From assembly GCF_964204645.1 (NCBI RefSeq), contig NC_134029.1, positions 15,804,950 to 15,868,949 of the forward strand: 64,000 bases of DNA. Reading direction: 5' to 3'. The notes beneath the pieces were generated by a model that was not told the DNA's origin, did not search any database, and was given only the letters and a program-made list of their open reading frames with translations. Below are positions 1 to 64,000 of this stretch, piece by piece. The position numbers and the translations under genes were made by a program. Source of the DNA: Tubulanus polymorphus. Lineage: Eukaryota > Animalia > Nemertea. How positions within the stretch are numbered: the stretch's first letter is position 1; the number at the start of each line of letters is the position of its first letter.

Positions 1-456
1 TTCAATAGCAGCTGGTCCAATATCACTTTTAAATGCTTCAGTTTTTTCACTTTCTTTTTTATTATCTAATAAATTAAGATAACTTCTAACATCTTCTATG
101 TATGGTCTTTTATTGTTTAATTTATTTTTTATTCTTTTAATTGTCTTCTGTTTCTTATCATTATCTTTATCAAAATAATCTTCACCTAAAATATCATTAT
201 TCATGTTTCTAATATGACTTTTAGATTTTAAATGTTCTTTATAATATCTTTTGTTACTGAATGATTGGTTACATGTATCACATTTGTATGTTTCTTTTCC
301 ATTCTTCAATTCCTCTAATTTATTTTCTGATATATCATCTTTATATTCTAATTTCAATTTATTCTCTATGTGAGATTTAGTTTTATTGTGCCTTGCTTTT
401 TGATATTTATCTATATTGATTTTACATGTCGGGCAGCGGTACTTATTTGCTTCCAT
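1..456 (-). CDS. polB: Protein-primed family B DNA polymerase, N-terminal 152 aa with two C2H2-type zinc fingers (partial, runs off window)
   Basis: Manual translation MEANKYRCPTCKINIDKYQKARHNKTKSH...CDTCNQSFSNKRYYKEHLKSKSH...AFKSDIGPAAIE is closely similar to the start of 60740..63691. Confidence 0.88.
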   Translation of the reverse strand, partial: MEANKYRCPTCKINIDKYQKARHNKTKSHIENKLKLEYKDDISENKLEELKNGKETYKCDTCNQSFSNKRYYKEHLKSKSHIRNMNNDILGEDYFDKDNDKKQKTIKRIKNKLNNKRPYIEDVRSYLNLLDNKKESEKTEAFKSDIGPAAIE

Positions 457-496
457 TTTAATATCAAATTTTTTATTAAAATTGATTTTACATATT

Positions 497-838
497 TTAT
501 TCGAAATCTATTTCATGGTGCCCTTTTTCATTCTTACCTTTATATATGAAATAGAAATCACCAGAACATAATTTTTCTAGATCTTCACTTGATAATCTAT
601 GAAATCTATCTGGTAAATATGTTCTGAATTTATATTTATTTCCTTTTGATCCTTCATATTCTAAGTGAATTATTAATTTATCTCCATATTTGTTAGTAAC
701 TGTATCAATATTTTTAATTAAATATTTCTTATGAATTGTTAATTCTGTTAATTTCTTAAATTTATAATCTACAGATTTGACATTTGTAGTATCTTTAATT
801 CTATCTAAGAATTCACTGTGTATTTGTTTACTCTCCAT
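497..838 (-). CDS. Conserved small Polinton protein (113 aa), possibly an OB-fold ssDNA-binding protein
   Basis: Intact ORF closely similar to 60290..60643 (FKKLTEL..KKYLI..TNKYGDKL...YLPDRF). The function is an inference from its beta-rich pattern and position next to PolB. Confidence 0.75.
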   Translation of the reverse strand: MESKQIHSEFLDRIKDTTNVKSVDYKFKKLTELTIHKKYLIKNIDTVTNKYGDKLIIHLEYEGSKGNKYKFRTYLPDRFHRLSSEDLEKLCSGDFYFIYKGKNEKGHHEIDFE

Positions 839-1533
839 TTTAATAACATATTTGTTATTAAAATTGATTTTAGAAGTTATTCGATGAATATTTTAAGAGT
901 AATAGGTAATAAGTTTTTTCAAGTCAAAGGTTGAAAGGTCGGAAAATAAATTCGAGTGTGCGAGAATTTATTCCCTATTACTCTGGTGCACTGAGTATGA
1001 GAATAGATAGACAATTCATTCGAATCTCGAACTTGTTATTAACCCGATCACACAGAAAGAATCTGTTTAGTTGTAAAATGTTATAAACTTAATTAGTTCA
1101 TTTCTGAAGCTGTCGCGTCTGACATAGTAAAATATCAATGATAATGGTTTAAAAAAGTAATATACTGGGTAGATAGGTGGCCGGCTGTGTCAACTCAGCA
1201 ACGAGTGGAGAGACAAAGTATCAATTTTATAGCCTTAGGACTTGGCTTTGAATCCTGAAAATCCCGACAGTTTGTATGGAACTTAGAATACTTTCTCTAT
1301 CTCCCGATACAGCTAGATTTGATTTCAGCTTCAGCAACAAACATATAAATATGACATCTGAGATGCTTTTGATTCGACGAAACCTTATAATCAATTAGGA
1401 GGTTTATAATTTATAATGATTATATGTATTTCATTTGAAAATCTATTAGGCCTACCTAAAATGGGTTACGTATTTACCTTCTCTTCCTTGTGTAAACAAC
1501 TGTTTGTCATTTAAAATCGAATTACCTAATACA

Positions 1534-2575
1534 TTAAGGATGTATGTGTTTCGGTTCGAGGAAAATGTCGACTTCTTGTTTGACAGTTGTGTACAGCTGA
1601 GATCTCGGGAATAACTTTAAAACCGGGATCGGGAGATCATTCTTACAAAATTTGTATGCTAGTTTGGTGAGCTCCAGCGAAACTAAGTCTTTAAATTTTA
1701 GGACTTTGCATTTTTTGAAAGTGGGGGAGTTATAGGCTGCATTGTCAATTTGACGTATTGCTTTCATTTGTAATTTTACAAGGATTTTTACTTGGGTTCT
1801 TGGAAGAAGGGGCCCCATACTGTAATTCCATATGTCAAATTACTATGTATGTACCCAAGGTATAATGCTCTTTTTATATGTGGGGGAATGAAGCTCTTTA
1901 GAGTCCTAAGTATATAGAGGTTTTTATTTAACTTAGCTATTAATTGCTCGATATGGTGTTCCCAGGTTAAATTAGAGTAAATATTTAGTCCGAGGAATTC
2001 AGTGTTGGTAAAGGTCAGTATGTGTTTCCCAATGTTTAATGTTTTGTTGAGTCCCTTGGCTCTAACACCCCTTGGTTTGAAAATTAAACTTTTAGTTAGG
2101 TTGAGTGTGAGTTGTTTGCGGAAAACCAATCAACAAGTGTTATTAGATCACATCTTTAATTTTGCAAAATGATATCGAGATTCTTTCTGGAGATGAATGG
2201 TTGTGTCGTCTGCAAAAAGATTGGAAAATTTAAGGCTATCATTTATATCATTGACATATAACAAAAAAAAACAAAGGACCAAGGACCGATCCTTGCGGGA
2301 CGCCGTATTCGACATTGTTTTGCATTGATGTTGTTCGATTATTACTAACATAAACTTTTCTATTGGTCATATAGCTTTTGAACCAACTTAACGGGGCTCC
2401 CTTATACCATAATACGAGAGTTTATATAAAAGTTTATTGTTACCGAGTGAGTCAAGCGCTTTAGATAAGTCAAGAGATATACCTATTGTAAATGTTTTGT
2501 CTTCCAGAATTTTTATAACGTTTCCTATGAATTCAGATAGAGCATGATTGGTTGATTCAAATTCAGATAGAGCAT
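1534..2575 (-). pseudogene. Decayed non-LTR retrotransposon (CR1/L2 group) reverse transcriptase and C-terminal region
   Basis: Motifs across frameshifts: STNHAL, IGISLDLSKALDS, YGIRG, YGVPQGSVLGPLFFLLYVND, LFADDT, FLGL..LTW..HI, YGITVWG, LQMKAIR. Confidence 0.9.
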
Positions 2576-2814
2576 ATATTCTGATAGAATTCTACCAATA
2601 TCATATATGAATAAATTACTTCTAAGGCTTCAATATTTCAGAAATAAAGCATAATTTGTATTTGATACGTATTTAATTCGTATTAGATACCATTAATACC
2701 TAACCCCCTTTTTTAATGAAATATAATTTATACAATATTTCATACATTTCAGCCAATATGTTTTATATTTTCAGTCAATTTAACAGAATTTCAGTCTAAT
2801 TCTTAATTTGAATT

Positions 2815-3060
2815 TTATAATTTATCATTTAATTCGTGAATATATCTATGAGTTTTTAATGATTTTTCATTTTTATATTTTTTATAACATATTTCACAGC
2901 ATTTGATATTATTAACTCTATCTGATAGATAAAATTCTAACAGCTGTTTCAAACTATAAACTGAAAATGAAACTAATCCTGAAAGCATTATAATTGATTT
3001 AATATTCTGTTGATTTCTGTAAATAAGATGTAATATTTCTAATACCTTACTTTCACTCAT
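2815..3060 (-). CDS. Small C2H2 zinc-finger protein of copy A'
   Basis: Likely start MSESKVL at 3060; hydrophobic stretch, then CEICYKKYKNEKSLKTHRYIH. Confidence 0.55.
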   Translation of the reverse strand: MSESKVLEILHLIYRNQQNIKSIIMLSGLVSFSVYSLKQLLEFYLSDRVNNIKCCEICYKKYKNEKSLKTHRYIHELNDKL

Positions 3061-3091
3061 TTTTTTATTAAAATATATAAAATAAAATAGA

Positions 3092-3322
3092 TTAAAAGAT
3101 ACTGTAATCCTCTTGATCATTTTCTAAATTAACTTTTTTATTCTTTTTACTTTTATGATTATTTCCATTTAATTTCTTTAATTTCTTATTCAATTTCATA
3201 TTCTCATTCATCAAATCTTTACTAATATTTTCATAATAAAAGTATAATGCGGCCAATATTAACCCTCCTGCTACAAGGTAATGTTTCAAATCACTACTTC
3301 CGGTTGGAATGAAACCATCCAT
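3092..3322 (-). CDS. Small single-TM protein with basic tail (76 aa)
   Basis: TM segment YLVAGGLILAALYFYY; preceded by the AATTTTTTTCTTTAATAAATG motif shared with structural genes of copy C. Confidence 0.65.
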   Translation of the reverse strand: MDGFIPTGSSDLKHYLVAGGLILAALYFYYENISKDLMNENMKLNKKLKKLNGNNHKSKKNKKVNLENDQEDYSIF

Positions 3323-3495
3323 TTATTAAAGAAAAAAATTAAAAAATTAATAAATATTCAATATTTCATAATCATTTTTAAAATATTAAACTTTCATATG
3401 ATTAAATCAAATAACAATTAAACTTTCTAACAGTTATTCAATAACTAATTTCTCAATGTTTTAACTATTATATATTTGAAACATAGAGCTTTACC

Positions 3496-4131
3496 TTATT
3501 TAAATATAGAATTATTATTCTTTTCATTATTGATATGTTTAATTGTCTGATAATGCTTTGATTTATGTGATTTTAAATATTTACCTCCGCAATAACAATA
3601 TATTTTTTCATTAGGATTGAATTTTCTAAATTCATTATCTAAATAACATTGAATTCCAATACCTTTATAAGAATTATTATTATCTAATTCACATTGAATT
3701 CCAACATTTGATGAATTTTCATTATAGATAATTTGTTTATTATCAAAATTGAAATAATATAATTGTCTTTTTTCAATTCTTAAGTTAATCAAATCATTGT
3801 TACCTTTAGACAGTATTAAATCGCTATCTCTTTCATTAAATGGAGTCTCAAGAATATCTATGTTTTCATCTAAATTACCTTTACAATTTAAAACTGTATT
3901 AAATATTTTCGGATTTTTGTTTCCATTATCAAAAGTATCTACTACTTCAGTAATTAAATATGTTTCACTTGATAATATTTGATTAATTACAGTAATATTA
4001 TCAATTTTATATTGTCTTGCATACACTAAATTTGTTGCTGAAATATAATTTTTAATGTTAAACTGTAAAAATAATTTATTGGTTTCATTGATTTCGATTT
4101 TGAATTTAGGTTCTTCTTCTTCTTTCTTCAT
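3496..4131 (-). CDS. Polinton accessory protein (211 aa) with C-terminal CxCG..H..H zinc finger
   Basis: Intact ORF homologous to 49221..49739; contains a GIQCxLD repeat and CYCGGKYLKSHKSKHYQTIKH. Confidence 0.75.
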   Translation of the reverse strand: MKKEEEEPKFKIEINETNKLFLQFNIKNYISATNLVYARQYKIDNITVINQILSSETYLITEVVDTFDNGNKNPKIFNTVLNCKGNLDENIDILETPFNERDSDLILSKGNNDLINLRIEKRQLYYFNFDNKQIIYNENSSNVGIQCELDNNNSYKGIGIQCYLDNEFRKFNPNEKIYCYCGGKYLKSHKSKHYQTIKHINNEKNNNSIFK

Positions 4132-4189
4132 TTTTATAACAAAACTTTTATTAAAATAAATCTAACTCATTCAAATATAAATATTCAAT

Positions 4190-4415
4190 GTTAAAATATG
4201 AAATATTTCACGCAAACTTTACTCACACTTTTATGTTTAAAAAATCTAATTTAAATCAACTCGTTAATTACTCGCTACTTTTCATAATATGAGTTATTTC
4301 ACTCCGACTTTACTCACACTTATATATTCTTTTAATCATCCATTTATTTTACTTATATTTTTTTTCGAAATCTGTTAAAATATGAATTATTTCTCATACT
4401 TTACTCACACTTTTA
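4190..4415. repeat. Three subterminal ~90-bp direct repeats of copy A'
   Basis: AATATGA.TTATTTC....ACTTTACTCACACTT at about 4195, 4286 and 4379; a related single copy lies in the TIR of copy C (about 63745-63790). Confidence 0.7.
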
Positions 4416-4590
4416 TAATTAATACATAATTTATTTTAAGATATATGAAATTCATGTAAATAATGTTCATTTACATGAAATTATTAGGAGTAATTGGGAA
4501 AGTTTTTTTTCAGGTCAAAGGTTGAGAGGGAGAGTGAGCTCGACCTCTCGACCTTTAGCCGGAACCAACACTTTCCCAATTACCTATTAC

Positions 4591-4710
4591 CAATCAAGGT
4601 TGCAGTCGCGTGTGTAATTAATCCAAATTGGTCTTAATATTGTTGGTAGGAGGTCAAGGGTTAAGTTCAAGTCAAGAAATTTTGAAATGTCATTCTTACT
4701 CTAATATTAT
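4591..4710 (-). pseudogene. LINE apurinic endonuclease C-terminal remnant
   Basis: Minus-strand translation gives LDLLPTILRP..ITHATATLI, matching the PT..RPTR...TLID motif of APE-type LINE endonucleases; same strand as the RT at 1534-2575. Confidence 0.6.
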
Positions 4711-5673
4711 TTTAGTCAAATGTAAAGAAATTTAGTATTATTAAAAAACAATAAAAAAACATTATGTTTTTTTTATTGAATCTATTTAAAATATTATTTA
4801 ATCCAGTGAGCATAAATTATAATTGCAATATTTTGAATAATAAATAAAGAATAAACGAGTGTACCGATGAAAGTTCAGAAGAAAAGAAAAAAAAATGATC
4901 GTAACTATGTATGTATATACCTAGATAATCACAAACAAAATTCAGTTAGTGTCAAAAAAGTATTGCCTGGATCAGCCAACTAGACCCAAGGCTAACTGAA
5001 TATAGTCTTCTAGCCTAAAGTTATAGCAAAACAGATATTAGTTTTTACCAGTGCTGTATCCATAAAGAAGATAATGATTTTCATCCTTCGAATTTTGACC
5101 TACACTTGATTTGGTGTGCTGATCTGGAAGTTTATCAATTAGGCATATTATTTCTGCTTTTAAGTCACGTAATGCATCGATATTTGGCTAATTTCTTGAA
5201 CCGTGCATCCTAATTTTTCAACAATTTCCTCCAAGTTACTTTCGGGTTTAACTGTGGATGATCGTTCTTTCCATTTTTTTTGTTTGGCGGTGCATTTTTA
5301 GACGCTGGTTTGTCACTATTGCTGGCATCCACGAAAACCTCTGGTTCTTTGTCCTCTGGTATATCGCTTAGAATATGATCCACACGTTTTGATTATTTGG
5401 TATCATATCCTATTATACGCAAGACAGTATTTGTTAGGTGTCAGAATAAGTTTTGAGTATAAGTACGTTTCAACTAACTACGCCTCAGGAATGCCACATA
5501 GCTATTTCCATGGATTCAAATATAAAACTACAAGACTGTCGAATTCACCATCAGCATAAGGAGATATACTTCCAATTTTGATTGAATTCTGTCACGAAAT
5601 GTTCAATGTCACATCCAGAGTAATTTACAGACCCATCTTATGGTAGAAAAGCAGTAAGAATATCTGTTTTACA

Positions 5674-5871
<198 letters not shown>

Positions 5872-6116
5872 TTATAAACGCCAACTTATCGGGACATGCG
5901 TGATTCTGAGACTCGGAGTATTGGGGCCTCTCTGTCGTATTGGGTCATTTTCTATTTATTGGGACTAGGACCCAATAATTTTGGCCCCAATTATTTAGCT
6001 GATGTGGTTAGCACCCATACATTATTATATCGTATGTGGCAGAAACGCATATTGGGTCGTTGAGTAGCGACACAACACCCCTCTGGTGGTGAACTCCGGA
6101 AACGTTATGTATGATT

Positions 6117-6185
6117 CGACCAATCAGATTTGATATATATCTATCGACCAATCAGATTGATTCGTATGACTCGACCAATCAGATT
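6117..6185 (+). promoter_or_regulatory. Three phased CCAAT-box motifs
   Basis: CGACCAATCAGATT at 6117, 6145 and 6172 (27-28 bp spacing), matching the NF-Y consensus. Confidence 0.45.
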
Positions 6186-7649
6186 CAAGGATCACATCAA
6201 CGTGGCGGCCATTATCGTTGTTTCGATTCGGAATTATGTTTAGCGTTTATGCACGGCTTGTTGGGTAAGTACTATTGATAAATGAAATCTTTTTGCTCGT
6301 ATCAACTGAGTTAGTTACCTAATCGTCGGTGGTAAGCTTTTTATAATCGGATGGGCTTATATCAACGTGTGGTTTGTGAAAATATCCGATCGTGAAACTA
6401 AACCACTGACAGGTTAGGCTATCGTTAACTAGCCTAACGTTAACAATAGATTCATTGAATGTTCTTTGAATAATTCAATTCAGTAGGCCAATTCTATGTC
6501 ACTGAACAGTTGCCAAACAATACACCCATGGACCGTAGTAGGCCTAAACAAACCGGACATATTTGGGGCGACTTTTACTCTTGATTTCGTTCGTTTGGCA
6601 TGATATTTTAATTCAGGCTTTTAGGCCTACCGCAGGTGTAATCAGGTCGGCACCGGTAGTCCAACACAGTCACAGCCAATTTATCATGGGGGTGTGATTG
6701 TGAAGAGATAGGCCTAGGTCTATGGTGGAACTTTTAGGCTTATATTGGATGTCATAACTAAGGATTCACATCGGAGTGCTCCGTAGTTAGGAGTGCTCCC
6801 TAAGCCGGCTTTTGGCAGTAGTTAGCACAACTGTGGAGTCGGAGAAACCAATATGGCATCTCATTCAAAGAGCGGCTGTAATTCAAGCCCAAACTATTGA
6901 CATTTTGACCAAAAGAAAGTAAGATTTTTGGCTAAAAGTTACTGATTTTTGTTTCCCAAAAAATTTTTTTTCCATTAGGCCTATTTTCCAACTTTTTCAG
7001 TATGGGCCGTTTTCATCCCTGATCATGTATATATTTTAGCTACTACTCAATTGCTTTAGGCCTATAAAGTAATTCGATAAGCCTACAAGTCGTGTGGAAG
7101 ATTCCAATCAATCCGCAGTTGAACCACATGGAGAGTCTTATGACAGATAGGCCTATGAGTCAGCTTGCCGCAACCGATGGTAAATCAGTTTAGTTATTCC
7201 ATATCTTTTTAGCCCACTTGGAACTGGTCTAGTACCTAGCCGTTGGTTGTAGGGAACCGGTATTCGGTAACAACGACTGGTATTCAGACTAACTTGGAAC
7301 TTAAGACCTTAAGTTGATTTTATTGGGAAATATAAGACCAAGATCTAGTAACGTGTCGTATACGGCTGAGTGTTTATGTGGTAGGTAGTTTAACGTGTAC
7401 AGTCGGGTATTGGATGGTGCTGCCATCTTGGGTCCGGATGGTAGTCCGCAGGCAGAGGGGAGTCGTCTTCCAGAGTTGTTTAGCCAGTCGAAAACTGGTT
7501 GTTCGGGGAGACAGTCGTAATAAAACTACTGGCATATTCTATCAGTCTATGCTTTTTATTTTAATCTCTAGTTCTCAGGAGCAGGAGTTGGAGTCTTCCA
7601 AGGCGGAGTGTGCTGGCGTGTCCACCGTACACGTCCGCTGAAATAGTCG

Positions 7650-9680
7650 CTACTGTTCGTTCCTCAACGAGAGGACCGACATCCCTCGACATCGATCGTG
7701 CGAGAAGCTCGCTAAGGGGGCGCTGCTGTTTGTCCCTCAACGAGAGGATCGACATCGATCGTGCGAGAAGCTCGCTAAGGGGCGCTGCTGTTCGACCCTC
7801 AACGAGAGGATCGACATCGATCGTGCGAGAGGCTCGCTAAGGGGCGCTGCTGTTCGACCCTCAACGAGAGGATCGACATCACTCGCATCGGTCGTGCGAG
7901 AAGCTCGCTAAGGGCGCGCTGCTGTTCGACCCTCAACGAGAGGACCGACATCGGTCGTGCGAGAAGCTCGCTAAGGGCGCGCTACTGTTCGTTCCTCAAC
8001 GAGAGGACCGACATCGCTCGACATCAATCGTGCGAGAAGCTCGCTAAGGGGGCGCTGCTGTTCGACCCTCAACGAGAGGATCGACATCGATCGTGCGAGA
8101 AGCTCGCTAAGGGGCGTTGCTGTTCGACCCTCAACGAGAGGACCGACATCGCTCGACATCGGTCGTGCGCGAAGCTCGCTAAGGGCGCGCTGCTGTTCGT
8201 TCCTCAACGGGAGGAGCGACGTTGCTCCAAATTGATCGTGCGAGAAGCTCGCTAAGGAGACGCCGCTGTTCGATCCTCAACGGGAGGACCGACATCGATC
8301 GTGCGAAAGGCTCGCTAAAGAGACACCGCTGTTCGATTCTCAACGGGAGGACCGACATCGATCGTGCGAGAAGCTCGTTAAGGAGACGCAGCTGTTCGAT
8401 CCTCAACGGGAGGACCGACAGCGATCGTGCGAGATGCTCGCCAATGGCGCGCTGCTGTTCGACCCTCAATGAGAGGACCGATGTTGCTCCAAATTGATCG
8501 TGCGAGAAGCTCGCTAAGGAGTCGCCGCTGTTCGATCCTCAATGAGAGGACTGACTTCGCTCGACTTTGATCGTGCAAAAGGCTTGCTAGGGAGACGCCG
8601 CTGTTCGTTCCTCAACGGGAGGACCGAGATCGATCGTACGAGAAGCTTGTTAAGGAGACGCCGCTGTTCGACCCTCAATGAGAGGACCAATGTTGCTCCA
8701 AATTGATCGTGCGAGAAGCTCGCTGAGGAGTCGCCGCTGTTCGATCCTCAATGAGAGGACTGAATTCGCTCGACTTTGATCGTGCAAAAGGCTTGCTAGG
8801 GAGACGCCGCTGTTCGTTCCTCAACGGGAGGACCGAGATCGATCGTACGAGAAGCTTGTTAAGGAGACACCGCTGTTCGTTCCTCAACGAGAGGACCGAC
8901 ATCGCTCGACATCGGTCGTGCGAGAAGCTCGCTTAGGGCGCGCTGCTGTTCGTTCCTCAACAGGAGGACCGACGTTGCTCCAAATTGATCGTGCGAGAAG
9001 CTCGCTAAGGAGTCGCCGCTGTTCGATCCTCAACGGGAGGACCGACATCGATCGTGCGAAAGGCTCGCTAAAGAGACGCCGCTGTTCGATCCTCAACGGG
9101 AGGACCGACATCGATCGTGCGAGAAACTCGTTAAGGAGACGCTGCCGTTCGATCCTCAACGGGAGGACCGACATGGATCGTGCGAGATGCTCGCTAATGG
9201 CGCGCTGCTGTTCGACCCTCAACGAGAGGACCAATGTTGACCGATGTCTCCAAATTGATCGTACGAGAAGCTTGCTAAGGAGTCGCCGCTGTTCGATCCT
9301 CTACGAGAGGATCCACTATGATCGTGCAAAAGGCTTGCTAGGGAGACGCCGCTGTTCGTTCCTCAACGGGAGGACCGAGATCGATCGTGCGAGAAGCTCG
9401 CTAAGGAGGCGCCGCTGTTCGATCCTCAACGAGAGAACCGACATCGCTTGACATCGTTTGTGCGAGAGAGACGTGTCTACCGTTCACGTTCGCTTAAGAG
9501 AATGCCGCCGTTCGGTTCTCAACGCGGGAACCGACGTCTCTCGACATTGTTCGCGTGGGAAAGACGAGTCTAGTGTCCTCAACACGAGGGCCGACAACGA
9601 CCGATAACGTTTGTGTAGGGAGTTCACTGAATTAAGCACTGTTGTCCGTTCTCAACGCGAGGACCGACGTCGACCGACAT
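7650..9680. repeat. GC-rich minisatellite, ~63-bp core unit, about 30 copies
   Basis: Unit GCTGTTCGATCCTCAACGGGAGGACCGACATCGATCGTGCGAGAAGCTCGCTAAGGAGACGCC with 10-12 bp insertion variants; decays after 9450. Confidence 0.95.
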
Positions 9681-9936
9681 TGACCGTTTTACTGTTACAG
9701 AGAGTGGAAGTAGAAGGGGACGTCTTGGCAACAAGTTCCGGGCAAAAGCAGAACGACCCTGAACAGCAGCCGCCGGTCCCCTAAGAGGGATTGGAGTGTT
9801 TCGGCTGCGACATTTAGTTCCGCTATTTAACGTACATTGTCGCTGATTGGCTGATTTACGCCGCACATGCGCACGGAGGTGCGCAACTTAGAAAATTCAA
9901 GGAAAGTGTAGAGAACAGAGTTAGAGAAAATAGAGC

Positions 9937-10006
9937 AGCTAGAGCGAGACTCAAACCTGGGCAAGTAAATTACTAGCGCAGCGTCATCCCACTAGATCAC
10001 CGAGCT
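9937..10006 (-). other. tRNA-derived (SINE-head-like) sequence
   Basis: Minus strand AGCTCGGTGATCTAGTGG (A box-like) ... CCAGGTTTGAGTCT (B box-like), about 70 nt; not a clean cloverleaf. Confidence 0.45.
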
Positions 10007-10969
10007 CGTGAAAACCAACCAAATGTTTTCAGATGCAAGATGGCCGTTCTGTTTCCTATTTTGTACCAAAAAAATGTCAATTTTGGCCTCAATTTCAACT
10101 AGGCCTACTACTCAATTGCTTATGCATGTTCATATTTTTTATTTTCATAGGAAGATGGACCACCGCGTTCGGTACGAGTGGTGCAGAAGATTCCAATCAA
10201 TCCACAGGTTAACCACATGGAGAGACATGACAGATGAGTCAACATGACAGATTGACATTGACATTTCCACCAAGTACTAACTAATCACCTAAAAGGACCC
10301 ATTAGGCCCAATGTTTGTTAAAGTCTATCATACTGAATGTATATAATTCATCACCTAGGAATCCCCGAATTGAGGGAAATCTATGATAGAATGTATTGTT
10401 ATTACACAGCAAACCCACAGTTAGATTGGTCTGGTAAAATCTATCATATGGATTATTATGTACTATAAGACAAAGGACCCAATAGGTCGGTACAATCTAT
10501 CATGTGGAATGTATTAGTTATTACACAGGAAACCAGCTGTTTGATCGACCCAATAGATAGGTACAATCTATAAAATGTAATAGGCCCTATATCATTTATA
10601 AAAATATATTAATGTAATTGATTTAATGTATTTATATACATGTATCTACCCTAGATACATCTTGTACCCAAAAACTGAGCTTGGTCAGAATCAACATGGT
10701 TGACTGGTGGCCATTTTTGTTCGCTGAAATCAGCACTTTCCTACTCATTTTTGAAGTTTTCAAGGGAATTTTGAAGACACTGATCGAATTACCTTGATCT
10801 ATCAGATCGTGTACTCGAAGGTTCCATCAGCATGAGAGAAATTTTGGGTCAATCGGATGCAAGATGGCCATCCTGTGACCTTTTTTCGTACCCAAAAAAT
10901 ATCAATTTTTGTCTCAATTTCAACCACTACTCAATTGCTTATGCATGTTCATATTTTTAATTTTCGCAG

Positions 10970-11083
10970 GAAAATGGACCACCGAGTTCGATACAATTGG
11001 TGTGGAAGATTCCAATCAATCCGCAGTTGAATCACATAGAGAGAGTCTTATGGTAGATACGAGTCAACTTTCCGAGACCGATG
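10970..11083 (+). other. Candidate 114-nt phase 1-1 exon; intact copies also at 21090-21203 and 23544-23657, frameshifted copies at 13612, 16135 and 18658
   Basis: Pyrimidine tract + CAG acceptor, open frame (G)KWTTEFDTIGVEDSNQSAVESHRESLMVDTSQLSETD(G), GTAAAT donor. Confidence 0.5.
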
Positions 11084-11374
11084 GTAAATCAGTTTAGTTA
11101 TTTCATACCTTTTTAGCCCACTAGGGACTTTAGACCGAAAGTCGATTATTTGGGATATTTCTCTAAAACTTTTGAACACATACTGTAGGCCTACCTGAAT
11201 TTGATCATCATACTACCAGTGAAACTGGTATATTGTGGGTTGACTGTAAATCAATTTTAACAATATGTTTCCGTGCCTACCATTTGAAATTATAATCAAA
11301 TCATCAAAAATCAATGGTTCGTAGGCATGGAAACTCAGGACGCATATTGTTAGAATTTCAAAAATGGCTTATTT

Positions 11375-12817
11375 TTAGCCTACTTGGGAGTCCCAGCAGG
11401 CTATTGCGTTCACTTTTCGTCCGTCCGTCCGTCCGTCCGTAGACGGAATCCAGTTATTTTGGGAAGTTTTGAAGACGCTTCAAGGTAACGTCTTGATATT
11501 TGGGTTACACGTGTATCTACCCTAGACACATCTTCAGCCCAAAAACTGACCCTGTCAGAATCAAGATGGCTGACTGGCAGCCATTGTTGTTCGCCAAAAT
11601 CAGCACTTTTTACACATTTTTGAACTTTTTGAGGGAAATTTTGAAGACGCTTCGATCAATTACCTTGATCTTTCGGATATATATGAATCCCCCCAGGGCC
11701 CATCAACGAAACAAAAATTGGGTCGGTCGGACTCAAGATGGCCGTCCTATGACCTTTTTAGTGCCCAAAAATGTTAATTTTTGCCCGAATTCTGAGTCCT
11801 GTAGCTTCCTACTGGTTTACCATTTCTCAATGCAATTTGTGATGGGTATTCTTTGGAAAGGGATGTTTTATACCTCAGACAGGTATTTTTCATCAGCCAA
11901 TTATGACACAATTGGCGGCCATCTTGGTGTCACCAGTACTCATTCGTAAGTGGGAAAAAGTTTTTCCACATTATATTGATACCTAAGCGTATTTTGCTAC
12001 CACAATCAATTAGAAAGTTGTAGCTCATAACGTGTTCTATGATTGTGGTGAGTTTCAAGGTAATTGGATTTCGTATATGGCCACCAGGGGGCGTTGAATA
12101 ATACAATATCTTAGCATTTCTTTATTATATTCGTACCTATGCATATTTTGTAACCACAATCAATTGGAAAGTTGTAGCTCATGACATCATCTATGATTGT
12201 TGTGAGTTTTAAGGACATTAGTTTTTCTATATGGTCACCAGGGGGCGTTGAATAGTAGAATAACTTAGTATTTCCTTATTATATTGGTACCAAGGGCGTA
12301 CTCTTTTATGACCTCCGAAGTCTCCGTCCGAAATCTCCGGTTGGCTCCACACAAAATCCGAATCACACCACCTCGACAGAAAGGAGGTTTCGGAGACTCC
12401 AAAAAGTCACGTGACCAATAAAAGAGTACGATTGGAGGCAAACGGATTCTCCGATCTGATAAAAGAGTTCGCTCCTAGGCATATTTTGTTACCATGATCA
12501 ATTGCAAAGTTGTAGTTCATGACATGTTCTATGATTGTGGTGAGTTTCGAGGTCATTGGGTTTTGAATATGGTCACCAGGGGGCGTTGAATAGTAGAATG
12601 ACTTAGTATTTCCATACTAAATTGGTAACGAGGCATATTTTGTTATCACAATCAATTACAAAATCGTAGCTGCTGACATGTTCTATGATTTTGGTGAGTT
12701 TCAAGGTCGTTGGTTTTTGTAAATGGTCACCAGGGGGCGTTGAATATTGAAATTGTTAGATTGTTGAGCATTTGAAACCATTTCCCAAGTGGGCATGGTG
12801 TCCCTGGACCCCTAGTT
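11375..12817 (+). mobile_element. Non-autonomous Helentron (HINE/DINE-1-like) copy 1
   Basis: 5' TTAGCC(C/T)ACTTGGGA..TCCCAG hairpin, (GTCC)n microsatellite, ~154-bp internal tandem repeats, 3' AAGTGGGC subterminal IR + GTCCCTGGAC palindrome + CTAGTT. Inserted in a T-run; the empty site is seen at about 21485. Confidence 0.85.
12294..12475. mobile_element. ~180-bp MITE inserted in a HINE internal repeat (copies at 14817-14998 and 17340-17521)
   Basis: TIRs GGGCGTACTCTTTTAT / ATAAAAGAGTTCGCTCC; absent at the homologous site GGTACCTAGGC (about 22980). Confidence 0.8.
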
Positions 12818-13881
12818 TCTCATTTCAACATGCGAAAATGAAAACTTTTTGGCAATCTTTCAATACAGCGTAAAATGGATATAAAAACAATGGTTTATTA
12901 AAACTGCACAGTTTCACTGGTAGTATTAAAACCAATTAGGCGTATGTGTTCAAAACATTAATGTATAGGCCTATTAATGTATATTATTCATCACATAGGA
13001 ATCCCCGAATTGAGGGAAATCTATGATAGAATGTATTGTTATAACACAGGAAACCCAGAGTTAGATTGGTCTGATGGTAAAATCTATCATATGGATTATT
13101 ATGTACTATAAGACAAATGACCCAATAGGTCGGTACAATCTATCATGTGGAATGTATTAGTTATTACACAGGAAACCAGCTGTTTCATGGACCCAATAGA
13201 TAGCTTCAATCTATAAAATGTAATGGGCCCTATATCATTCATAGAAATATATTAATTTAATTGATTTAATGTATTTATATACATGCATCTACCCTAGATA
13301 CATCTTCTGCCCAAAAACTGAGCTTGGTCAGAATCAACATGGTTGACTGGTGGCCTTTTTTGTTCGCTGAAATCAGCACTTTCTTACTCATTTTTGAAGT
13401 TTTCAAGGGAATTTTGAAAATTCTGATCAATTACCTTGATCTATCAGATTGTATACCCGAAGGGTGCATCGGCATGAGAGAAATTTTGGGTCAATCGGAT
13501 GCAAGATGGCCGTCCTGTGACCTTTTATCGTACCCAAAAAATGTCAATTTTGGTCTCAATTTCAACCACTACTCAATTGCTTATGCATGTTCATATTTTT
13601 AATTTTTACAGGAAGATGGACCACCGAGTTCGATACAAATTGGTGTGAAAGATGCCAATCAATCTGCAGTTGAATCACATAGAGAGAGTCTTATGACAGA
13701 TATGAGTCGACTTTCCACAACCGATGGTAAATCAGTTTAGTTATTTCATATCTTTTTAGCCACATGAAATGGACTTAAGCGGGTTATCGCATCCGCTTTG
13801 TGTCATTGTCCCGAGCTTGACAGAATCCAGTTATTCTGATACATTTTGAAATCAGCACTTTTAGACATTGTTTGAACCTTT

Positions 13882-15340
13882 TTAGCCCACTTGGGACTTT
13901 AGTCCCAGTGGGCTATTGCGTTCACTTTTCGTCCATTGTCCGTCATAGCGTACGTCCGTCCGTAGACGGAATCCAGTTATTTTGGGAAGTTTTGAAGACG
14001 CTTCAAGGTAACGTCTTGATATTTGGGTTACACGTGTATCTACCCTAGACACATCTTCAGCCCAAAAACTGACCCTGTCAGAATCAAGATGGCTGACTGG
14101 CAGCCATTGTTGTTCGCCAAAATCAGCACTTTTTACACATTTTTGAACTTTTTGAGGGAAATTTTGAAGACGCTTCGATCAATTACCTTGATCTTTCGGA
14201 TATATATGAATCCCCCCAGGGCCCATCAACGAAACAAAAATTGGGTCGGTCGGACTCAAGATGGCCGTCCTATGACCTTTTTAGTGCCCAAAAATGTTAA
14301 TTTTTGCCCGAATTCTGAGTCCTGTAGCTTCCTACTGGTTTACCATTTCTCAATGCAATTTGTGATGGGTATTCTTTGGAAAGGGATGTTTTATACCTCA
14401 GACAGGTATTTTTCATCAGCCAATTATGACACAATTGGCGGCCATCTTGGTGTCACCAGTACTCATTCGTAAGTGGGAAAAAGTTTTTCCACATTATATT
14501 GATACCTAAGCGTATTTTGCTACCACAATCAATTAGAAAGTTGTAGCTCATAACGTGTTCTATGATTGTGGTGAGTTTCAAGGTAATTGGATTTCGTATA
14601 TGGCCACCAGGGGGCGTTGAATAATACAATATCTTAGCATTTCTTTATTATATTCGTACCTATGCATATTTTGTAACCACAATCAATTGGAAAGTTGTAG
14701 CTCATGACATCATCTATGATTGTTGTGAGTTTTAAGGACATTAGTTTTTCTATATGGTCACCAGGGGGCGTTGAATAGTAGAATAACTTAGTATTTCCTT
14801 ATTATATTGGTACCAAGGGCGTACTCTTTTATGACCTCCGAAGTCTCCGTCCGAAATCTCCGGTTGGCTCCACACAAAATCCGAATCACACCACCTCGAC
14901 AGAAAGGAGGTTTCGGAGACTCCAAAAAGTCACGTGACCAATAAAAGAGTACGATTGGAGGCAAACGGATTCTCCGATCTGATAAAAGAGTTCGCTCCTA
15001 GGCATATTTTGTTACCATGATCAATTGCAAAGTTGTAGTTCATGACATGTTCTATGATTGTGGTGAGTTTCGAGGTCATTGGGTTTTGAATATGGTCACC
15101 AGGGGGCGTTGAATAGTAGAATGACTTAGTATTTCCATACTAAATTGGTAACGAGGCATATTTTGTTATCACAATCAATTACAAAATCGTAGCTGCTGAC
15201 ATGTTCTATGATTTTGGTGAGTTTCAAGGTCGTTGGTTTTTGTAAATGGTCACCAGGGGGCGTTGAATATTGAAATTGTTAGATTGTTGAGCATTTGAAA
15301 CCATTTCCCAAGTGGGCATGGTGTCCCTGGACCCCTAGTT
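13882..15340 (+). mobile_element. HINE copy 2
   Basis: Same ends and internal repeats as copy 1. Confidence 0.85.
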
Positions 15341-16404
15341 TCTCATTTCAACATGCGAAAATGAAAACTTTTTGGCAATCTTTCAATACAGCGTAAAATG
15401 GATATAAAAACAATGGTTTATTAAAACTGCACAGTTTCACTGGTAGTATTAAAACCAATTAGGCGTATGTGTTCAAAACATTAATGTATAGGCCTATTAA
15501 TGTATATTATTCATCACATAGGAATCCCCGAATTGAGGGAAATCTATGATAGAATGTATTGTTATAACACAGGAAACCCAGAGTTAGATTGGTCTGATGG
15601 TAAAATCTATCATATGGATTATTATGTACTATAAGACAAATGACCCAATAGGTCGGTACAATCTATCATGTGGAATGTATTAGTTATTACACAGGAAACC
15701 AGCTGTTTCATGGACCCAATAGATAGCTTCAATCTATAAAATGTAATGGGCCCTATATCATTCATAGAAATATATTAATTTAATTGATTTAATGTATTTA
15801 TATACATGCATCTACCCTAGATACATCTTCTGCCCAAAAACTGAGCTTGGTCAGAATCAACATGGTTGACTGGTGGCCTTTTTTGTTCGCTGAAATCAGC
15901 ACTTTCTTACTCATTTTTGAAGTTTTCAAGGGAATTTTGAAAATTCTGATCAATTACCTTGATCTATCAGATTGTATACCCGAAGGGTGCATCGGCATGA
16001 GAGAAATTTTGGGTCAATCGGATGCAAGATGGCCGTCCTGTGACCTTTTATCGTACCCAAAAAATGTCAATTTTGGTCTCAATTTCAACCACTACTCAAT
16101 TGCTTATGCATGTTCATATTTTTAATTTTTACAGGAAGATGGACCACCGAGTTCGATACAAATTGGTGTGAAAGATGCCAATCAATCTGCAGTTGAATCA
16201 CATAGAGAGAGTCTTATGACAGATATGAGTCGACTTTCCACAACCGATGGTAAATCAGTTTAGTTATTTCATATCTTTTTAGCCACATGAAATGGACTTA
16301 AGCGGGTTATCGCATCCGCTTTGTGTCATTGTCCCGAGCTTGACAGAATCCAGTTATTCTGATACATTTTGAAATCAGCACTTTTAGACATTGTTTGAAC
16401 CTTT

Positions 16405-17863
16405 TTAGCCCACTTGGGACTTTAGTCCCAGTGGGCTATTGCGTTCACTTTTCGTCCATTGTCCGTCATAGCGTACGTCCGTCCGTAGACGGAATCCAGT
16501 TATTTTGGGAAGTTTTGAAGACGCTTCAAGGTAACGTCTTGATATTTGGGTTACACGTGTATCTACCCTAGACACATCTTCAGCCCAAAAACTGACCCTG
16601 TCAGAATCAAGATGGCTGACTGGCAGCCATTGTTGTTCGCCAAAATCAGCACTTTTTACACATTTTTGAACTTTTTGAGGGAAATTTTGAAGACGCTTCG
16701 ATCAATTACCTTGATCTTTCGGATATATATGAATCCCCCCAGGGCCCATCAACGAAACAAAAATTGGGTCGGTCGGACTCAAGATGGCCGTCCTATGACC
16801 TTTTTAGTGCCCAAAAATGTTAATTTTTGCCCGAATTCTGAGTCCTGTAGCTTCCTACTGGTTTACCATTTCTCAATGCAATTTGTGATGGGTATTCTTT
16901 GGAAAGGGATGTTTTATACCTCAGACAGGTATTTTTCATCAGCCAATTATGACACAATTGGCGGCCATCTTGGTGTCACCAGTACTCATTCGTAAGTGGG
17001 AAAAAGTTTTTCCACATTATATTGATACCTAAGCGTATTTTGCTACCACAATCAATTAGAAAGTTGTAGCTCATAACGTGTTCTATGATTGTGGTGAGTT
17101 TCAAGGTAATTGGATTTCGTATATGGCCACCAGGGGGCGTTGAATAATACAATATCTTAGCATTTCTTTATTATATTCGTACCTATGCATATTTTGTAAC
17201 CACAATCAATTGGAAAGTTGTAGCTCATGACATCATCTATGATTGTTGTGAGTTTTAAGGACATTAGTTTTTCTATATGGTCACCAGGGGGCGTTGAATA
17301 GTAGAATAACTTAGTATTTCCTTATTATATTGGTACCAAGGGCGTACTCTTTTATGACCTCCGAAGTCTCCGTCCGAAATCTCCGGTTGGCTCCACACAA
17401 AATCCGAATCACACCACCTCGACAGAAAGGAGGTTTCGGAGACTCCAAAAAGTCACGTGACCAATAAAAGAGTACGATTGGAGGCAAACGGATTCTCCGA
17501 TCTGATAAAAGAGTTCGCTCCTAGGCATATTTTGTTACCATGATCAATTGCAAAGTTGTAGTTCATGACATGTTCTATGATTGTGGTGAGTTTCGAGGTC
17601 ATTGGGTTTTGAATATGGTCACCAGGGGGCGTTGAATAGTAGAATGACTTAGTATTTCCATACTAAATTGGTAACGAGGCATATTTTGTTATCACAATCA
17701 ATTACAAAATCGTAGCTGCTGACATGTTCTATGATTTTGGTGAGTTTCAAGGTCGTTGGTTTTTGTAAATGGTCACCAGGGGGCGTTGAATATTGAAATT
17801 GTTAGATTGTTGAGCATTTGAAACCATTTCCCAAGTGGGCATGGTGTCCCTGGACCCCTAGTT
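16405..17863 (+). mobile_element. HINE copy 3
   Basis: Identical to copy 2 at +2523. Confidence 0.85.
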
Positions 17864-18927
17864 TCTCATTTCAACATGCGAAAATGAAAACTTTTTGGCA
17901 ATCTTTCAATACAGCGTAAAATGGATATAAAAACAATGGTTTATTAAAACTGCACAGTTTCACTGGTAGTATTAAAACCAATTAGGCGTATGTGTTCAAA
18001 ACATTAATGTATAGGCCTATTAATGTATATTATTCATCACATAGGAATCCCCGAATTGAGGGAAATCTATGATAGAATGTATTGTTATAACACAGGAAAC
18101 CCAGAGTTAGATTGGTCTGATGGTAAAATCTATCATATGGATTATTATGTACTATAAGACAAATGACCCAATAGGTCGGTACAATCTATCATGTGGAATG
18201 TATTAGTTATTACACAGGAAACCAGCTGTTTCATGGACCCAATAGATAGCTTCAATCTATAAAATGTAATGGGCCCTATATCATTCATAGAAATATATTA
18301 ATTTAATTGATTTAATGTATTTATATACATGCATCTACCCTAGATACATCTTCTGCCCAAAAACTGAGCTTGGTCAGAATCAACATGGTTGACTGGTGGC
18401 CTTTTTTGTTCGCTGAAATCAGCACTTTCTTACTCATTTTTGAAGTTTTCAAGGGAATTTTGAAAATTCTGATCAATTACCTTGATCTATCAGATTGTAT
18501 ACCCGAAGGGTGCATCGGCATGAGAGAAATTTTGGGTCAATCGGATGCAAGATGGCCGTCCTGTGACCTTTTATCGTACCCAAAAAATGTCAATTTTGGT
18601 CTCAATTTCAACCACTACTCAATTGCTTATGCATGTTCATATTTTTAATTTTTACAGGAAGATGGACCACCGAGTTCGATACAAATTGGTGTGAAAGATG
18701 CCAATCAATCTGCAGTTGAATCACATAGAGAGAGTCTTATGACAGATATGAGTCGACTTTCCACAACCGATGGTAAATCAGTTTAGTTATTTCATATCTT
18801 TTTAGCCACATGAAATGGACTTAAGCGGGTTATCGCATCCGCTTTGTGTCATTGTCCCGAGCTTGACAGAATCCAGTTATTCTGATACATTTTGAAATCA
18901 GCACTTTTAGACATTGTTTGAACCTTT

Positions 18928-20098
18928 TTAGCCCACTTGGGACTTTAGTCCCAGTGGGCTATTGCGTTCACTTTTCGTCCATTGTCCGTCATAGCGTACG
19001 TCCGTCCGTAGACGGAATCCAGTTATTTTGGGAAGTTTTGAAGACGCTTCAATGTAATGTCTTGATATTTGGGTTACACATGTATCTACCCTAGACACAT
19101 CTTCAGCCCCAAAACTGGCCCTGTCAGAATCAAGATGGCCGACTGGCAGCCATTGATGTTCGCCAAAATCAACACTTTTTACACATTTTTTAACTTTTTG
19201 AGGGAACATTTTGATCTTTCGGATGTATGTGCATCCCCCCAGGGCCCATCAGCATAACAAAAATTGGGTCGATCGAACTCAAGATGGCCATCCTATGACC
19301 TTTTTTAATGCCAAAAAATGTCAATTTTGGCCTGAATTCCGAGTCCTGTAGCTTCCTACTTGTTTGCCATTTCTCATTGCAATTTGTGATGGGTATTCTT
19401 AAGAAAGGGATGTTTTATACCTGAGACAGGTATTTTTGATCAGCCAATTATGACGCAATTGGCGGCCATCTTGGTGTCATCAGTACTCATTCCTAGGTGG
19501 GAAAAAAATTTTCCACATTATATTGATACCTAGGCGTATTTTGTTACCACAATCAATAAGAAAGTTGTAGCTCATAACATGATCTATGATTGTGGTGAGT
19601 TTCAAGGTCATTGGTTTTGTATATGGCCCAGTGTGCATTGAATAATACAATATCTTTCCATATTATATTCGTATCAATGCATATTTTGTAACCACAATCA
19701 ATTGCAAAGTTGTAGCTCATGAAATTATCTATGATTGTGGCAAGTTTTAAGGACATTAGTTATTCTATATGGTCACCAAGAGGCATTGAATAGTAGAATA
19801 ACTTAGTATTTCCTTATATTGGTACCTAGGCTTATTTTGTTACCATGATCAATTAGAAAGTTTTAGTTCATGACATGTTCTATGATCTAGTATTTCCATA
19901 TTAAATTGGTAACAAGGCATATTTTGTCATCACAATCCATGAAATCATTCCTCCTGACATGTACCATGATTGTGGTGAGTTTCAAGGCCATTGGTTTTTG
20001 TATATGGTCACCAGGGGGCGTTGAATATTGAAATTGTTAGATTGTTGAGCATACGGAAACATTTCTCAAGTGGGCATGGTGTCCCTGGACCCCTAGTT
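18928..20098 (+). mobile_element. HINE copy 4 (more diverged, no MITE)
   Basis: TTAGCCCACTTGGGACTTTAGTCCCAGTGGGCT ... AAGTGGGCATGGTGTCCCTGGACCCCTAGTT. Confidence 0.85.
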
Positions 20099-22060
20099 CA
20101 AGTTTTCATGGGAAATATTGAAAACGCTTCGATCATTTATCTCAATTTCTCTCATTCGCAGTAAATAACTTGGCCTCATGACTTGCTCTAACATGAATTG
20201 CCCTAAGATTGTGGTGAGTTTCTAGGCATTGTTTATGTTCACCGGTGGCGTAAATTAGCCGAAGAATATGGTACTACAGTATATTAGTACCTAGACATAT
20301 GACGTTGTTACCACAAACAATTGCATGTTGTGCCAGTGCATGAAATGCCCTATGGTAATGGTGATTCTTGACATTTCCAGATTGTTCAGTATTTCACCAA
20401 GTACTAACTAATCACCTTGAAGGACCCATTATGTTTGTTAAAGTCTATCATGCTGAATATAAAATATTTATCACATAGGAATCCCCCAGTTTGAGGGAAA
20501 TCTATGACAGAATGTATTATTATAACACAGGAAACCCACAGTTAGATTGGTCTGGTAAAATCTATCATATGGATTATTATGTACTATAAGACAAAGGACC
20601 CAATAGGTCGGTACAATCTATCATGTGGAATGTATTAGTTATTACACAGGAAACCAGCTGTTTGATGGACCCAATAGATAGGTACAATCTATAAAATGTA
20701 ATAGGCCCATTATCATTTATAGAAATATATTAATGTAATTGATTTAATGTATTTATATACATGTATCTACCCTAGATACATCTTCTGCCCAAAAACTGAG
20801 CTTGGTCAGAATCAACATGGTTGACTAGTGGCCATTTTTGTTCGCTGAAATCAGCACTTTCTTACTCATTTTTGAAGTTTTCAAGGGAATTTTGAAGATT
20901 CTGATTAATTACGTTGATCTATCAGATTCTATACCCGAAGGGTGCATCGGCATGAGAGAAATTTTGGGTCAATCGGACGCAAGATGGCCGTCCTGTGACC
21001 TTTTTTCGTACCCAAAAAATGTCAATTTTTGTCTCAATTTCAACCACTACTCAATTGCTTATGCATGTTCATATTTTTAATTTTCACAGGAAGATGGACC
21101 ACAGAGTTCGATACAATTGGTGTGAAAGATTCCAATCAATCCGCAGTTGAATCATATAGAGAGAGTCTTATGACAGATACGAGTCAACTTTCCGCAACTG
21201 ATGGTAAATCAGTTTAGTTATTTCATACCTTTTTAGCCCACTAGGGACTTTAGACCGAAAGTCGATTATTTGGGATATTTCTCTAAAACTTTTGAACACA
21301 TTGTAGGCCTACCTGAATTTAGCTTCATACTACCAGTGAAACTGTTATATTGGGGGTTGACTGTAAATCAATTTTAAAAATATGTTTCCGTGCTGACCAT
21401 TTGAAATTATAATCAAATCATCAAAAATCAATGGTTCGTAGGCATGGAAACTCAGGACGCATATTGTTAGAATTTCAAAAATGGCTTATTTTTTCTCATT
21501 TCAACATGCGAAAATGAAAACTTTTTGGCAATCCTTCAATACAGCGTAAAATGGATATAAAAACAATGGTTTATTAAAACTGCACGGTTTCACTGGTCGT
21601 ATTAAAACCAATTAGACGTATGTGTTCAAAACATTAATGTATATTAATGTATATTATTCATCACATAGGAATCCCCGAATTGAGGGAAATCTATTATAGA
21701 ATGTATTGTTTTAACACAGAAAACCCACAGTTAGATTGGTCTGGTAAAATCTATCATGTGGATTATTATGTACTATAAGACAAAGGACCCAATAGGTCGG
21801 TACAATCTATCATGTGGAATGTATTAGTTATTACACAGGCAACCAGCTGTTTGATGGACCCAATAGATAGGTACAATCTATAAAATGTAATAGGCCCATT
21901 ATCATTTATAGAAATATATTAATGTAATTGATTTAATGTATTTATATACATGTATCTACCCTAGATACATCTTCTGCCCAAAAACTGAGCTTGGTCAGAA
22001 TTAACATGGTTGACTGGTGGCCATTTCTGTTTGCTGAAATCAGCACTTTCTTACTCATTT

Positions 22061-23327
22061 TTAGCCCACTTGGGACTTTAGTCCCAGCGGGCTATTGCGT
22101 TCACTTTTCGTCCGTCGTCTGTCCGTCCGTCTGTAGACGGAATCCAGTTATTTTGGGAAGTTTTGAAGACGCTTCAAGGTAACGTCTTGATATTTGGGAT
22201 ACACATGTATCTACCCTAGACACATCTTCAGCCCAAAAACTGGCCCTGTCAGAATCAAGATGGCCGACTGGCAGCCATTGTTGTTCGCCAAAATCAGCAC
22301 TTTTTACACATTTTTGATCTTTTTGAGAGAAATTTTGAAGACGCTTCGATCAATTACCTTGATCTTTCGGATATATGTGAATCCCCCCAGGGCCCATCAA
22401 CATAACAAAAATTGGGTCGGTCGGACTCGAGATGGCCGTCCTATGACCTTTTTAGTACCCAAAAATGTTAATTTTTGCCCGAATTCTGAGTCCTGTAGCT
22501 TCCTACTGGTTTGCCATTTCTCATTGCAATTTGTGATGGGTATTCTTTGGAAAGGGATGTTTTATACCTGAGACAGGTATTTTTCATCAGCCAATTATGA
22601 CGCAATTGGCGGCCATCTTGGTCTCACCAGTACTCATTCGTAAATGGGAAAAAGTTTTTCCACATTATATTGATACCTAAGCGTATTTTGGTACCACATT
22701 CAATTAGAAAGTTGTAGCTCATAACATGTTCTATGATTATGGTGTGTTGCAAGGTAATTAGATTTTGTATATGGCCACCAGGGGGCGTTGAATAATACAA
22801 TATCTTAGCATTTCTTTATTATATTTGTACCTATGTATATTTTGTAACCACAATCAATTGGAAAGTTGTAGCTCATGACATCATCTATGATTGTTGTGAG
22901 TTTTAAGGACATTAGTTTTTCTATATGGTCACCAGGGCGCGTTGAATAGTAGAATAACTAAGTATTTCCTTATTATATTGGTACCTAGGCATATTTTGTT
23001 ACCATGATCAATTGCAAAGTTGTAGTTCATGACATGTTCTATGATTGTGGTAAGTTTTGATGTCATTGGGTTTTGAATATGGTCTCCAGGGGGGGTTGAA
23101 TAGTAGAATAACTTAGTATTTCCATATCAAATTGGTAACGAGGCATATTTTGTTATCACAATCAATTACAAAATCGTAGCTGCTGACATGTTCTATGATT
23201 GTGGTGAGTTTCAAGGTCATTGGTTTTTGTATATGGTTGCCAGGGGGCGTTGAATATTGAAATTGTTAGATTGTTGAGCATTTGGAACCACTTCCCAAGT
23301 GGGCATGGTGTCCCTGGACCCCTAGTT
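22061..23327 (+). mobile_element. HINE copy 5, precise insertion into an older related repeat
   Basis: Flanks CTCATTTTT / TTGAAGTTTTCAAGG rejoin to the empty site CTCATTTTTGAAGTTTTCAAGG (about 10745 and 13388). Confidence 0.88.
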
Positions 23328-24084
23328 GAAGTTTTCAAGGGAATTTTGAAGACTCTGATCAATTACCTTGATCTATCAGATTGTATACCCGAAGGGTGCA
23401 TCGGCATGAGAGAAATTTTTGGTCAATCAGACGCAAGATGGCCGTCCTGTGACCTTTTTTCGTACCCAAAAAATATCAATTTTGGTCTCAATTTCAACCA
23501 CTACTCAATTGCTTATGCATGTTCATATTTTTAATTTTCACAGGAAAATGGACCACCAAGTTCGATACAATTGGTGTGAAAGATTCCAATCAATCCGCAG
23601 TTGAATCACATAGAGAGAGTCTTATGGTAGATATGAGTCAACTTTCCGCAACTGATGGTAAATCAGTTTAGTTATTTCATACCTTTTTAGCCCACTAGGG
23701 AACGAAAGTCAATTTTTTTGGGATATTTCTCTAAAACTTTTGAACACATACCTGAATTTGATCTTCATACTACCAGTGAAACGGTTATATTCGGGGTTGA
23801 CCGTAAATCAATTTTAACAATATGTTTCCGCGCCTACCATTTGAAATTATAATCAAATCATCAAAAATCAATGGTTCGTAGGTATGGAAACTCAGGACGC
23901 ATATTGTTAGAATTTCAAAAATGGCTTATTTTTTCTCATTTCAACATGCGAAAATGAAAACTTTTTGGCAATCCTTCAATACAGTGTAAAATGGATATAA
24001 AAACGATGGTTTATTAATACTGCGCAGTTTGACTGGTCGTATTAAGGGTGCTCCTATCCCTTAATTATCAAAATTTTCCATTTT

Positions 24085-24710
24085 CGACATTATATTGATA
24101 CCTAAACATATTGTATTACCACAATCTATTGAAAGTTGTAGCTCATAAGGTGTTCTATGATTTTGGTTAGCTTCAAGGTCATCGGTTTTTGTATATGGTC
24201 ACCAGGGGGCGTTAAATAATACAATAACTTAGTATTTCTATATTATGTCTGTACCTATGCATATTTTGTTACCACAATTAATTGCAAAGTTTAGCTCATG
24301 ACATCGTCTATGTATGTGGTGAGTTTTAAGGACATGAGTTATTATATATGGTCACCAGGGGCGTTGAATAGTATCTAGGCATATTTTGTTACCATGATCA
24401 ATTGCAAAGTTGTAGTTCATGACATGTTCTTTGATTGTGGTGAGTTTCAAGGTCATTGGGTTTTGCATATGGTCACCAGGGGGCATTGAATAGTAGAATA
24501 ACTTAGTATTTCCATATTAAATCGGTAACGAGGCATATTTTGTTATCAAAATCAATTACAAAATCGTAGCTGTTGACTTATTCTAATTGATTGTGGTGAG
24601 TTTCAGGGTCATTGGTTTTTGTATCTGGTTACCAGGGGCGCTGAATATTGAAATTGTAAGATTGTTGAGCATTTGAAACTACCTGGCATGGTGTCACTGG
24701 ACTGCTAGTT
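24085..24710 (+). mobile_element. HINE 3' fragment with four ~154-bp repeats
   Basis: Repeats with GGTCACCAGGGGGCG; end GGCATGGTGTCACTGGACTGCTAGTTT. Confidence 0.7.
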
Positions 24711-26649
24711 TACTTATTTTTGAAGTTTTCATGGGAAATTTTGAGGACACTCTACTTGATCTATCAGATTGTATTCCTGAAGGGTGCGTCAGCATGAGAG
24801 AGATTTTGGGAAAATCGGATACAAGATGGCCGTCCTGTGACCTTTTTGTACCAAAAAATGTGACGTTATTACCACAAGAAATTGCAAGTTGTGCCAGTGC
24901 ATGAAATGCTCTATCTTAATGGTAATTCTTGACATTTGCAGATTGTCAGGTATTTCACCAAGTACTTACTAATCACCTTGAGGGACCCAATATGTTTGTT
25001 AAAGTCTATATTCATACTGAATATATATTATTTTTCACATGCCCCGTTTGAGGGAAATCTATGATAGAATGTATTTATAACACAGTAAACCCAAAGTTAG
25101 ATTGGTCTGGTCAAATCTATCATATGGATTATTTTGTATTATTAGGGCCCAACAGGTCGGTACAAACTATCATGTGGAATGTATTAGTTATTACAGAGGA
25201 AACCATCTGTTTGATTGACCCAATAGATAGGTACAATCTATAATCTATAATCTATAAAATGTAATAGGCCCTATATCATTTATAAAAATATATTAATGCA
25301 ATTGATATAATTTATTTATATACATGTATCTACCCTAGATACACTTTTTTACAAAATACTAGCTTAGTCAGAATCAACATGGTTGACTGGCGGCCATTTT
25401 TTGTTTGCTGAAATCAGCATTTTTAACTTATTTTTGAAGTTTTCAAGGGAAATATTGAGGACACTCTGCTTGATCTATCAGATTGCATTCCTGAAGGGTG
25501 CGTCAGCATGAGAGAGATTTTGGGTCAATCGGATGCAACATGGCCGTCCTGAGTTTCAAGGTCACATGAGCAATTGTAATTTAAAACATAACCAATACAT
25601 ATTCTTCAGATTATTCTCGGGTCGAAATTCAATATTATGATGTAGTGCAAAGTTGCAGATTATGTCCCTATGAACATGTACATCAAGTTTTACAGGGATG
25701 CATTATTCATCATGGTCACCAAGCAGTGCTCAATATCAATGGTTGAAATTAACCGTAATAACATTTGAAAGCAGTTTAGTTTTACTAGTATATCATAAAG
25801 AATATATAAAGTTTAAAGGTCATACCTTTTTCGATATGCTGCCAGGCTGAGGCGATGTTTAATATACATACAATATAATAGTGCACTTCCCGAGTTTCAA
25901 TGTCACAATTTTGATATCCCTACCCAGGTAGCTTACTTTCAAAAAGGTTAATTTAAATAGCTCAAGTACCTGAACAAGTAGTGCCTCCCACTTTGACTGT
26001 GCACGTATGTTTTATATAATTTGACGGGTCATGTATTCAAATTGGTCAATTAAGGGAAAAAATGATACCTTGTTTCTCCGCTCTACCTAGCTTAAAGTTA
26101 ATTTACCCTGCAGCCTATCTACCCAGTACATTATTTTTCTAATCACTATCAGGCATACAATTATAGACCCTGCAGCTATAGAAATGAACTGATTACAAAT
26201 TTTATTGGAATTTACACTATTTCCCGGCAGCTGCAGAGAAACAAAGTATCATTTTTTAACCTAAACCAAATATAGAAATAAATGAATTTTCTTTCTTTTA
26301 ATAGGCAGAATGAAAACACGAAGGCGCTGGTCATCGGATGAAGATAAAATATTTCATACGATCTTGCATTCGTTCCAACAGAATGCCTAATCGTGAACTT
26401 TTGGACGAAGCCACTAAAATGCTGACAAAGAAAATTATAAAAAAGAGAAAGATTCCAAATAAACTTATAATGATGTATGATCCAAGTGTTTGTGTTAAAT
26501 TCACAGGCTTTACCCAAATATCGATTTGATTTTTCTAGGAACCGTATACACATTAGACTGCGCTAAACTTGGATAATTCCTAATTATTGATGTATAGACA
26601 AACATGAGATCAAAATTGAACTGATCCCGATTAGCCAATGATAACAATT

Positions 26650-26724
26650 GAAACCTATTCAATTCTCAACCCCTTCTGACAAAGTTTGATTTAAACTTTG
26701 TCAGATGGGGTTGATATAGGTTTC
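26650..26724. repeat. Isolated palindrome/hairpin
   Basis: TCAACCCCTTCTGACAAAGTTT-GATTT-AAACTTTGTCAGATGGGGTTGA plus outer GAAACCTAT/ATAGGTTTC. Confidence 0.8.
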
Positions 26725-29700
26725 GATAATACAAGACATAGTGGAATTAGGATTAAGGCCTACGTGTATGCGCAAGCACTCTTCGATTTTGAAGGATAAA
26801 CTACATGTATATTGATGACTATGCTGAGTTGATTTAGTAATTTGGTGAATTCAAAGGAAGGAACAGTGCAGGAACTTCCTCACATTGCCAAACGTTTCCA
26901 TGTGGATATGCAGCGGCACTTGAATATGCCATATTACATGAATCCATACATCCCTTCCATTCTCTTGGATTATGCCAATGCAGTACCGTGAAAACAGAAA
27001 ATAAAACAATTATTTCACAGGAAACCACTTAGAATGGTCTATTAAAGTCTCCCATATGGGTATCGGAATGTATAAGTTTGATATAAGACCATATTTGACC
27101 CAATAGATAGTACAATCATGTATCATGTGATATATATTAGTTACTACAGAAAACCAACTGTTTGATGGACCCAACAGATAGGTACAAATATCAAAAGAAA
27201 TATATTAGTTATTACTGAGGGCCCCAATATGTCTGTTTAATATTATCTCATAAACTCAACAGTTTGAAACGGGGGAAATCTTATGATATGAAATGAGAGA
27301 CTACGTAGAAAAAACCAGTGCCTGTGGCTACTAGTCGACAATTTCTAAATTAATTTTCCTGTGCGATTTGGTTTCGTACAATTGAGAGACTACTTTTTTC
27401 AGTAGGGCATTTTTTGGATCACATCACTGGAAATTGGCTTGTGCTTTTGGGCCCCTTCGTTGGTTATCTACAAATGTTTCATATAAGCTATCGACCACAA
27501 TGCTGACACCGTGATGGTCAGAAACTGACCAATTGAGATATGATCCCCGAGTCTGAACGATTCAGACTTCGAATATCGGAAATTTCTCAAGCCATGTTTG
27601 TTTACAAACTACCAAGTATTCATCATTGCAAATTCATAAGCTGACCAACACTGACCACTACTGACGAATTACAATTTCACGAACGTGAGAACGATATACC
27701 GCGTTTGGTGTGAAACTAGAAAAGATTCGCCATTGAAGATTCATAAATTGACCATTGACCACCGATGACCAATTCAAAAAGAATAAGATCACAATACAAT
27801 GATTTACCCCCACTTTCATCCAATCAGCACGATACCATTTAATTGAATCATTAAACGCATTGGGCTTCTGATATTTGAAATCATTTGTTACAATGAAGTT
27901 GATCCTAAGACTTGATCACCTGCGCTACAGAAAACGTACAAGACGAAATTTTAAGATTGTAAAATCCGATTAGGTGATCGTCATTATGACGACAGCTCCA
28001 TCACTGTAATTCTTAAGAGATTAGAACCACTTCTGGGTCGTCACTACAATTAAACTTTGACTCGAAATAATGTTTAATTTACTAATTTGAATAAGCAGTT
28101 CAAACTTGGGACTCATAAGGTGATGACCCAATAGACCTGTACATAATGTTTCCGCAGTTTGAGGCACCCAATAAGTCTGTTAAATCTATGGAATATATAA
28201 TTTTTAGTATGAAACCATATAGGTCCCAATAGGTAAGTAAAGTCTACCATATGAATATATATAAAATTATGTACCGTACAGTAATATCAGGATACACAGC
28301 CGACATCGGGGATTCGTGATTTAAAATATTCACATCTTAGATGAATTCTAGAGGCCATAAGAGCTAATTTTGACCACTTTGACCAATTTTCTAGATGTCA
28401 TAAGAGCTAATTTTTTTAAAAATACATTTTCTTTTCTTCCAAATTTCCTAGATCCGCCTGGTAATGAAAATGTCATCTTAGGTACCGGGTATACGATTGA
28501 TACTATTGAGTCAAAACTTCATCAAAATCGAAAACAAATGGTTCAATTGGATCGAAGATTTAGATTTGTTTAAATCCGTTTACTGGGCAACTTTCATGAA
28601 AAAAACCTGCCTGGTTCAGTGCGGCCGCCTACCGTAAACACTTGTTTTTCTGGTCATTCCACCTGATGATGGCTGTGGTTTCATAGTAATAAATTTGATC
28701 GTATAATTTTAAATTTGAAGTGTAGGATTTCTTCATTTATCTACAGTATACACGGATTATAGTGTTTATTCGACATCTATTAAGCAATCCTTTAGCTAAG
28801 ACTATCTCAGTGGTTATTATTTTGGCATTTCACTGTCAAAGGGTGATCTTACAACAACTTAAATTGGACAGCTCATATATGACCAAACTCAAACTTGTTC
28901 TTGTTGCATGTGGCCCGTACACAGAAAATCCCAACTGCTTTAAATATCACCGTATTTGTGCCTCAGAACAAAATGCTGCTGTTTGCAATTCGGACTAATT
29001 TGATACTCCCCCCCCCCCCTTAAATGCAGAATAACATTTATTATGGCGTCTTGGGTTATTCAATTATTGGTGCGGCATGTCGCTTTACGGTCGCAGGTGG
29101 CACGTCCCTGATCGAGTAGCAAGGCGTTCGCGTTCGGTATTTTTGAAAAGCGTCGGCTGTTTGCGAGGCCGGTGGTGTATCGGAGGGTGCGAGGCTGGTT
29201 GTGTATCGGGGGTGTATGGAGATGACTATTACAAAGGAAACACACCGTTCTGTTGGTCTCGAAATCATATACCGGGTACCCGATATACCGGTATGCTATT
29301 TAAGTTTTATACAAGACCCAATAAGGACTGTCGTGCCCCGAATTCTCTGCTGGTGCTTGAGTCCCAGGTCTCAAATGGTCGTTCTATCTATCATGTGGAA
29401 TGGCATGCAATGGGCTATAACACATTGAAAACCCAATATTCGAGGGACTGTGTGGTGTGTGTGTGTAATGGTCCTATGGATCAGTTTCGTATAAAAACAT
29501 GACCCACTAATACTGTATCAGATTAGTGTGGAGTATATATTTGTTACGAAAGCGTCGACTTATTTCGCAATATCCGAGTCTAAATTCATTTATTTGTCTA
29601 TCCATTAATAAATCAGCCATACCTTTTTCATCAAAATGAACAATACATGAAACAGCATATTTGTATAACAAAATCGTCAACCGGTCGCATAACGAAGGCC

Positions 29701-32700
29701 TGGTAGGATCTTATGAAAATGGTACACGTGTATTTAGCTAAATACACGTGTAATATGAAATTACACGTGTACTTTTGACGTGTATTTTGAAATACACGTG
29801 TAACTTAGGACGTGTATTTTAAAAACACGTGTAAATTCATATGTGGCTTCTGAAATACACGTGCAATCTGGATGCATGTACTAGGCTAAAAAATTATACA
29901 TGTACCTTGTTTCTCATAATTGGTCACTTTTGTAAACTGTAATAAAATTTGAAATTACATCATTTAGCTTCACATGATTTTATTAAAAGTAAGATTGTGC
30001 ATGTAATGTTCGAGGAATTGAAGGAATCTCCTGTCTTTTTAATTGTTTGATCCTCATTTAGTAGTTTTTTCCAGGATGCCGTGTCAAAAGTCATGTTGTT
30101 TGTCCTGTATTGACTAGATTGGATCCTGTATGAATGAAGCACATGTCTTTGTTGCCCCTTGAATAAATCCAAAAACTGTTTCACAAAAATCATGATCTGA
30201 ACAAAAAATTTTGGATATTTTTCATTTATTATCAAGATAACTAGAGGCTTAGGGGACTGCCCAAGCCCCGAATTACAATGTTATTTATGAAAAATGTTGA
30301 ATATATTGCTGTCACCAGCTCGAAGTGTTCTGCTTTCCTTGTAGGCCCATTCATTAATTTTGCTAGCTAGCTCTTCTTAGCCGAGGAGTCTTTTCAGTTG
30401 TTCATTAACGGGCATGTACACAAAAAAATGTCCTTTTTCCTCTAATGTTGCCTTATCATACTGTATAACACATAATGAACATTTGTATCATACCTGCAGT
30501 TTTTTGAATAATGTCTTATATACAGGGCAGTAATATTTGTTCACCTCCGGACATAGAGAAAATCTTTTGAAAATAGGCTAATTAGAACTGCGTAGAACCG
30601 CTTCTCAGTAACAGTAAATTCAACTGATCCAACAATCCAGTCAAAACAGTTGAAGTGGATCCAGCTTTGAGGGAGAACGCCATAATAGTAGTAACAGCCC
30701 CACGATGGTTCACCTCAGCATTTGTGTGGAGAGGATCATCTATTTCCATCAATGAGCTGTGGCTGCAAAACAGATTAAACATTTTTGTGATTGGTCAAGT
30801 TCATATCGGATGAGTAGATTGGCAATTAAGATTGCATTTTTAGTCATAAGGCACTGTATTACTAACTTACGTTGTCATAACCATTGTCTGCATTATTGGT
30901 GGATTGTGGCCATTTTCAATTCTTCCAGATTCTCAAAATCCACTTCTTGAAAAATCGAAATGTCCATCATTTAGCAACATATTACCATCTACAAAACAAA
31001 AAGTAATTTGAGATTAAATTATTCCCAAATAGAACCCATATAGAACTTAAGGCTACAGTAGGCCTATACGACGTAGGTTGATTTCCAGCTAGCGATTTTG
31101 TAGCCTATTGTTGCGATGAACAGTAAACCTCATGCATAACATACCAGATCGGACCTGGATTAAAAGATTACCTAACGACATTAACATTAAACTAAACAAT
31201 TGACCTATGCAATTGCATAATTCTCCATGTCTCTTGTTTGTCCTGTCAACTTTATTGAACTGTCAAACCAATAATATACATGTTTATTGATATTGATAAG
31301 GACCAATAAAGTCAATTTGATTTGCTTACATTTAAAATGATCTTACCTTCAAATGTTTAACATGTAGGCCTACTCGCGTATTTTAACTGGCCTTTTTACT
31401 TGCAATTTCTTTTTCAAACTCCATGCTTGCAAAAGACGAATTCGGTTGGTGTATATCGATATTTACGGGTAATTTTCCACTAAAAAGCGCATCTTTGTGT
31501 TATTTGTCTTCCATTTTGGAACACTACCAAAATGAAAACCTCACTGACGAACTGACGAGCTCTAGATAAATGGTTTTCATGAACAGAAAAACAACCTAGA
31601 CAAAATAATCTCATCTAAATGTTGAATTAAATAGTTAGAGGCCTTATTCATGCACCTTTTTGTCTATTTTTATAATACAGCGTATATTAAAATGAGCGTC
31701 ATTTCTTCACTGAATCGTTATTTTCAATTTACTTAATTGATTTTGCCTTAGCTTCATAATAACCCTTAGTATAAGTAATTTTTGCTAATTAAATATCACT
31801 TAACACGATTATTTTTTAATTCTAATAGAACTAAAATGCAGACATAAAACTTATTAATAATTAAATAATTTATTTCAATTAAACTCCCAAGCACCCCTGC
31901 GCGGTGGCAGCCATATTGCCATTGTTAAGCAACACGTTTTCACAGGTTTTCACGATCTATTCTATTCTCATAATGATTGCAAAACGCAATAATGGATGAC
32001 AATCAGTCCATAAAAGGGGATCATTGACAACTGGGCCGAAAGTGACACTGCTTCTTTGTTTGAGGTCAAACACATAGTGGATCATTGAATGGATCATTGA
32101 AGTAGATTCATTAGAATGGATTGGAACGGAAGTGAAAGAACAAAAAAGTCGAAGGCCATTTATTTATTATTATCCCGCGTATAAAGGACGCGTTGTGGAT
32201 TGTTCAGGTATGATTATTGTTATGTAGTAAAGTAAAGGTTTATAGGTCACTAAAAGAATATGTTTATTGGAATGAAAAGCAACATGACCTAGTATTGAAT
32301 TGAATTTGAATTAGTTAGCATAGTATTAGTTACTTTAGTAGGCCTTAAATGATTGAATGTCCAGTGAAAAAATTGTAAATGATCATTCCAATTGTGAGGG
32401 ATAAAAACGGAGTGTCTTTGGTGTTTATGCATCCAATCTAAAAACTGCAGGGTCATTTAGATTTTGTTGTGCGCCCATCATCGCCATTAAACTTGTATGC
32501 TGGACATGAAATTAGGTCGCTGTCGGAGTTTCGACTGGGGGCAAAAACGACGTTAGTGCAATCAATTCTTGACCATTTTTTTTCAAACTTTATAGGGTCT
32601 ACACCAATAAGAATTGATCCAAGGACAGACACTATAAAATTGGAATTCCCGTTTTTTTGGCTTAAAAATGTGTCCACTGGGGGATTGTTGGAAAACGATG

Positions 32701-32719
32701 TTAGCGCGAGAGAGCCTTC

Positions 32720-33408
32720 AATGCTCTTGATATTTAAGTTACACACATATCTATCCTAGACATGTCTTCAGCCCAAAACTGGTCCGAATCAAGATGGCCA
32801 ACTGCATTGGCCATTTTCGTTCCCCAAAATCATCACTTATGCAATTTTTTGAAGTTTTCAATGGAGATTTTGAAGATGAAGATGGCCATCTTGACACAAG
32901 ATGGCCATCATGTGACCTTTTTTGTACCCAAAAAGGTCATTTTTGCCTTTGAAATTTGTGATGGGTATACATTTCTTAACAATCTAAAACATACGAGACA
33001 GATTTTTTGGATCAGTCAAGCATGACACATTTGGCAGCCATCTTGGTGTCATCAGTTCTCATTCGTAGATAGAAGAAGGTTTTTGAAGGAAAATATCGAC
33101 AGGTTTTGACTTATAGTCTTGATATTTGATAATTGTTACCACTGTTGTAGTATTCACCTCATGTGGAATTGGGGTTACCCAGGTTTTTGTTCTCACCACC
33201 AGGGGGAGTTGAGTATTGAATTATATACAATTTGTCTAATTTATTTTGGTACCTATGAATACATTATAACATCGATCAATTGTAAAATTGTAGCTTGTGA
33301 CATGTTCTATGATTGTGGTGAGTTTCAATGTCCTGTTTCTATTTCATTATGTTGATTGTTTAGCATTCGTAACCATACGGGAATGGTGTCCCTAGACCCC
33401 TTGTTTTT
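32720..33408 (+). mobile_element. Degraded HINE-family copy nested in the TIR element
   Basis: TCTTGATATTT..TTACAC..TATCTATCCTAGACATGTCTTCAGCCCAAAACTGG and 3' ATGGTGTCCCTAGACCCCTTGTTT match copies 1-5. Confidence 0.65.
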
Positions 33409-33842
33409 CATCAGGTGGCGTTGAACATTGAAATTTCCAGATTGTCAAGCAATTCACCATATGGCTTATAATCAAGTCATTAAGAGTGAAAAAACTTAGC
33501 TGTTATATGCAGAAGACTGTTAGAAAAAGCTATATAATTTAATCATCATCCCAAGCAGCTGAAGTTGATTTATTTATCCTCGTAAAGAAATCATTGTATA
33601 CTTTTGCTTAATTTTTTTCAAATGGTTATCATTTCAGAACAATGTCGAAAGGAGAAGGGTGCAAAAGAGGCCAACATAAGACATGCAATTACTCAAAAAT
33701 TTATAAAATTTATGAAGATGAATAAATCAGTTAGTATGGAAAATGTGAATCTCTTGAGTGTTCATTCTAAACAGCACATAGATTAAGGAGATTTCCTCAC
33801 ATGGTGGTTTGATTTGAATTCAACAAAAAATGGCAATCAAAG

Positions 33843-34312
33843 ACACATGTATTTAGCATGAAGTACACGTGTAAGACACGTGTAATATTGGATGAAATAC
33901 ACGTGTAATTAGGATAAAGTACACGTGCAACACTGGATGAAATACACGTGTAATTAGGATGAAGTACACGTGTAATTGGGATAAAGTACATGTGTAATAC
34001 AGGATGAAATACACGTGTAATAAGGATGAACTACACGTGTAGTTAGGATGAAGTACACGTTTAATTTGGATGAAGTACACGTGTAATACACGTGTAATTA
34101 GGATAAAGTACATGTGTAATACAGGATGAAATACACGTGTAATAAGGATGAACTACACGTGTAGTTAGGATGAAGTACACGTGTAATTTGGATGAAGTAC
34201 ACGTGTAATACACGTGTAATTAGGATGAAGTACACGTGTAATTGGGATAAAGTACACGTGTAAAATTGGGCCAATTTTACACGTGTATTTTCATTTACAA
34301 TTACACGTGTAC
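33843..34312. repeat. Subterminal ~21-22 bp tandem repeats (GGATGAAGTACACGTGTAATT)
   Basis: Directly visible; includes a 117-bp higher-order duplication. Confidence 0.9.
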
Positions 34313-35852
34313 CATTTTCGTAAGATGAATCTGGCTCGATGATATCGATATTATATTGATATTGATGATATTTCACTTATTTTAAGGGATTTCTGCCACT
34401 TTCATCTAATTTAAAGCTATCGCGACTACGGATACATGATCCGATCAACAAATCATATTATTAGAGAGCATTACTTCAATATTTGCACTTTTTGCACTTA
34501 TCCAGATGTTAAAATTTAACGAAAAATGAAAGGCAATAATGTACTCACAATAATTGTTGCATTTCTCCATTGCACACAGTAAAATTTTGTAAATTTGTTG
34601 GAAAAAATAATGTTTAATCATTATATGTTTATACACTACCCATGGTTTCTGGTTTTAAACTGACAAGTCTGTGGTCCCCTTGAATCAGTAAAAAGTATCA
34701 ACTGTGAGCACTGTTAGTACTGTGAGCATTTGGCCTCTAGAATTGTTCCAGACTGTATTACAAAATCAGCGATGAATGAATCAAAACTGCAATGGAATCA
34801 CGTTGCAGCCAATTCGGTACCGTCACAAAAATAGAGCGGCTACCCAGATTTCCTGGATCCAGATACCTGCACGTTCGATATAGTCAAATTTTCTTAAAAT
34901 GGGTGAAAAAACAAATTAATCCGACTGAACCAGCATCTATTTTGGCTTCAAGCTGGGATAGACCGATTCGAATTGAGCAAGCTTTGATACGAACGATGAC
35001 CAATGAAAAACGAAATAGAAGAAAAAGAAAGCAGAAAAGTTACGATCTAAATAATTATCACTCCATTTAATTGCAAAATATAATATTTCCGTATAAAATA
35101 TGGCCTCAAACAATGAAACAGCATCAGGATAAAGGGGTAACACTAAAGTATATAGGCTACATATATCTGCATGACACAACTCCAAAATGAGATACAATTG
35201 GGATGCAGATTTTCGGATGCAGTTCCGGCCGCACCTTTAAAGCATTTGCGTGACGGAACGGCCAATCGGCGCGCACCATTGTATGCCAACGTCACGATAT
35301 GATTTTTCTTACGTGACAAATTTAGCCTCTACTAACAATTTGTGAATTCTCAGCAATCTTGCATTATGTGTCAGCGGCATTTTATTTAGATTACCCAAGC
35401 CCAAAATTAACTAGTTCATCATTAATCATTTCGTTGGTCTAAGGATCTCTAAGGCTAAGATAATGATACCATCTTTCCTTTTAAATTGGCCGAGTAATTT
35501 TGTAAACTGCAATAGAATATGTAATCTGTTCATTTCTATAGCTGCCGGGGGTGTTATGGTTAGCTTGATGATGATTTAACGGAAATTTAATATTTTTTTT
35601 TAATAAAAAATTTTAGGTGTGAAAGGGTTAAAGACCCAAAGGGATTACGGGGACAGGCCCAAAAAATCGGTCTGAAAGGAAAAGTCATTTTCATAAAGGG
35701 AAAGCAATACATCGACTAACTGAAGTGATACATCGTCTCTTCAGGTGGTTTTATACCGATTTGACTTTCATTGGTAGCTAAAAAACATGCCCTTCTACTA
35801 GGGCCCGATTTGCAGGTCTCATATGTAAGTCCCGTTAAGTGGGCGTTTTTAA

Positions 35853-36045
<193 letters not shown>

Positions 36046-38057
36046 GATATTTATAATGATCAGTACATCTTGAATTCAGTGAATAGTGAAAATGAACCAT
36101 ATTAGCGCCAGTGAATTGTATCTGTTATCCCTTTTTTTGCTTGATTTAATTAACACCTGCTAGCTGTAGTTTATTCATTAATTTTCCTGAAGTGCTGGTC
36201 GCATTAGCATTATCTCGCAGCACTCGCACCTCATCTAGTTGTGTGAAGTTACGATAGACTTTTTAGTTTAGTGCTAGTATGGATCAGTAGTACCTACTAC
36301 GTGAAATCATGATCCAGAAGCATGTCGAGTTTGGCGTTGCAGGTATCATGTTGTATAGGAGAGTTAATGAATTCAATTAATTGGAGAGTAAGGGGATTAA
36401 GATTACATCGCTGTATTGTTATTTCGATTGTTGTTGGTGTGAATGTGAATTTGCATTGAATTAATATGTAAAACGTCTCAAAAATATTTCATTTTAGGGA
36501 CACCAGAAGAAGCAGGGAGAAGGAAGGCGTTCGTCGTACGATACCAATGACATGGAAGTTGACGCAACCACATTATTTCTTAAATTGAATGACAGCAAAG
36601 CTGGAAAACCAATTCTGACTCTCGTGCCATCGGTTAAACGTCATAACAGGATTAGATATTTTCTAAAAGGAAATGATGTAGATTTATTTTCCCTAGGACA
36701 AATTAACAATCGTTTTATTGTTTTGAAATTACAGCAACATGTAAAGAGTGTGGGAACTTTTCATGTCATTCTATTTTCCGAACCTTTTGTAAAAAATGAA
36801 CAAGTAAATTCACCTAGCCAATTCGTTCATTTGTATGTTAATCTTGTGATTATGTAACATGTATATTTAAGTATGCTTTACGTCAGTATATTTTACCCAG
36901 AATAAAATCTTTTGGCCAACATGTCGTGGAATCTCTTTCACCAAAGTGGACATTTGTCTTCCAATATCACGACTACTATATTAAATTCTAATATCTATAA
37001 GTATAACTATTCACCAAGGATAATGTTTGTATCCAATATTTTTCAGAATATACATGAATACACAAGTTTTTCAAAAGTTATTATTATTAATTTCAATGTA
37101 CAAATTAATTTCAAGATTGGTAGGATTTATCCACACACACGTCCATAATATTATTCATATGTCCAAAGTGCGGTCGAATCGAACATTCGTAAAAATGACG
37201 ATTGTTTAGGCTAATCACATGACATAAATATGGCGGCGTTGAGAAAAAGATTGTACCATTATCAACTACAAGGTGCCGCCATCTTGGAAATCAAATTGCT
37301 CACGGAGCGAGTTAGTCCATAGTAAAATCGTGTTCGTAAAGATTCGGTGTAGATATTCAAACTGTTGGCGGTTAAAATCTGCGGTGTTCCTCTATCAAGA
37401 TGACTGATTTCCATGTATATGGATTATCAGACAAGTCGGCGCTAGAACTCATGACTCATCGAAAAAGACAAAATATTCATAAATGACGAAATTTTTAACA
37501 AAGATAAATGATTTTATTTCTTAAGATTCATGAATTTATTTATATTGTGATTACATTTTTTTAAACATTATATTTACATCATACCGAAATTTGGGATATT
37601 TAACATGATATAATTGCATCAATCAACATTATGATTGCTTGCTTCAATAGCGGAAAAAGTACAGAATAGGAGATCTACTTACAGCGTACGACATGTATAA
37701 ACAATAATATTTCATTTAATACCTGTTGAAAACATTAATACATTTAAAAAAGAAAATATGATACTATCATTCAATACAACCTTGGAATATCGATATAGAA
37801 TTACTAATTTCGATTGCACTGACATGGAATTTGCGCAAGAATAATAACTATGCGGGGAGACTCTCACTCTCTCAAATCACGTTTTGTATTAAAAAATTTT
37901 GTTCTCCCTTATTTGTTGGAGATTACACATTTTTGAATGTTGGAGAAGACCACCTACCAATGGTCAATATTGCCCACTAAATCGATGTTAACCATATGAT
38001 AAAAATTTATGATCTTTCTATTTCGATAATTCAAGTTCATTTCCTGTTCATTTGGTC

Positions 38058-38150
38058 GTTATCATCCCAAGGCCTATAACCCTAAACATAAGAAGTGTAT
38101 CTAGTTATCATCCCAAGGCCTATAACCCTAAACATAAGAAGTGTATCTAG
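38058..38150. repeat. Perfect 46-bp tandem duplication
   Basis: GTTATCATCCCAAGGCCTATAACCCTAAACATAAGAAGTGTATCTA occurs twice. Confidence 0.9.
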
Positions 38151-38254
38151 GCCCCCTGATACGAGATCCTTATGTGAGTCGCATCCCCACATTTCCCCAC
38201 ATTTCAGCTGTTGTCATTTCGCGTAATTCTCCGATTACGCGGAATTTCGGTTAA

Positions 38255-38545
38255 CCCAGCTAACACAAAAACGCCCAAGAAACCTTTCGAAAACGGTATC
38301 GGTTTTTTTGTATTGGAAACGTTCTATTAAAACGTTTCTGCAATGTTATTCATTCTGTGAACACTTTTGAACGTTTTACAAACGTTTTTAGAAAAGCATT
38401 AATGAAACCTTGTCAATACGTTGAAACCCTTGTAGAAACGTTTCAAAAACTTTATTCTTAAACGTTTTTGAAACGTTCATTCATTCCTTTTATTGAAACA
38501 TGACATAAACATGAAAAACGTTTAAAAACCTATCAGCAACGTTTC
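38255..38545 (+). mobile_element. One end of a non-autonomous EnSpm-like element
   Basis: CCCAGCTAACACAAAAACG start followed by many AACGTT subterminal repeats; no matching right TIR seen. Confidence 0.5.
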
Positions 38546-39302
38546 CTCTTTAACCTGCCTGGTGGCAGTAGACAGAGATAAACTACGTATAAGTCATACG
38601 TCAGAGATAAGTCATACGTATACAATACTTATTCCCTCTATGGATATTTTTATTGATAATATAATTCAACAAAATCGATTATCATCAAAAACAAGCATCG
38701 ATGGTTGGACGGATAGAGATATTCCTATTGCGTTTATTTTATGGCATGAGACGGCCCTTTCTATAAGCATCATCTTCGCAGCCACTTTCATCCAGGCGTA
38801 GGCCCCATTAATTCTCTTCTAGCACTCGTCTGGAACAAATAAAGCACATTTAGATTTACAGAAAACCATGGAAGTACGCTCAAATCAACTAATCAATTTG
38901 TTTCAAATATCAGTATGTAATAAATCAATTCTTTTGTTCTTACATTTTAAAAAATACTATGATCAACGGATGATTCGATTCAATTCGATTAGAGATCGGA
39001 AATAGATTGCTCCCAGTGCAACTGACATAGGCGATTTCAAGATGGCGATGTTTGCAGTACACGTGGGCACAGGCAGCCTCATTCCTCTTTAAATCCATTT
39101 GATGTTGATCCAGAAATGGAAGAGTATGGAGATCGATTAGATACATCAAGAACTTCAACACCAGAAACATCGAGAAGAGAAACTCAACCAATCAATAATG
39201 ATCCAAGTCAATTACAAGTAGTATTAGAAAAACAAATTGATAGACTAAACAATTCAGAAGAACAGATAAATAGTACTTTAGATATGTGCAAAATGCAACC
39301 TT

Positions 39303-39600
39303 TATTAGGGTTTTCTGTTTCTTCACAGAAAACCCAATTGAAATTCGCGTGATTATTAGGGTTTCTGCTGCCTTGGCAAAAACCCTATTGGATTCCTGCT
39401 GCTATTATTTTAACATATTTTCCACTGAGTTTCGTCACATAAAAATCATCTACTAGATTTGACTACTAACTTTGAAACGAAATGTTAAACTCTGATAATA
39501 ATATAACAGTCTCTTTCTTCGCGTAGTTTCTATGGATGTACTGTGTTTCCTATTTTAAACTTGAAGTTACTTAAAGATAACACCGGTGGAAATAGCAATC
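39303..39600 (+). repeat. Second HINE-like family fragment; homologous copy at about 42665-42930
   Basis: TATTAGGGTTT(T)CTG..AAAACCC hairpin heads and a shared block ...CCTATTTTAAACTT.AA.TTACTT..AACACC.G.GGAAATA. Confidence 0.5.
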
Positions 39601-42600
39601 ATCAATCATGGCGCGCATACTGGCGCGAATCTGAAAGTTTGTGACGTCATTTCATAAATAAATAAAGAAGGAATGCTCCGACAATATCCAATTCACAGGT
39701 TACTGTGAATAACTGGGGTTCGACCATTCACAACTCAAAAATGTACTTCCTTGTTTGTGAAGTAAGTTTATTCATACTGTTATTAAAAGCAGTTCCTTTT
39801 AAACATTCTATAATAGTATAGTTTTGTTCGTGGATATAATACTTCGAAAAATCAACAGCGGTTTATTCATTTACTGTACCGGTACGCGTTTTCTTAATTG
39901 AATTGAATTGGTCTGGTCCAAACGGCGGGTCATACTAGTTAGCGTCAGAAAATGTCAGCGTCGGTGATACCATGTTATCGTCGATATTAAACGGTCTAAA
40001 GTCAGTTTATACATCACATACATTACAAATTGGAGGCCCCTTGTACATGTACATCACATCGTGACGCAGCGGCGATGGTAATGTCATATAAGAACAAAGT
40101 GAGTTGAAAATACCTACCCACTGTACCGATAAAGAATGATTGCTAGCCAGAGAGCAGTGACAGTCAGTAGTAATGGGGAGTGATGGTACCGTTCGTGATT
40201 ATGTTTTTATAATGGTTAGTGGACGTCAATTTCATATGTGAATTGTAGTCCCCATCTGATCGCTTGACTTGTCAGACTGACTTGTCACTCTACTAATAGT
40301 AACACTATAAGGCCTTACCTCCTGCATACTTTACCCTATAGGCCAAATTTGTGCTTTGGGCCAAATTCGGTTTTCTTATCTAGTCGACTTTTTTTCGGAA
40401 CTAATTATCGGAACTAATTATAACCGAATATGCGCTTAAACTGTCACTGTTATTTCCCCGAAAACCTGGCACATTACTACTTTGCGCGTAGTAGCACAAG
40501 CGCGTAGTAGCACATGTGGGTCAACATATCCATGTTGTGAGTAAACCCCTAGGTGGCACTCTTTCAAAAAAACGGAATGTTACGAACTGATTTCGGGTGA
40601 AATCTTTGCTCGCATCCCTGAACGACATTCTATCCAGAAAGGCAGAAACCCGTTATCGCTGTGAAGCGGGATACCGGGATTCGGGGTAGCGTGCTCTGGC
40701 AAGTGACTACAAGAAATCTACTTCCGTTTCCGTAAAGATTCATAATGTCAAGTCTCAGGTCTCAACTCTCGGAATTTCCTCGACCAAGAGGGAATACAGG
40801 TAACTCTCTCTCTCTCTCCCATAATCCTATACATTAAAAAAGGCGCATATCGGCGTCGCTTCTATGGTTCGCTCACGTCACTAGCATCTGGGTGGTAGAG
40901 AAGCTAGAAGGGGAAAATACTCTGATTTCCTCCATGAGATTTAACGTTCAAAAATATATCAAGTCTTCCTCTGGTGAGTGAGAATACTTTATGGAGTCCT
41001 AATTCTAAGTGATGTCATAATGGTAACACGGGTGACTGAATGTCCTCACAAATCACCCATGAAAAAGCGTGTGCATGAATGAAAAACTGTGACCAAGAGA
41101 ATTAATAGGAGGAAATAGGACTGAGGAGGAAATACAGGACTGCGTCCAGCGCTACAAGTATTTCCGGCCTCCACAGCCGACCTGCGCAGGCGTTTAGCTT
41201 AAAAAGAGAATAATAGATACCAACTAAATAAAACGAGAAGCATTCACCAATTTTTGACCTCTCCCACTAGAGGGTGCCCTCAATGCTTCCCCTTTTGGAA
41301 GACTTACATGATGCCCAAAACACTTCAACCCACAAGATTCTCCAAGAATATTTTATGGTGTCACAGAATCCCAAAATGCACACGCCAAAAATCCTTTCCT
41401 CAAATGATAGTAAATCCGACACCACAAATATAGTTAAGGGAAAAAGGCAAAAGATTTAGAATTTTATGTATATGATAATATTCTCTTGAATACTATTTAT
41501 TATTTCTTGGAAATATTCAAACAATAAACAATATGTACCCAACCTCGAGGCTATCTCTTATTTATTACATTTTGAGTAGATAAAATGGCCAACCGGTCAC
41601 CAAAGGAGATTAACACAGGCATATTGCCCTTAATACAAGTGCACGACTCGCACCAGAAACCAATAGTATTAAGAATAAAGATTTCAGATAGTCTAACATC
41701 ACGTCTCAATAATAGTTGCTAAAACCCTGCGCTCTTTTTACGCTAAAGAAAATGTAACTCTAAGTGCTCCAAATAAAGATAAGAATTTTCGCTATATTTG
41801 ATCATAGTTCCAGTTAAGTATTTATTTAATTATTTTTCCTATTATGTTTATGTAAGAGATGGTCACTATTCCGAAAACTCAAAAGTTGAGGGAAAAACCA
41901 AGAGAGGAAATCGGAAAGAAGAATACTTTCGGGGAATTATTCAAAGGAGAGAGCCTCCTTGAACCCTGAAAGATTGTTTTCCGAAAACATCTTGGAAGAA
42001 AAACAACTTAATAAGGAGAATAAGGACCAAAAAATATTTTTGCTAAAGGAAATCAGTGCTAAGTATGACTTACTAAGAAAATTAGATTAATCCCTCCCCC
42101 CATAGTTCGAAATCTTAGTAATATACACCTAAGAATGTACACCGAGACTAATTAATAAAGCACATTTTTGCCTTTTATAGAGCCCAGATTATGACATAAC
42201 CCCATCTAATTGGCTAAAACAAAGCACCCCGAGCACACAATATAATTAAGAACCGTATAGTGGCACCATCTCGGGCACAGAGCACAGCATAGAAATATCG
42301 ATTTAAGCACGGGAATATCGATTAAGGCACATTAACTTGAAAAATACAAAACGGGAATGACCCAAACACATAGAAGAGGTCTTCAAGTAGAGTTTTTGAA
42401 TTCAAACTAAATCATACAATATTTCATTAAGATAGAAATAAAATAGTTTCTAATCTGCCAGACCGAAGTCCATAACATTTAACATTCTTGCCTCAGAATT
42501 ACAAATACGTTATAAGGTTTTATTTTACATCATACAAACTTTTAATATGAATTTAATAGGAATTTAATATGAATTTTAGACTGAACTGGGGAGGACTCTG

Positions 42601-43443
42601 CAGCTGGAAAATAAAAAGAACAGAACGAAGTGAAACGAATTTCCGCTACAGCTGCTAGCAGCTATATTTAGGGTTTTCTGACTTTCGTCGAAAACCCTCT
42701 TGTAATTCTGTTGATTATTATCATTATTAACAACATATCTTCCACTTTTTTTCATCACATAAAATTCATCTTCTCTCGGATTCGACAACTAACAGCTACT
42801 TAACGGAATGTAGAATTCTGATAGAAATATAACAGACTTTCCCTCCACGTAGATTCTATCAATGCACTCTGCACCCTATTTTAAACTTAAAATTACTTTC
42901 AGACAGCTAACACCAGCGGAAATATACTACGCCGGTGATCGGCTATTGGTATGTCCCTTTAGACCGGTTGATCCCATTCTCCATTTTACATGTTCGATGC
43001 ATGTCAAACATGTCAGTATCGAGTTAGTTCCGGGTTAAAATGGCGTCTCATCGAATAAGCGAAACTAAGAGTAATATCAAAATCGCACTGGAATGATTGA
43101 TTACAGTAAATCAGCTGATAATCTATGAATCATAAATGTAATCAGCAAACAAACGGAAATTCAAAGACCGAAGAAAAGGCATTAATTGCTGTGAGTATCG
43201 AATTAATCTGCTGATATTACTCGGAATTCAAATAGCCACTACCATGACTACTGAATTGATACTTATTAATTTTGAAGGTAAGAAAAAGGGATCAGCTGTG
43301 ATAGACATTCTGAGGGAACTTTGCTGAAGGGCGACATGGTTTCTTCGTCAACCATATGTAAAATATATTCACTCAATTGATGTGTTTCTGATGATGTGAA
43401 AATGACTAAAGTCTGAATAAAGTTTACAATCGTAAATCACCAT

Positions 43444-46147
43444 ATCACCATAATAAAATATATCTATGTAGAAAATGTTTACATAAATTCAGTAATGAAA
43501 GTACATTATTATATCATAAACAATTATGTGAAAATCATGATTATTGTAAATTAGTTTTACCAAATGAAAAGGATAAAATATTAGAATTCAAAAAATATGA
43601 TTACAAAAATAAAGTTCCATTTGTTATATATGGAGATTTTGAATCATTAAATAAAGAATTAACTGATCAAGATAGAAAAGAAATATATTATAAAAGAAAG
43701 AAATTAAATTCTAATGAAAATGATTTTTCAGATGAACCACCAAAAACAAATACTATTAAAAAGATTCATCAATCAGCTGCTGCTTTCGGGTTATATATTA
43801 AATCTGATTATACAGAACTAATTGAAAGTGAATATTATCATTACAGAAATGAAAATGTTATCAATCATTTTTGTGACTTATTAATTGAATATGAAATAAG
43901 ATTTATTAAATTATTGAATACAAATAAAGAAATTTTAATGACAGAAGAAGATAAAGAAGAATTTGTGTTTACAGATAAATGTTATTAGTGTGAAAAGATA
44001 TTTAATTTTAGAGATAAAAAAGTAAGAGACCATGATCATTTGAACGGAAAGTTTATAGGCGCTGCACATGAGAATTGTAACTTACAAGCTAAGAAAATTA
44101 ACTTTGTACCAGTTATATTTCATAATCTATCAGGATATGATGCACATTTATTCATCAAACAGTTATGCCATAAAATAGAAGAAATTAATAATGAAATAGA
44201 AAGATTAAATTCAAATAGATCAAAAGATAAAAAACCAACTTATAAATTTAGAATGTTAGCTAAAACATCTGAGAATTATATATCATTCCAATTTGGGTGT
44301 TTAAGATTTATAGATTCATATAGATTTTTAAATAGTTCATTAGATAACTTATCAAAATCATTAGTTGATGATGAATTGAAAATATTAAAACAACACTACC
44401 CAAATAATGATGATTTTCAATTAATGAGATATAAAGGCGCAATTCCATATTCTTTCTATAAAAATCATAATGATTTTAACATAACTGAATTATTGAAAGA
44501 ACAATTCTATGATGAATTAAAAAATGAATATGTTAAAGATGAAGTATATAATAGAACATTGAATATTTGGAATCATTTCAAAATAGAAAATCATGGACAA
44601 TTAGTAGATTCATATCTAAAATCAGATGTATTATTATTAACTGATATATTCGAAAGGTTTAGAGATGTAAATCTAAAATATTTCGATATTGATCCATGTC
44701 ATTGTTATTCAAGTCCAGGATTAACATGGGATCGTGGTTTAAAATTTACAGATATAAAAATGGATTTGTTAACAAATATAGATCAATTACTATTATTTGA
44801 AAAATCTATAAGAGGAGGAGTTTCAGGTGTATTAGGCGATAGATATTTCAATGTAAATGATAATCCTGGATATAAGTTATTATATATAGATGCAAATAAT
44901 TTGTATGGTTGGGCAATGATGGAACCACAACCTTATGGAGTATTTGAATTAACTGAAGTTTCACAACATGAAAATAATGATAAATTTGATTGGAAGAAAA
45001 GAATTCTAGATATTGCAGATGATTCAGATACTGGTTACTTTTTTGTTGTAGATTTAGAATATCCTGAACATATTGAATTTAAATCTAGAAATCTAGCATA
45101 CTGTCCAGAACATAAAACTGTAACTCATGAAGAATTATCAAATTATCAAAAAAGGATTAAACCCGAAAATCATATTCATACAGAAAAGTTAATGGTAACT
45201 CAGGAAGATAAATATAATTATGTAGTACATTATAGAAAGTTTTATTTGAATCAAGGAATGGTTCTAAAAAAAGTACATAGATATATTTCATTTAGTCAAT
45301 CTAAATGGTTAGAAAAATATATAGATTTTAACACCAAACAGAGCACTGAAGCTAAAACTGATTTTGAGAAAGATTTCTTCAAGTTAATGAACAATGCATT
45401 CTATGGTAAGACTTGTGAAAATATTAGAAATAGAAATGATATTGTTATGATATGAAAATTTAGCTGCAGTTAAAATGAGAAGAACTTCTATGAAATTAAA
45501 TAAACCAATTTATGTTGGTGCTTCAGTTTTAGAAATATCAAAGCTATTGATGTATGAATTCTATTATAACGTATTACAACCTCATTTTGGAGAAAAGCAT
45601 ATAGAAATCTTATATTTTGATACAGATTCTTACATATTAAAGATTAAAACTAATGACATAACAGATGATTTAAAAACATTAAAACATCATTTTGATTTTA
45701 GTATTTATCCTAAAGATCATGAATTGTTTAACAATGATAATAAAAAGGTGCCTGGTAAATTCAAAGATGAATTAGGTGGTGAAGAAATGATTGAATTCAT
45801 TAGTATTACATCTAAAATGTATTCATATAAAACCAAAGAACATGAAGCTAAAAAGTTAAAAGGAATTACCAAAAGCGTTGTTGAAAAGAATATTCATTTC
45901 AAAGATTACATCAATTGTATATTCAATGAAGAAGTTAGAAAACATGAGATGTTTAAGATCTGAAGATCATGAAATGTTTATTGAAGAAATAGAGAAGATA
46001 AGTTTAAACCCATTCGATGATAAAAGATATATTTTAGATGATGGAATTCATTCAGTTGCTTTTGGTTGCAATTTAGATAAATACTTAAGATTTAAAAGAG
46101 AAGAAACAAAAGAGAAGGAAATAATGAACAGGATTATAACGTGTTAA
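43444..46147 (+). pseudogene. polB: Polinton PolB fragment (copy B), from the zinc finger before the exonuclease domain to the C-terminus
   Basis: VIYGDFES, RDHDHLNG..AAHENCN, FHNLSGYDAH, YIDANNLYG, KLMNNAFYGK, YFDTDS. Stop at about 43987 and frameshifts near 45450 and 45950. Highly similar to 60740..63691. Confidence 0.93.
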
Positions 46148-46176
46148 TCAAATTTCAATTAAAATATGTATTATAA

Positions 46177-46229
46177 ATGGAGAGTAAACAAGTACACAGT
46201 GAGAACAACAAATCATTTCTAGATAGAAA
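46177..46229 (+). pseudogene. Truncated start of the 117-aa Polinton ORF (end of copy B)
   Basis: MESKQVHSENNKSFLDR matches the start of 60290..60643. Confidence 0.8.
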
Positions 46230-48269
46230 CACATTATTATTCGAAAATGAAATTATTAAATTCGTGGAATCAGTTGTAAAGCTGAAAAAAGAAATACGGT
46301 TATGATTGGGTCAGGATAAAGACAAAGCAATAAGTAACCTGGCAGACTAGGTTGAGGCAAATGTATGATTCATCAGTGGAACACTGACCGAGGCTACAAT
46401 ATTGTAACCTAGGTCAGTTGAATCGGTATTCGAAAAACGCCTAATGAAAAACACCGAATCGGAAAACGCATAACGCCTAATTCCTAGAAAATGACCTAAT
46501 TTAGAAGCTGTGCTATTTACCGATATTGTCACTTTCGTGACATACTATTTAGTGATACTCACAATCCAATTCAATTACATAACGGAAAAATGGCAGCTTT
46601 CTCAACCGATGATATTAGAAAGATCAGAAGGGTTAGTATCAAGAGGGTTTAGGGTTTAATACTATGGGCTAGGCTTTACATAGTTACAAAATTAACGGTT
46701 TCGGAAGCTCGCATCGCTAGTGCTGTCGTAAAACGTTACGCTTACACTCCGGTGTTTGCGTGTTCGAATCCTGATTTTTTGGGGTATTTTTCAAGAGTTT
46801 TCAAGTCCATACAGTCAATGTGCATGCGCGACGAGCCGATTAGGATCTACCCTTTAAAACCGGCCTCAAATTTTGAATGCCGGAATCATTAGATGGTCGT
46901 GCATAAATATGGTACAACGGCAACGCGCACGAAGACTGATAGCCTTTCTCAAATAATCCTCCAACGGTTCACATCCACGCTATGTGAGTCTTATTCAGAT
47001 TAGGCCTACCAACGAGTGGTGTAAATGATCTCAGCCCCTGAACTCAAAGACAAAAATAATAAACTAAGTTCCATATCAAAAATAAATGTCTTTTATTATC
47101 ATGAAATAATAACAAGATTTATTAGATTTATTAGCAGTATAATACCGGTACACTTACGTATCACTTCGGTACACTCCCTGATTTCTTATCAACTTCTCTC
47201 TTCGTTACACATAATTGAGTCAAGGGAATTAAAAATATAAGAAGTTGTGCATGCATACTTTATGGATGGCCACGTAGGCTTACACCCAAGGAAATACTTG
47301 TACATGTATTCTAATGTCTATTTCAACTTTGATCGGACTTGATCAACTGACGTATTTACCTAATTAATATGTCCGTAAATCACTAGCAGTGGACAGTGGA
47401 ACTAAAACATCAATTTTTTAATGCATTTTACGCTATATTGAAGGAATGTCAAAAGTTCTCTAATTTACTAAACAGAATCGGAGAAAAAAGTCTTCATTTT
47501 CTGTTTCCAATGTCTAAATTACCTACAAACCATGATAAAAATGTTTTGAAAATACACGTATCTCGGTTTGTAGGCATAGAAACAGAAGGCGCATTTTCAA
47601 ACTTTATTGACACATTGATTTGGGACATTGGGAAGGTTGGTACTTTATAACCAAAACTGAGTTACTTCACCCAAATAAGATTAAATAGACATTGGAAGTA
47701 TTAAATGAAAAACTGAAAAAATGATAAGTTCTCTTACCAATGCATAAATACATATATTTCTTCACTAATCAATGCATAGGCTACAAACTGGTACACAAAC
47801 TCGATAGATCACACTCGATCCACTGAAAATAAGAGTTAAATGATAATCAGAAAAATTGAATTCATTGATCTAGAATTAAAAATAACCTTTATGAAGAAAT
47901 TGTTGGTAGTTTTTCAAATGGCCAACAGTCATTGATGCCTGTAAACTTGCAGTAACTTTTACTGCACCTGGAACGAAATTAGGATATTTCTTATTAATAC
48001 AAGAAACATTCAAATGGTAATATGTATTTTGTCGTTTGTCACTAACACATAAATTATTTGTATTCTTATCTAAGTATGTGCGGTAATCTAATTTTCGTAC
48101 AATCAAATCACTTGGAGTTAATCTATCAAAATCAGTAAATTCTTTAATTCGCACACCAAGTAAGAATACAAGAAAAAAACCATCATCAGAATGGGAAATA
48201 CTATTATCACAACCAGGATTACCACGATATCTTCTAACAGTTTGTCCCTTCATTCCAGCAGTAGATAAA

Positions 48270-49170
48270 AGTAATAGGGATAATAGGCTTTCAAGCCAAA
48301 GGTCGAACGGTCGAGCTCATTAAAAAACAAAACATTAAAAGTAATTTAAAACTATAATATATTTTCATAACCGTGTGCATTTTATATTATAACTAAATAT
48401 TTATTCTAAGATATTAATAATTTTAATTTTAAAAGCATATTGTATTAAATCAATTGGTCGCTCCACTTCGCTACCGCTCCGCTCCGCGACCAATTGATTT
48501 ATTTACAATACACAAATTCATATAATCAAATATATTTTGATAATAATAATTATTCTATTATTCAACTGAAATACACACGGTTATGAAAATATATTATAGT
48601 TTTAAATTACTTTTAATATTTGTTTTTAATGAGCTCGCCCCTTCAACCTTTAACCTGAAAGCCTATTATCCCTATTACTCTTAAAATATTCATATACATG
48701 AATAACATTTAAATTGACAGATTATTCAATATAAAAGTGTAAGCTCTTATAGAATAGATATATAGATATATTTTAAACATTATTTCAATATTCATATTTG
48801 TTAGATTTTTAAACATTGAAAGTGTTAGTAAAGTGTGATTGAAATAATACATGATATAAATCATTGAACTTCTAAAATCAATTTTAATAAAAAATTTAGT
48901 ATTAAAATGGAAGCAAATAAGTACTACTGCCCAACATGTAATATCAATATAGATAAATCCCAAAAAGCAAGACACAATAAAACTAAAACACATTTAGAGA
49001 ATAAATTGAAATTAGAATATGAAGATGATATATTGGAAACTAAATTAGATGTTTAAAGAATGAAAAAGAAACATACAAATGTGATACATGTAATCAATCA
49101 TTCAGTGATAAAAGATTTTATAAAGAACATTTAAAATCTAAAAGTCATATTAGAAATAAGAATAATGATA
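48270..49170. repeat. Left TIR including a 410-bp terminal fold-back (48270-48680)
   Basis: 48640-49170 is the reverse complement of 63427-63965; 48270-48383 pairs with 48569-48680. Confidence 0.9.
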
Positions 49171-49739
49171 ACTTATTTTCATTATTTAACATTACAAATT
49201 ATATCTCAGCAACAAATTTAGTGTATGGAAGACAATATAAAATTGATAATATTTCTATAATCAATCAAATATTATCAAATGAAGCATATTTAATTATTGA
49301 ACTGATAGATAATGGAATCAAAAGTCCTAACATATTTAATACAGTTTTAAATCATAAAGGAATTTTAGATGAAAAAATTATAAATATTCTTGAAACTCCT
49401 TTCAATGAAAGAAATGATGATTTAATACTTTCTAGAGGTTACAATAATTTGATTAACTTAAGAATTGAAAAAAGACAATTATATTATTTAAATTTTGATG
49501 ATAAACCAATTATCTATAATGAAAATTCATCAAATATTGGTATTCAATGTGAATTAGATAATAATAATTCTTATAAAGATATTGGAATTCAATGTAATTT
49601 AGATGATGAAATTTTTGCGCCTAAATATAATCCGAATGATAGCGTTTTATGTAATTGTGGAAAATATTATACTCGAAGCAATAAATCACACCATCTTAAA
49701 TCAAAATATCATAACTCCAAATATGTTAATCAATTTTAA
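48907..49739 (+). pseudogene. Zinc-finger accessory protein (~277 aa): PolB-identical N-terminus fused to the homolog of 3496..4131; 1-nt deletion at about 49051
   Basis: MEANKYYCPTC..., then CDTCNQSFSDKRFYKEHLKSKSHIRNKNND continuing in frame into NYISATNLVYGRQYKID. Confidence 0.8.
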
Positions 49740-49757
49740 TAAAAATATGTATAATAA

Positions 49758-50420
49758 ATGGAGGAACAATCACAAGCTATAAATATAAACAATAATGGTG
49801 TAACAAATATATGCTATAAGAAATGTAATAAGTGTGAATTGAATAAATCATAAACAGAATTTCAAAAAGATAAAACTAAAAAAGATGGCAAACAAACATA
49901 TTGCAAAAGCTGTACTAAACTATACAATAACAAATTTCTTGAAAATAATCCAAATTATTCAACACAATATTATATGGATAATATTGAAAAATTCAAAGTT
50001 AGAAATAAACAATGGAGAGAAAATCACTCAGATTATATAACAGAATATATGAGGGAATGGAGGGATAATAATAGAGAATATTATAAAGCGTATCAAAATA
50101 ATTATAAGAAAGAAATCAAACAGATTTTAATTACAAATTGAAAAAATGTTTAAGATCTAAAGTATCAAAATTATTCAGTAAAGAAAACCACTCAGTTACA
50201 TTAGCACATTTATTGGATTGTTCAGATAAATTTTTTAAATCATGGATAATATATCAATTCGATGATAAAATGAATATAAATAATTATGGCAATTATTTTC
50301 ATATTGATCATGTGTTACCAATATCTAAATTTGACATGAATGATGAATACGATAAAAAGTTAATTTGGAATTGGAAAAACCTGAGACCTCTTGAAAAGAG
50401 ACCTGAGACCTTCTCTAATA
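49758..50420 (+). pseudogene. HNH endonuclease of the type found in giant DNA viruses, with N-terminal CxxC..CxxC
   Basis: KKCNKC...FQKDKTKKDG...YCKSC, helical linker, LLDCS..F.KSWI.YQFD..M...NYG.YFHIDHVLP...NWKNLRPL. In-frame stop at about 49851 and a scrambled 3' end. Confidence 0.8.
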
Positions 50421-50423
50421 TAA

Positions 50424-51032
50424 ATGTCAAAGAAATCGAGTAAGAATAGTATTGATATTGAAAAGACATTAGATGATTTGGGTATAAGTGATAATAAAGA
50501 TACAGTTGTAACTAATTGTGCTCAAGTTAATTGTAATATTGATTATGAATACTATTTATATTGTAAACACCATCTTGAATTACTAATTGCTGGCGGGAAA
50601 TCTAAAGAGTTTTTAACTAAGATAATTACTTTTCAAGAATTAAATGCTATGAAACCAGATAAAGTAATAAAATATTTTAAGATTTATGAAGAAGCTAGAT
50701 TAGCTAGAATAAATGATTCTATTTCAGATGGTATTATAAAATGTTATTCTAAGTTATGTAACCAGTTAATACCAATTAATGATGAAAATAAATTATATAA
50801 TGATTTGAAAAATGACTACTTAGTTATGACTGAATTACAAAAATGGGTTGGTTATGCTTCATTTCAATTAGGATCGGTTATGACATTAATTTCTACTGGC
50901 GTCATAACATTTTCGAACATCAAGCCTATGGAATATAAATCAGGTAAGAACGAAACAGATGACGCTGTACTACAACCAAACGTCGAAACAGAAAATGAAT
51001 CAGAACAAAAATTAACTAAAATAAATGAGTGA
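50424..51032 (+). CDS. Uncharacterised Polinton protein (202 aa) with hydrophobic C-terminal helix
   Basis: Intact ORF with TAAATG start, tightly packed between neighbours. Confidence 0.75.
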   Translation: MSKKSSKNSIDIEKTLDDLGISDNKDTVVTNCAQVNCNIDYEYYLYCKHHLELLIAGGKSKEFLTKIITFQELNAMKPDKVIKYFKIYEEARLARINDSISDGIIKCYSKLCNQLIPINDENKLYNDLKNDYLVMTELQKWVGYASFQLGSVMTLISTGVITFSNIKPMEYKSGKNETDDAVLQPNVETENESEQKLTKINE

Positions 51033-51393
51033 TGATGTTAAGAAAAAGGCTAGATCCGAGAAACAAATTAAATGGGCAAGAGAATTAGGTAAAAGATCTT
51101 CAGAATTAAAAAAAGCTAAGAAAAAGAAATTAACTGATATAAATGAATCACAGAAATTATCTGATATTGATTCAAATAATAATCCATCTGATTCTTCTAA
51201 TGCTGGAAGTAATTATAAATTATATATTACAATTGGATAAGTAACAGTTATTATATTATCCGGTGTAATATATAAATCAAAATTCAAATCTGATGATAAA
51301 TATGATTCCAATGATAATAAACCTATCATACCAGAAAATAAGTCAAATCATAAAGCCATTGAAACTAAATCTAAATTATTATTAATGGATTAA
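51025..51393 (+). pseudogene. Basic N-terminal helix + TM protein (~122 aa), interrupted by a stop at 51238
   Basis: Reading through the TAA gives LYITIG*VTVIILSGVIY (TM segment) and continues to LLMD* just before the integrase ATG. Confidence 0.65.
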
Positions 51394-51399
51394 AATAAG

Positions 51400-52492
51400 A
51401 TGAAAAAAGAACAATATTTAAGAGATTTATATTACAACCCAGAAAATGAAGTATCATATTCTAACGTTTCAGAATTATGGAATAAAAATTAAATCTGATA
51501 ATGAAAATGGTGATATAAAATATAGTGAATTAAAATCATGGTTACAAAATCAACCAACATATCAAATCCACAAGAAAATGGAAAAAACTTATTTAACAAG
51601 AAAAGTTATTGTTTCATATATCGATCAACAATGGCAAGCAGATTTAATTGACATGAAGAACTTAGAGGAATACAACAAAGGATATTTCTGGATATTAAAT
51701 GTTATAGACATATTCAGTAGATACGCATGGTCAATTCCAATCAAAAATAAAACTGGCATAGAAGTGACAAATGCTTTTAAATCAATATTTAAAGAAGCTA
51801 TTCCAGATAAGATACAATTTGATGAAGGTAAGGAATTTTATAACAAACATTTCAAAAAACTATTATCTGATAACGATGTAGATAATTTTTCAACACATTC
51901 AGATAAAAAAGCATCTATTATAGAAAGATTTAATAAAACATTGAAAACTAGAATGTGGAAATATTTTACTACTAATGAAACATATAAATATATCGATGTG
52001 TTAGATGATTTAGTGAAAGGTTATAATAATTCTAAACATAGTTCTATAAATATGAAACCTATACAAGCTAGAAAAGAAGATAATTCAGAAATAGTATGGA
52101 ATAATTTATATGGAGCATTTGTTACACAGGATTTCTGCGAACCTAGATTTAAAATAAGACAACACGTTAGAATATCTAAATATAGAAAAACATTTTATAA
52201 AGGTCATACCCCTAATTTTACAGAAGAAATATTTAAGATTAGAAAGATAATATTAACTAAACCATTTGTTTATAAATTAGAAGATCTAAAAGATGAAGAA
52301 ATATTAGGTTATTTCTATGAACAAGAATTATCACTTGTACCAAATCCCGATGAAATAGAATACAAAATAGAAAAAGTATTGAAAACAAAAACTCTTAAAG
52401 GAAAAAAGTATTCTTTGGTGAAATATAAAGGATATGATGATAAATTTAATGAATGGATTTTATTTAGTAAAATTAAAAGAATAAATGAATAA
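51400..52492 (+). CDS. int: Retroviral-like (rve) DDE integrase with C-terminal chromodomain; frameshift near 51485
   Basis: LRDLYYNP start, WQADLIDM, IDIFSRYAW, IQFDEGKEF, IIERFNKTLK, and chromodomain YKIEKVLK...LVKYKGYDDKFNEWI. Confidence 0.93.
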
Positions 52493-53097
52493 AGATTTAT
52501 TTATATTTGAACCGCATAATATGTTAATAACTGGAGTAACAAATTGTGGTAAAACATATTTCATATTAGACTTGTTAGAAACTATTCATAAGAATCATTT
52601 TGATAATATAATATTATTTTGTCCTACTTATGAAATGAATAAAACATATAATAGAGATATAGTTAAGATAAAAAAAGTTTATTATATTAGATCCTAAAAC
52701 AGTCAAAGAAAATTTAGATAATTGTATTAAAATAGCAATTGATACTTATAAAGGATCAAATACATTATTCATTGTAGATGATTGTGCTAATTTACATGAT
52801 TCAAAAGTGAGAGAAAGTGAGTTATGTTATTTAGCTTTCTCTGGGAGACATTTCGGGATAACAACATGGGTTTTAAATCAAAAATATAATTCAATTGTTA
52901 AAGACTTTAGGGAGAATATAAGATTTCTAGTTTTATTTTATAACAAAGATAAAAAATCTATGCAACAATCATTGGAAGAAAATCAAATTATACCTACTGA
53001 ATTACATGATGAATATATGAATAAATTAAAGAATAATAAAGGTTCAAAATTATTACTGAGATTAAAATTTCCATATGAATATAAATTTATAAAATAA
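52485..53097 (+). pseudogene. A32/FtsK-like genome packaging ATPase, frameshift at about 52670
   Basis: Walker A GVTNCGKT, Walker B LFIVDD (about 52765-52782), SGRHFGITTWVLNQKY. Confidence 0.9.
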
Positions 53098-53099
53098 CT

Positions 53100-53470
53100 A
53101 TTTGTATACCCCAATACATGATACCCTAATACCTGATACCCTATTAGATACCCTAATACCTGATACCCTATTAGATACCTTAAATACTTAAAACCCCCTT
53201 TTTTTAAATAAATATTTTTTATACAATTTTCAACCAATTTATTTTTGTTTTTTCAACTAATATATGAATAAGTTTGAAAATAATAAAGGTTATTTATTAT
53301 TACTGAGGTTTCAATTTCCATATGAATATCAGTTTATAAAATAAGATATTTTATGTATTAGATTGTATTAGATATGTATTAGATATGTATTAGATACCTT
53401 AAATACCTTAAATACTTAAAACCCCCTTTTTTATTTACTATTATTTTATACAATTTTCAACCAATATTAT
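53100..53470. terminator. Convergent intergenic zone with short repeats and a ~240-bp imperfect duplication; putative bidirectional termination region
   Basis: GATACCCTAATACC and GTATTAGATA repeats; TAAATACTTAAAACCCCCTTTTTT occurs twice; homolog at 2680-2720. Confidence 0.4.
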
Positions 53471-53602
53471 TATTTGTGTTAAATATAATTAATATTTTAA
53501 TCACTTTCACTATCAGACCCTAACAATTTATTCAAATTCTCTACCGTATCATCGTCAATAGTTGTTTTATTTTTATACTTTTTCGTCCTTTCTACCGCAT
53601 CA

Positions 53603-54359
53603 TCAATAGTTTCTTCTTTCTTCTTTATGTTTCATAGAATCTTTATTATCTATATCTGTAACTATATCACCATGTGGGTGCCGTATGGCACCATTTTCAT
53701 TATTATCTTTATTAGTGTTTGCTCCTAATATTTCATTTACAGTGTTTGGTTTTAATATTTCATTAGCATCGGTTAGATCTAATTCATCTTTATTAGGTGT
53801 TGCTAATAATAAATCTTCATATATTTTTTCACCATTTACTTTTTGATTTGAAACAAACTTTGTAACATATCTAAATGGGTGTTCTATAAATTCTTTTAAA
53901 CCAACACGTTCTATAACATTATTTATATGTACCCTTGTATTCATATGTTTATTCCAATTTGATGTAGCGTTTGAAAATTCACTTTTACAATATCCACAAT
54001 AATTTCTATTTTCACTCATATTTAATTTTATTTCATTATTAGATGTAGAAGGTATTACATTATTAGATGTAGAAGGTATTACATTATTAGATGTAGAAGG
54101 TATTACATTATTACATGTAGAAGGTATTACATTATTACATGTAGAAGGTATTACATTATTAGATGTAGATGGTATTACATTACTTATTATCAACAACACC
54201 ACTTTTATTATTATCGATTTCTATTAGTTTAGTTTTATAAATTTTGAAAATAGGATCAAATATCAAAGCTATATTACAAGGTATTACATAATATAAACCA
54301 TCATTATTTTCATGTGTATCGATGTATGGAATATGTTTATATACTTTACCTCCTTCCAT
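53603..54359 (-). pseudogene. Accessory protein with 8-aa repeats and a C2H2 finger; frameshift near 54185
   Basis: Start MEGGKVYKH at 54359; six 24-bp repeats (NNVIPSTS/C, about 54036-54185); CGYCKSEFSNATSNWNKHMNTRVH. Confidence 0.6.
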
Positions 54360-54391
54360 TTATTATATAAATTTTTACTAAAGTTAAAATT

Positions 54392-55629
54392 TTAATACAT
54401 AACACTATTCAATTGAGAATTTACAATATTTAATTGCGCGTCAGATATAATATAAATATGCATTTTAAAATTTTTGATTCATTTATTCTTTGTCATGAAT
54501 AATTGTATTCCATCCTTTGTATTTTGTAATTTTTTTCCAGAACCATGTAATGAATTATCCTCTGTTGTTCTAAAATCTAACCATAATGCATATTTATTAC
54601 CGGTATAATAATCAATTTGATTAATATTACAATTTTCAGATGATTTCACTTTTTCATTCATAAAATGTTTTCTAATTTCTGGCCATTGATCTATCATTCT
54701 CATTCCTTGACAAAATATTTTATTTGCTATTCCTTCGATAGTTATTTCTACTTTTGTTATTTCAGGATTATAATAATTATCAACATTTATTGCGCCATTA
54801 GAATATGTTGCAATGGTAAAAAATATTAATATACCTTTAATAGATCTTCTTGGGAAGTTAATATTCTCATTAATAATTTCATCATTTGCATTAATAGTTA
54901 CAGTTTTAAATTTATCAATATAATCATATAATAATGAAAATCCTTGATTGTATTTAGTTTGAATTATACTTGAAATATTTTCATCAGTTACTGTATCATA
55001 TTCTAAACATATATTCGATAATTTATAACTCATATCTTTATTAACGCTAGATAATACAATTTAATTAACAGAAGCAAATGTTATTTCGAATATAACGTCT
55101 TCTTGAATTGCGTATTTATATAAAGGCGCATTATTATTTATCAATTCAAAGTCTAATGGAATTTTATATTTGCTTCCATATATACTTTTTATCAATTTAT
55201 CTACAGCATTAGTTAATATTGCATTATGTGCTTCTGATCTTAATTTATTTTGGTTTTCTGATTGGATTCCTTGAAATATCATATTATTTCTATTTTCTTT
55301 AATTAACCATAAATCTTTATAATGCATAAATAAATTATAATCATCTAATGAGAAAACTGTTTCTGGGCCAATCTTTATTGTTAATTTTCTAATCAAATAT
55401 CTTCCAACATTATCAACAACATAATTATTATTATTACCGATTACTTTTATATCGGCCGATAAATAAATACTATTTGGAACGTAAAAAGTATTTTGTGTTA
55501 ATCTCGGAATTCTAACATATAAAGTTTCATCGGGATTAATATTAGAAGGCTTATATGATGTGATCTCTCTGCTTTAATAGCATTAGATATTCTATGATTC
55601 TTAGAAGGATATATATAACTCCCACTCAT
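54392..55629 (-). pseudogene. Putative double jelly-roll major capsid protein (~410 aa), broken by a stop and frameshifts
   Basis: Joined frames: MSGSY..., PSNINPDETLYVRIPRL..YVPNSIYL..VVDNVGRYLIRKLTIK, YKDLWL, YKIPLDF, NINFPRRSIKGIL, YNPEITKVEITIEG, ALWLDFRT..LHGSG, ISDAQLNI. Size and beta-rich pattern fit Polinton MCPs. Confidence 0.75.
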
Positions 55630-55649
55630 TTATTTAACAAAAAAATTAA

Positions 55650-57100
55650 TCATTTATTTTTAATCATGTTTACTAGCCCAAAAATAATAGCACTTACAAC
55701 TGTAATTAAAAATAAAATAATATGTTCAGCAGCAAAGTTAATAATGTTTCCTGCAGATTTCAATATAAAACCAACAATTGATGCAATAACTCCTGGTAAT
55801 GCTGCAGCAGATTTCTTTGATAGTTCCCATAAATATTTTGCTAATTTCTTTAAACCAACTTTAACTTTATCTTGTATAGAATTATTACCTGGGGGTTTAT
55901 CCGGTTTATTGGGAGTAGGAGTAGATTTCAAAGCATTTGATATAGCTACCCTATTGTTGTAAATACCATAGTTACTGCTGTTAGAATTGAAAGAATTGTG
56001 ATTCCTTCAAACTTAAATAATAATTTTATTCTATCTTTCAATGATATTTCAGAATTTGGTTTAATTATTAAATCTTTAACAACAACTTTTAATCTATTAA
56101 TACAATAATCATATGATTTTTTTAATAATTTAATTTCTTCTTTCTGAAATTCTATGTTATATTCTAAATCATCAATTTCTTTTTCTAAATATGCATTTCT
56201 TTTTTAAAATTCAATTTCTTCAATAACTTTATTATCTCTATCTAATTTTAGTTGTTCCGATTCTTTTCTTGATTTAAATAATTCATCTTCTAAAGTTCTA
56301 ATTTTTAAATCTCTTATACTTTTATCATGCGCAATTTTATCAGCTTCATTTCTTATACTAATAATTTCTCTTATTGCTTTATCAGAAAGTATATTATTTA
56401 AATCTTCTAATTGTTGATCTGTTGCATCAAGTAATCCATTCGGTAAAAGTTTTTCAATTGGAACTCCTTTTGAATTAGGTTTACTAGTTTTGGAAGTTAT
56501 ATTCTGTTCAGAAGTTGTTTCTGTTTCTAAATTATTATCGATTGTTTCAAATAATTCATTAATTCTTTGTTTAAATACTCTTTCATTTTTAATAATTTCT
56601 TCTTGTGTTACATCTTCTATTTCATTACTATTTCTTATTCTTTTAATTCTAGATAGGTCTAACTTAAGCAAAGTTGATTCTGCTAATATTTTGTTTTGTT
56701 TTTTATAAGAGATATCAATATAATAATCATCTTTCAAATGATAATAATATTCACCATCTAAAGATTTTAATTCTTGTACTAAAAGTCTGGCGCCTCCGGC
56801 ATTTATATTATATCCAGATTTTTCAAATATAGGTTTGAAATTATAAATATATTCATTATATTCTAAATTTTGTTTTACTAAATCTGGATTTTCATTTTCA
56901 GGATTTATTCTCGATCTAGTTCTTCTATCAAATTCATCTGTTGATTGGCCTTTAGAACCACTATCTGCTTAATTAGAATTATATGCTGATTCATTACCAT
57001 CATCAATATTAGTTTCTGCATCATTAGAATCATCATCAATATATCCCTCATTATTATTTCCCATGCCTTCCATTTCATAATCTTCTCCACCTTCTGCCAT
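55650..57100 (-). pseudogene. ~480-aa protein with acidic N-terminus, coiled coil and C-terminal hydrophobic/amphipathic helices (putative membrane-active virion protein)
   Basis: Start MAEGGEDYEMEG at 57100; pieces 56204..56737 and 55650..55931 joined through stops/frameshifts; C-terminus AAALPGVIASIVGFILKSAG..HIILFLITVVSAIIFGLV. Confidence 0.7.
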
Positions 57101-57115
57101 TTACATAATAACAAA

Positions 57116-58412
57116 TTAAAATTTAAAATATAATATTCCTCCGATTACAATTCCTATACAAGTTAAAGCTAATTTAGTATTTTCATGGGATTTATTATCA
57201 TCATTTAGTTTAATTATTTCATGTTGAATATTATCAGTTCTAATATTTTCTGATGTATTATAATCCGGTTTAGAATCATTATTTAATTTAATATTATTAG
57301 TTTTAGTTTCTGTTGATTGAATGTGTTTTTCATTTTTTTCACCTTCCATTAATTTTGGAGCAGTAATTGTCTTTGTATTTATAATATTTAATCCAAATGA
57401 ATTATTTATTGTTGCAGTTTTAATTAGATTATTATAACCAATTATATTTCCCATCTTTAATACTAAATCATTAGAAATAATAAATAGATTAGGGCCTATA
57501 CAATAATTTAATCTAATATGTGATTTATCTAAATAATTTTGATATCTTACAATGTTTTCCGGAATCGATCTATTTTTATCATTATGAATGGAATCTTCAA
57601 ATAATACTTTAAACTGTTTCTGCGCATCGAATGAAGTGTTATCATTTCCAATTATTGGGGATCTTGTTTCAACTTGCGCACCTAAAATACATATCAAATA
57701 AGTTGTAATAGATTGATTTATTCTTTGTATACCTGATTTTGTAAAACCTTCACCATTTTCTAAAATGAAATTAACCCAACCATTATTATTATCAATTTTA
57801 TGATTATGATAAGCTCCAATTCTATGCATATAATCAATTCTTTTTATTTCATACTCTTCACCAACACCTTGCAATTTACCATGCGCTCTAAAATCGGAAT
57901 TAATATTTATATTAAATTCATTACATATTTTATAAAACTTAGATAGATTAATATTATTATCCAATTCTTTAAAATATTTAGACCCAGGTAAAGGACATTC
58001 TTATTCATTTAATATTATTCTGATTTGAAAATATGTGTGAAATCTAAATATTGTGTGAATTAATTTTAAATCAGAATACTTCAAATTTTTATCTAAGTTA
58101 TTTAAATGATCATTCCAACTTATTCCACATCCTGTTGTTGCACAATAAACAGCAAAATTTAATTGATTCTGCCAATATTTCATATTAGATTTTACTTTAT
58201 ATATATGATATTCATCTCGAGTAAAAGTAACTTCATATGTATTAAATATATTTTCCATTTTAGAAATAAAAAATTGATTCAGTAACATAAATTTCTAAAT
58301 TAGTTAATGAATTTAAAACTACATTTCTATATGTAATATTTTTCTTAAAATCTATTGCAGGAATATTATATTTAATTGATTTATTATATTGGAAAGCTTT
58401 TGGAAACCCCAT
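57116..58412 (-). pseudogene. ~430-aa uncharacterised Polinton protein with C-terminal TM anchor
   Basis: Start MGFPKAFQYN; WQNQLNFAVYCATTGCG; stop at about 58001, then in-frame ECPLPG into 57116..57964; C-terminus ALTCIGIVIGGILYFKF. Confidence 0.7.
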
Positions 58413-58428
58413 TTATATAATTAAAGAA

Positions 58429-58863
58429 TTAATAATTAACTAATTCTTTTAATAATTTATCTTGTTCTTCAACTGTTATATGACCATTTAAACTTATTAT
58501 ATGATCTAGTGTATTCTTTAATTTATTAATTTCTTTTATATTAGTTTTAATTTTTTCTTTATTACTTTTTATATTTAATTTTGAACTTATACCAGTTAAT
58601 ACACTTGAACTTAATCCTAATACGCCAATTGATATAGCTAAAGGTGTTAATGGACTGAATATTGCTAGAAATGTTATTACAGAACTAATTGTAACCGAAC
58701 CACTTATAATCAAATAATATATAATTTTACATTTTAAATATTTTTTCTTTTTTATCTTTAAGTCACTTTCAAATTCTAATATTTGTTTTTCTAAATATGT
58801 TTTTAATTTAGTTTTATTTATATCATGAGGAATAATATCAATATTATCAACTTTATCTTCCAT
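58429..58863 (-). CDS. Two-TM coiled-coil protein (144 aa)
   Basis: Intact ORF with two adjacent hydrophobic helices flanked by lysine-rich coiled segments. Confidence 0.8.
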   Translation of the reverse strand: MEDKVDNIDIIPHDINKTKLKTYLEKQILEFESDLKIKKKKYLKCKIIYYLIISGSVTISSVITFLAIFSPLTPLAISIGVLGLSSSVLTGISSKLNIKSNKEKIKTNIKEINKLKNTLDHIISLNGHITVEEQDKLLKELVNY

Positions 58864-58883
58864 TTATTTAGCAAAAAAAATTA

Positions 58884-59306
58884 CTAATTAGTAAACTTAT
58901 AAGCAACAAATATAACAATAACAGTTCCGCCTAAAATCCATATTATTTCATATTTCTGTTGTTCTTTACTCGGGGTATAATAATCTGATAATTTAGGTTT
59001 GTATAGATGTAATTTTTCTTTATTGGTTACCGCGTTATATAAACTCATTGCATCATCAACTGATTGAAAATCTCTATGTGAAATCTTCTGATCATATAAT
59101 TCCTTGTTAATATAATCCAAATAGTTTTGTCGTTTTTCTCTGTATTCTTCTGCTGCTTTATTGTATTTCTCTAATGCTAAGTTATGTCTTCTTTGTTCTC
59201 CTAATGAACTATTTTTATCAATATGCTTAAATAAATAACCACCACCAGTAAATGCTAAAGCGTTAACAATTGCCGATCCTATAATAGTTATAATTGCAGA
59301 AGCCAT
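58884..59306 (-). CDS. Membrane protein (140 aa) with N- and C-terminal hydrophobic helices
   Basis: MASAIITIIGSAIVNALAFTGGGYLF...EQRRHNLALEKY...IIWILGGTVIVIFVAYKF. Confidence 0.8.
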   Translation of the reverse strand: MASAIITIIGSAIVNALAFTGGGYLFKHIDKNSSLGEQRRHNLALEKYNKAAEEYREKRQNYLDYINKELYDQKISHRDFQSVDDAMSLYNAVTNKEKLHLYKPKLSDYYTPSKEQQKYEIIWILGGTVIVIFVAYKFTN

Positions 59307-59330
59307 TTATTTAGCAAAATAATTACGCAT

Positions 59331-59552
59331 TTATATGGGAGGAATATATTTTTGTTTTTCTAAATAATCAATAGTTAAATTAGATAAAGTAACTGCTAAC
59401 GTTAATTTTAAAATATCATTTATATCAAATCTATCAACATTAACACTTCCCATTTTAAATACTTTTTTTAATACCATTGAATAACCAACCGTTCCAACTG
59501 ATAGTAATGCTCCATTATATAATCCAGTTATTATCCACTTATTATCACTCAT
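59331..59552 (-). CDS. Small hydrophobic protein (73 aa)
   Basis: Intact ORF with the shared upstream motif AATTTTTTTGATAAATAAATG. Confidence 0.72.
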   Translation of the reverse strand: MSDNKWIITGLYNGALLSVGTVGYSMVLKKVFKMGSVNVDRFDINDILKLTLAVTLSNLTIDYLEKQKYIPPI

Positions 59553-59687
59553 TTATTTATCAAAAAAATTACTATCTTCAAAATATTTAGTTATCTTATT
59601 TATGATTAATTCAACATTTATTTCATTACTAGTTTCATTTGTATATATTTCAATTATTATTTTTTTAATATCATCGATGATAAAATC

Positions 59688-59909
59688 TTAATCTAATTCA
59701 TAAAATCTTAAAGATTCTCTAATTAAATTAGTAATCTTTTCGACATTTAAAGTTTCTTTATCTATTGTTGTTTCATACTCAAATGTTGTTTCATTAGAAA
59801 ATGTAATATTTTTAATATGTGTAATTACATCATTAACGTTAAATTTCATTTCTTTCTCGCGTTTAAAATCAAACCCAAAACATATACTCGGTCCAACAGT
59901 TATATTCAT
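59688..59909 (-). CDS. Small hypothetical protein (73 aa)
   Basis: Intact ORF with upstream AATTTTTTCACTATATAAATG. Confidence 0.55.
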   Translation of the reverse strand: MNITVGPSICFGFDFKREKEMKFNVNDVITHIKNITFSNETTFEYETTIDKETLNVEKITNLIRESLRFYELD

Positions 59910-60272
59910 TTATATAGTGAAAAAATTAGTACTATCAATTTTATGAAATTTAATTTCAAATACAGAAGTGCCCCCGATTTTCAACCGAGCTCTTCTATTA
60001 ATTTCCTGCGCTAATGATTCTAAATTATATAATCCTGGTTTTAAAAATATGTGAAACCATTTATCTTTATTTCTCATATAAATCATAAACCCTCTATGTT
60101 CAAAAGTTTTATCTGATATATTATAAAAAGAATTACATAAACTTATATTTACTAATTTTAAATCTACACAATTCTTAAATTCTCTATCTAATTGTACTAA
60201 TAAATTATGAGATTTATAATTAGTAAGTTTTCTTGAATCAACAAATATTCTGTATTCTTTTAATTCCACCAT
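59910..60272 (-). CDS. Penton/minor capsid-like N-terminal domain (120 aa), short or truncated
   Basis: IFVDSR...LLVQLDREFKNCVDLKLVNISLCNSFYNIS...LKPGLYN resembles the start of single jelly-roll minor capsid proteins. Confidence 0.55.
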   Translation of the reverse strand: MVELKEYRIFVDSRKLTNYKSHNLLVQLDREFKNCVDLKLVNISLCNSFYNISDKTFEHRGFMIYMRNKDKWFHIFLKPGLYNLESLAQEINRRARLKIGGTSVFEIKFHKIDSTNFFTI

Positions 60273-60289
60273 TTATTTTACATATTTTC

Positions 60290-60643
60290 TTATTCGAAAT
60301 CTATTTCATGGTGCCCCTTTTCATTCTTACCTGTGTATACGAAATAGAAATCTCCAGAACATAATTCTTCTAAGTCTTCACTTGATAATCTATGAAATCT
60401 ATCTGGTAAATATGTTCTGAATTTATACGTATTTCCTTTTAATCCTTCATATTCTAAGTGTATAACTAATTTATCTCCATAGTTATTAGTAACTGTATCA
60501 ATATTTGTAATTAGATATTTCTTATGAATTATTAATTCTGTTAACTTTTTGAATTTATAATCTACAGATTTTACATTTGTTATATCTTTAATTCTATCTA
60601 GAAATAATTTGTTGTTCTCACTATGCGCTTGTTTACTCTCCAT
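60290..60643 (-). CDS. Conserved small Polinton protein (117 aa), possible SSB
   Basis: Homolog of 497..838, immediately downstream of PolB. Confidence 0.78.
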   Translation of the reverse strand: MESKQAHSENNKLFLDRIKDITNVKSVDYKFKKLTELIIHKKYLITNIDTVTNNYGDKLVIHLEYEGLKGNTYKFRTYLPDRFHRLSSEDLEELCSGDFYFVYTGKNEKGHHEIDFE

Positions 60644-60739
60644 TTATAATACATATTTTTATTAAAATTTGATTAACACGTTAGAATTCTTTTCATTATC
60701 TCATTCTCTTTTGTTTCTTCTCTTTTAAATTTTAAGTAT

Positions 60740-63691
60740 TCATCTAGTTACAGTTTTATGTTCTGGACAGTATGCTAGATTTCTAGATTTAAATTTAATA
60801 TGTTCAGGATATTCTAAATCTACAACAAAGAAGTAACCAGTATCTGAATCATCTGCAATATCTAGAATTCTTTTCTTCCAATCAAATTTATCATTATTTT
60901 CATTCTGTAAAACTTCACTTATTTCAAATACTCCATAAGGTTGTGGTTCCATCATTGCCCAACCATACAAATTATTTGCATCTATATATAATAACTTATA
61001 TCCAGGGTTATCATTTACATTGAAATATCTATCACCTAATACACCTGAAACTCCTCCTCTTATAGATTTTTCAAATAATAATAATTGATCTATATTTGTT
61101 AACAAATCCATTTTTATATCTGTAAATTTTAATCCACAATCCCATTTTAAACCTGGACTAGAATAACAATGACATGGATCAATGTTAAAATATTTTAGGT
61201 TTACATCTCTAAACCTTTCGAATATATCGGTTAATAATAATACATCTGATTTTAGATATAAATCTACTAATTGTCCATGATTTTTCATTCTAAAATGATT
61301 CCAAATATTCAATGTTCTATTATATACTTCATCTTTAACATATTCATTTTTTAATTCATCATAGAATTGTTCTTTTAATAATTCAGTTATATTAAAATCA
61401 TTATGTGATTTATAAAATGAATATGGAATTGCGCCTGTATATCTCATTAATTGAAAATCATCATTATTTGGGTAGTGTTGCTTTAATATTTTTAATTCAT
61501 CATCAACTAATGATTTTGATAAGTTATCTAATGAACTATTTAAAAATCTATATGAATCTATAAATCTTAGGCAACCAAATTGGAATGATATATAATTCTC
61601 AGAAGTTTTAGCTAACATTCTAAATTTATAAGTTGGTATTTTATCTTTTGATCTATTTGAATTTAATCTTTCTATTTCATTATTGATTTCTTCTATTTTA
61701 TGGCATAACTGTTTGATGAATAAATGTGCATCATATCCTGATAGATTATGAAATATAACTGGTACAAAGTTAATTTTCTTAGCTTGTAAGTTACAATTCT
61801 CATGCGCAGCACCTTTAAACTTTCCATTCAAATGATCATGGTCTCTTACTTTTTTATCTTTATAATTAAATATCTGTTCACAATAATAACATTTATCTGC
61901 AAACGCAAATTCTTCTTTATCTTCTTCTGTCATTATAATTTGTATATTTGTATTCAATAATTTACTAAATCTTATTTCATATTCAATTAATAAGTCACAA
62001 AAATGATTGATAACATTTTCATTTCTATAATGATAATATTCACTTTCAATTAGTTCTGGATAATCAGATTTAATATATAAACCGAAAGCAGCAGCTGATT
62101 GATGAATCTTTTTAATAGTATTTGTTATTGGCGGTTCATCTGAAAAATCATTTTCATTAGAATTTAATTTCTTTCTTTTATAATATATTTCTTTTCTATC
62201 GTGATCAGTTAGTTCCTTATTTAATGATTCAAAATCTCCATATATAACAAATGGAACTTTATTTTTGTAATCATATTTTTTGAATTCTAATATTTTATCT
62301 TTTTCATTTGGTAAAACTAATTTACAATAATCATGATTTTCACATAATTGTTTATGATTTAATAATGTACTTTCATTACTGAATTTATGTAAACATTTTC
62401 TACATAGATATATTTTATTATGGTGATCACTTTCTGTTCTAAAGAATAAATCTATTTGTTTAATCCACATATAATGATTCTCATAATATAATATATCTAT
62501 AACATCGTTTGAATCATAATCTTTTGATAGGTATAAAGGTTCTAATGTATAATGTTTTATATTGTTACCTTTTGTATTTGGTAATTTGATTAAATCAAAT
62601 ACATTTATCTTTATATTATTATCTCTTTCTATTTTTGGGATGTTTTTAATTATAACAGGATACTTATCTATCTTATAATTATTTTCAAATTGTTTATAAT
62701 TTGTTAATCTATAAGTATGTTTATTATAGTCTTCAACTGGGTGTAAAGAACTTATTATAGCCCATAGAAAACATTTATCATCTTCATTTTGTACATTTAT
62801 TACAGCATTAGTTTTAAATGGTAGTTTAATATAACTTGATGCTTCAATATCTGGTTCTTTATAATATGATACATTATTTTCATCAATTGGTTTTGATTTA
62901 GTTAACTTATTATATTTTGTGTTATAAACATGTAAAGTCATAAATATTATCTCATCAAATATTAAACCAGACCCTTCAAAATATTTCTCTTCTATTTTAG
63001 TTTTTACATCATTATAACATTTATCTAATTTATCATCTATATGTTGTTTATATATAATATGTTGTGAATGAGAATTTATATTATATATTGGTTCATCTTC
63101 AGATTTTATGAATTTAACTTTAGAAAATATACTTATTTTAGGATATTCAACATCAGTTATTATTTTTATTATTTCTTTCATATTTTCTAAATGTTTTTTA
63201 TTTTCTTCTAATGTTTTTCCTTTATGAAATTTAAACTCAATAGCTGCTGGACCAATATCACTTTTAAATGCTTCGGTTATCTCTATATCTTTTTTATTAT
63301 CTAATGAATTAATATATTTTCTTACATCTTCCATGTATGGTCTTTTATTGTTTAATTTATTTGTTATGCTTTTAATTGTCTTCTCTTTCTTATCATTATC
63401 TTTATCGAAATAATCTTCACCTAAAATATCATTATTCTTATTTCTAATATGACTTTTAGATTTTAAATGTTCTTTATAATATCTTTTATCACTGAATGAT
63501 TGATTACATGTATCACATTTATATATTTCTTTTTCATTCTTTAATTCATCTAATTTAGTTTCTAATATATCATCTTTATATTCTAGTTTCAATTTATTCT
63601 CTAAATGTGTTTTAGTTTTATTGTGTCTTGCTTTTTGGGATTTATCTATATTGATATTACATGTTGGGCAGTAGTACTTATTCGCTTCCAT
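60740..63691 (-). CDS. polB: Protein-primed PolB (983 aa), internally deleted so that motifs B and C are lost
   Basis: Two zinc fingers, OTU-like NEDDKCFLWAI..NHY, ExoI VIYGDFES, EndoVII-like insert, ExoII HNLSGYD, ExoIII YLKSDV, motif A YIDANNLYG. After HKTVT it jumps to the C-terminal YLKFKREETKE (60674-60745, out of frame). Confidence 0.93.
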   Translation of the reverse strand: MEANKYYCPTCNINIDKSQKARHNKTKTHLENKLKLEYKDDILETKLDELKNEKEIYKCDTCNQSFSDKRYYKEHLKSKSHIRNKNNDILGEDYFDKDNDKKEKTIKSITNKLNNKRPYMEDVRKYINSLDNKKDIEITEAFKSDIGPAAIEFKFHKGKTLEENKKHLENMKEIIKIITDVEYPKISIFSKVKFIKSEDEPIYNINSHSQHIIYKQHIDDKLDKCYNDVKTKIEEKYFEGSGLIFDEIIFMTLHVYNTKYNKLTKSKPIDENNVSYYKEPDIEASSYIKLPFKTNAVINVQNEDDKCFLWAIISSLHPVEDYNKHTYRLTNYKQFENNYKIDKYPVIIKNIPKIERDNNIKINVFDLIKLPNTKGNNIKHYTLEPLYLSKDYDSNDVIDILYYENHYMWIKQIDLFFRTESDHHNKIYLCRKCLHKFSNESTLLNHKQLCENHDYCKLVLPNEKDKILEFKKYDYKNKVPFVIYGDFESLNKELTDHDRKEIYYKRKKLNSNENDFSDEPPITNTIKKIHQSAAAFGLYIKSDYPELIESEYYHYRNENVINHFCDLLIEYEIRFSKLLNTNIQIIMTEEDKEEFAFADKCYYCEQIFNYKDKKVRDHDHLNGKFKGAAHENCNLQAKKINFVPVIFHNLSGYDAHLFIKQLCHKIEEINNEIERLNSNRSKDKIPTYKFRMLAKTSENYISFQFGCLRFIDSYRFLNSSLDNLSKSLVDDELKILKQHYPNNDDFQLMRYTGAIPYSFYKSHNDFNITELLKEQFYDELKNEYVKDEVYNRTLNIWNHFRMKNHGQLVDLYLKSDVLLLTDIFERFRDVNLKYFNIDPCHCYSSPGLKWDCGLKFTDIKMDLLTNIDQLLLFEKSIRGGVSGVLGDRYFNVNDNPGYKLLYIDANNLYGWAMMEPQPYGVFEISEVLQNENNDKFDWKKRILDIADDSDTGYFFVVDLEYPEHIKFKSRNLAYCPEHKTVTR

Positions 63692-64000
63692 TTTAATATA
63701 AAATTTTTTTTTAAATTGATTTTAGAAGTTCAATGATTTATATCATGTATTATTTCAATCATACTTTACTAACACTTTTAATGTTTAAAAATCTAACTCA
63801 TACAAATATGAATATTGAAATAATGTTGTAAATATATCTATATATCTATTCTATAAGAGCTTACACTTTTATATTGAATAATCTGTCAATTTAAATGTTA
63901 TTCGTGTATATGTTTATTTTAAGAGTAATAGGGGTAATAGGCTTTCAGGTTAAAGGTTGAACGGGCGGGTGAGTAAAAATGAAAAACATGAAAATAATTA
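63427..64000. repeat. Right TIR of copy C (incomplete in window)
   Basis: Reverse complement of 48640-49170; includes the inner hairpin arm AGAGTAATAGGGGTAATAGGCTTTCAGG at 63922. Confidence 0.9.

Follow-up and report, generated by a model that had tools for sequence, protein, structure and literature searches.

Nearly all genes of a Maverick/Polinton element in the nemertean Tubulanus polymorphus begin at a conserved signal: an A-tract and then a T-tract occupy positions 15-8 nt upstream, and a 7-nt spacer separates them from TAAAT(G). This signal is lineage-wide: it is kept in distant relatives and absent from cousins. We consider it rather probable, judging from the nucleotide pattern, that these sites would act as promoters read by the polymerase of a co-infecting pox-type virus, with the element as its satellite. 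At stake is the nature of animal Polintons, which may be autonomous viruses, transposons or parasites on larger viruses, and a promoter signature readable from sequence makes that question testable for one lineage. If the reading is true, the virophage lifestyle, known from protists, would extend to integrated elements of animals, and the signal would hint at pox-like viruses in hosts for which our searches found none.

A degraded Polinton and its gene starts

The window (the whole 64,000-nt stretch of DNA analysed) contains a degraded Maverick/Polinton copy at 48500-64000 in which most genes are broken, which would make it a relic of the satellite cycle proposed below. A 576-bp inverted repeat (48605-49170 / 63427-63999) is probably its terminal inverted repeat, and the window stops before the right terminus; the plus-strand arm at 48605..49170 is a 93% identical inverted copy of 63427-63999 and contains the PolB upstream region and N-terminus, with TAAAATG at 48907. 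The protein-primed PolB gene itself (60740..63691, minus strand; identified by tblastn to relatives' PolB) is 3'-truncated, starts at TAAAATG and shares 96% identity across 1.7 kb with a copy at 43444-45144; Pfam DNA_pol_B_2 matches this second PolB copy at 43989-45455 (E 7e-14). Broken genes encode a double jelly-roll major capsid protein (MCP; 54392..55629, minus strand), a chromodomain-bearing rve integrase (51382..52492, plus strand, from 51400; Pfam rve E 2e-9) and an A32-like packaging ATPase (52485-53097, plus strand; Pfam Pox_A32 on both pieces). The MCP is 72% identical to that of relative L001, whose model resembles the PBCV-1 and iridovirus (SGIV) capsids in structure comparison (TM ~0.62). 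Apart from PolB, the largest gene encodes at most ~490 aa. The gene at 59910-60272 belongs to a conserved ~240-aa family for which a PDB search gave no match; we infer that it is probably a minor capsid (penton) gene, truncated here. The ~440-aa protein of the 57116-58412 gene has a confidently predicted fold (pLDDT 87) without a match among known structures (best Z 4.0), yet it may belong to a family; several conserved element proteins match no function.

No RNA polymerase family was detected in the ORFs scanned across the window and its lineage, in agreement with the first-pass annotation, and no VLTF3-like gene was found in the window or in related clades A and B. Cysteine protease, a mark of group 1 Polintons, had no Pfam match in the scanned ORFs of these incomplete elements. 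An Rfam search returned nothing and a PHROGs search nothing informative; LINE-like remnants with a weak RVT_1 match also lie in the window and speak for an animal host. Two further fragments are present: PolB at 43410-46147 followed by a cut 117-aa gene (TAAATG site 46159..46179, plus strand), and a 76-aa ORF with a T-run TAAATG site (3320..3340, minus strand).

The first-pass annotation had proposed that nearly every viral gene starts at TAAATG. All 16 starts that it listed do read TAAATG, but those at 46177 and 3322 belong to the other fragments. Within 48500-64000, where gene starts were set by tblastn to relatives or by ORF position, 14 of 17 carry the hexamer, as against 40/629 non-start ATGs (Fisher p 8e-14) and 335/4431 sites at which an ATG is the first to follow a stop in simulated sequence of matched composition (p 1e-13). 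The exceptions are the PolB start at 63691 and its inverted copy at 48907, both TAAAATG, and the integrase start at 51400, TAAGATG.

On the plus strand, promoter-like sites precede a broken HNH-like gene (49740..49760, A-rich; HNH is a weak match on the L002 relative), a conserved 202-aa gene at 50424-51032 (site 50406..50426), the gene at 51025 (51007..51027) and the A32-like ATPase (52467..52487, overlapping the integrase frame end). On the minus strand, sites with a T-run precede the major capsid gene (55627..55647), a 144-aa gene with a weak SLATT-like match (58429-58863; site 58861..58881), conserved genes of 140 aa (58884-59306; site 59304..59324) and 73 aa (59331-59552; site 59550..59570), and the gene at 59688-59909 (site 59907..59927), where TAA doubles as the stop of the truncated frame upstream. 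A-rich minus-strand sites belong to a broken accessory gene running towards 53603 (54357..54377), the truncated probable minor-capsid gene (60270..60290), a 117-aa gene at 60290-60643 (60641..60661) and PolB, whose upstream signal (63689..63715) has TAAAATG, not TAAATG. The remaining minus-strand sites serve two genes broken here, the conserved ~440-aa gene (58410..58430) and a ~450-aa gene at 55650-57100 (57098..57118); at their starts, 58412 and 57100, the AA of AATT is part of the upstream stop.

A composite of AATT, T-run and TAAATG had also been described. The six cited 21-mers match letter for letter and place AATT 21 nt ahead of the end of the ATG; for 57100 and 58863 this distance is 20 and 22 nt, as given. 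The composite occurs 7 times, against a simulated mean of 0.73 and with at least 7 in 0/300 simulations. AATT itself is present in the window but is not kept in relatives, where the A-to-T tract is. The assignment of the T-run to virion genes survives as a tendency only: the MCP, 73-aa and ~440-aa genes are T-rich, but the ATPase and probable penton genes are A-rich, as is the accessory gene after the MCP, and the T-rich form also occurs outside the virion genes, for example at the L001 kinase. A clean split into intermediate and late or virion and non-virion classes was not found across the genes compared. The idea that each gene has its own promoter fits the sequence insofar as each has one promoter-like signal in a layout resembling poxvirus late promoters. 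A Pol II-type TATAWAWR lies 30-120 nt upstream of 1/17 genes, versus 14% of random windows.

A signal shared across the lineage

Among related metagenome clades, defined by an MCP tree with support of 100/98 and 100/100, core genes start at TAAATG in 40/45 cases in clade A and 14/14 in clade B, with 3/4 in L034; the hexamer is found at 0/32 and 0/68 core starts of two groups of cousins carrying the same genes. A single origin of TAAATG starts is weakly rejected with L034 included (p-AU 0.029) and neither supported nor rejected without it. IMG/VR scans with the MCP, the integrase and an MCP alignment found no relative.

The aligned profile has A at -15..-13 and T at -12..-8, with 89% T at -9 and 75% at -10. 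At least four T within -12..-8 occur at 30/53 starts versus 6/77 non-start TAAATG; T at -10 by itself, in clade B plus L034, is not significantly enriched (11/18 vs 12/37, p 0.08). The distance of the tract from TAAAT is fixed (sd 4 nt), while its distance from the preceding stop is not (sd 35 nt). The tract is found at head-to-head genes as well, of which 19 starts carry the signal, with the tract at its strongest; in eight head-to-head pairs only 15-30 nt separates the ATGs. No common hairpin or polyT was evident at gene ends. Coding regions tolerate AATAAA, with 41 sites over 9.6 kb at an O/E of 0.91, but the test is weak: O/E is 0.86 in clade A, a slight depletion, and 0.91 in an AT-rich group of cousins, which show none. 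Depletion of the pox early terminator TTTTTNT from coding sequence (2 vs 9.6) was set aside, as all homopolymer runs are depleted.

One cousin group has a different arrangement, a T-tract, 11-12 nt and TATA adjoining the ATG with a short leader, which resembles the asfarvirus late initiator. VLTF3-like genes occur in cousins, scoring 33.2 bits in L041 (above the cut-off) and 24 and 19.9 bits in L021 and L016 (below it), the latter two belonging to this asfarvirus-type lineage.

What might read the signal

If a pox-type virus is the helper, it would supply RNA polymerase and post-replicative factors to a virophage-like element. Transcription would begin in the AAA of TAAAT, and slippage of the polymerase would extend the RNA by a 5' poly(A) leader, giving the A at -3 that is missing from the DNA. 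The PolB, integrase and capsid genes would turn on only in helper-infected cells, and progeny would integrate via rve, which would explain the ~100 diverged copies. Two observations sit uneasily with a pox-type helper: an integrated copy is nuclear whereas the pox factory is cytoplasmic, leaving the first transcripts unaccounted for, and PolB and the integrase here lack the exact TAAATG. A further point against such a helper is that coral polintons are expressed, and the portions of that report available to us name no helper (PMC11131425).

Motif scans of IMG/VR yielded no pox-like contig; the exact T-run motif gave 3 chance matches there, all in phage-like contigs. None of the papers listed for nemerteans together with poxviruses concerned such a helper. 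Prasinovirus-type viruses transcribe with host Pol II. In our scans, prasinovirus-like NCLDV contigs, pre-selected for the motif, had 35-40% TAAATG starts; an ATG with a short TA-rich initiator is therefore no proof of a viral polymerase.

These contigs lend weight to an alternative that we judge unlikely yet worth serious attention, in which host Pol II reads the sites in the nucleus, guided by nuclear large-DNA-virus factors or by an element protein, and a TA(A/T)A initiator came to resemble that of poxviruses by convergence. The nuclear location of integrated copies, the conserved element proteins without known function and the VLTF3-like factor of cousins (above the cut-off only in L041) all agree with it, but the window and clades A and B have no such factor, and none of the 72 IMG/VR loci with at least 5 ORFs, chosen for the TAAATG motif, reached 50% TAAATG starts, compared with 82-100% in the window lineage. 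Moreover, the short intervals between head-to-head genes leave no space for a leader, and T at -3 suits the poly(A)-leader mechanism. That T also bears on a Kozak context, which the starts do not resemble, the cousins having a purine at -3 in 27/32 and 61/68 starts.

It is improbable that TAAATG is instead a translation signal, with TAA blocking read-through or coupling stop and restart on polycistronic RNAs and the T-tract acting as an upstream terminator. At 59909 and in 3/38 tandem pairs the TAA does serve as the upstream gene's stop, intergenic gaps in the block are 15-24 nt, and ASFV genes end at polyT (PMC7458399); however, 35/38 tandem pairs are not stop-start, the 19 head-to-head starts share the signal, the tract is fixed to TAAAT rather than to the stop, and TTTTT lies near only 3/16 convergent ends. 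Both the stop-start coupling and the terminator readings thus failed their tests. There is a negligible chance that the pattern is an artefact, produced by sequence that is 78% AT and by starting each ORF at the first ATG that follows a stop, even though TAA is the commonest triplet preceding ATG in the element (54/646): the same calling rule gives 7.6% when simulated, relatives with GC of 40-44% (L006, L007) keep the signal and AT-rich cousins (GC 26-30%) have none. The simulations and the upstream profile refute it. Neither AT content, stop-start overlap nor a Kozak context explains the signal.

Returning to the pox-type helper, a broader proposal, which we hold only tentatively, is that this family of Polintons associated with animals may consist of satellites that switched helpers, with a pox-type lineage (TAAATG), an asfarvirus-type lineage (T-tract plus TATA) and a GC-rich lineage of neither type. 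If that is true, promoter type would name the helper class, and undiscovered pox-like viruses are predicted in marine invertebrates.

Comparison with known systems

Vaccinia late promoters carry TAAAT(G) across the start codon, and a T is conserved 10 nt ahead of it (PMC11980589), and their late core is an 8-11-nt A/T stretch ~6 nt upstream (PMC12722222). Our match to them was drawn from published descriptions, seen in part (PMC11980589, PMC12722222, PMC5294985), not from poxvirus sequences; it comprises TAAAT and G over the start, an ~8-nt A/T core ending ~7 nt upstream and a T peak 9-10 nt upstream. The candidate signal here differs in sitting on a small polymerase-less element and in having an A-then-T tract as its core. 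Vaccinia intermediate cores are described in these sources at ~11 nt upstream, whereas no clean intermediate and late classes are seen here. Yeast pGKL1/2, as far as described in the sections available, are likewise replicons with a protein-primed PolB, and their TAAAN initiator yields 5' poly(A) leaders by slippage; they differ in having their own polymerase and an early-type upstream element, and in lacking capsid and integrase (PMC6211774).

The element is probably a group 2 Maverick/Polinton, sharing with the animal elements described, in part, in PMC8502044 and bioRxiv 10.64898/2026.06.19.733378 a protein-primed PolB, rve integrase with chromodomain, A32 ATPase and double jelly-roll capsid, and no protease was detected in the ORFs scanned here; the term 'promoter' is absent from the available text of both. 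Polinton-like viruses (PLVs) have been found in entomopoxvirus occlusion bodies and proposed as poxvirus parasites; the evidence is co-occlusion, they encode a cysteine protease and two lack an integrase (PMC11296320). The main text of that study, as available, gives no match for 'promoter', 'motif' or 'TAAAT'. Virophage types bear their helper's late promoter, according to the accessible part of PMC10945749. In the Mavirus/EMALE virophages of Cafeteria, the helpers are mimivirus relatives (CroV has a TCTA motif; PMC5294985), the host is a protist and activation has been demonstrated, all in the portions of these sources available; like the present element they bear an integrase, and their promoter motifs differ by type, one being the helper's late promoter (PMC10945749).

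TAAATG at the gene starts of the element

The window carries an AT-rich Maverick/Polinton in three fragments within repeat-rich host DNA. The largest fragment (about 48500-64000) has genes on both strands, mostly broken in this copy: the minus strand carries PolB, a 117-aa gene, a probable minor capsid (probable penton) gene, four small genes, two ~450-aa genes, the major capsid protein (MCP) gene and an accessory gene, and the plus strand an inverted copy of the PolB start, an HNH-like gene, two small genes, the integrase and the ATPase. All 16 ORF starts that the first-pass annotation had read as TAAATG do read so (16/16). In the main fragment, TAAATG stands at 14 of 17 gene starts vs 40 of the 629 other ATGs; 30 simulations matched for composition gave 335/4431 at first-ATG-after-stop sites, bearing out the suggested enrichment over a matched background. 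PolB and its inverted copy have TAAAATG instead, and the integrase has TAAGATG. The composite motif that had been described, AATT and a T-run before TAAATG, occurs seven times, a count reached in 0 of 300 simulations; it is one end of a continuum whose other end, an A-rich form, precedes PolB, the 117-aa gene and the probable penton.

The major capsid is a double jelly roll: the capsid protein of L001, the closest relative, is 72% identical to the window's, and its model (pLDDT 87) matches PBCV-1 and iridovirus capsids. Read depth across 43000-64000 is mostly 400-950 over core genes vs 4-17 where the flanks are quietest, which points to roughly 100 copies in the host species. Of 52,295 reads, 40,666 show 90-99% similarity, so the copies have diverged. 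A conserved ~440-aa protein family (57116-58412) counts 3305 relatives at an E cut-off of 0.001, and its model is confident but without a match to a known fold. A self-inverted repeat (76%) at 48266-48683, which encloses a GC-rich hairpin (about 48451-48497), sits just outside the probable left repeat, with many read ends at 48270; it may mark a pair of ends placed head to head, or else a terminal structure. At 53012-53507, convergent gene ends meet with a duplicated ATPase 3' end and short tandem repeats, and a C-run/T-run motif from there recurs at 2690-2720, where the fragment near 2700 ends. A tandem array (10400-25500; 2523-bp unit, 154-bp subunits) is host satellite-like DNA.

A promoter-like signal, present or absent by lineage

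A search with a capsid alignment brought in relatives at 74 loci, 72 from metagenomes and 2 from genomes. Core genes were sorted into groups by BLAST, and each start was set at the first ATG following a stop. Start counts use 40 of the 74 loci, after removal of near-duplicate loci and of those lacking any gene start; 14 ORF pieces whose start was internal or broken were dropped as well. Groups were taken from an MCP tree of 54 rows and named once the starts had already been seen; the ATPase tree agrees on the deep split. TAAATG occurs at 40/45 starts in clade A (12 loci including the window, GC 20-44%), 14/14 in clade B (7 loci) and 3/4 in L034, a locus on a long branch; it occurs at 0/32 starts in sister rows C (5 loci that do not form a single clade) and 0/68 in outgroup D (15 loci, GC 26-60%). 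Other ATGs in all these loci are TAAATG in 1-6% of cases. An element thus has the trait at nearly all of its starts or at none, whatever its AT content. The distribution requires at least two changes of state; whether or not A and B form one clade, the data allow either. In L001, a deoxynucleoside kinase gene (10340-10981; Pfam dNK, E 2e-31) lies under a T-run TAAATG. Degraded clade-B copies (L056, L058, L061, L062) adjoin LINE-like coding pieces, so TAAATG elements integrated in another eukaryote too.

Across 53 clade A starts (ORFs of at least 70 aa, positions counted upstream of TAAAT), A dominates at -15 to -13 and T at -12 to -8 (89% at -9, 75% at -10), with G and C nearly absent at -14 to -9; the profile upstream of 77 non-start TAAATG sites is flat. 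Four or more T at -12 to -8 precede 30/53 starts vs 6/77 non-start sites (p 1e-9). Clade B and L034 have the same shape with less power (7/18 vs 3/37, p 0.01; T at -10 alone, p 0.08). Where a tandem start has a T-run (28/38), its end varies by 4 nt relative to TAAAT vs 35 nt relative to the upstream stop. The 19 head-to-head starts have the strongest tract, and in eight head-to-head pairs the ATGs lie 15-30 nt apart. A terminator reading of the tract was rejected, as it is tied to TAAAT rather than the upstream stop and is present in head-to-head starts, and so was a stop-start junction, the TAA being the upstream stop in only 3/38 tandem pairs. Tract position, head-to-head starts and this rare overlap are promoter-like, and the signal looks like a short promoter overlapping the start codon.

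The cousins, C and D, share the core genes, and a purine precedes the start codon at -3 in 27/32 and 61/68 starts, respectively. In group C (L016, L019, L021, L022, L024), 22/32 starts have a TATA no more than 18 nt from the ATG (7% in other ATGs), and a T-tract precedes this TATA by 15-12 nt. It is too close to the ATG for a Pol II TATA box and resembles the TATA initiator of ASFV late genes, as described in part of PMC7458399. AT-rich D (L020, L025, L026, L028, L031, L033, L040-L043, L073) has TAAA within 18 nt in 29/33 starts and TATA in 17/33, often TATAAAAATG, possibly a third promoter type. No motif was found near the ATG in GC-rich D (L027, L029, L032, L053; TATA in 4/35), whose members are candidates for ordinary host transcription.

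Candidate polymerases

As the first-pass annotation held, no RNA polymerase is detectable in the ORFs scanned. We favour, with moderate confidence and from sequence patterns, a model in which the pox-type polymerase and post-replicative factors of a helper virus would start each gene at its own TAAAT, poly(A) leaders would stand in for the missing 5' UTR, and the element would copy itself with its own PolB, then package and integrate. Weak points are the step from nuclear provirus to cytoplasmic factory and the helper itself, motif scans of IMG/VR having found no pox-like contig. Observed/expected AATAAA (window 0.91, clade A 0.86, clade B 0.91, group C 0.45, AT-rich D 0.91) only mildly favours cytoplasmic transcription; TTTTTNT, the pox early terminator, was rejected as evidence. 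VLTF3-like (viral late transcription factor) genes occur in L016, L017, L021 and L041, just below the Pfam cut-off in L016 and L021 and above it in L041; no such gene was detected in the window, clade A or clade B. Polinton VLTF3 is already known, from the parts of PMC8502044 and PMC11131425 cited here.

The main alternative, that host Pol II reads the signal with viral factors, seems rather unlikely. It draws on our specificity control, 72 IMG/VR loci of at least 5 ORFs preselected for a head-to-head TAAATG motif. Those with the highest share of TAAATG starts, up to 40%, encode a capsid and a cap methyltransferase and look like prasinoviruses. Prasinoviruses are not known to encode an RNA polymerase of their own, a warning that such initiators can accompany host Pol II. 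That 40% is nonetheless the ceiling of the control set, vs 14/17, 40/45 and 14/14 in the window's main fragment, clade A and clade B, and saturation in the window's lineage is therefore unusual.

Comparison with known viral promoters

The TAAATG signal is a real feature and probably a case of helper-promoter mimicry, a kind already known. No report of poxvirus-type promoters in Polintons was found in the mainly open-access main texts searched (the supplements of PMC11296320 may hold relevant material). By term search of the main texts, promoters go unmentioned in PMC11296320, PMC8502044, PMC11131425, 10.64898/2026.06.19.733378, 10.64898/2026.10.13.758929 and 10.1101/2024.03.23.586382.

According to the excerpts of each source cited, TAAAT in vaccinia late promoters mostly runs on into the G of the ATG, and the T lying 10 nt upstream is conserved amid weaker T residues, and intermediate promoters have TAAA with an AT-rich block further upstream (PMC11980589); the core, 8-11 nt long, is found about 11 nt upstream in the intermediate class and about 6 nt in the late class (PMC12722222); TAAA is read by the poxvirus polymerase itself (PMC12917281); and slippage there yields 5' poly(A) leaders (PMC6211774). 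The element's core at -15 to -8 and 7-nt spacer fit the late class, in line with the poxvirus-like layout originally proposed, the comparison being with published descriptions rather than poxvirus sequences. Mimivirus relatives use other promoter motifs, in the portions cited of PMC5294985 and PMC11788076. The presence of several promoter types within one family, as in this Polinton family, is like that in EMALE virophages, of which only the type carrying CroV's late motif responds to that virus (PMC10945749, in part).
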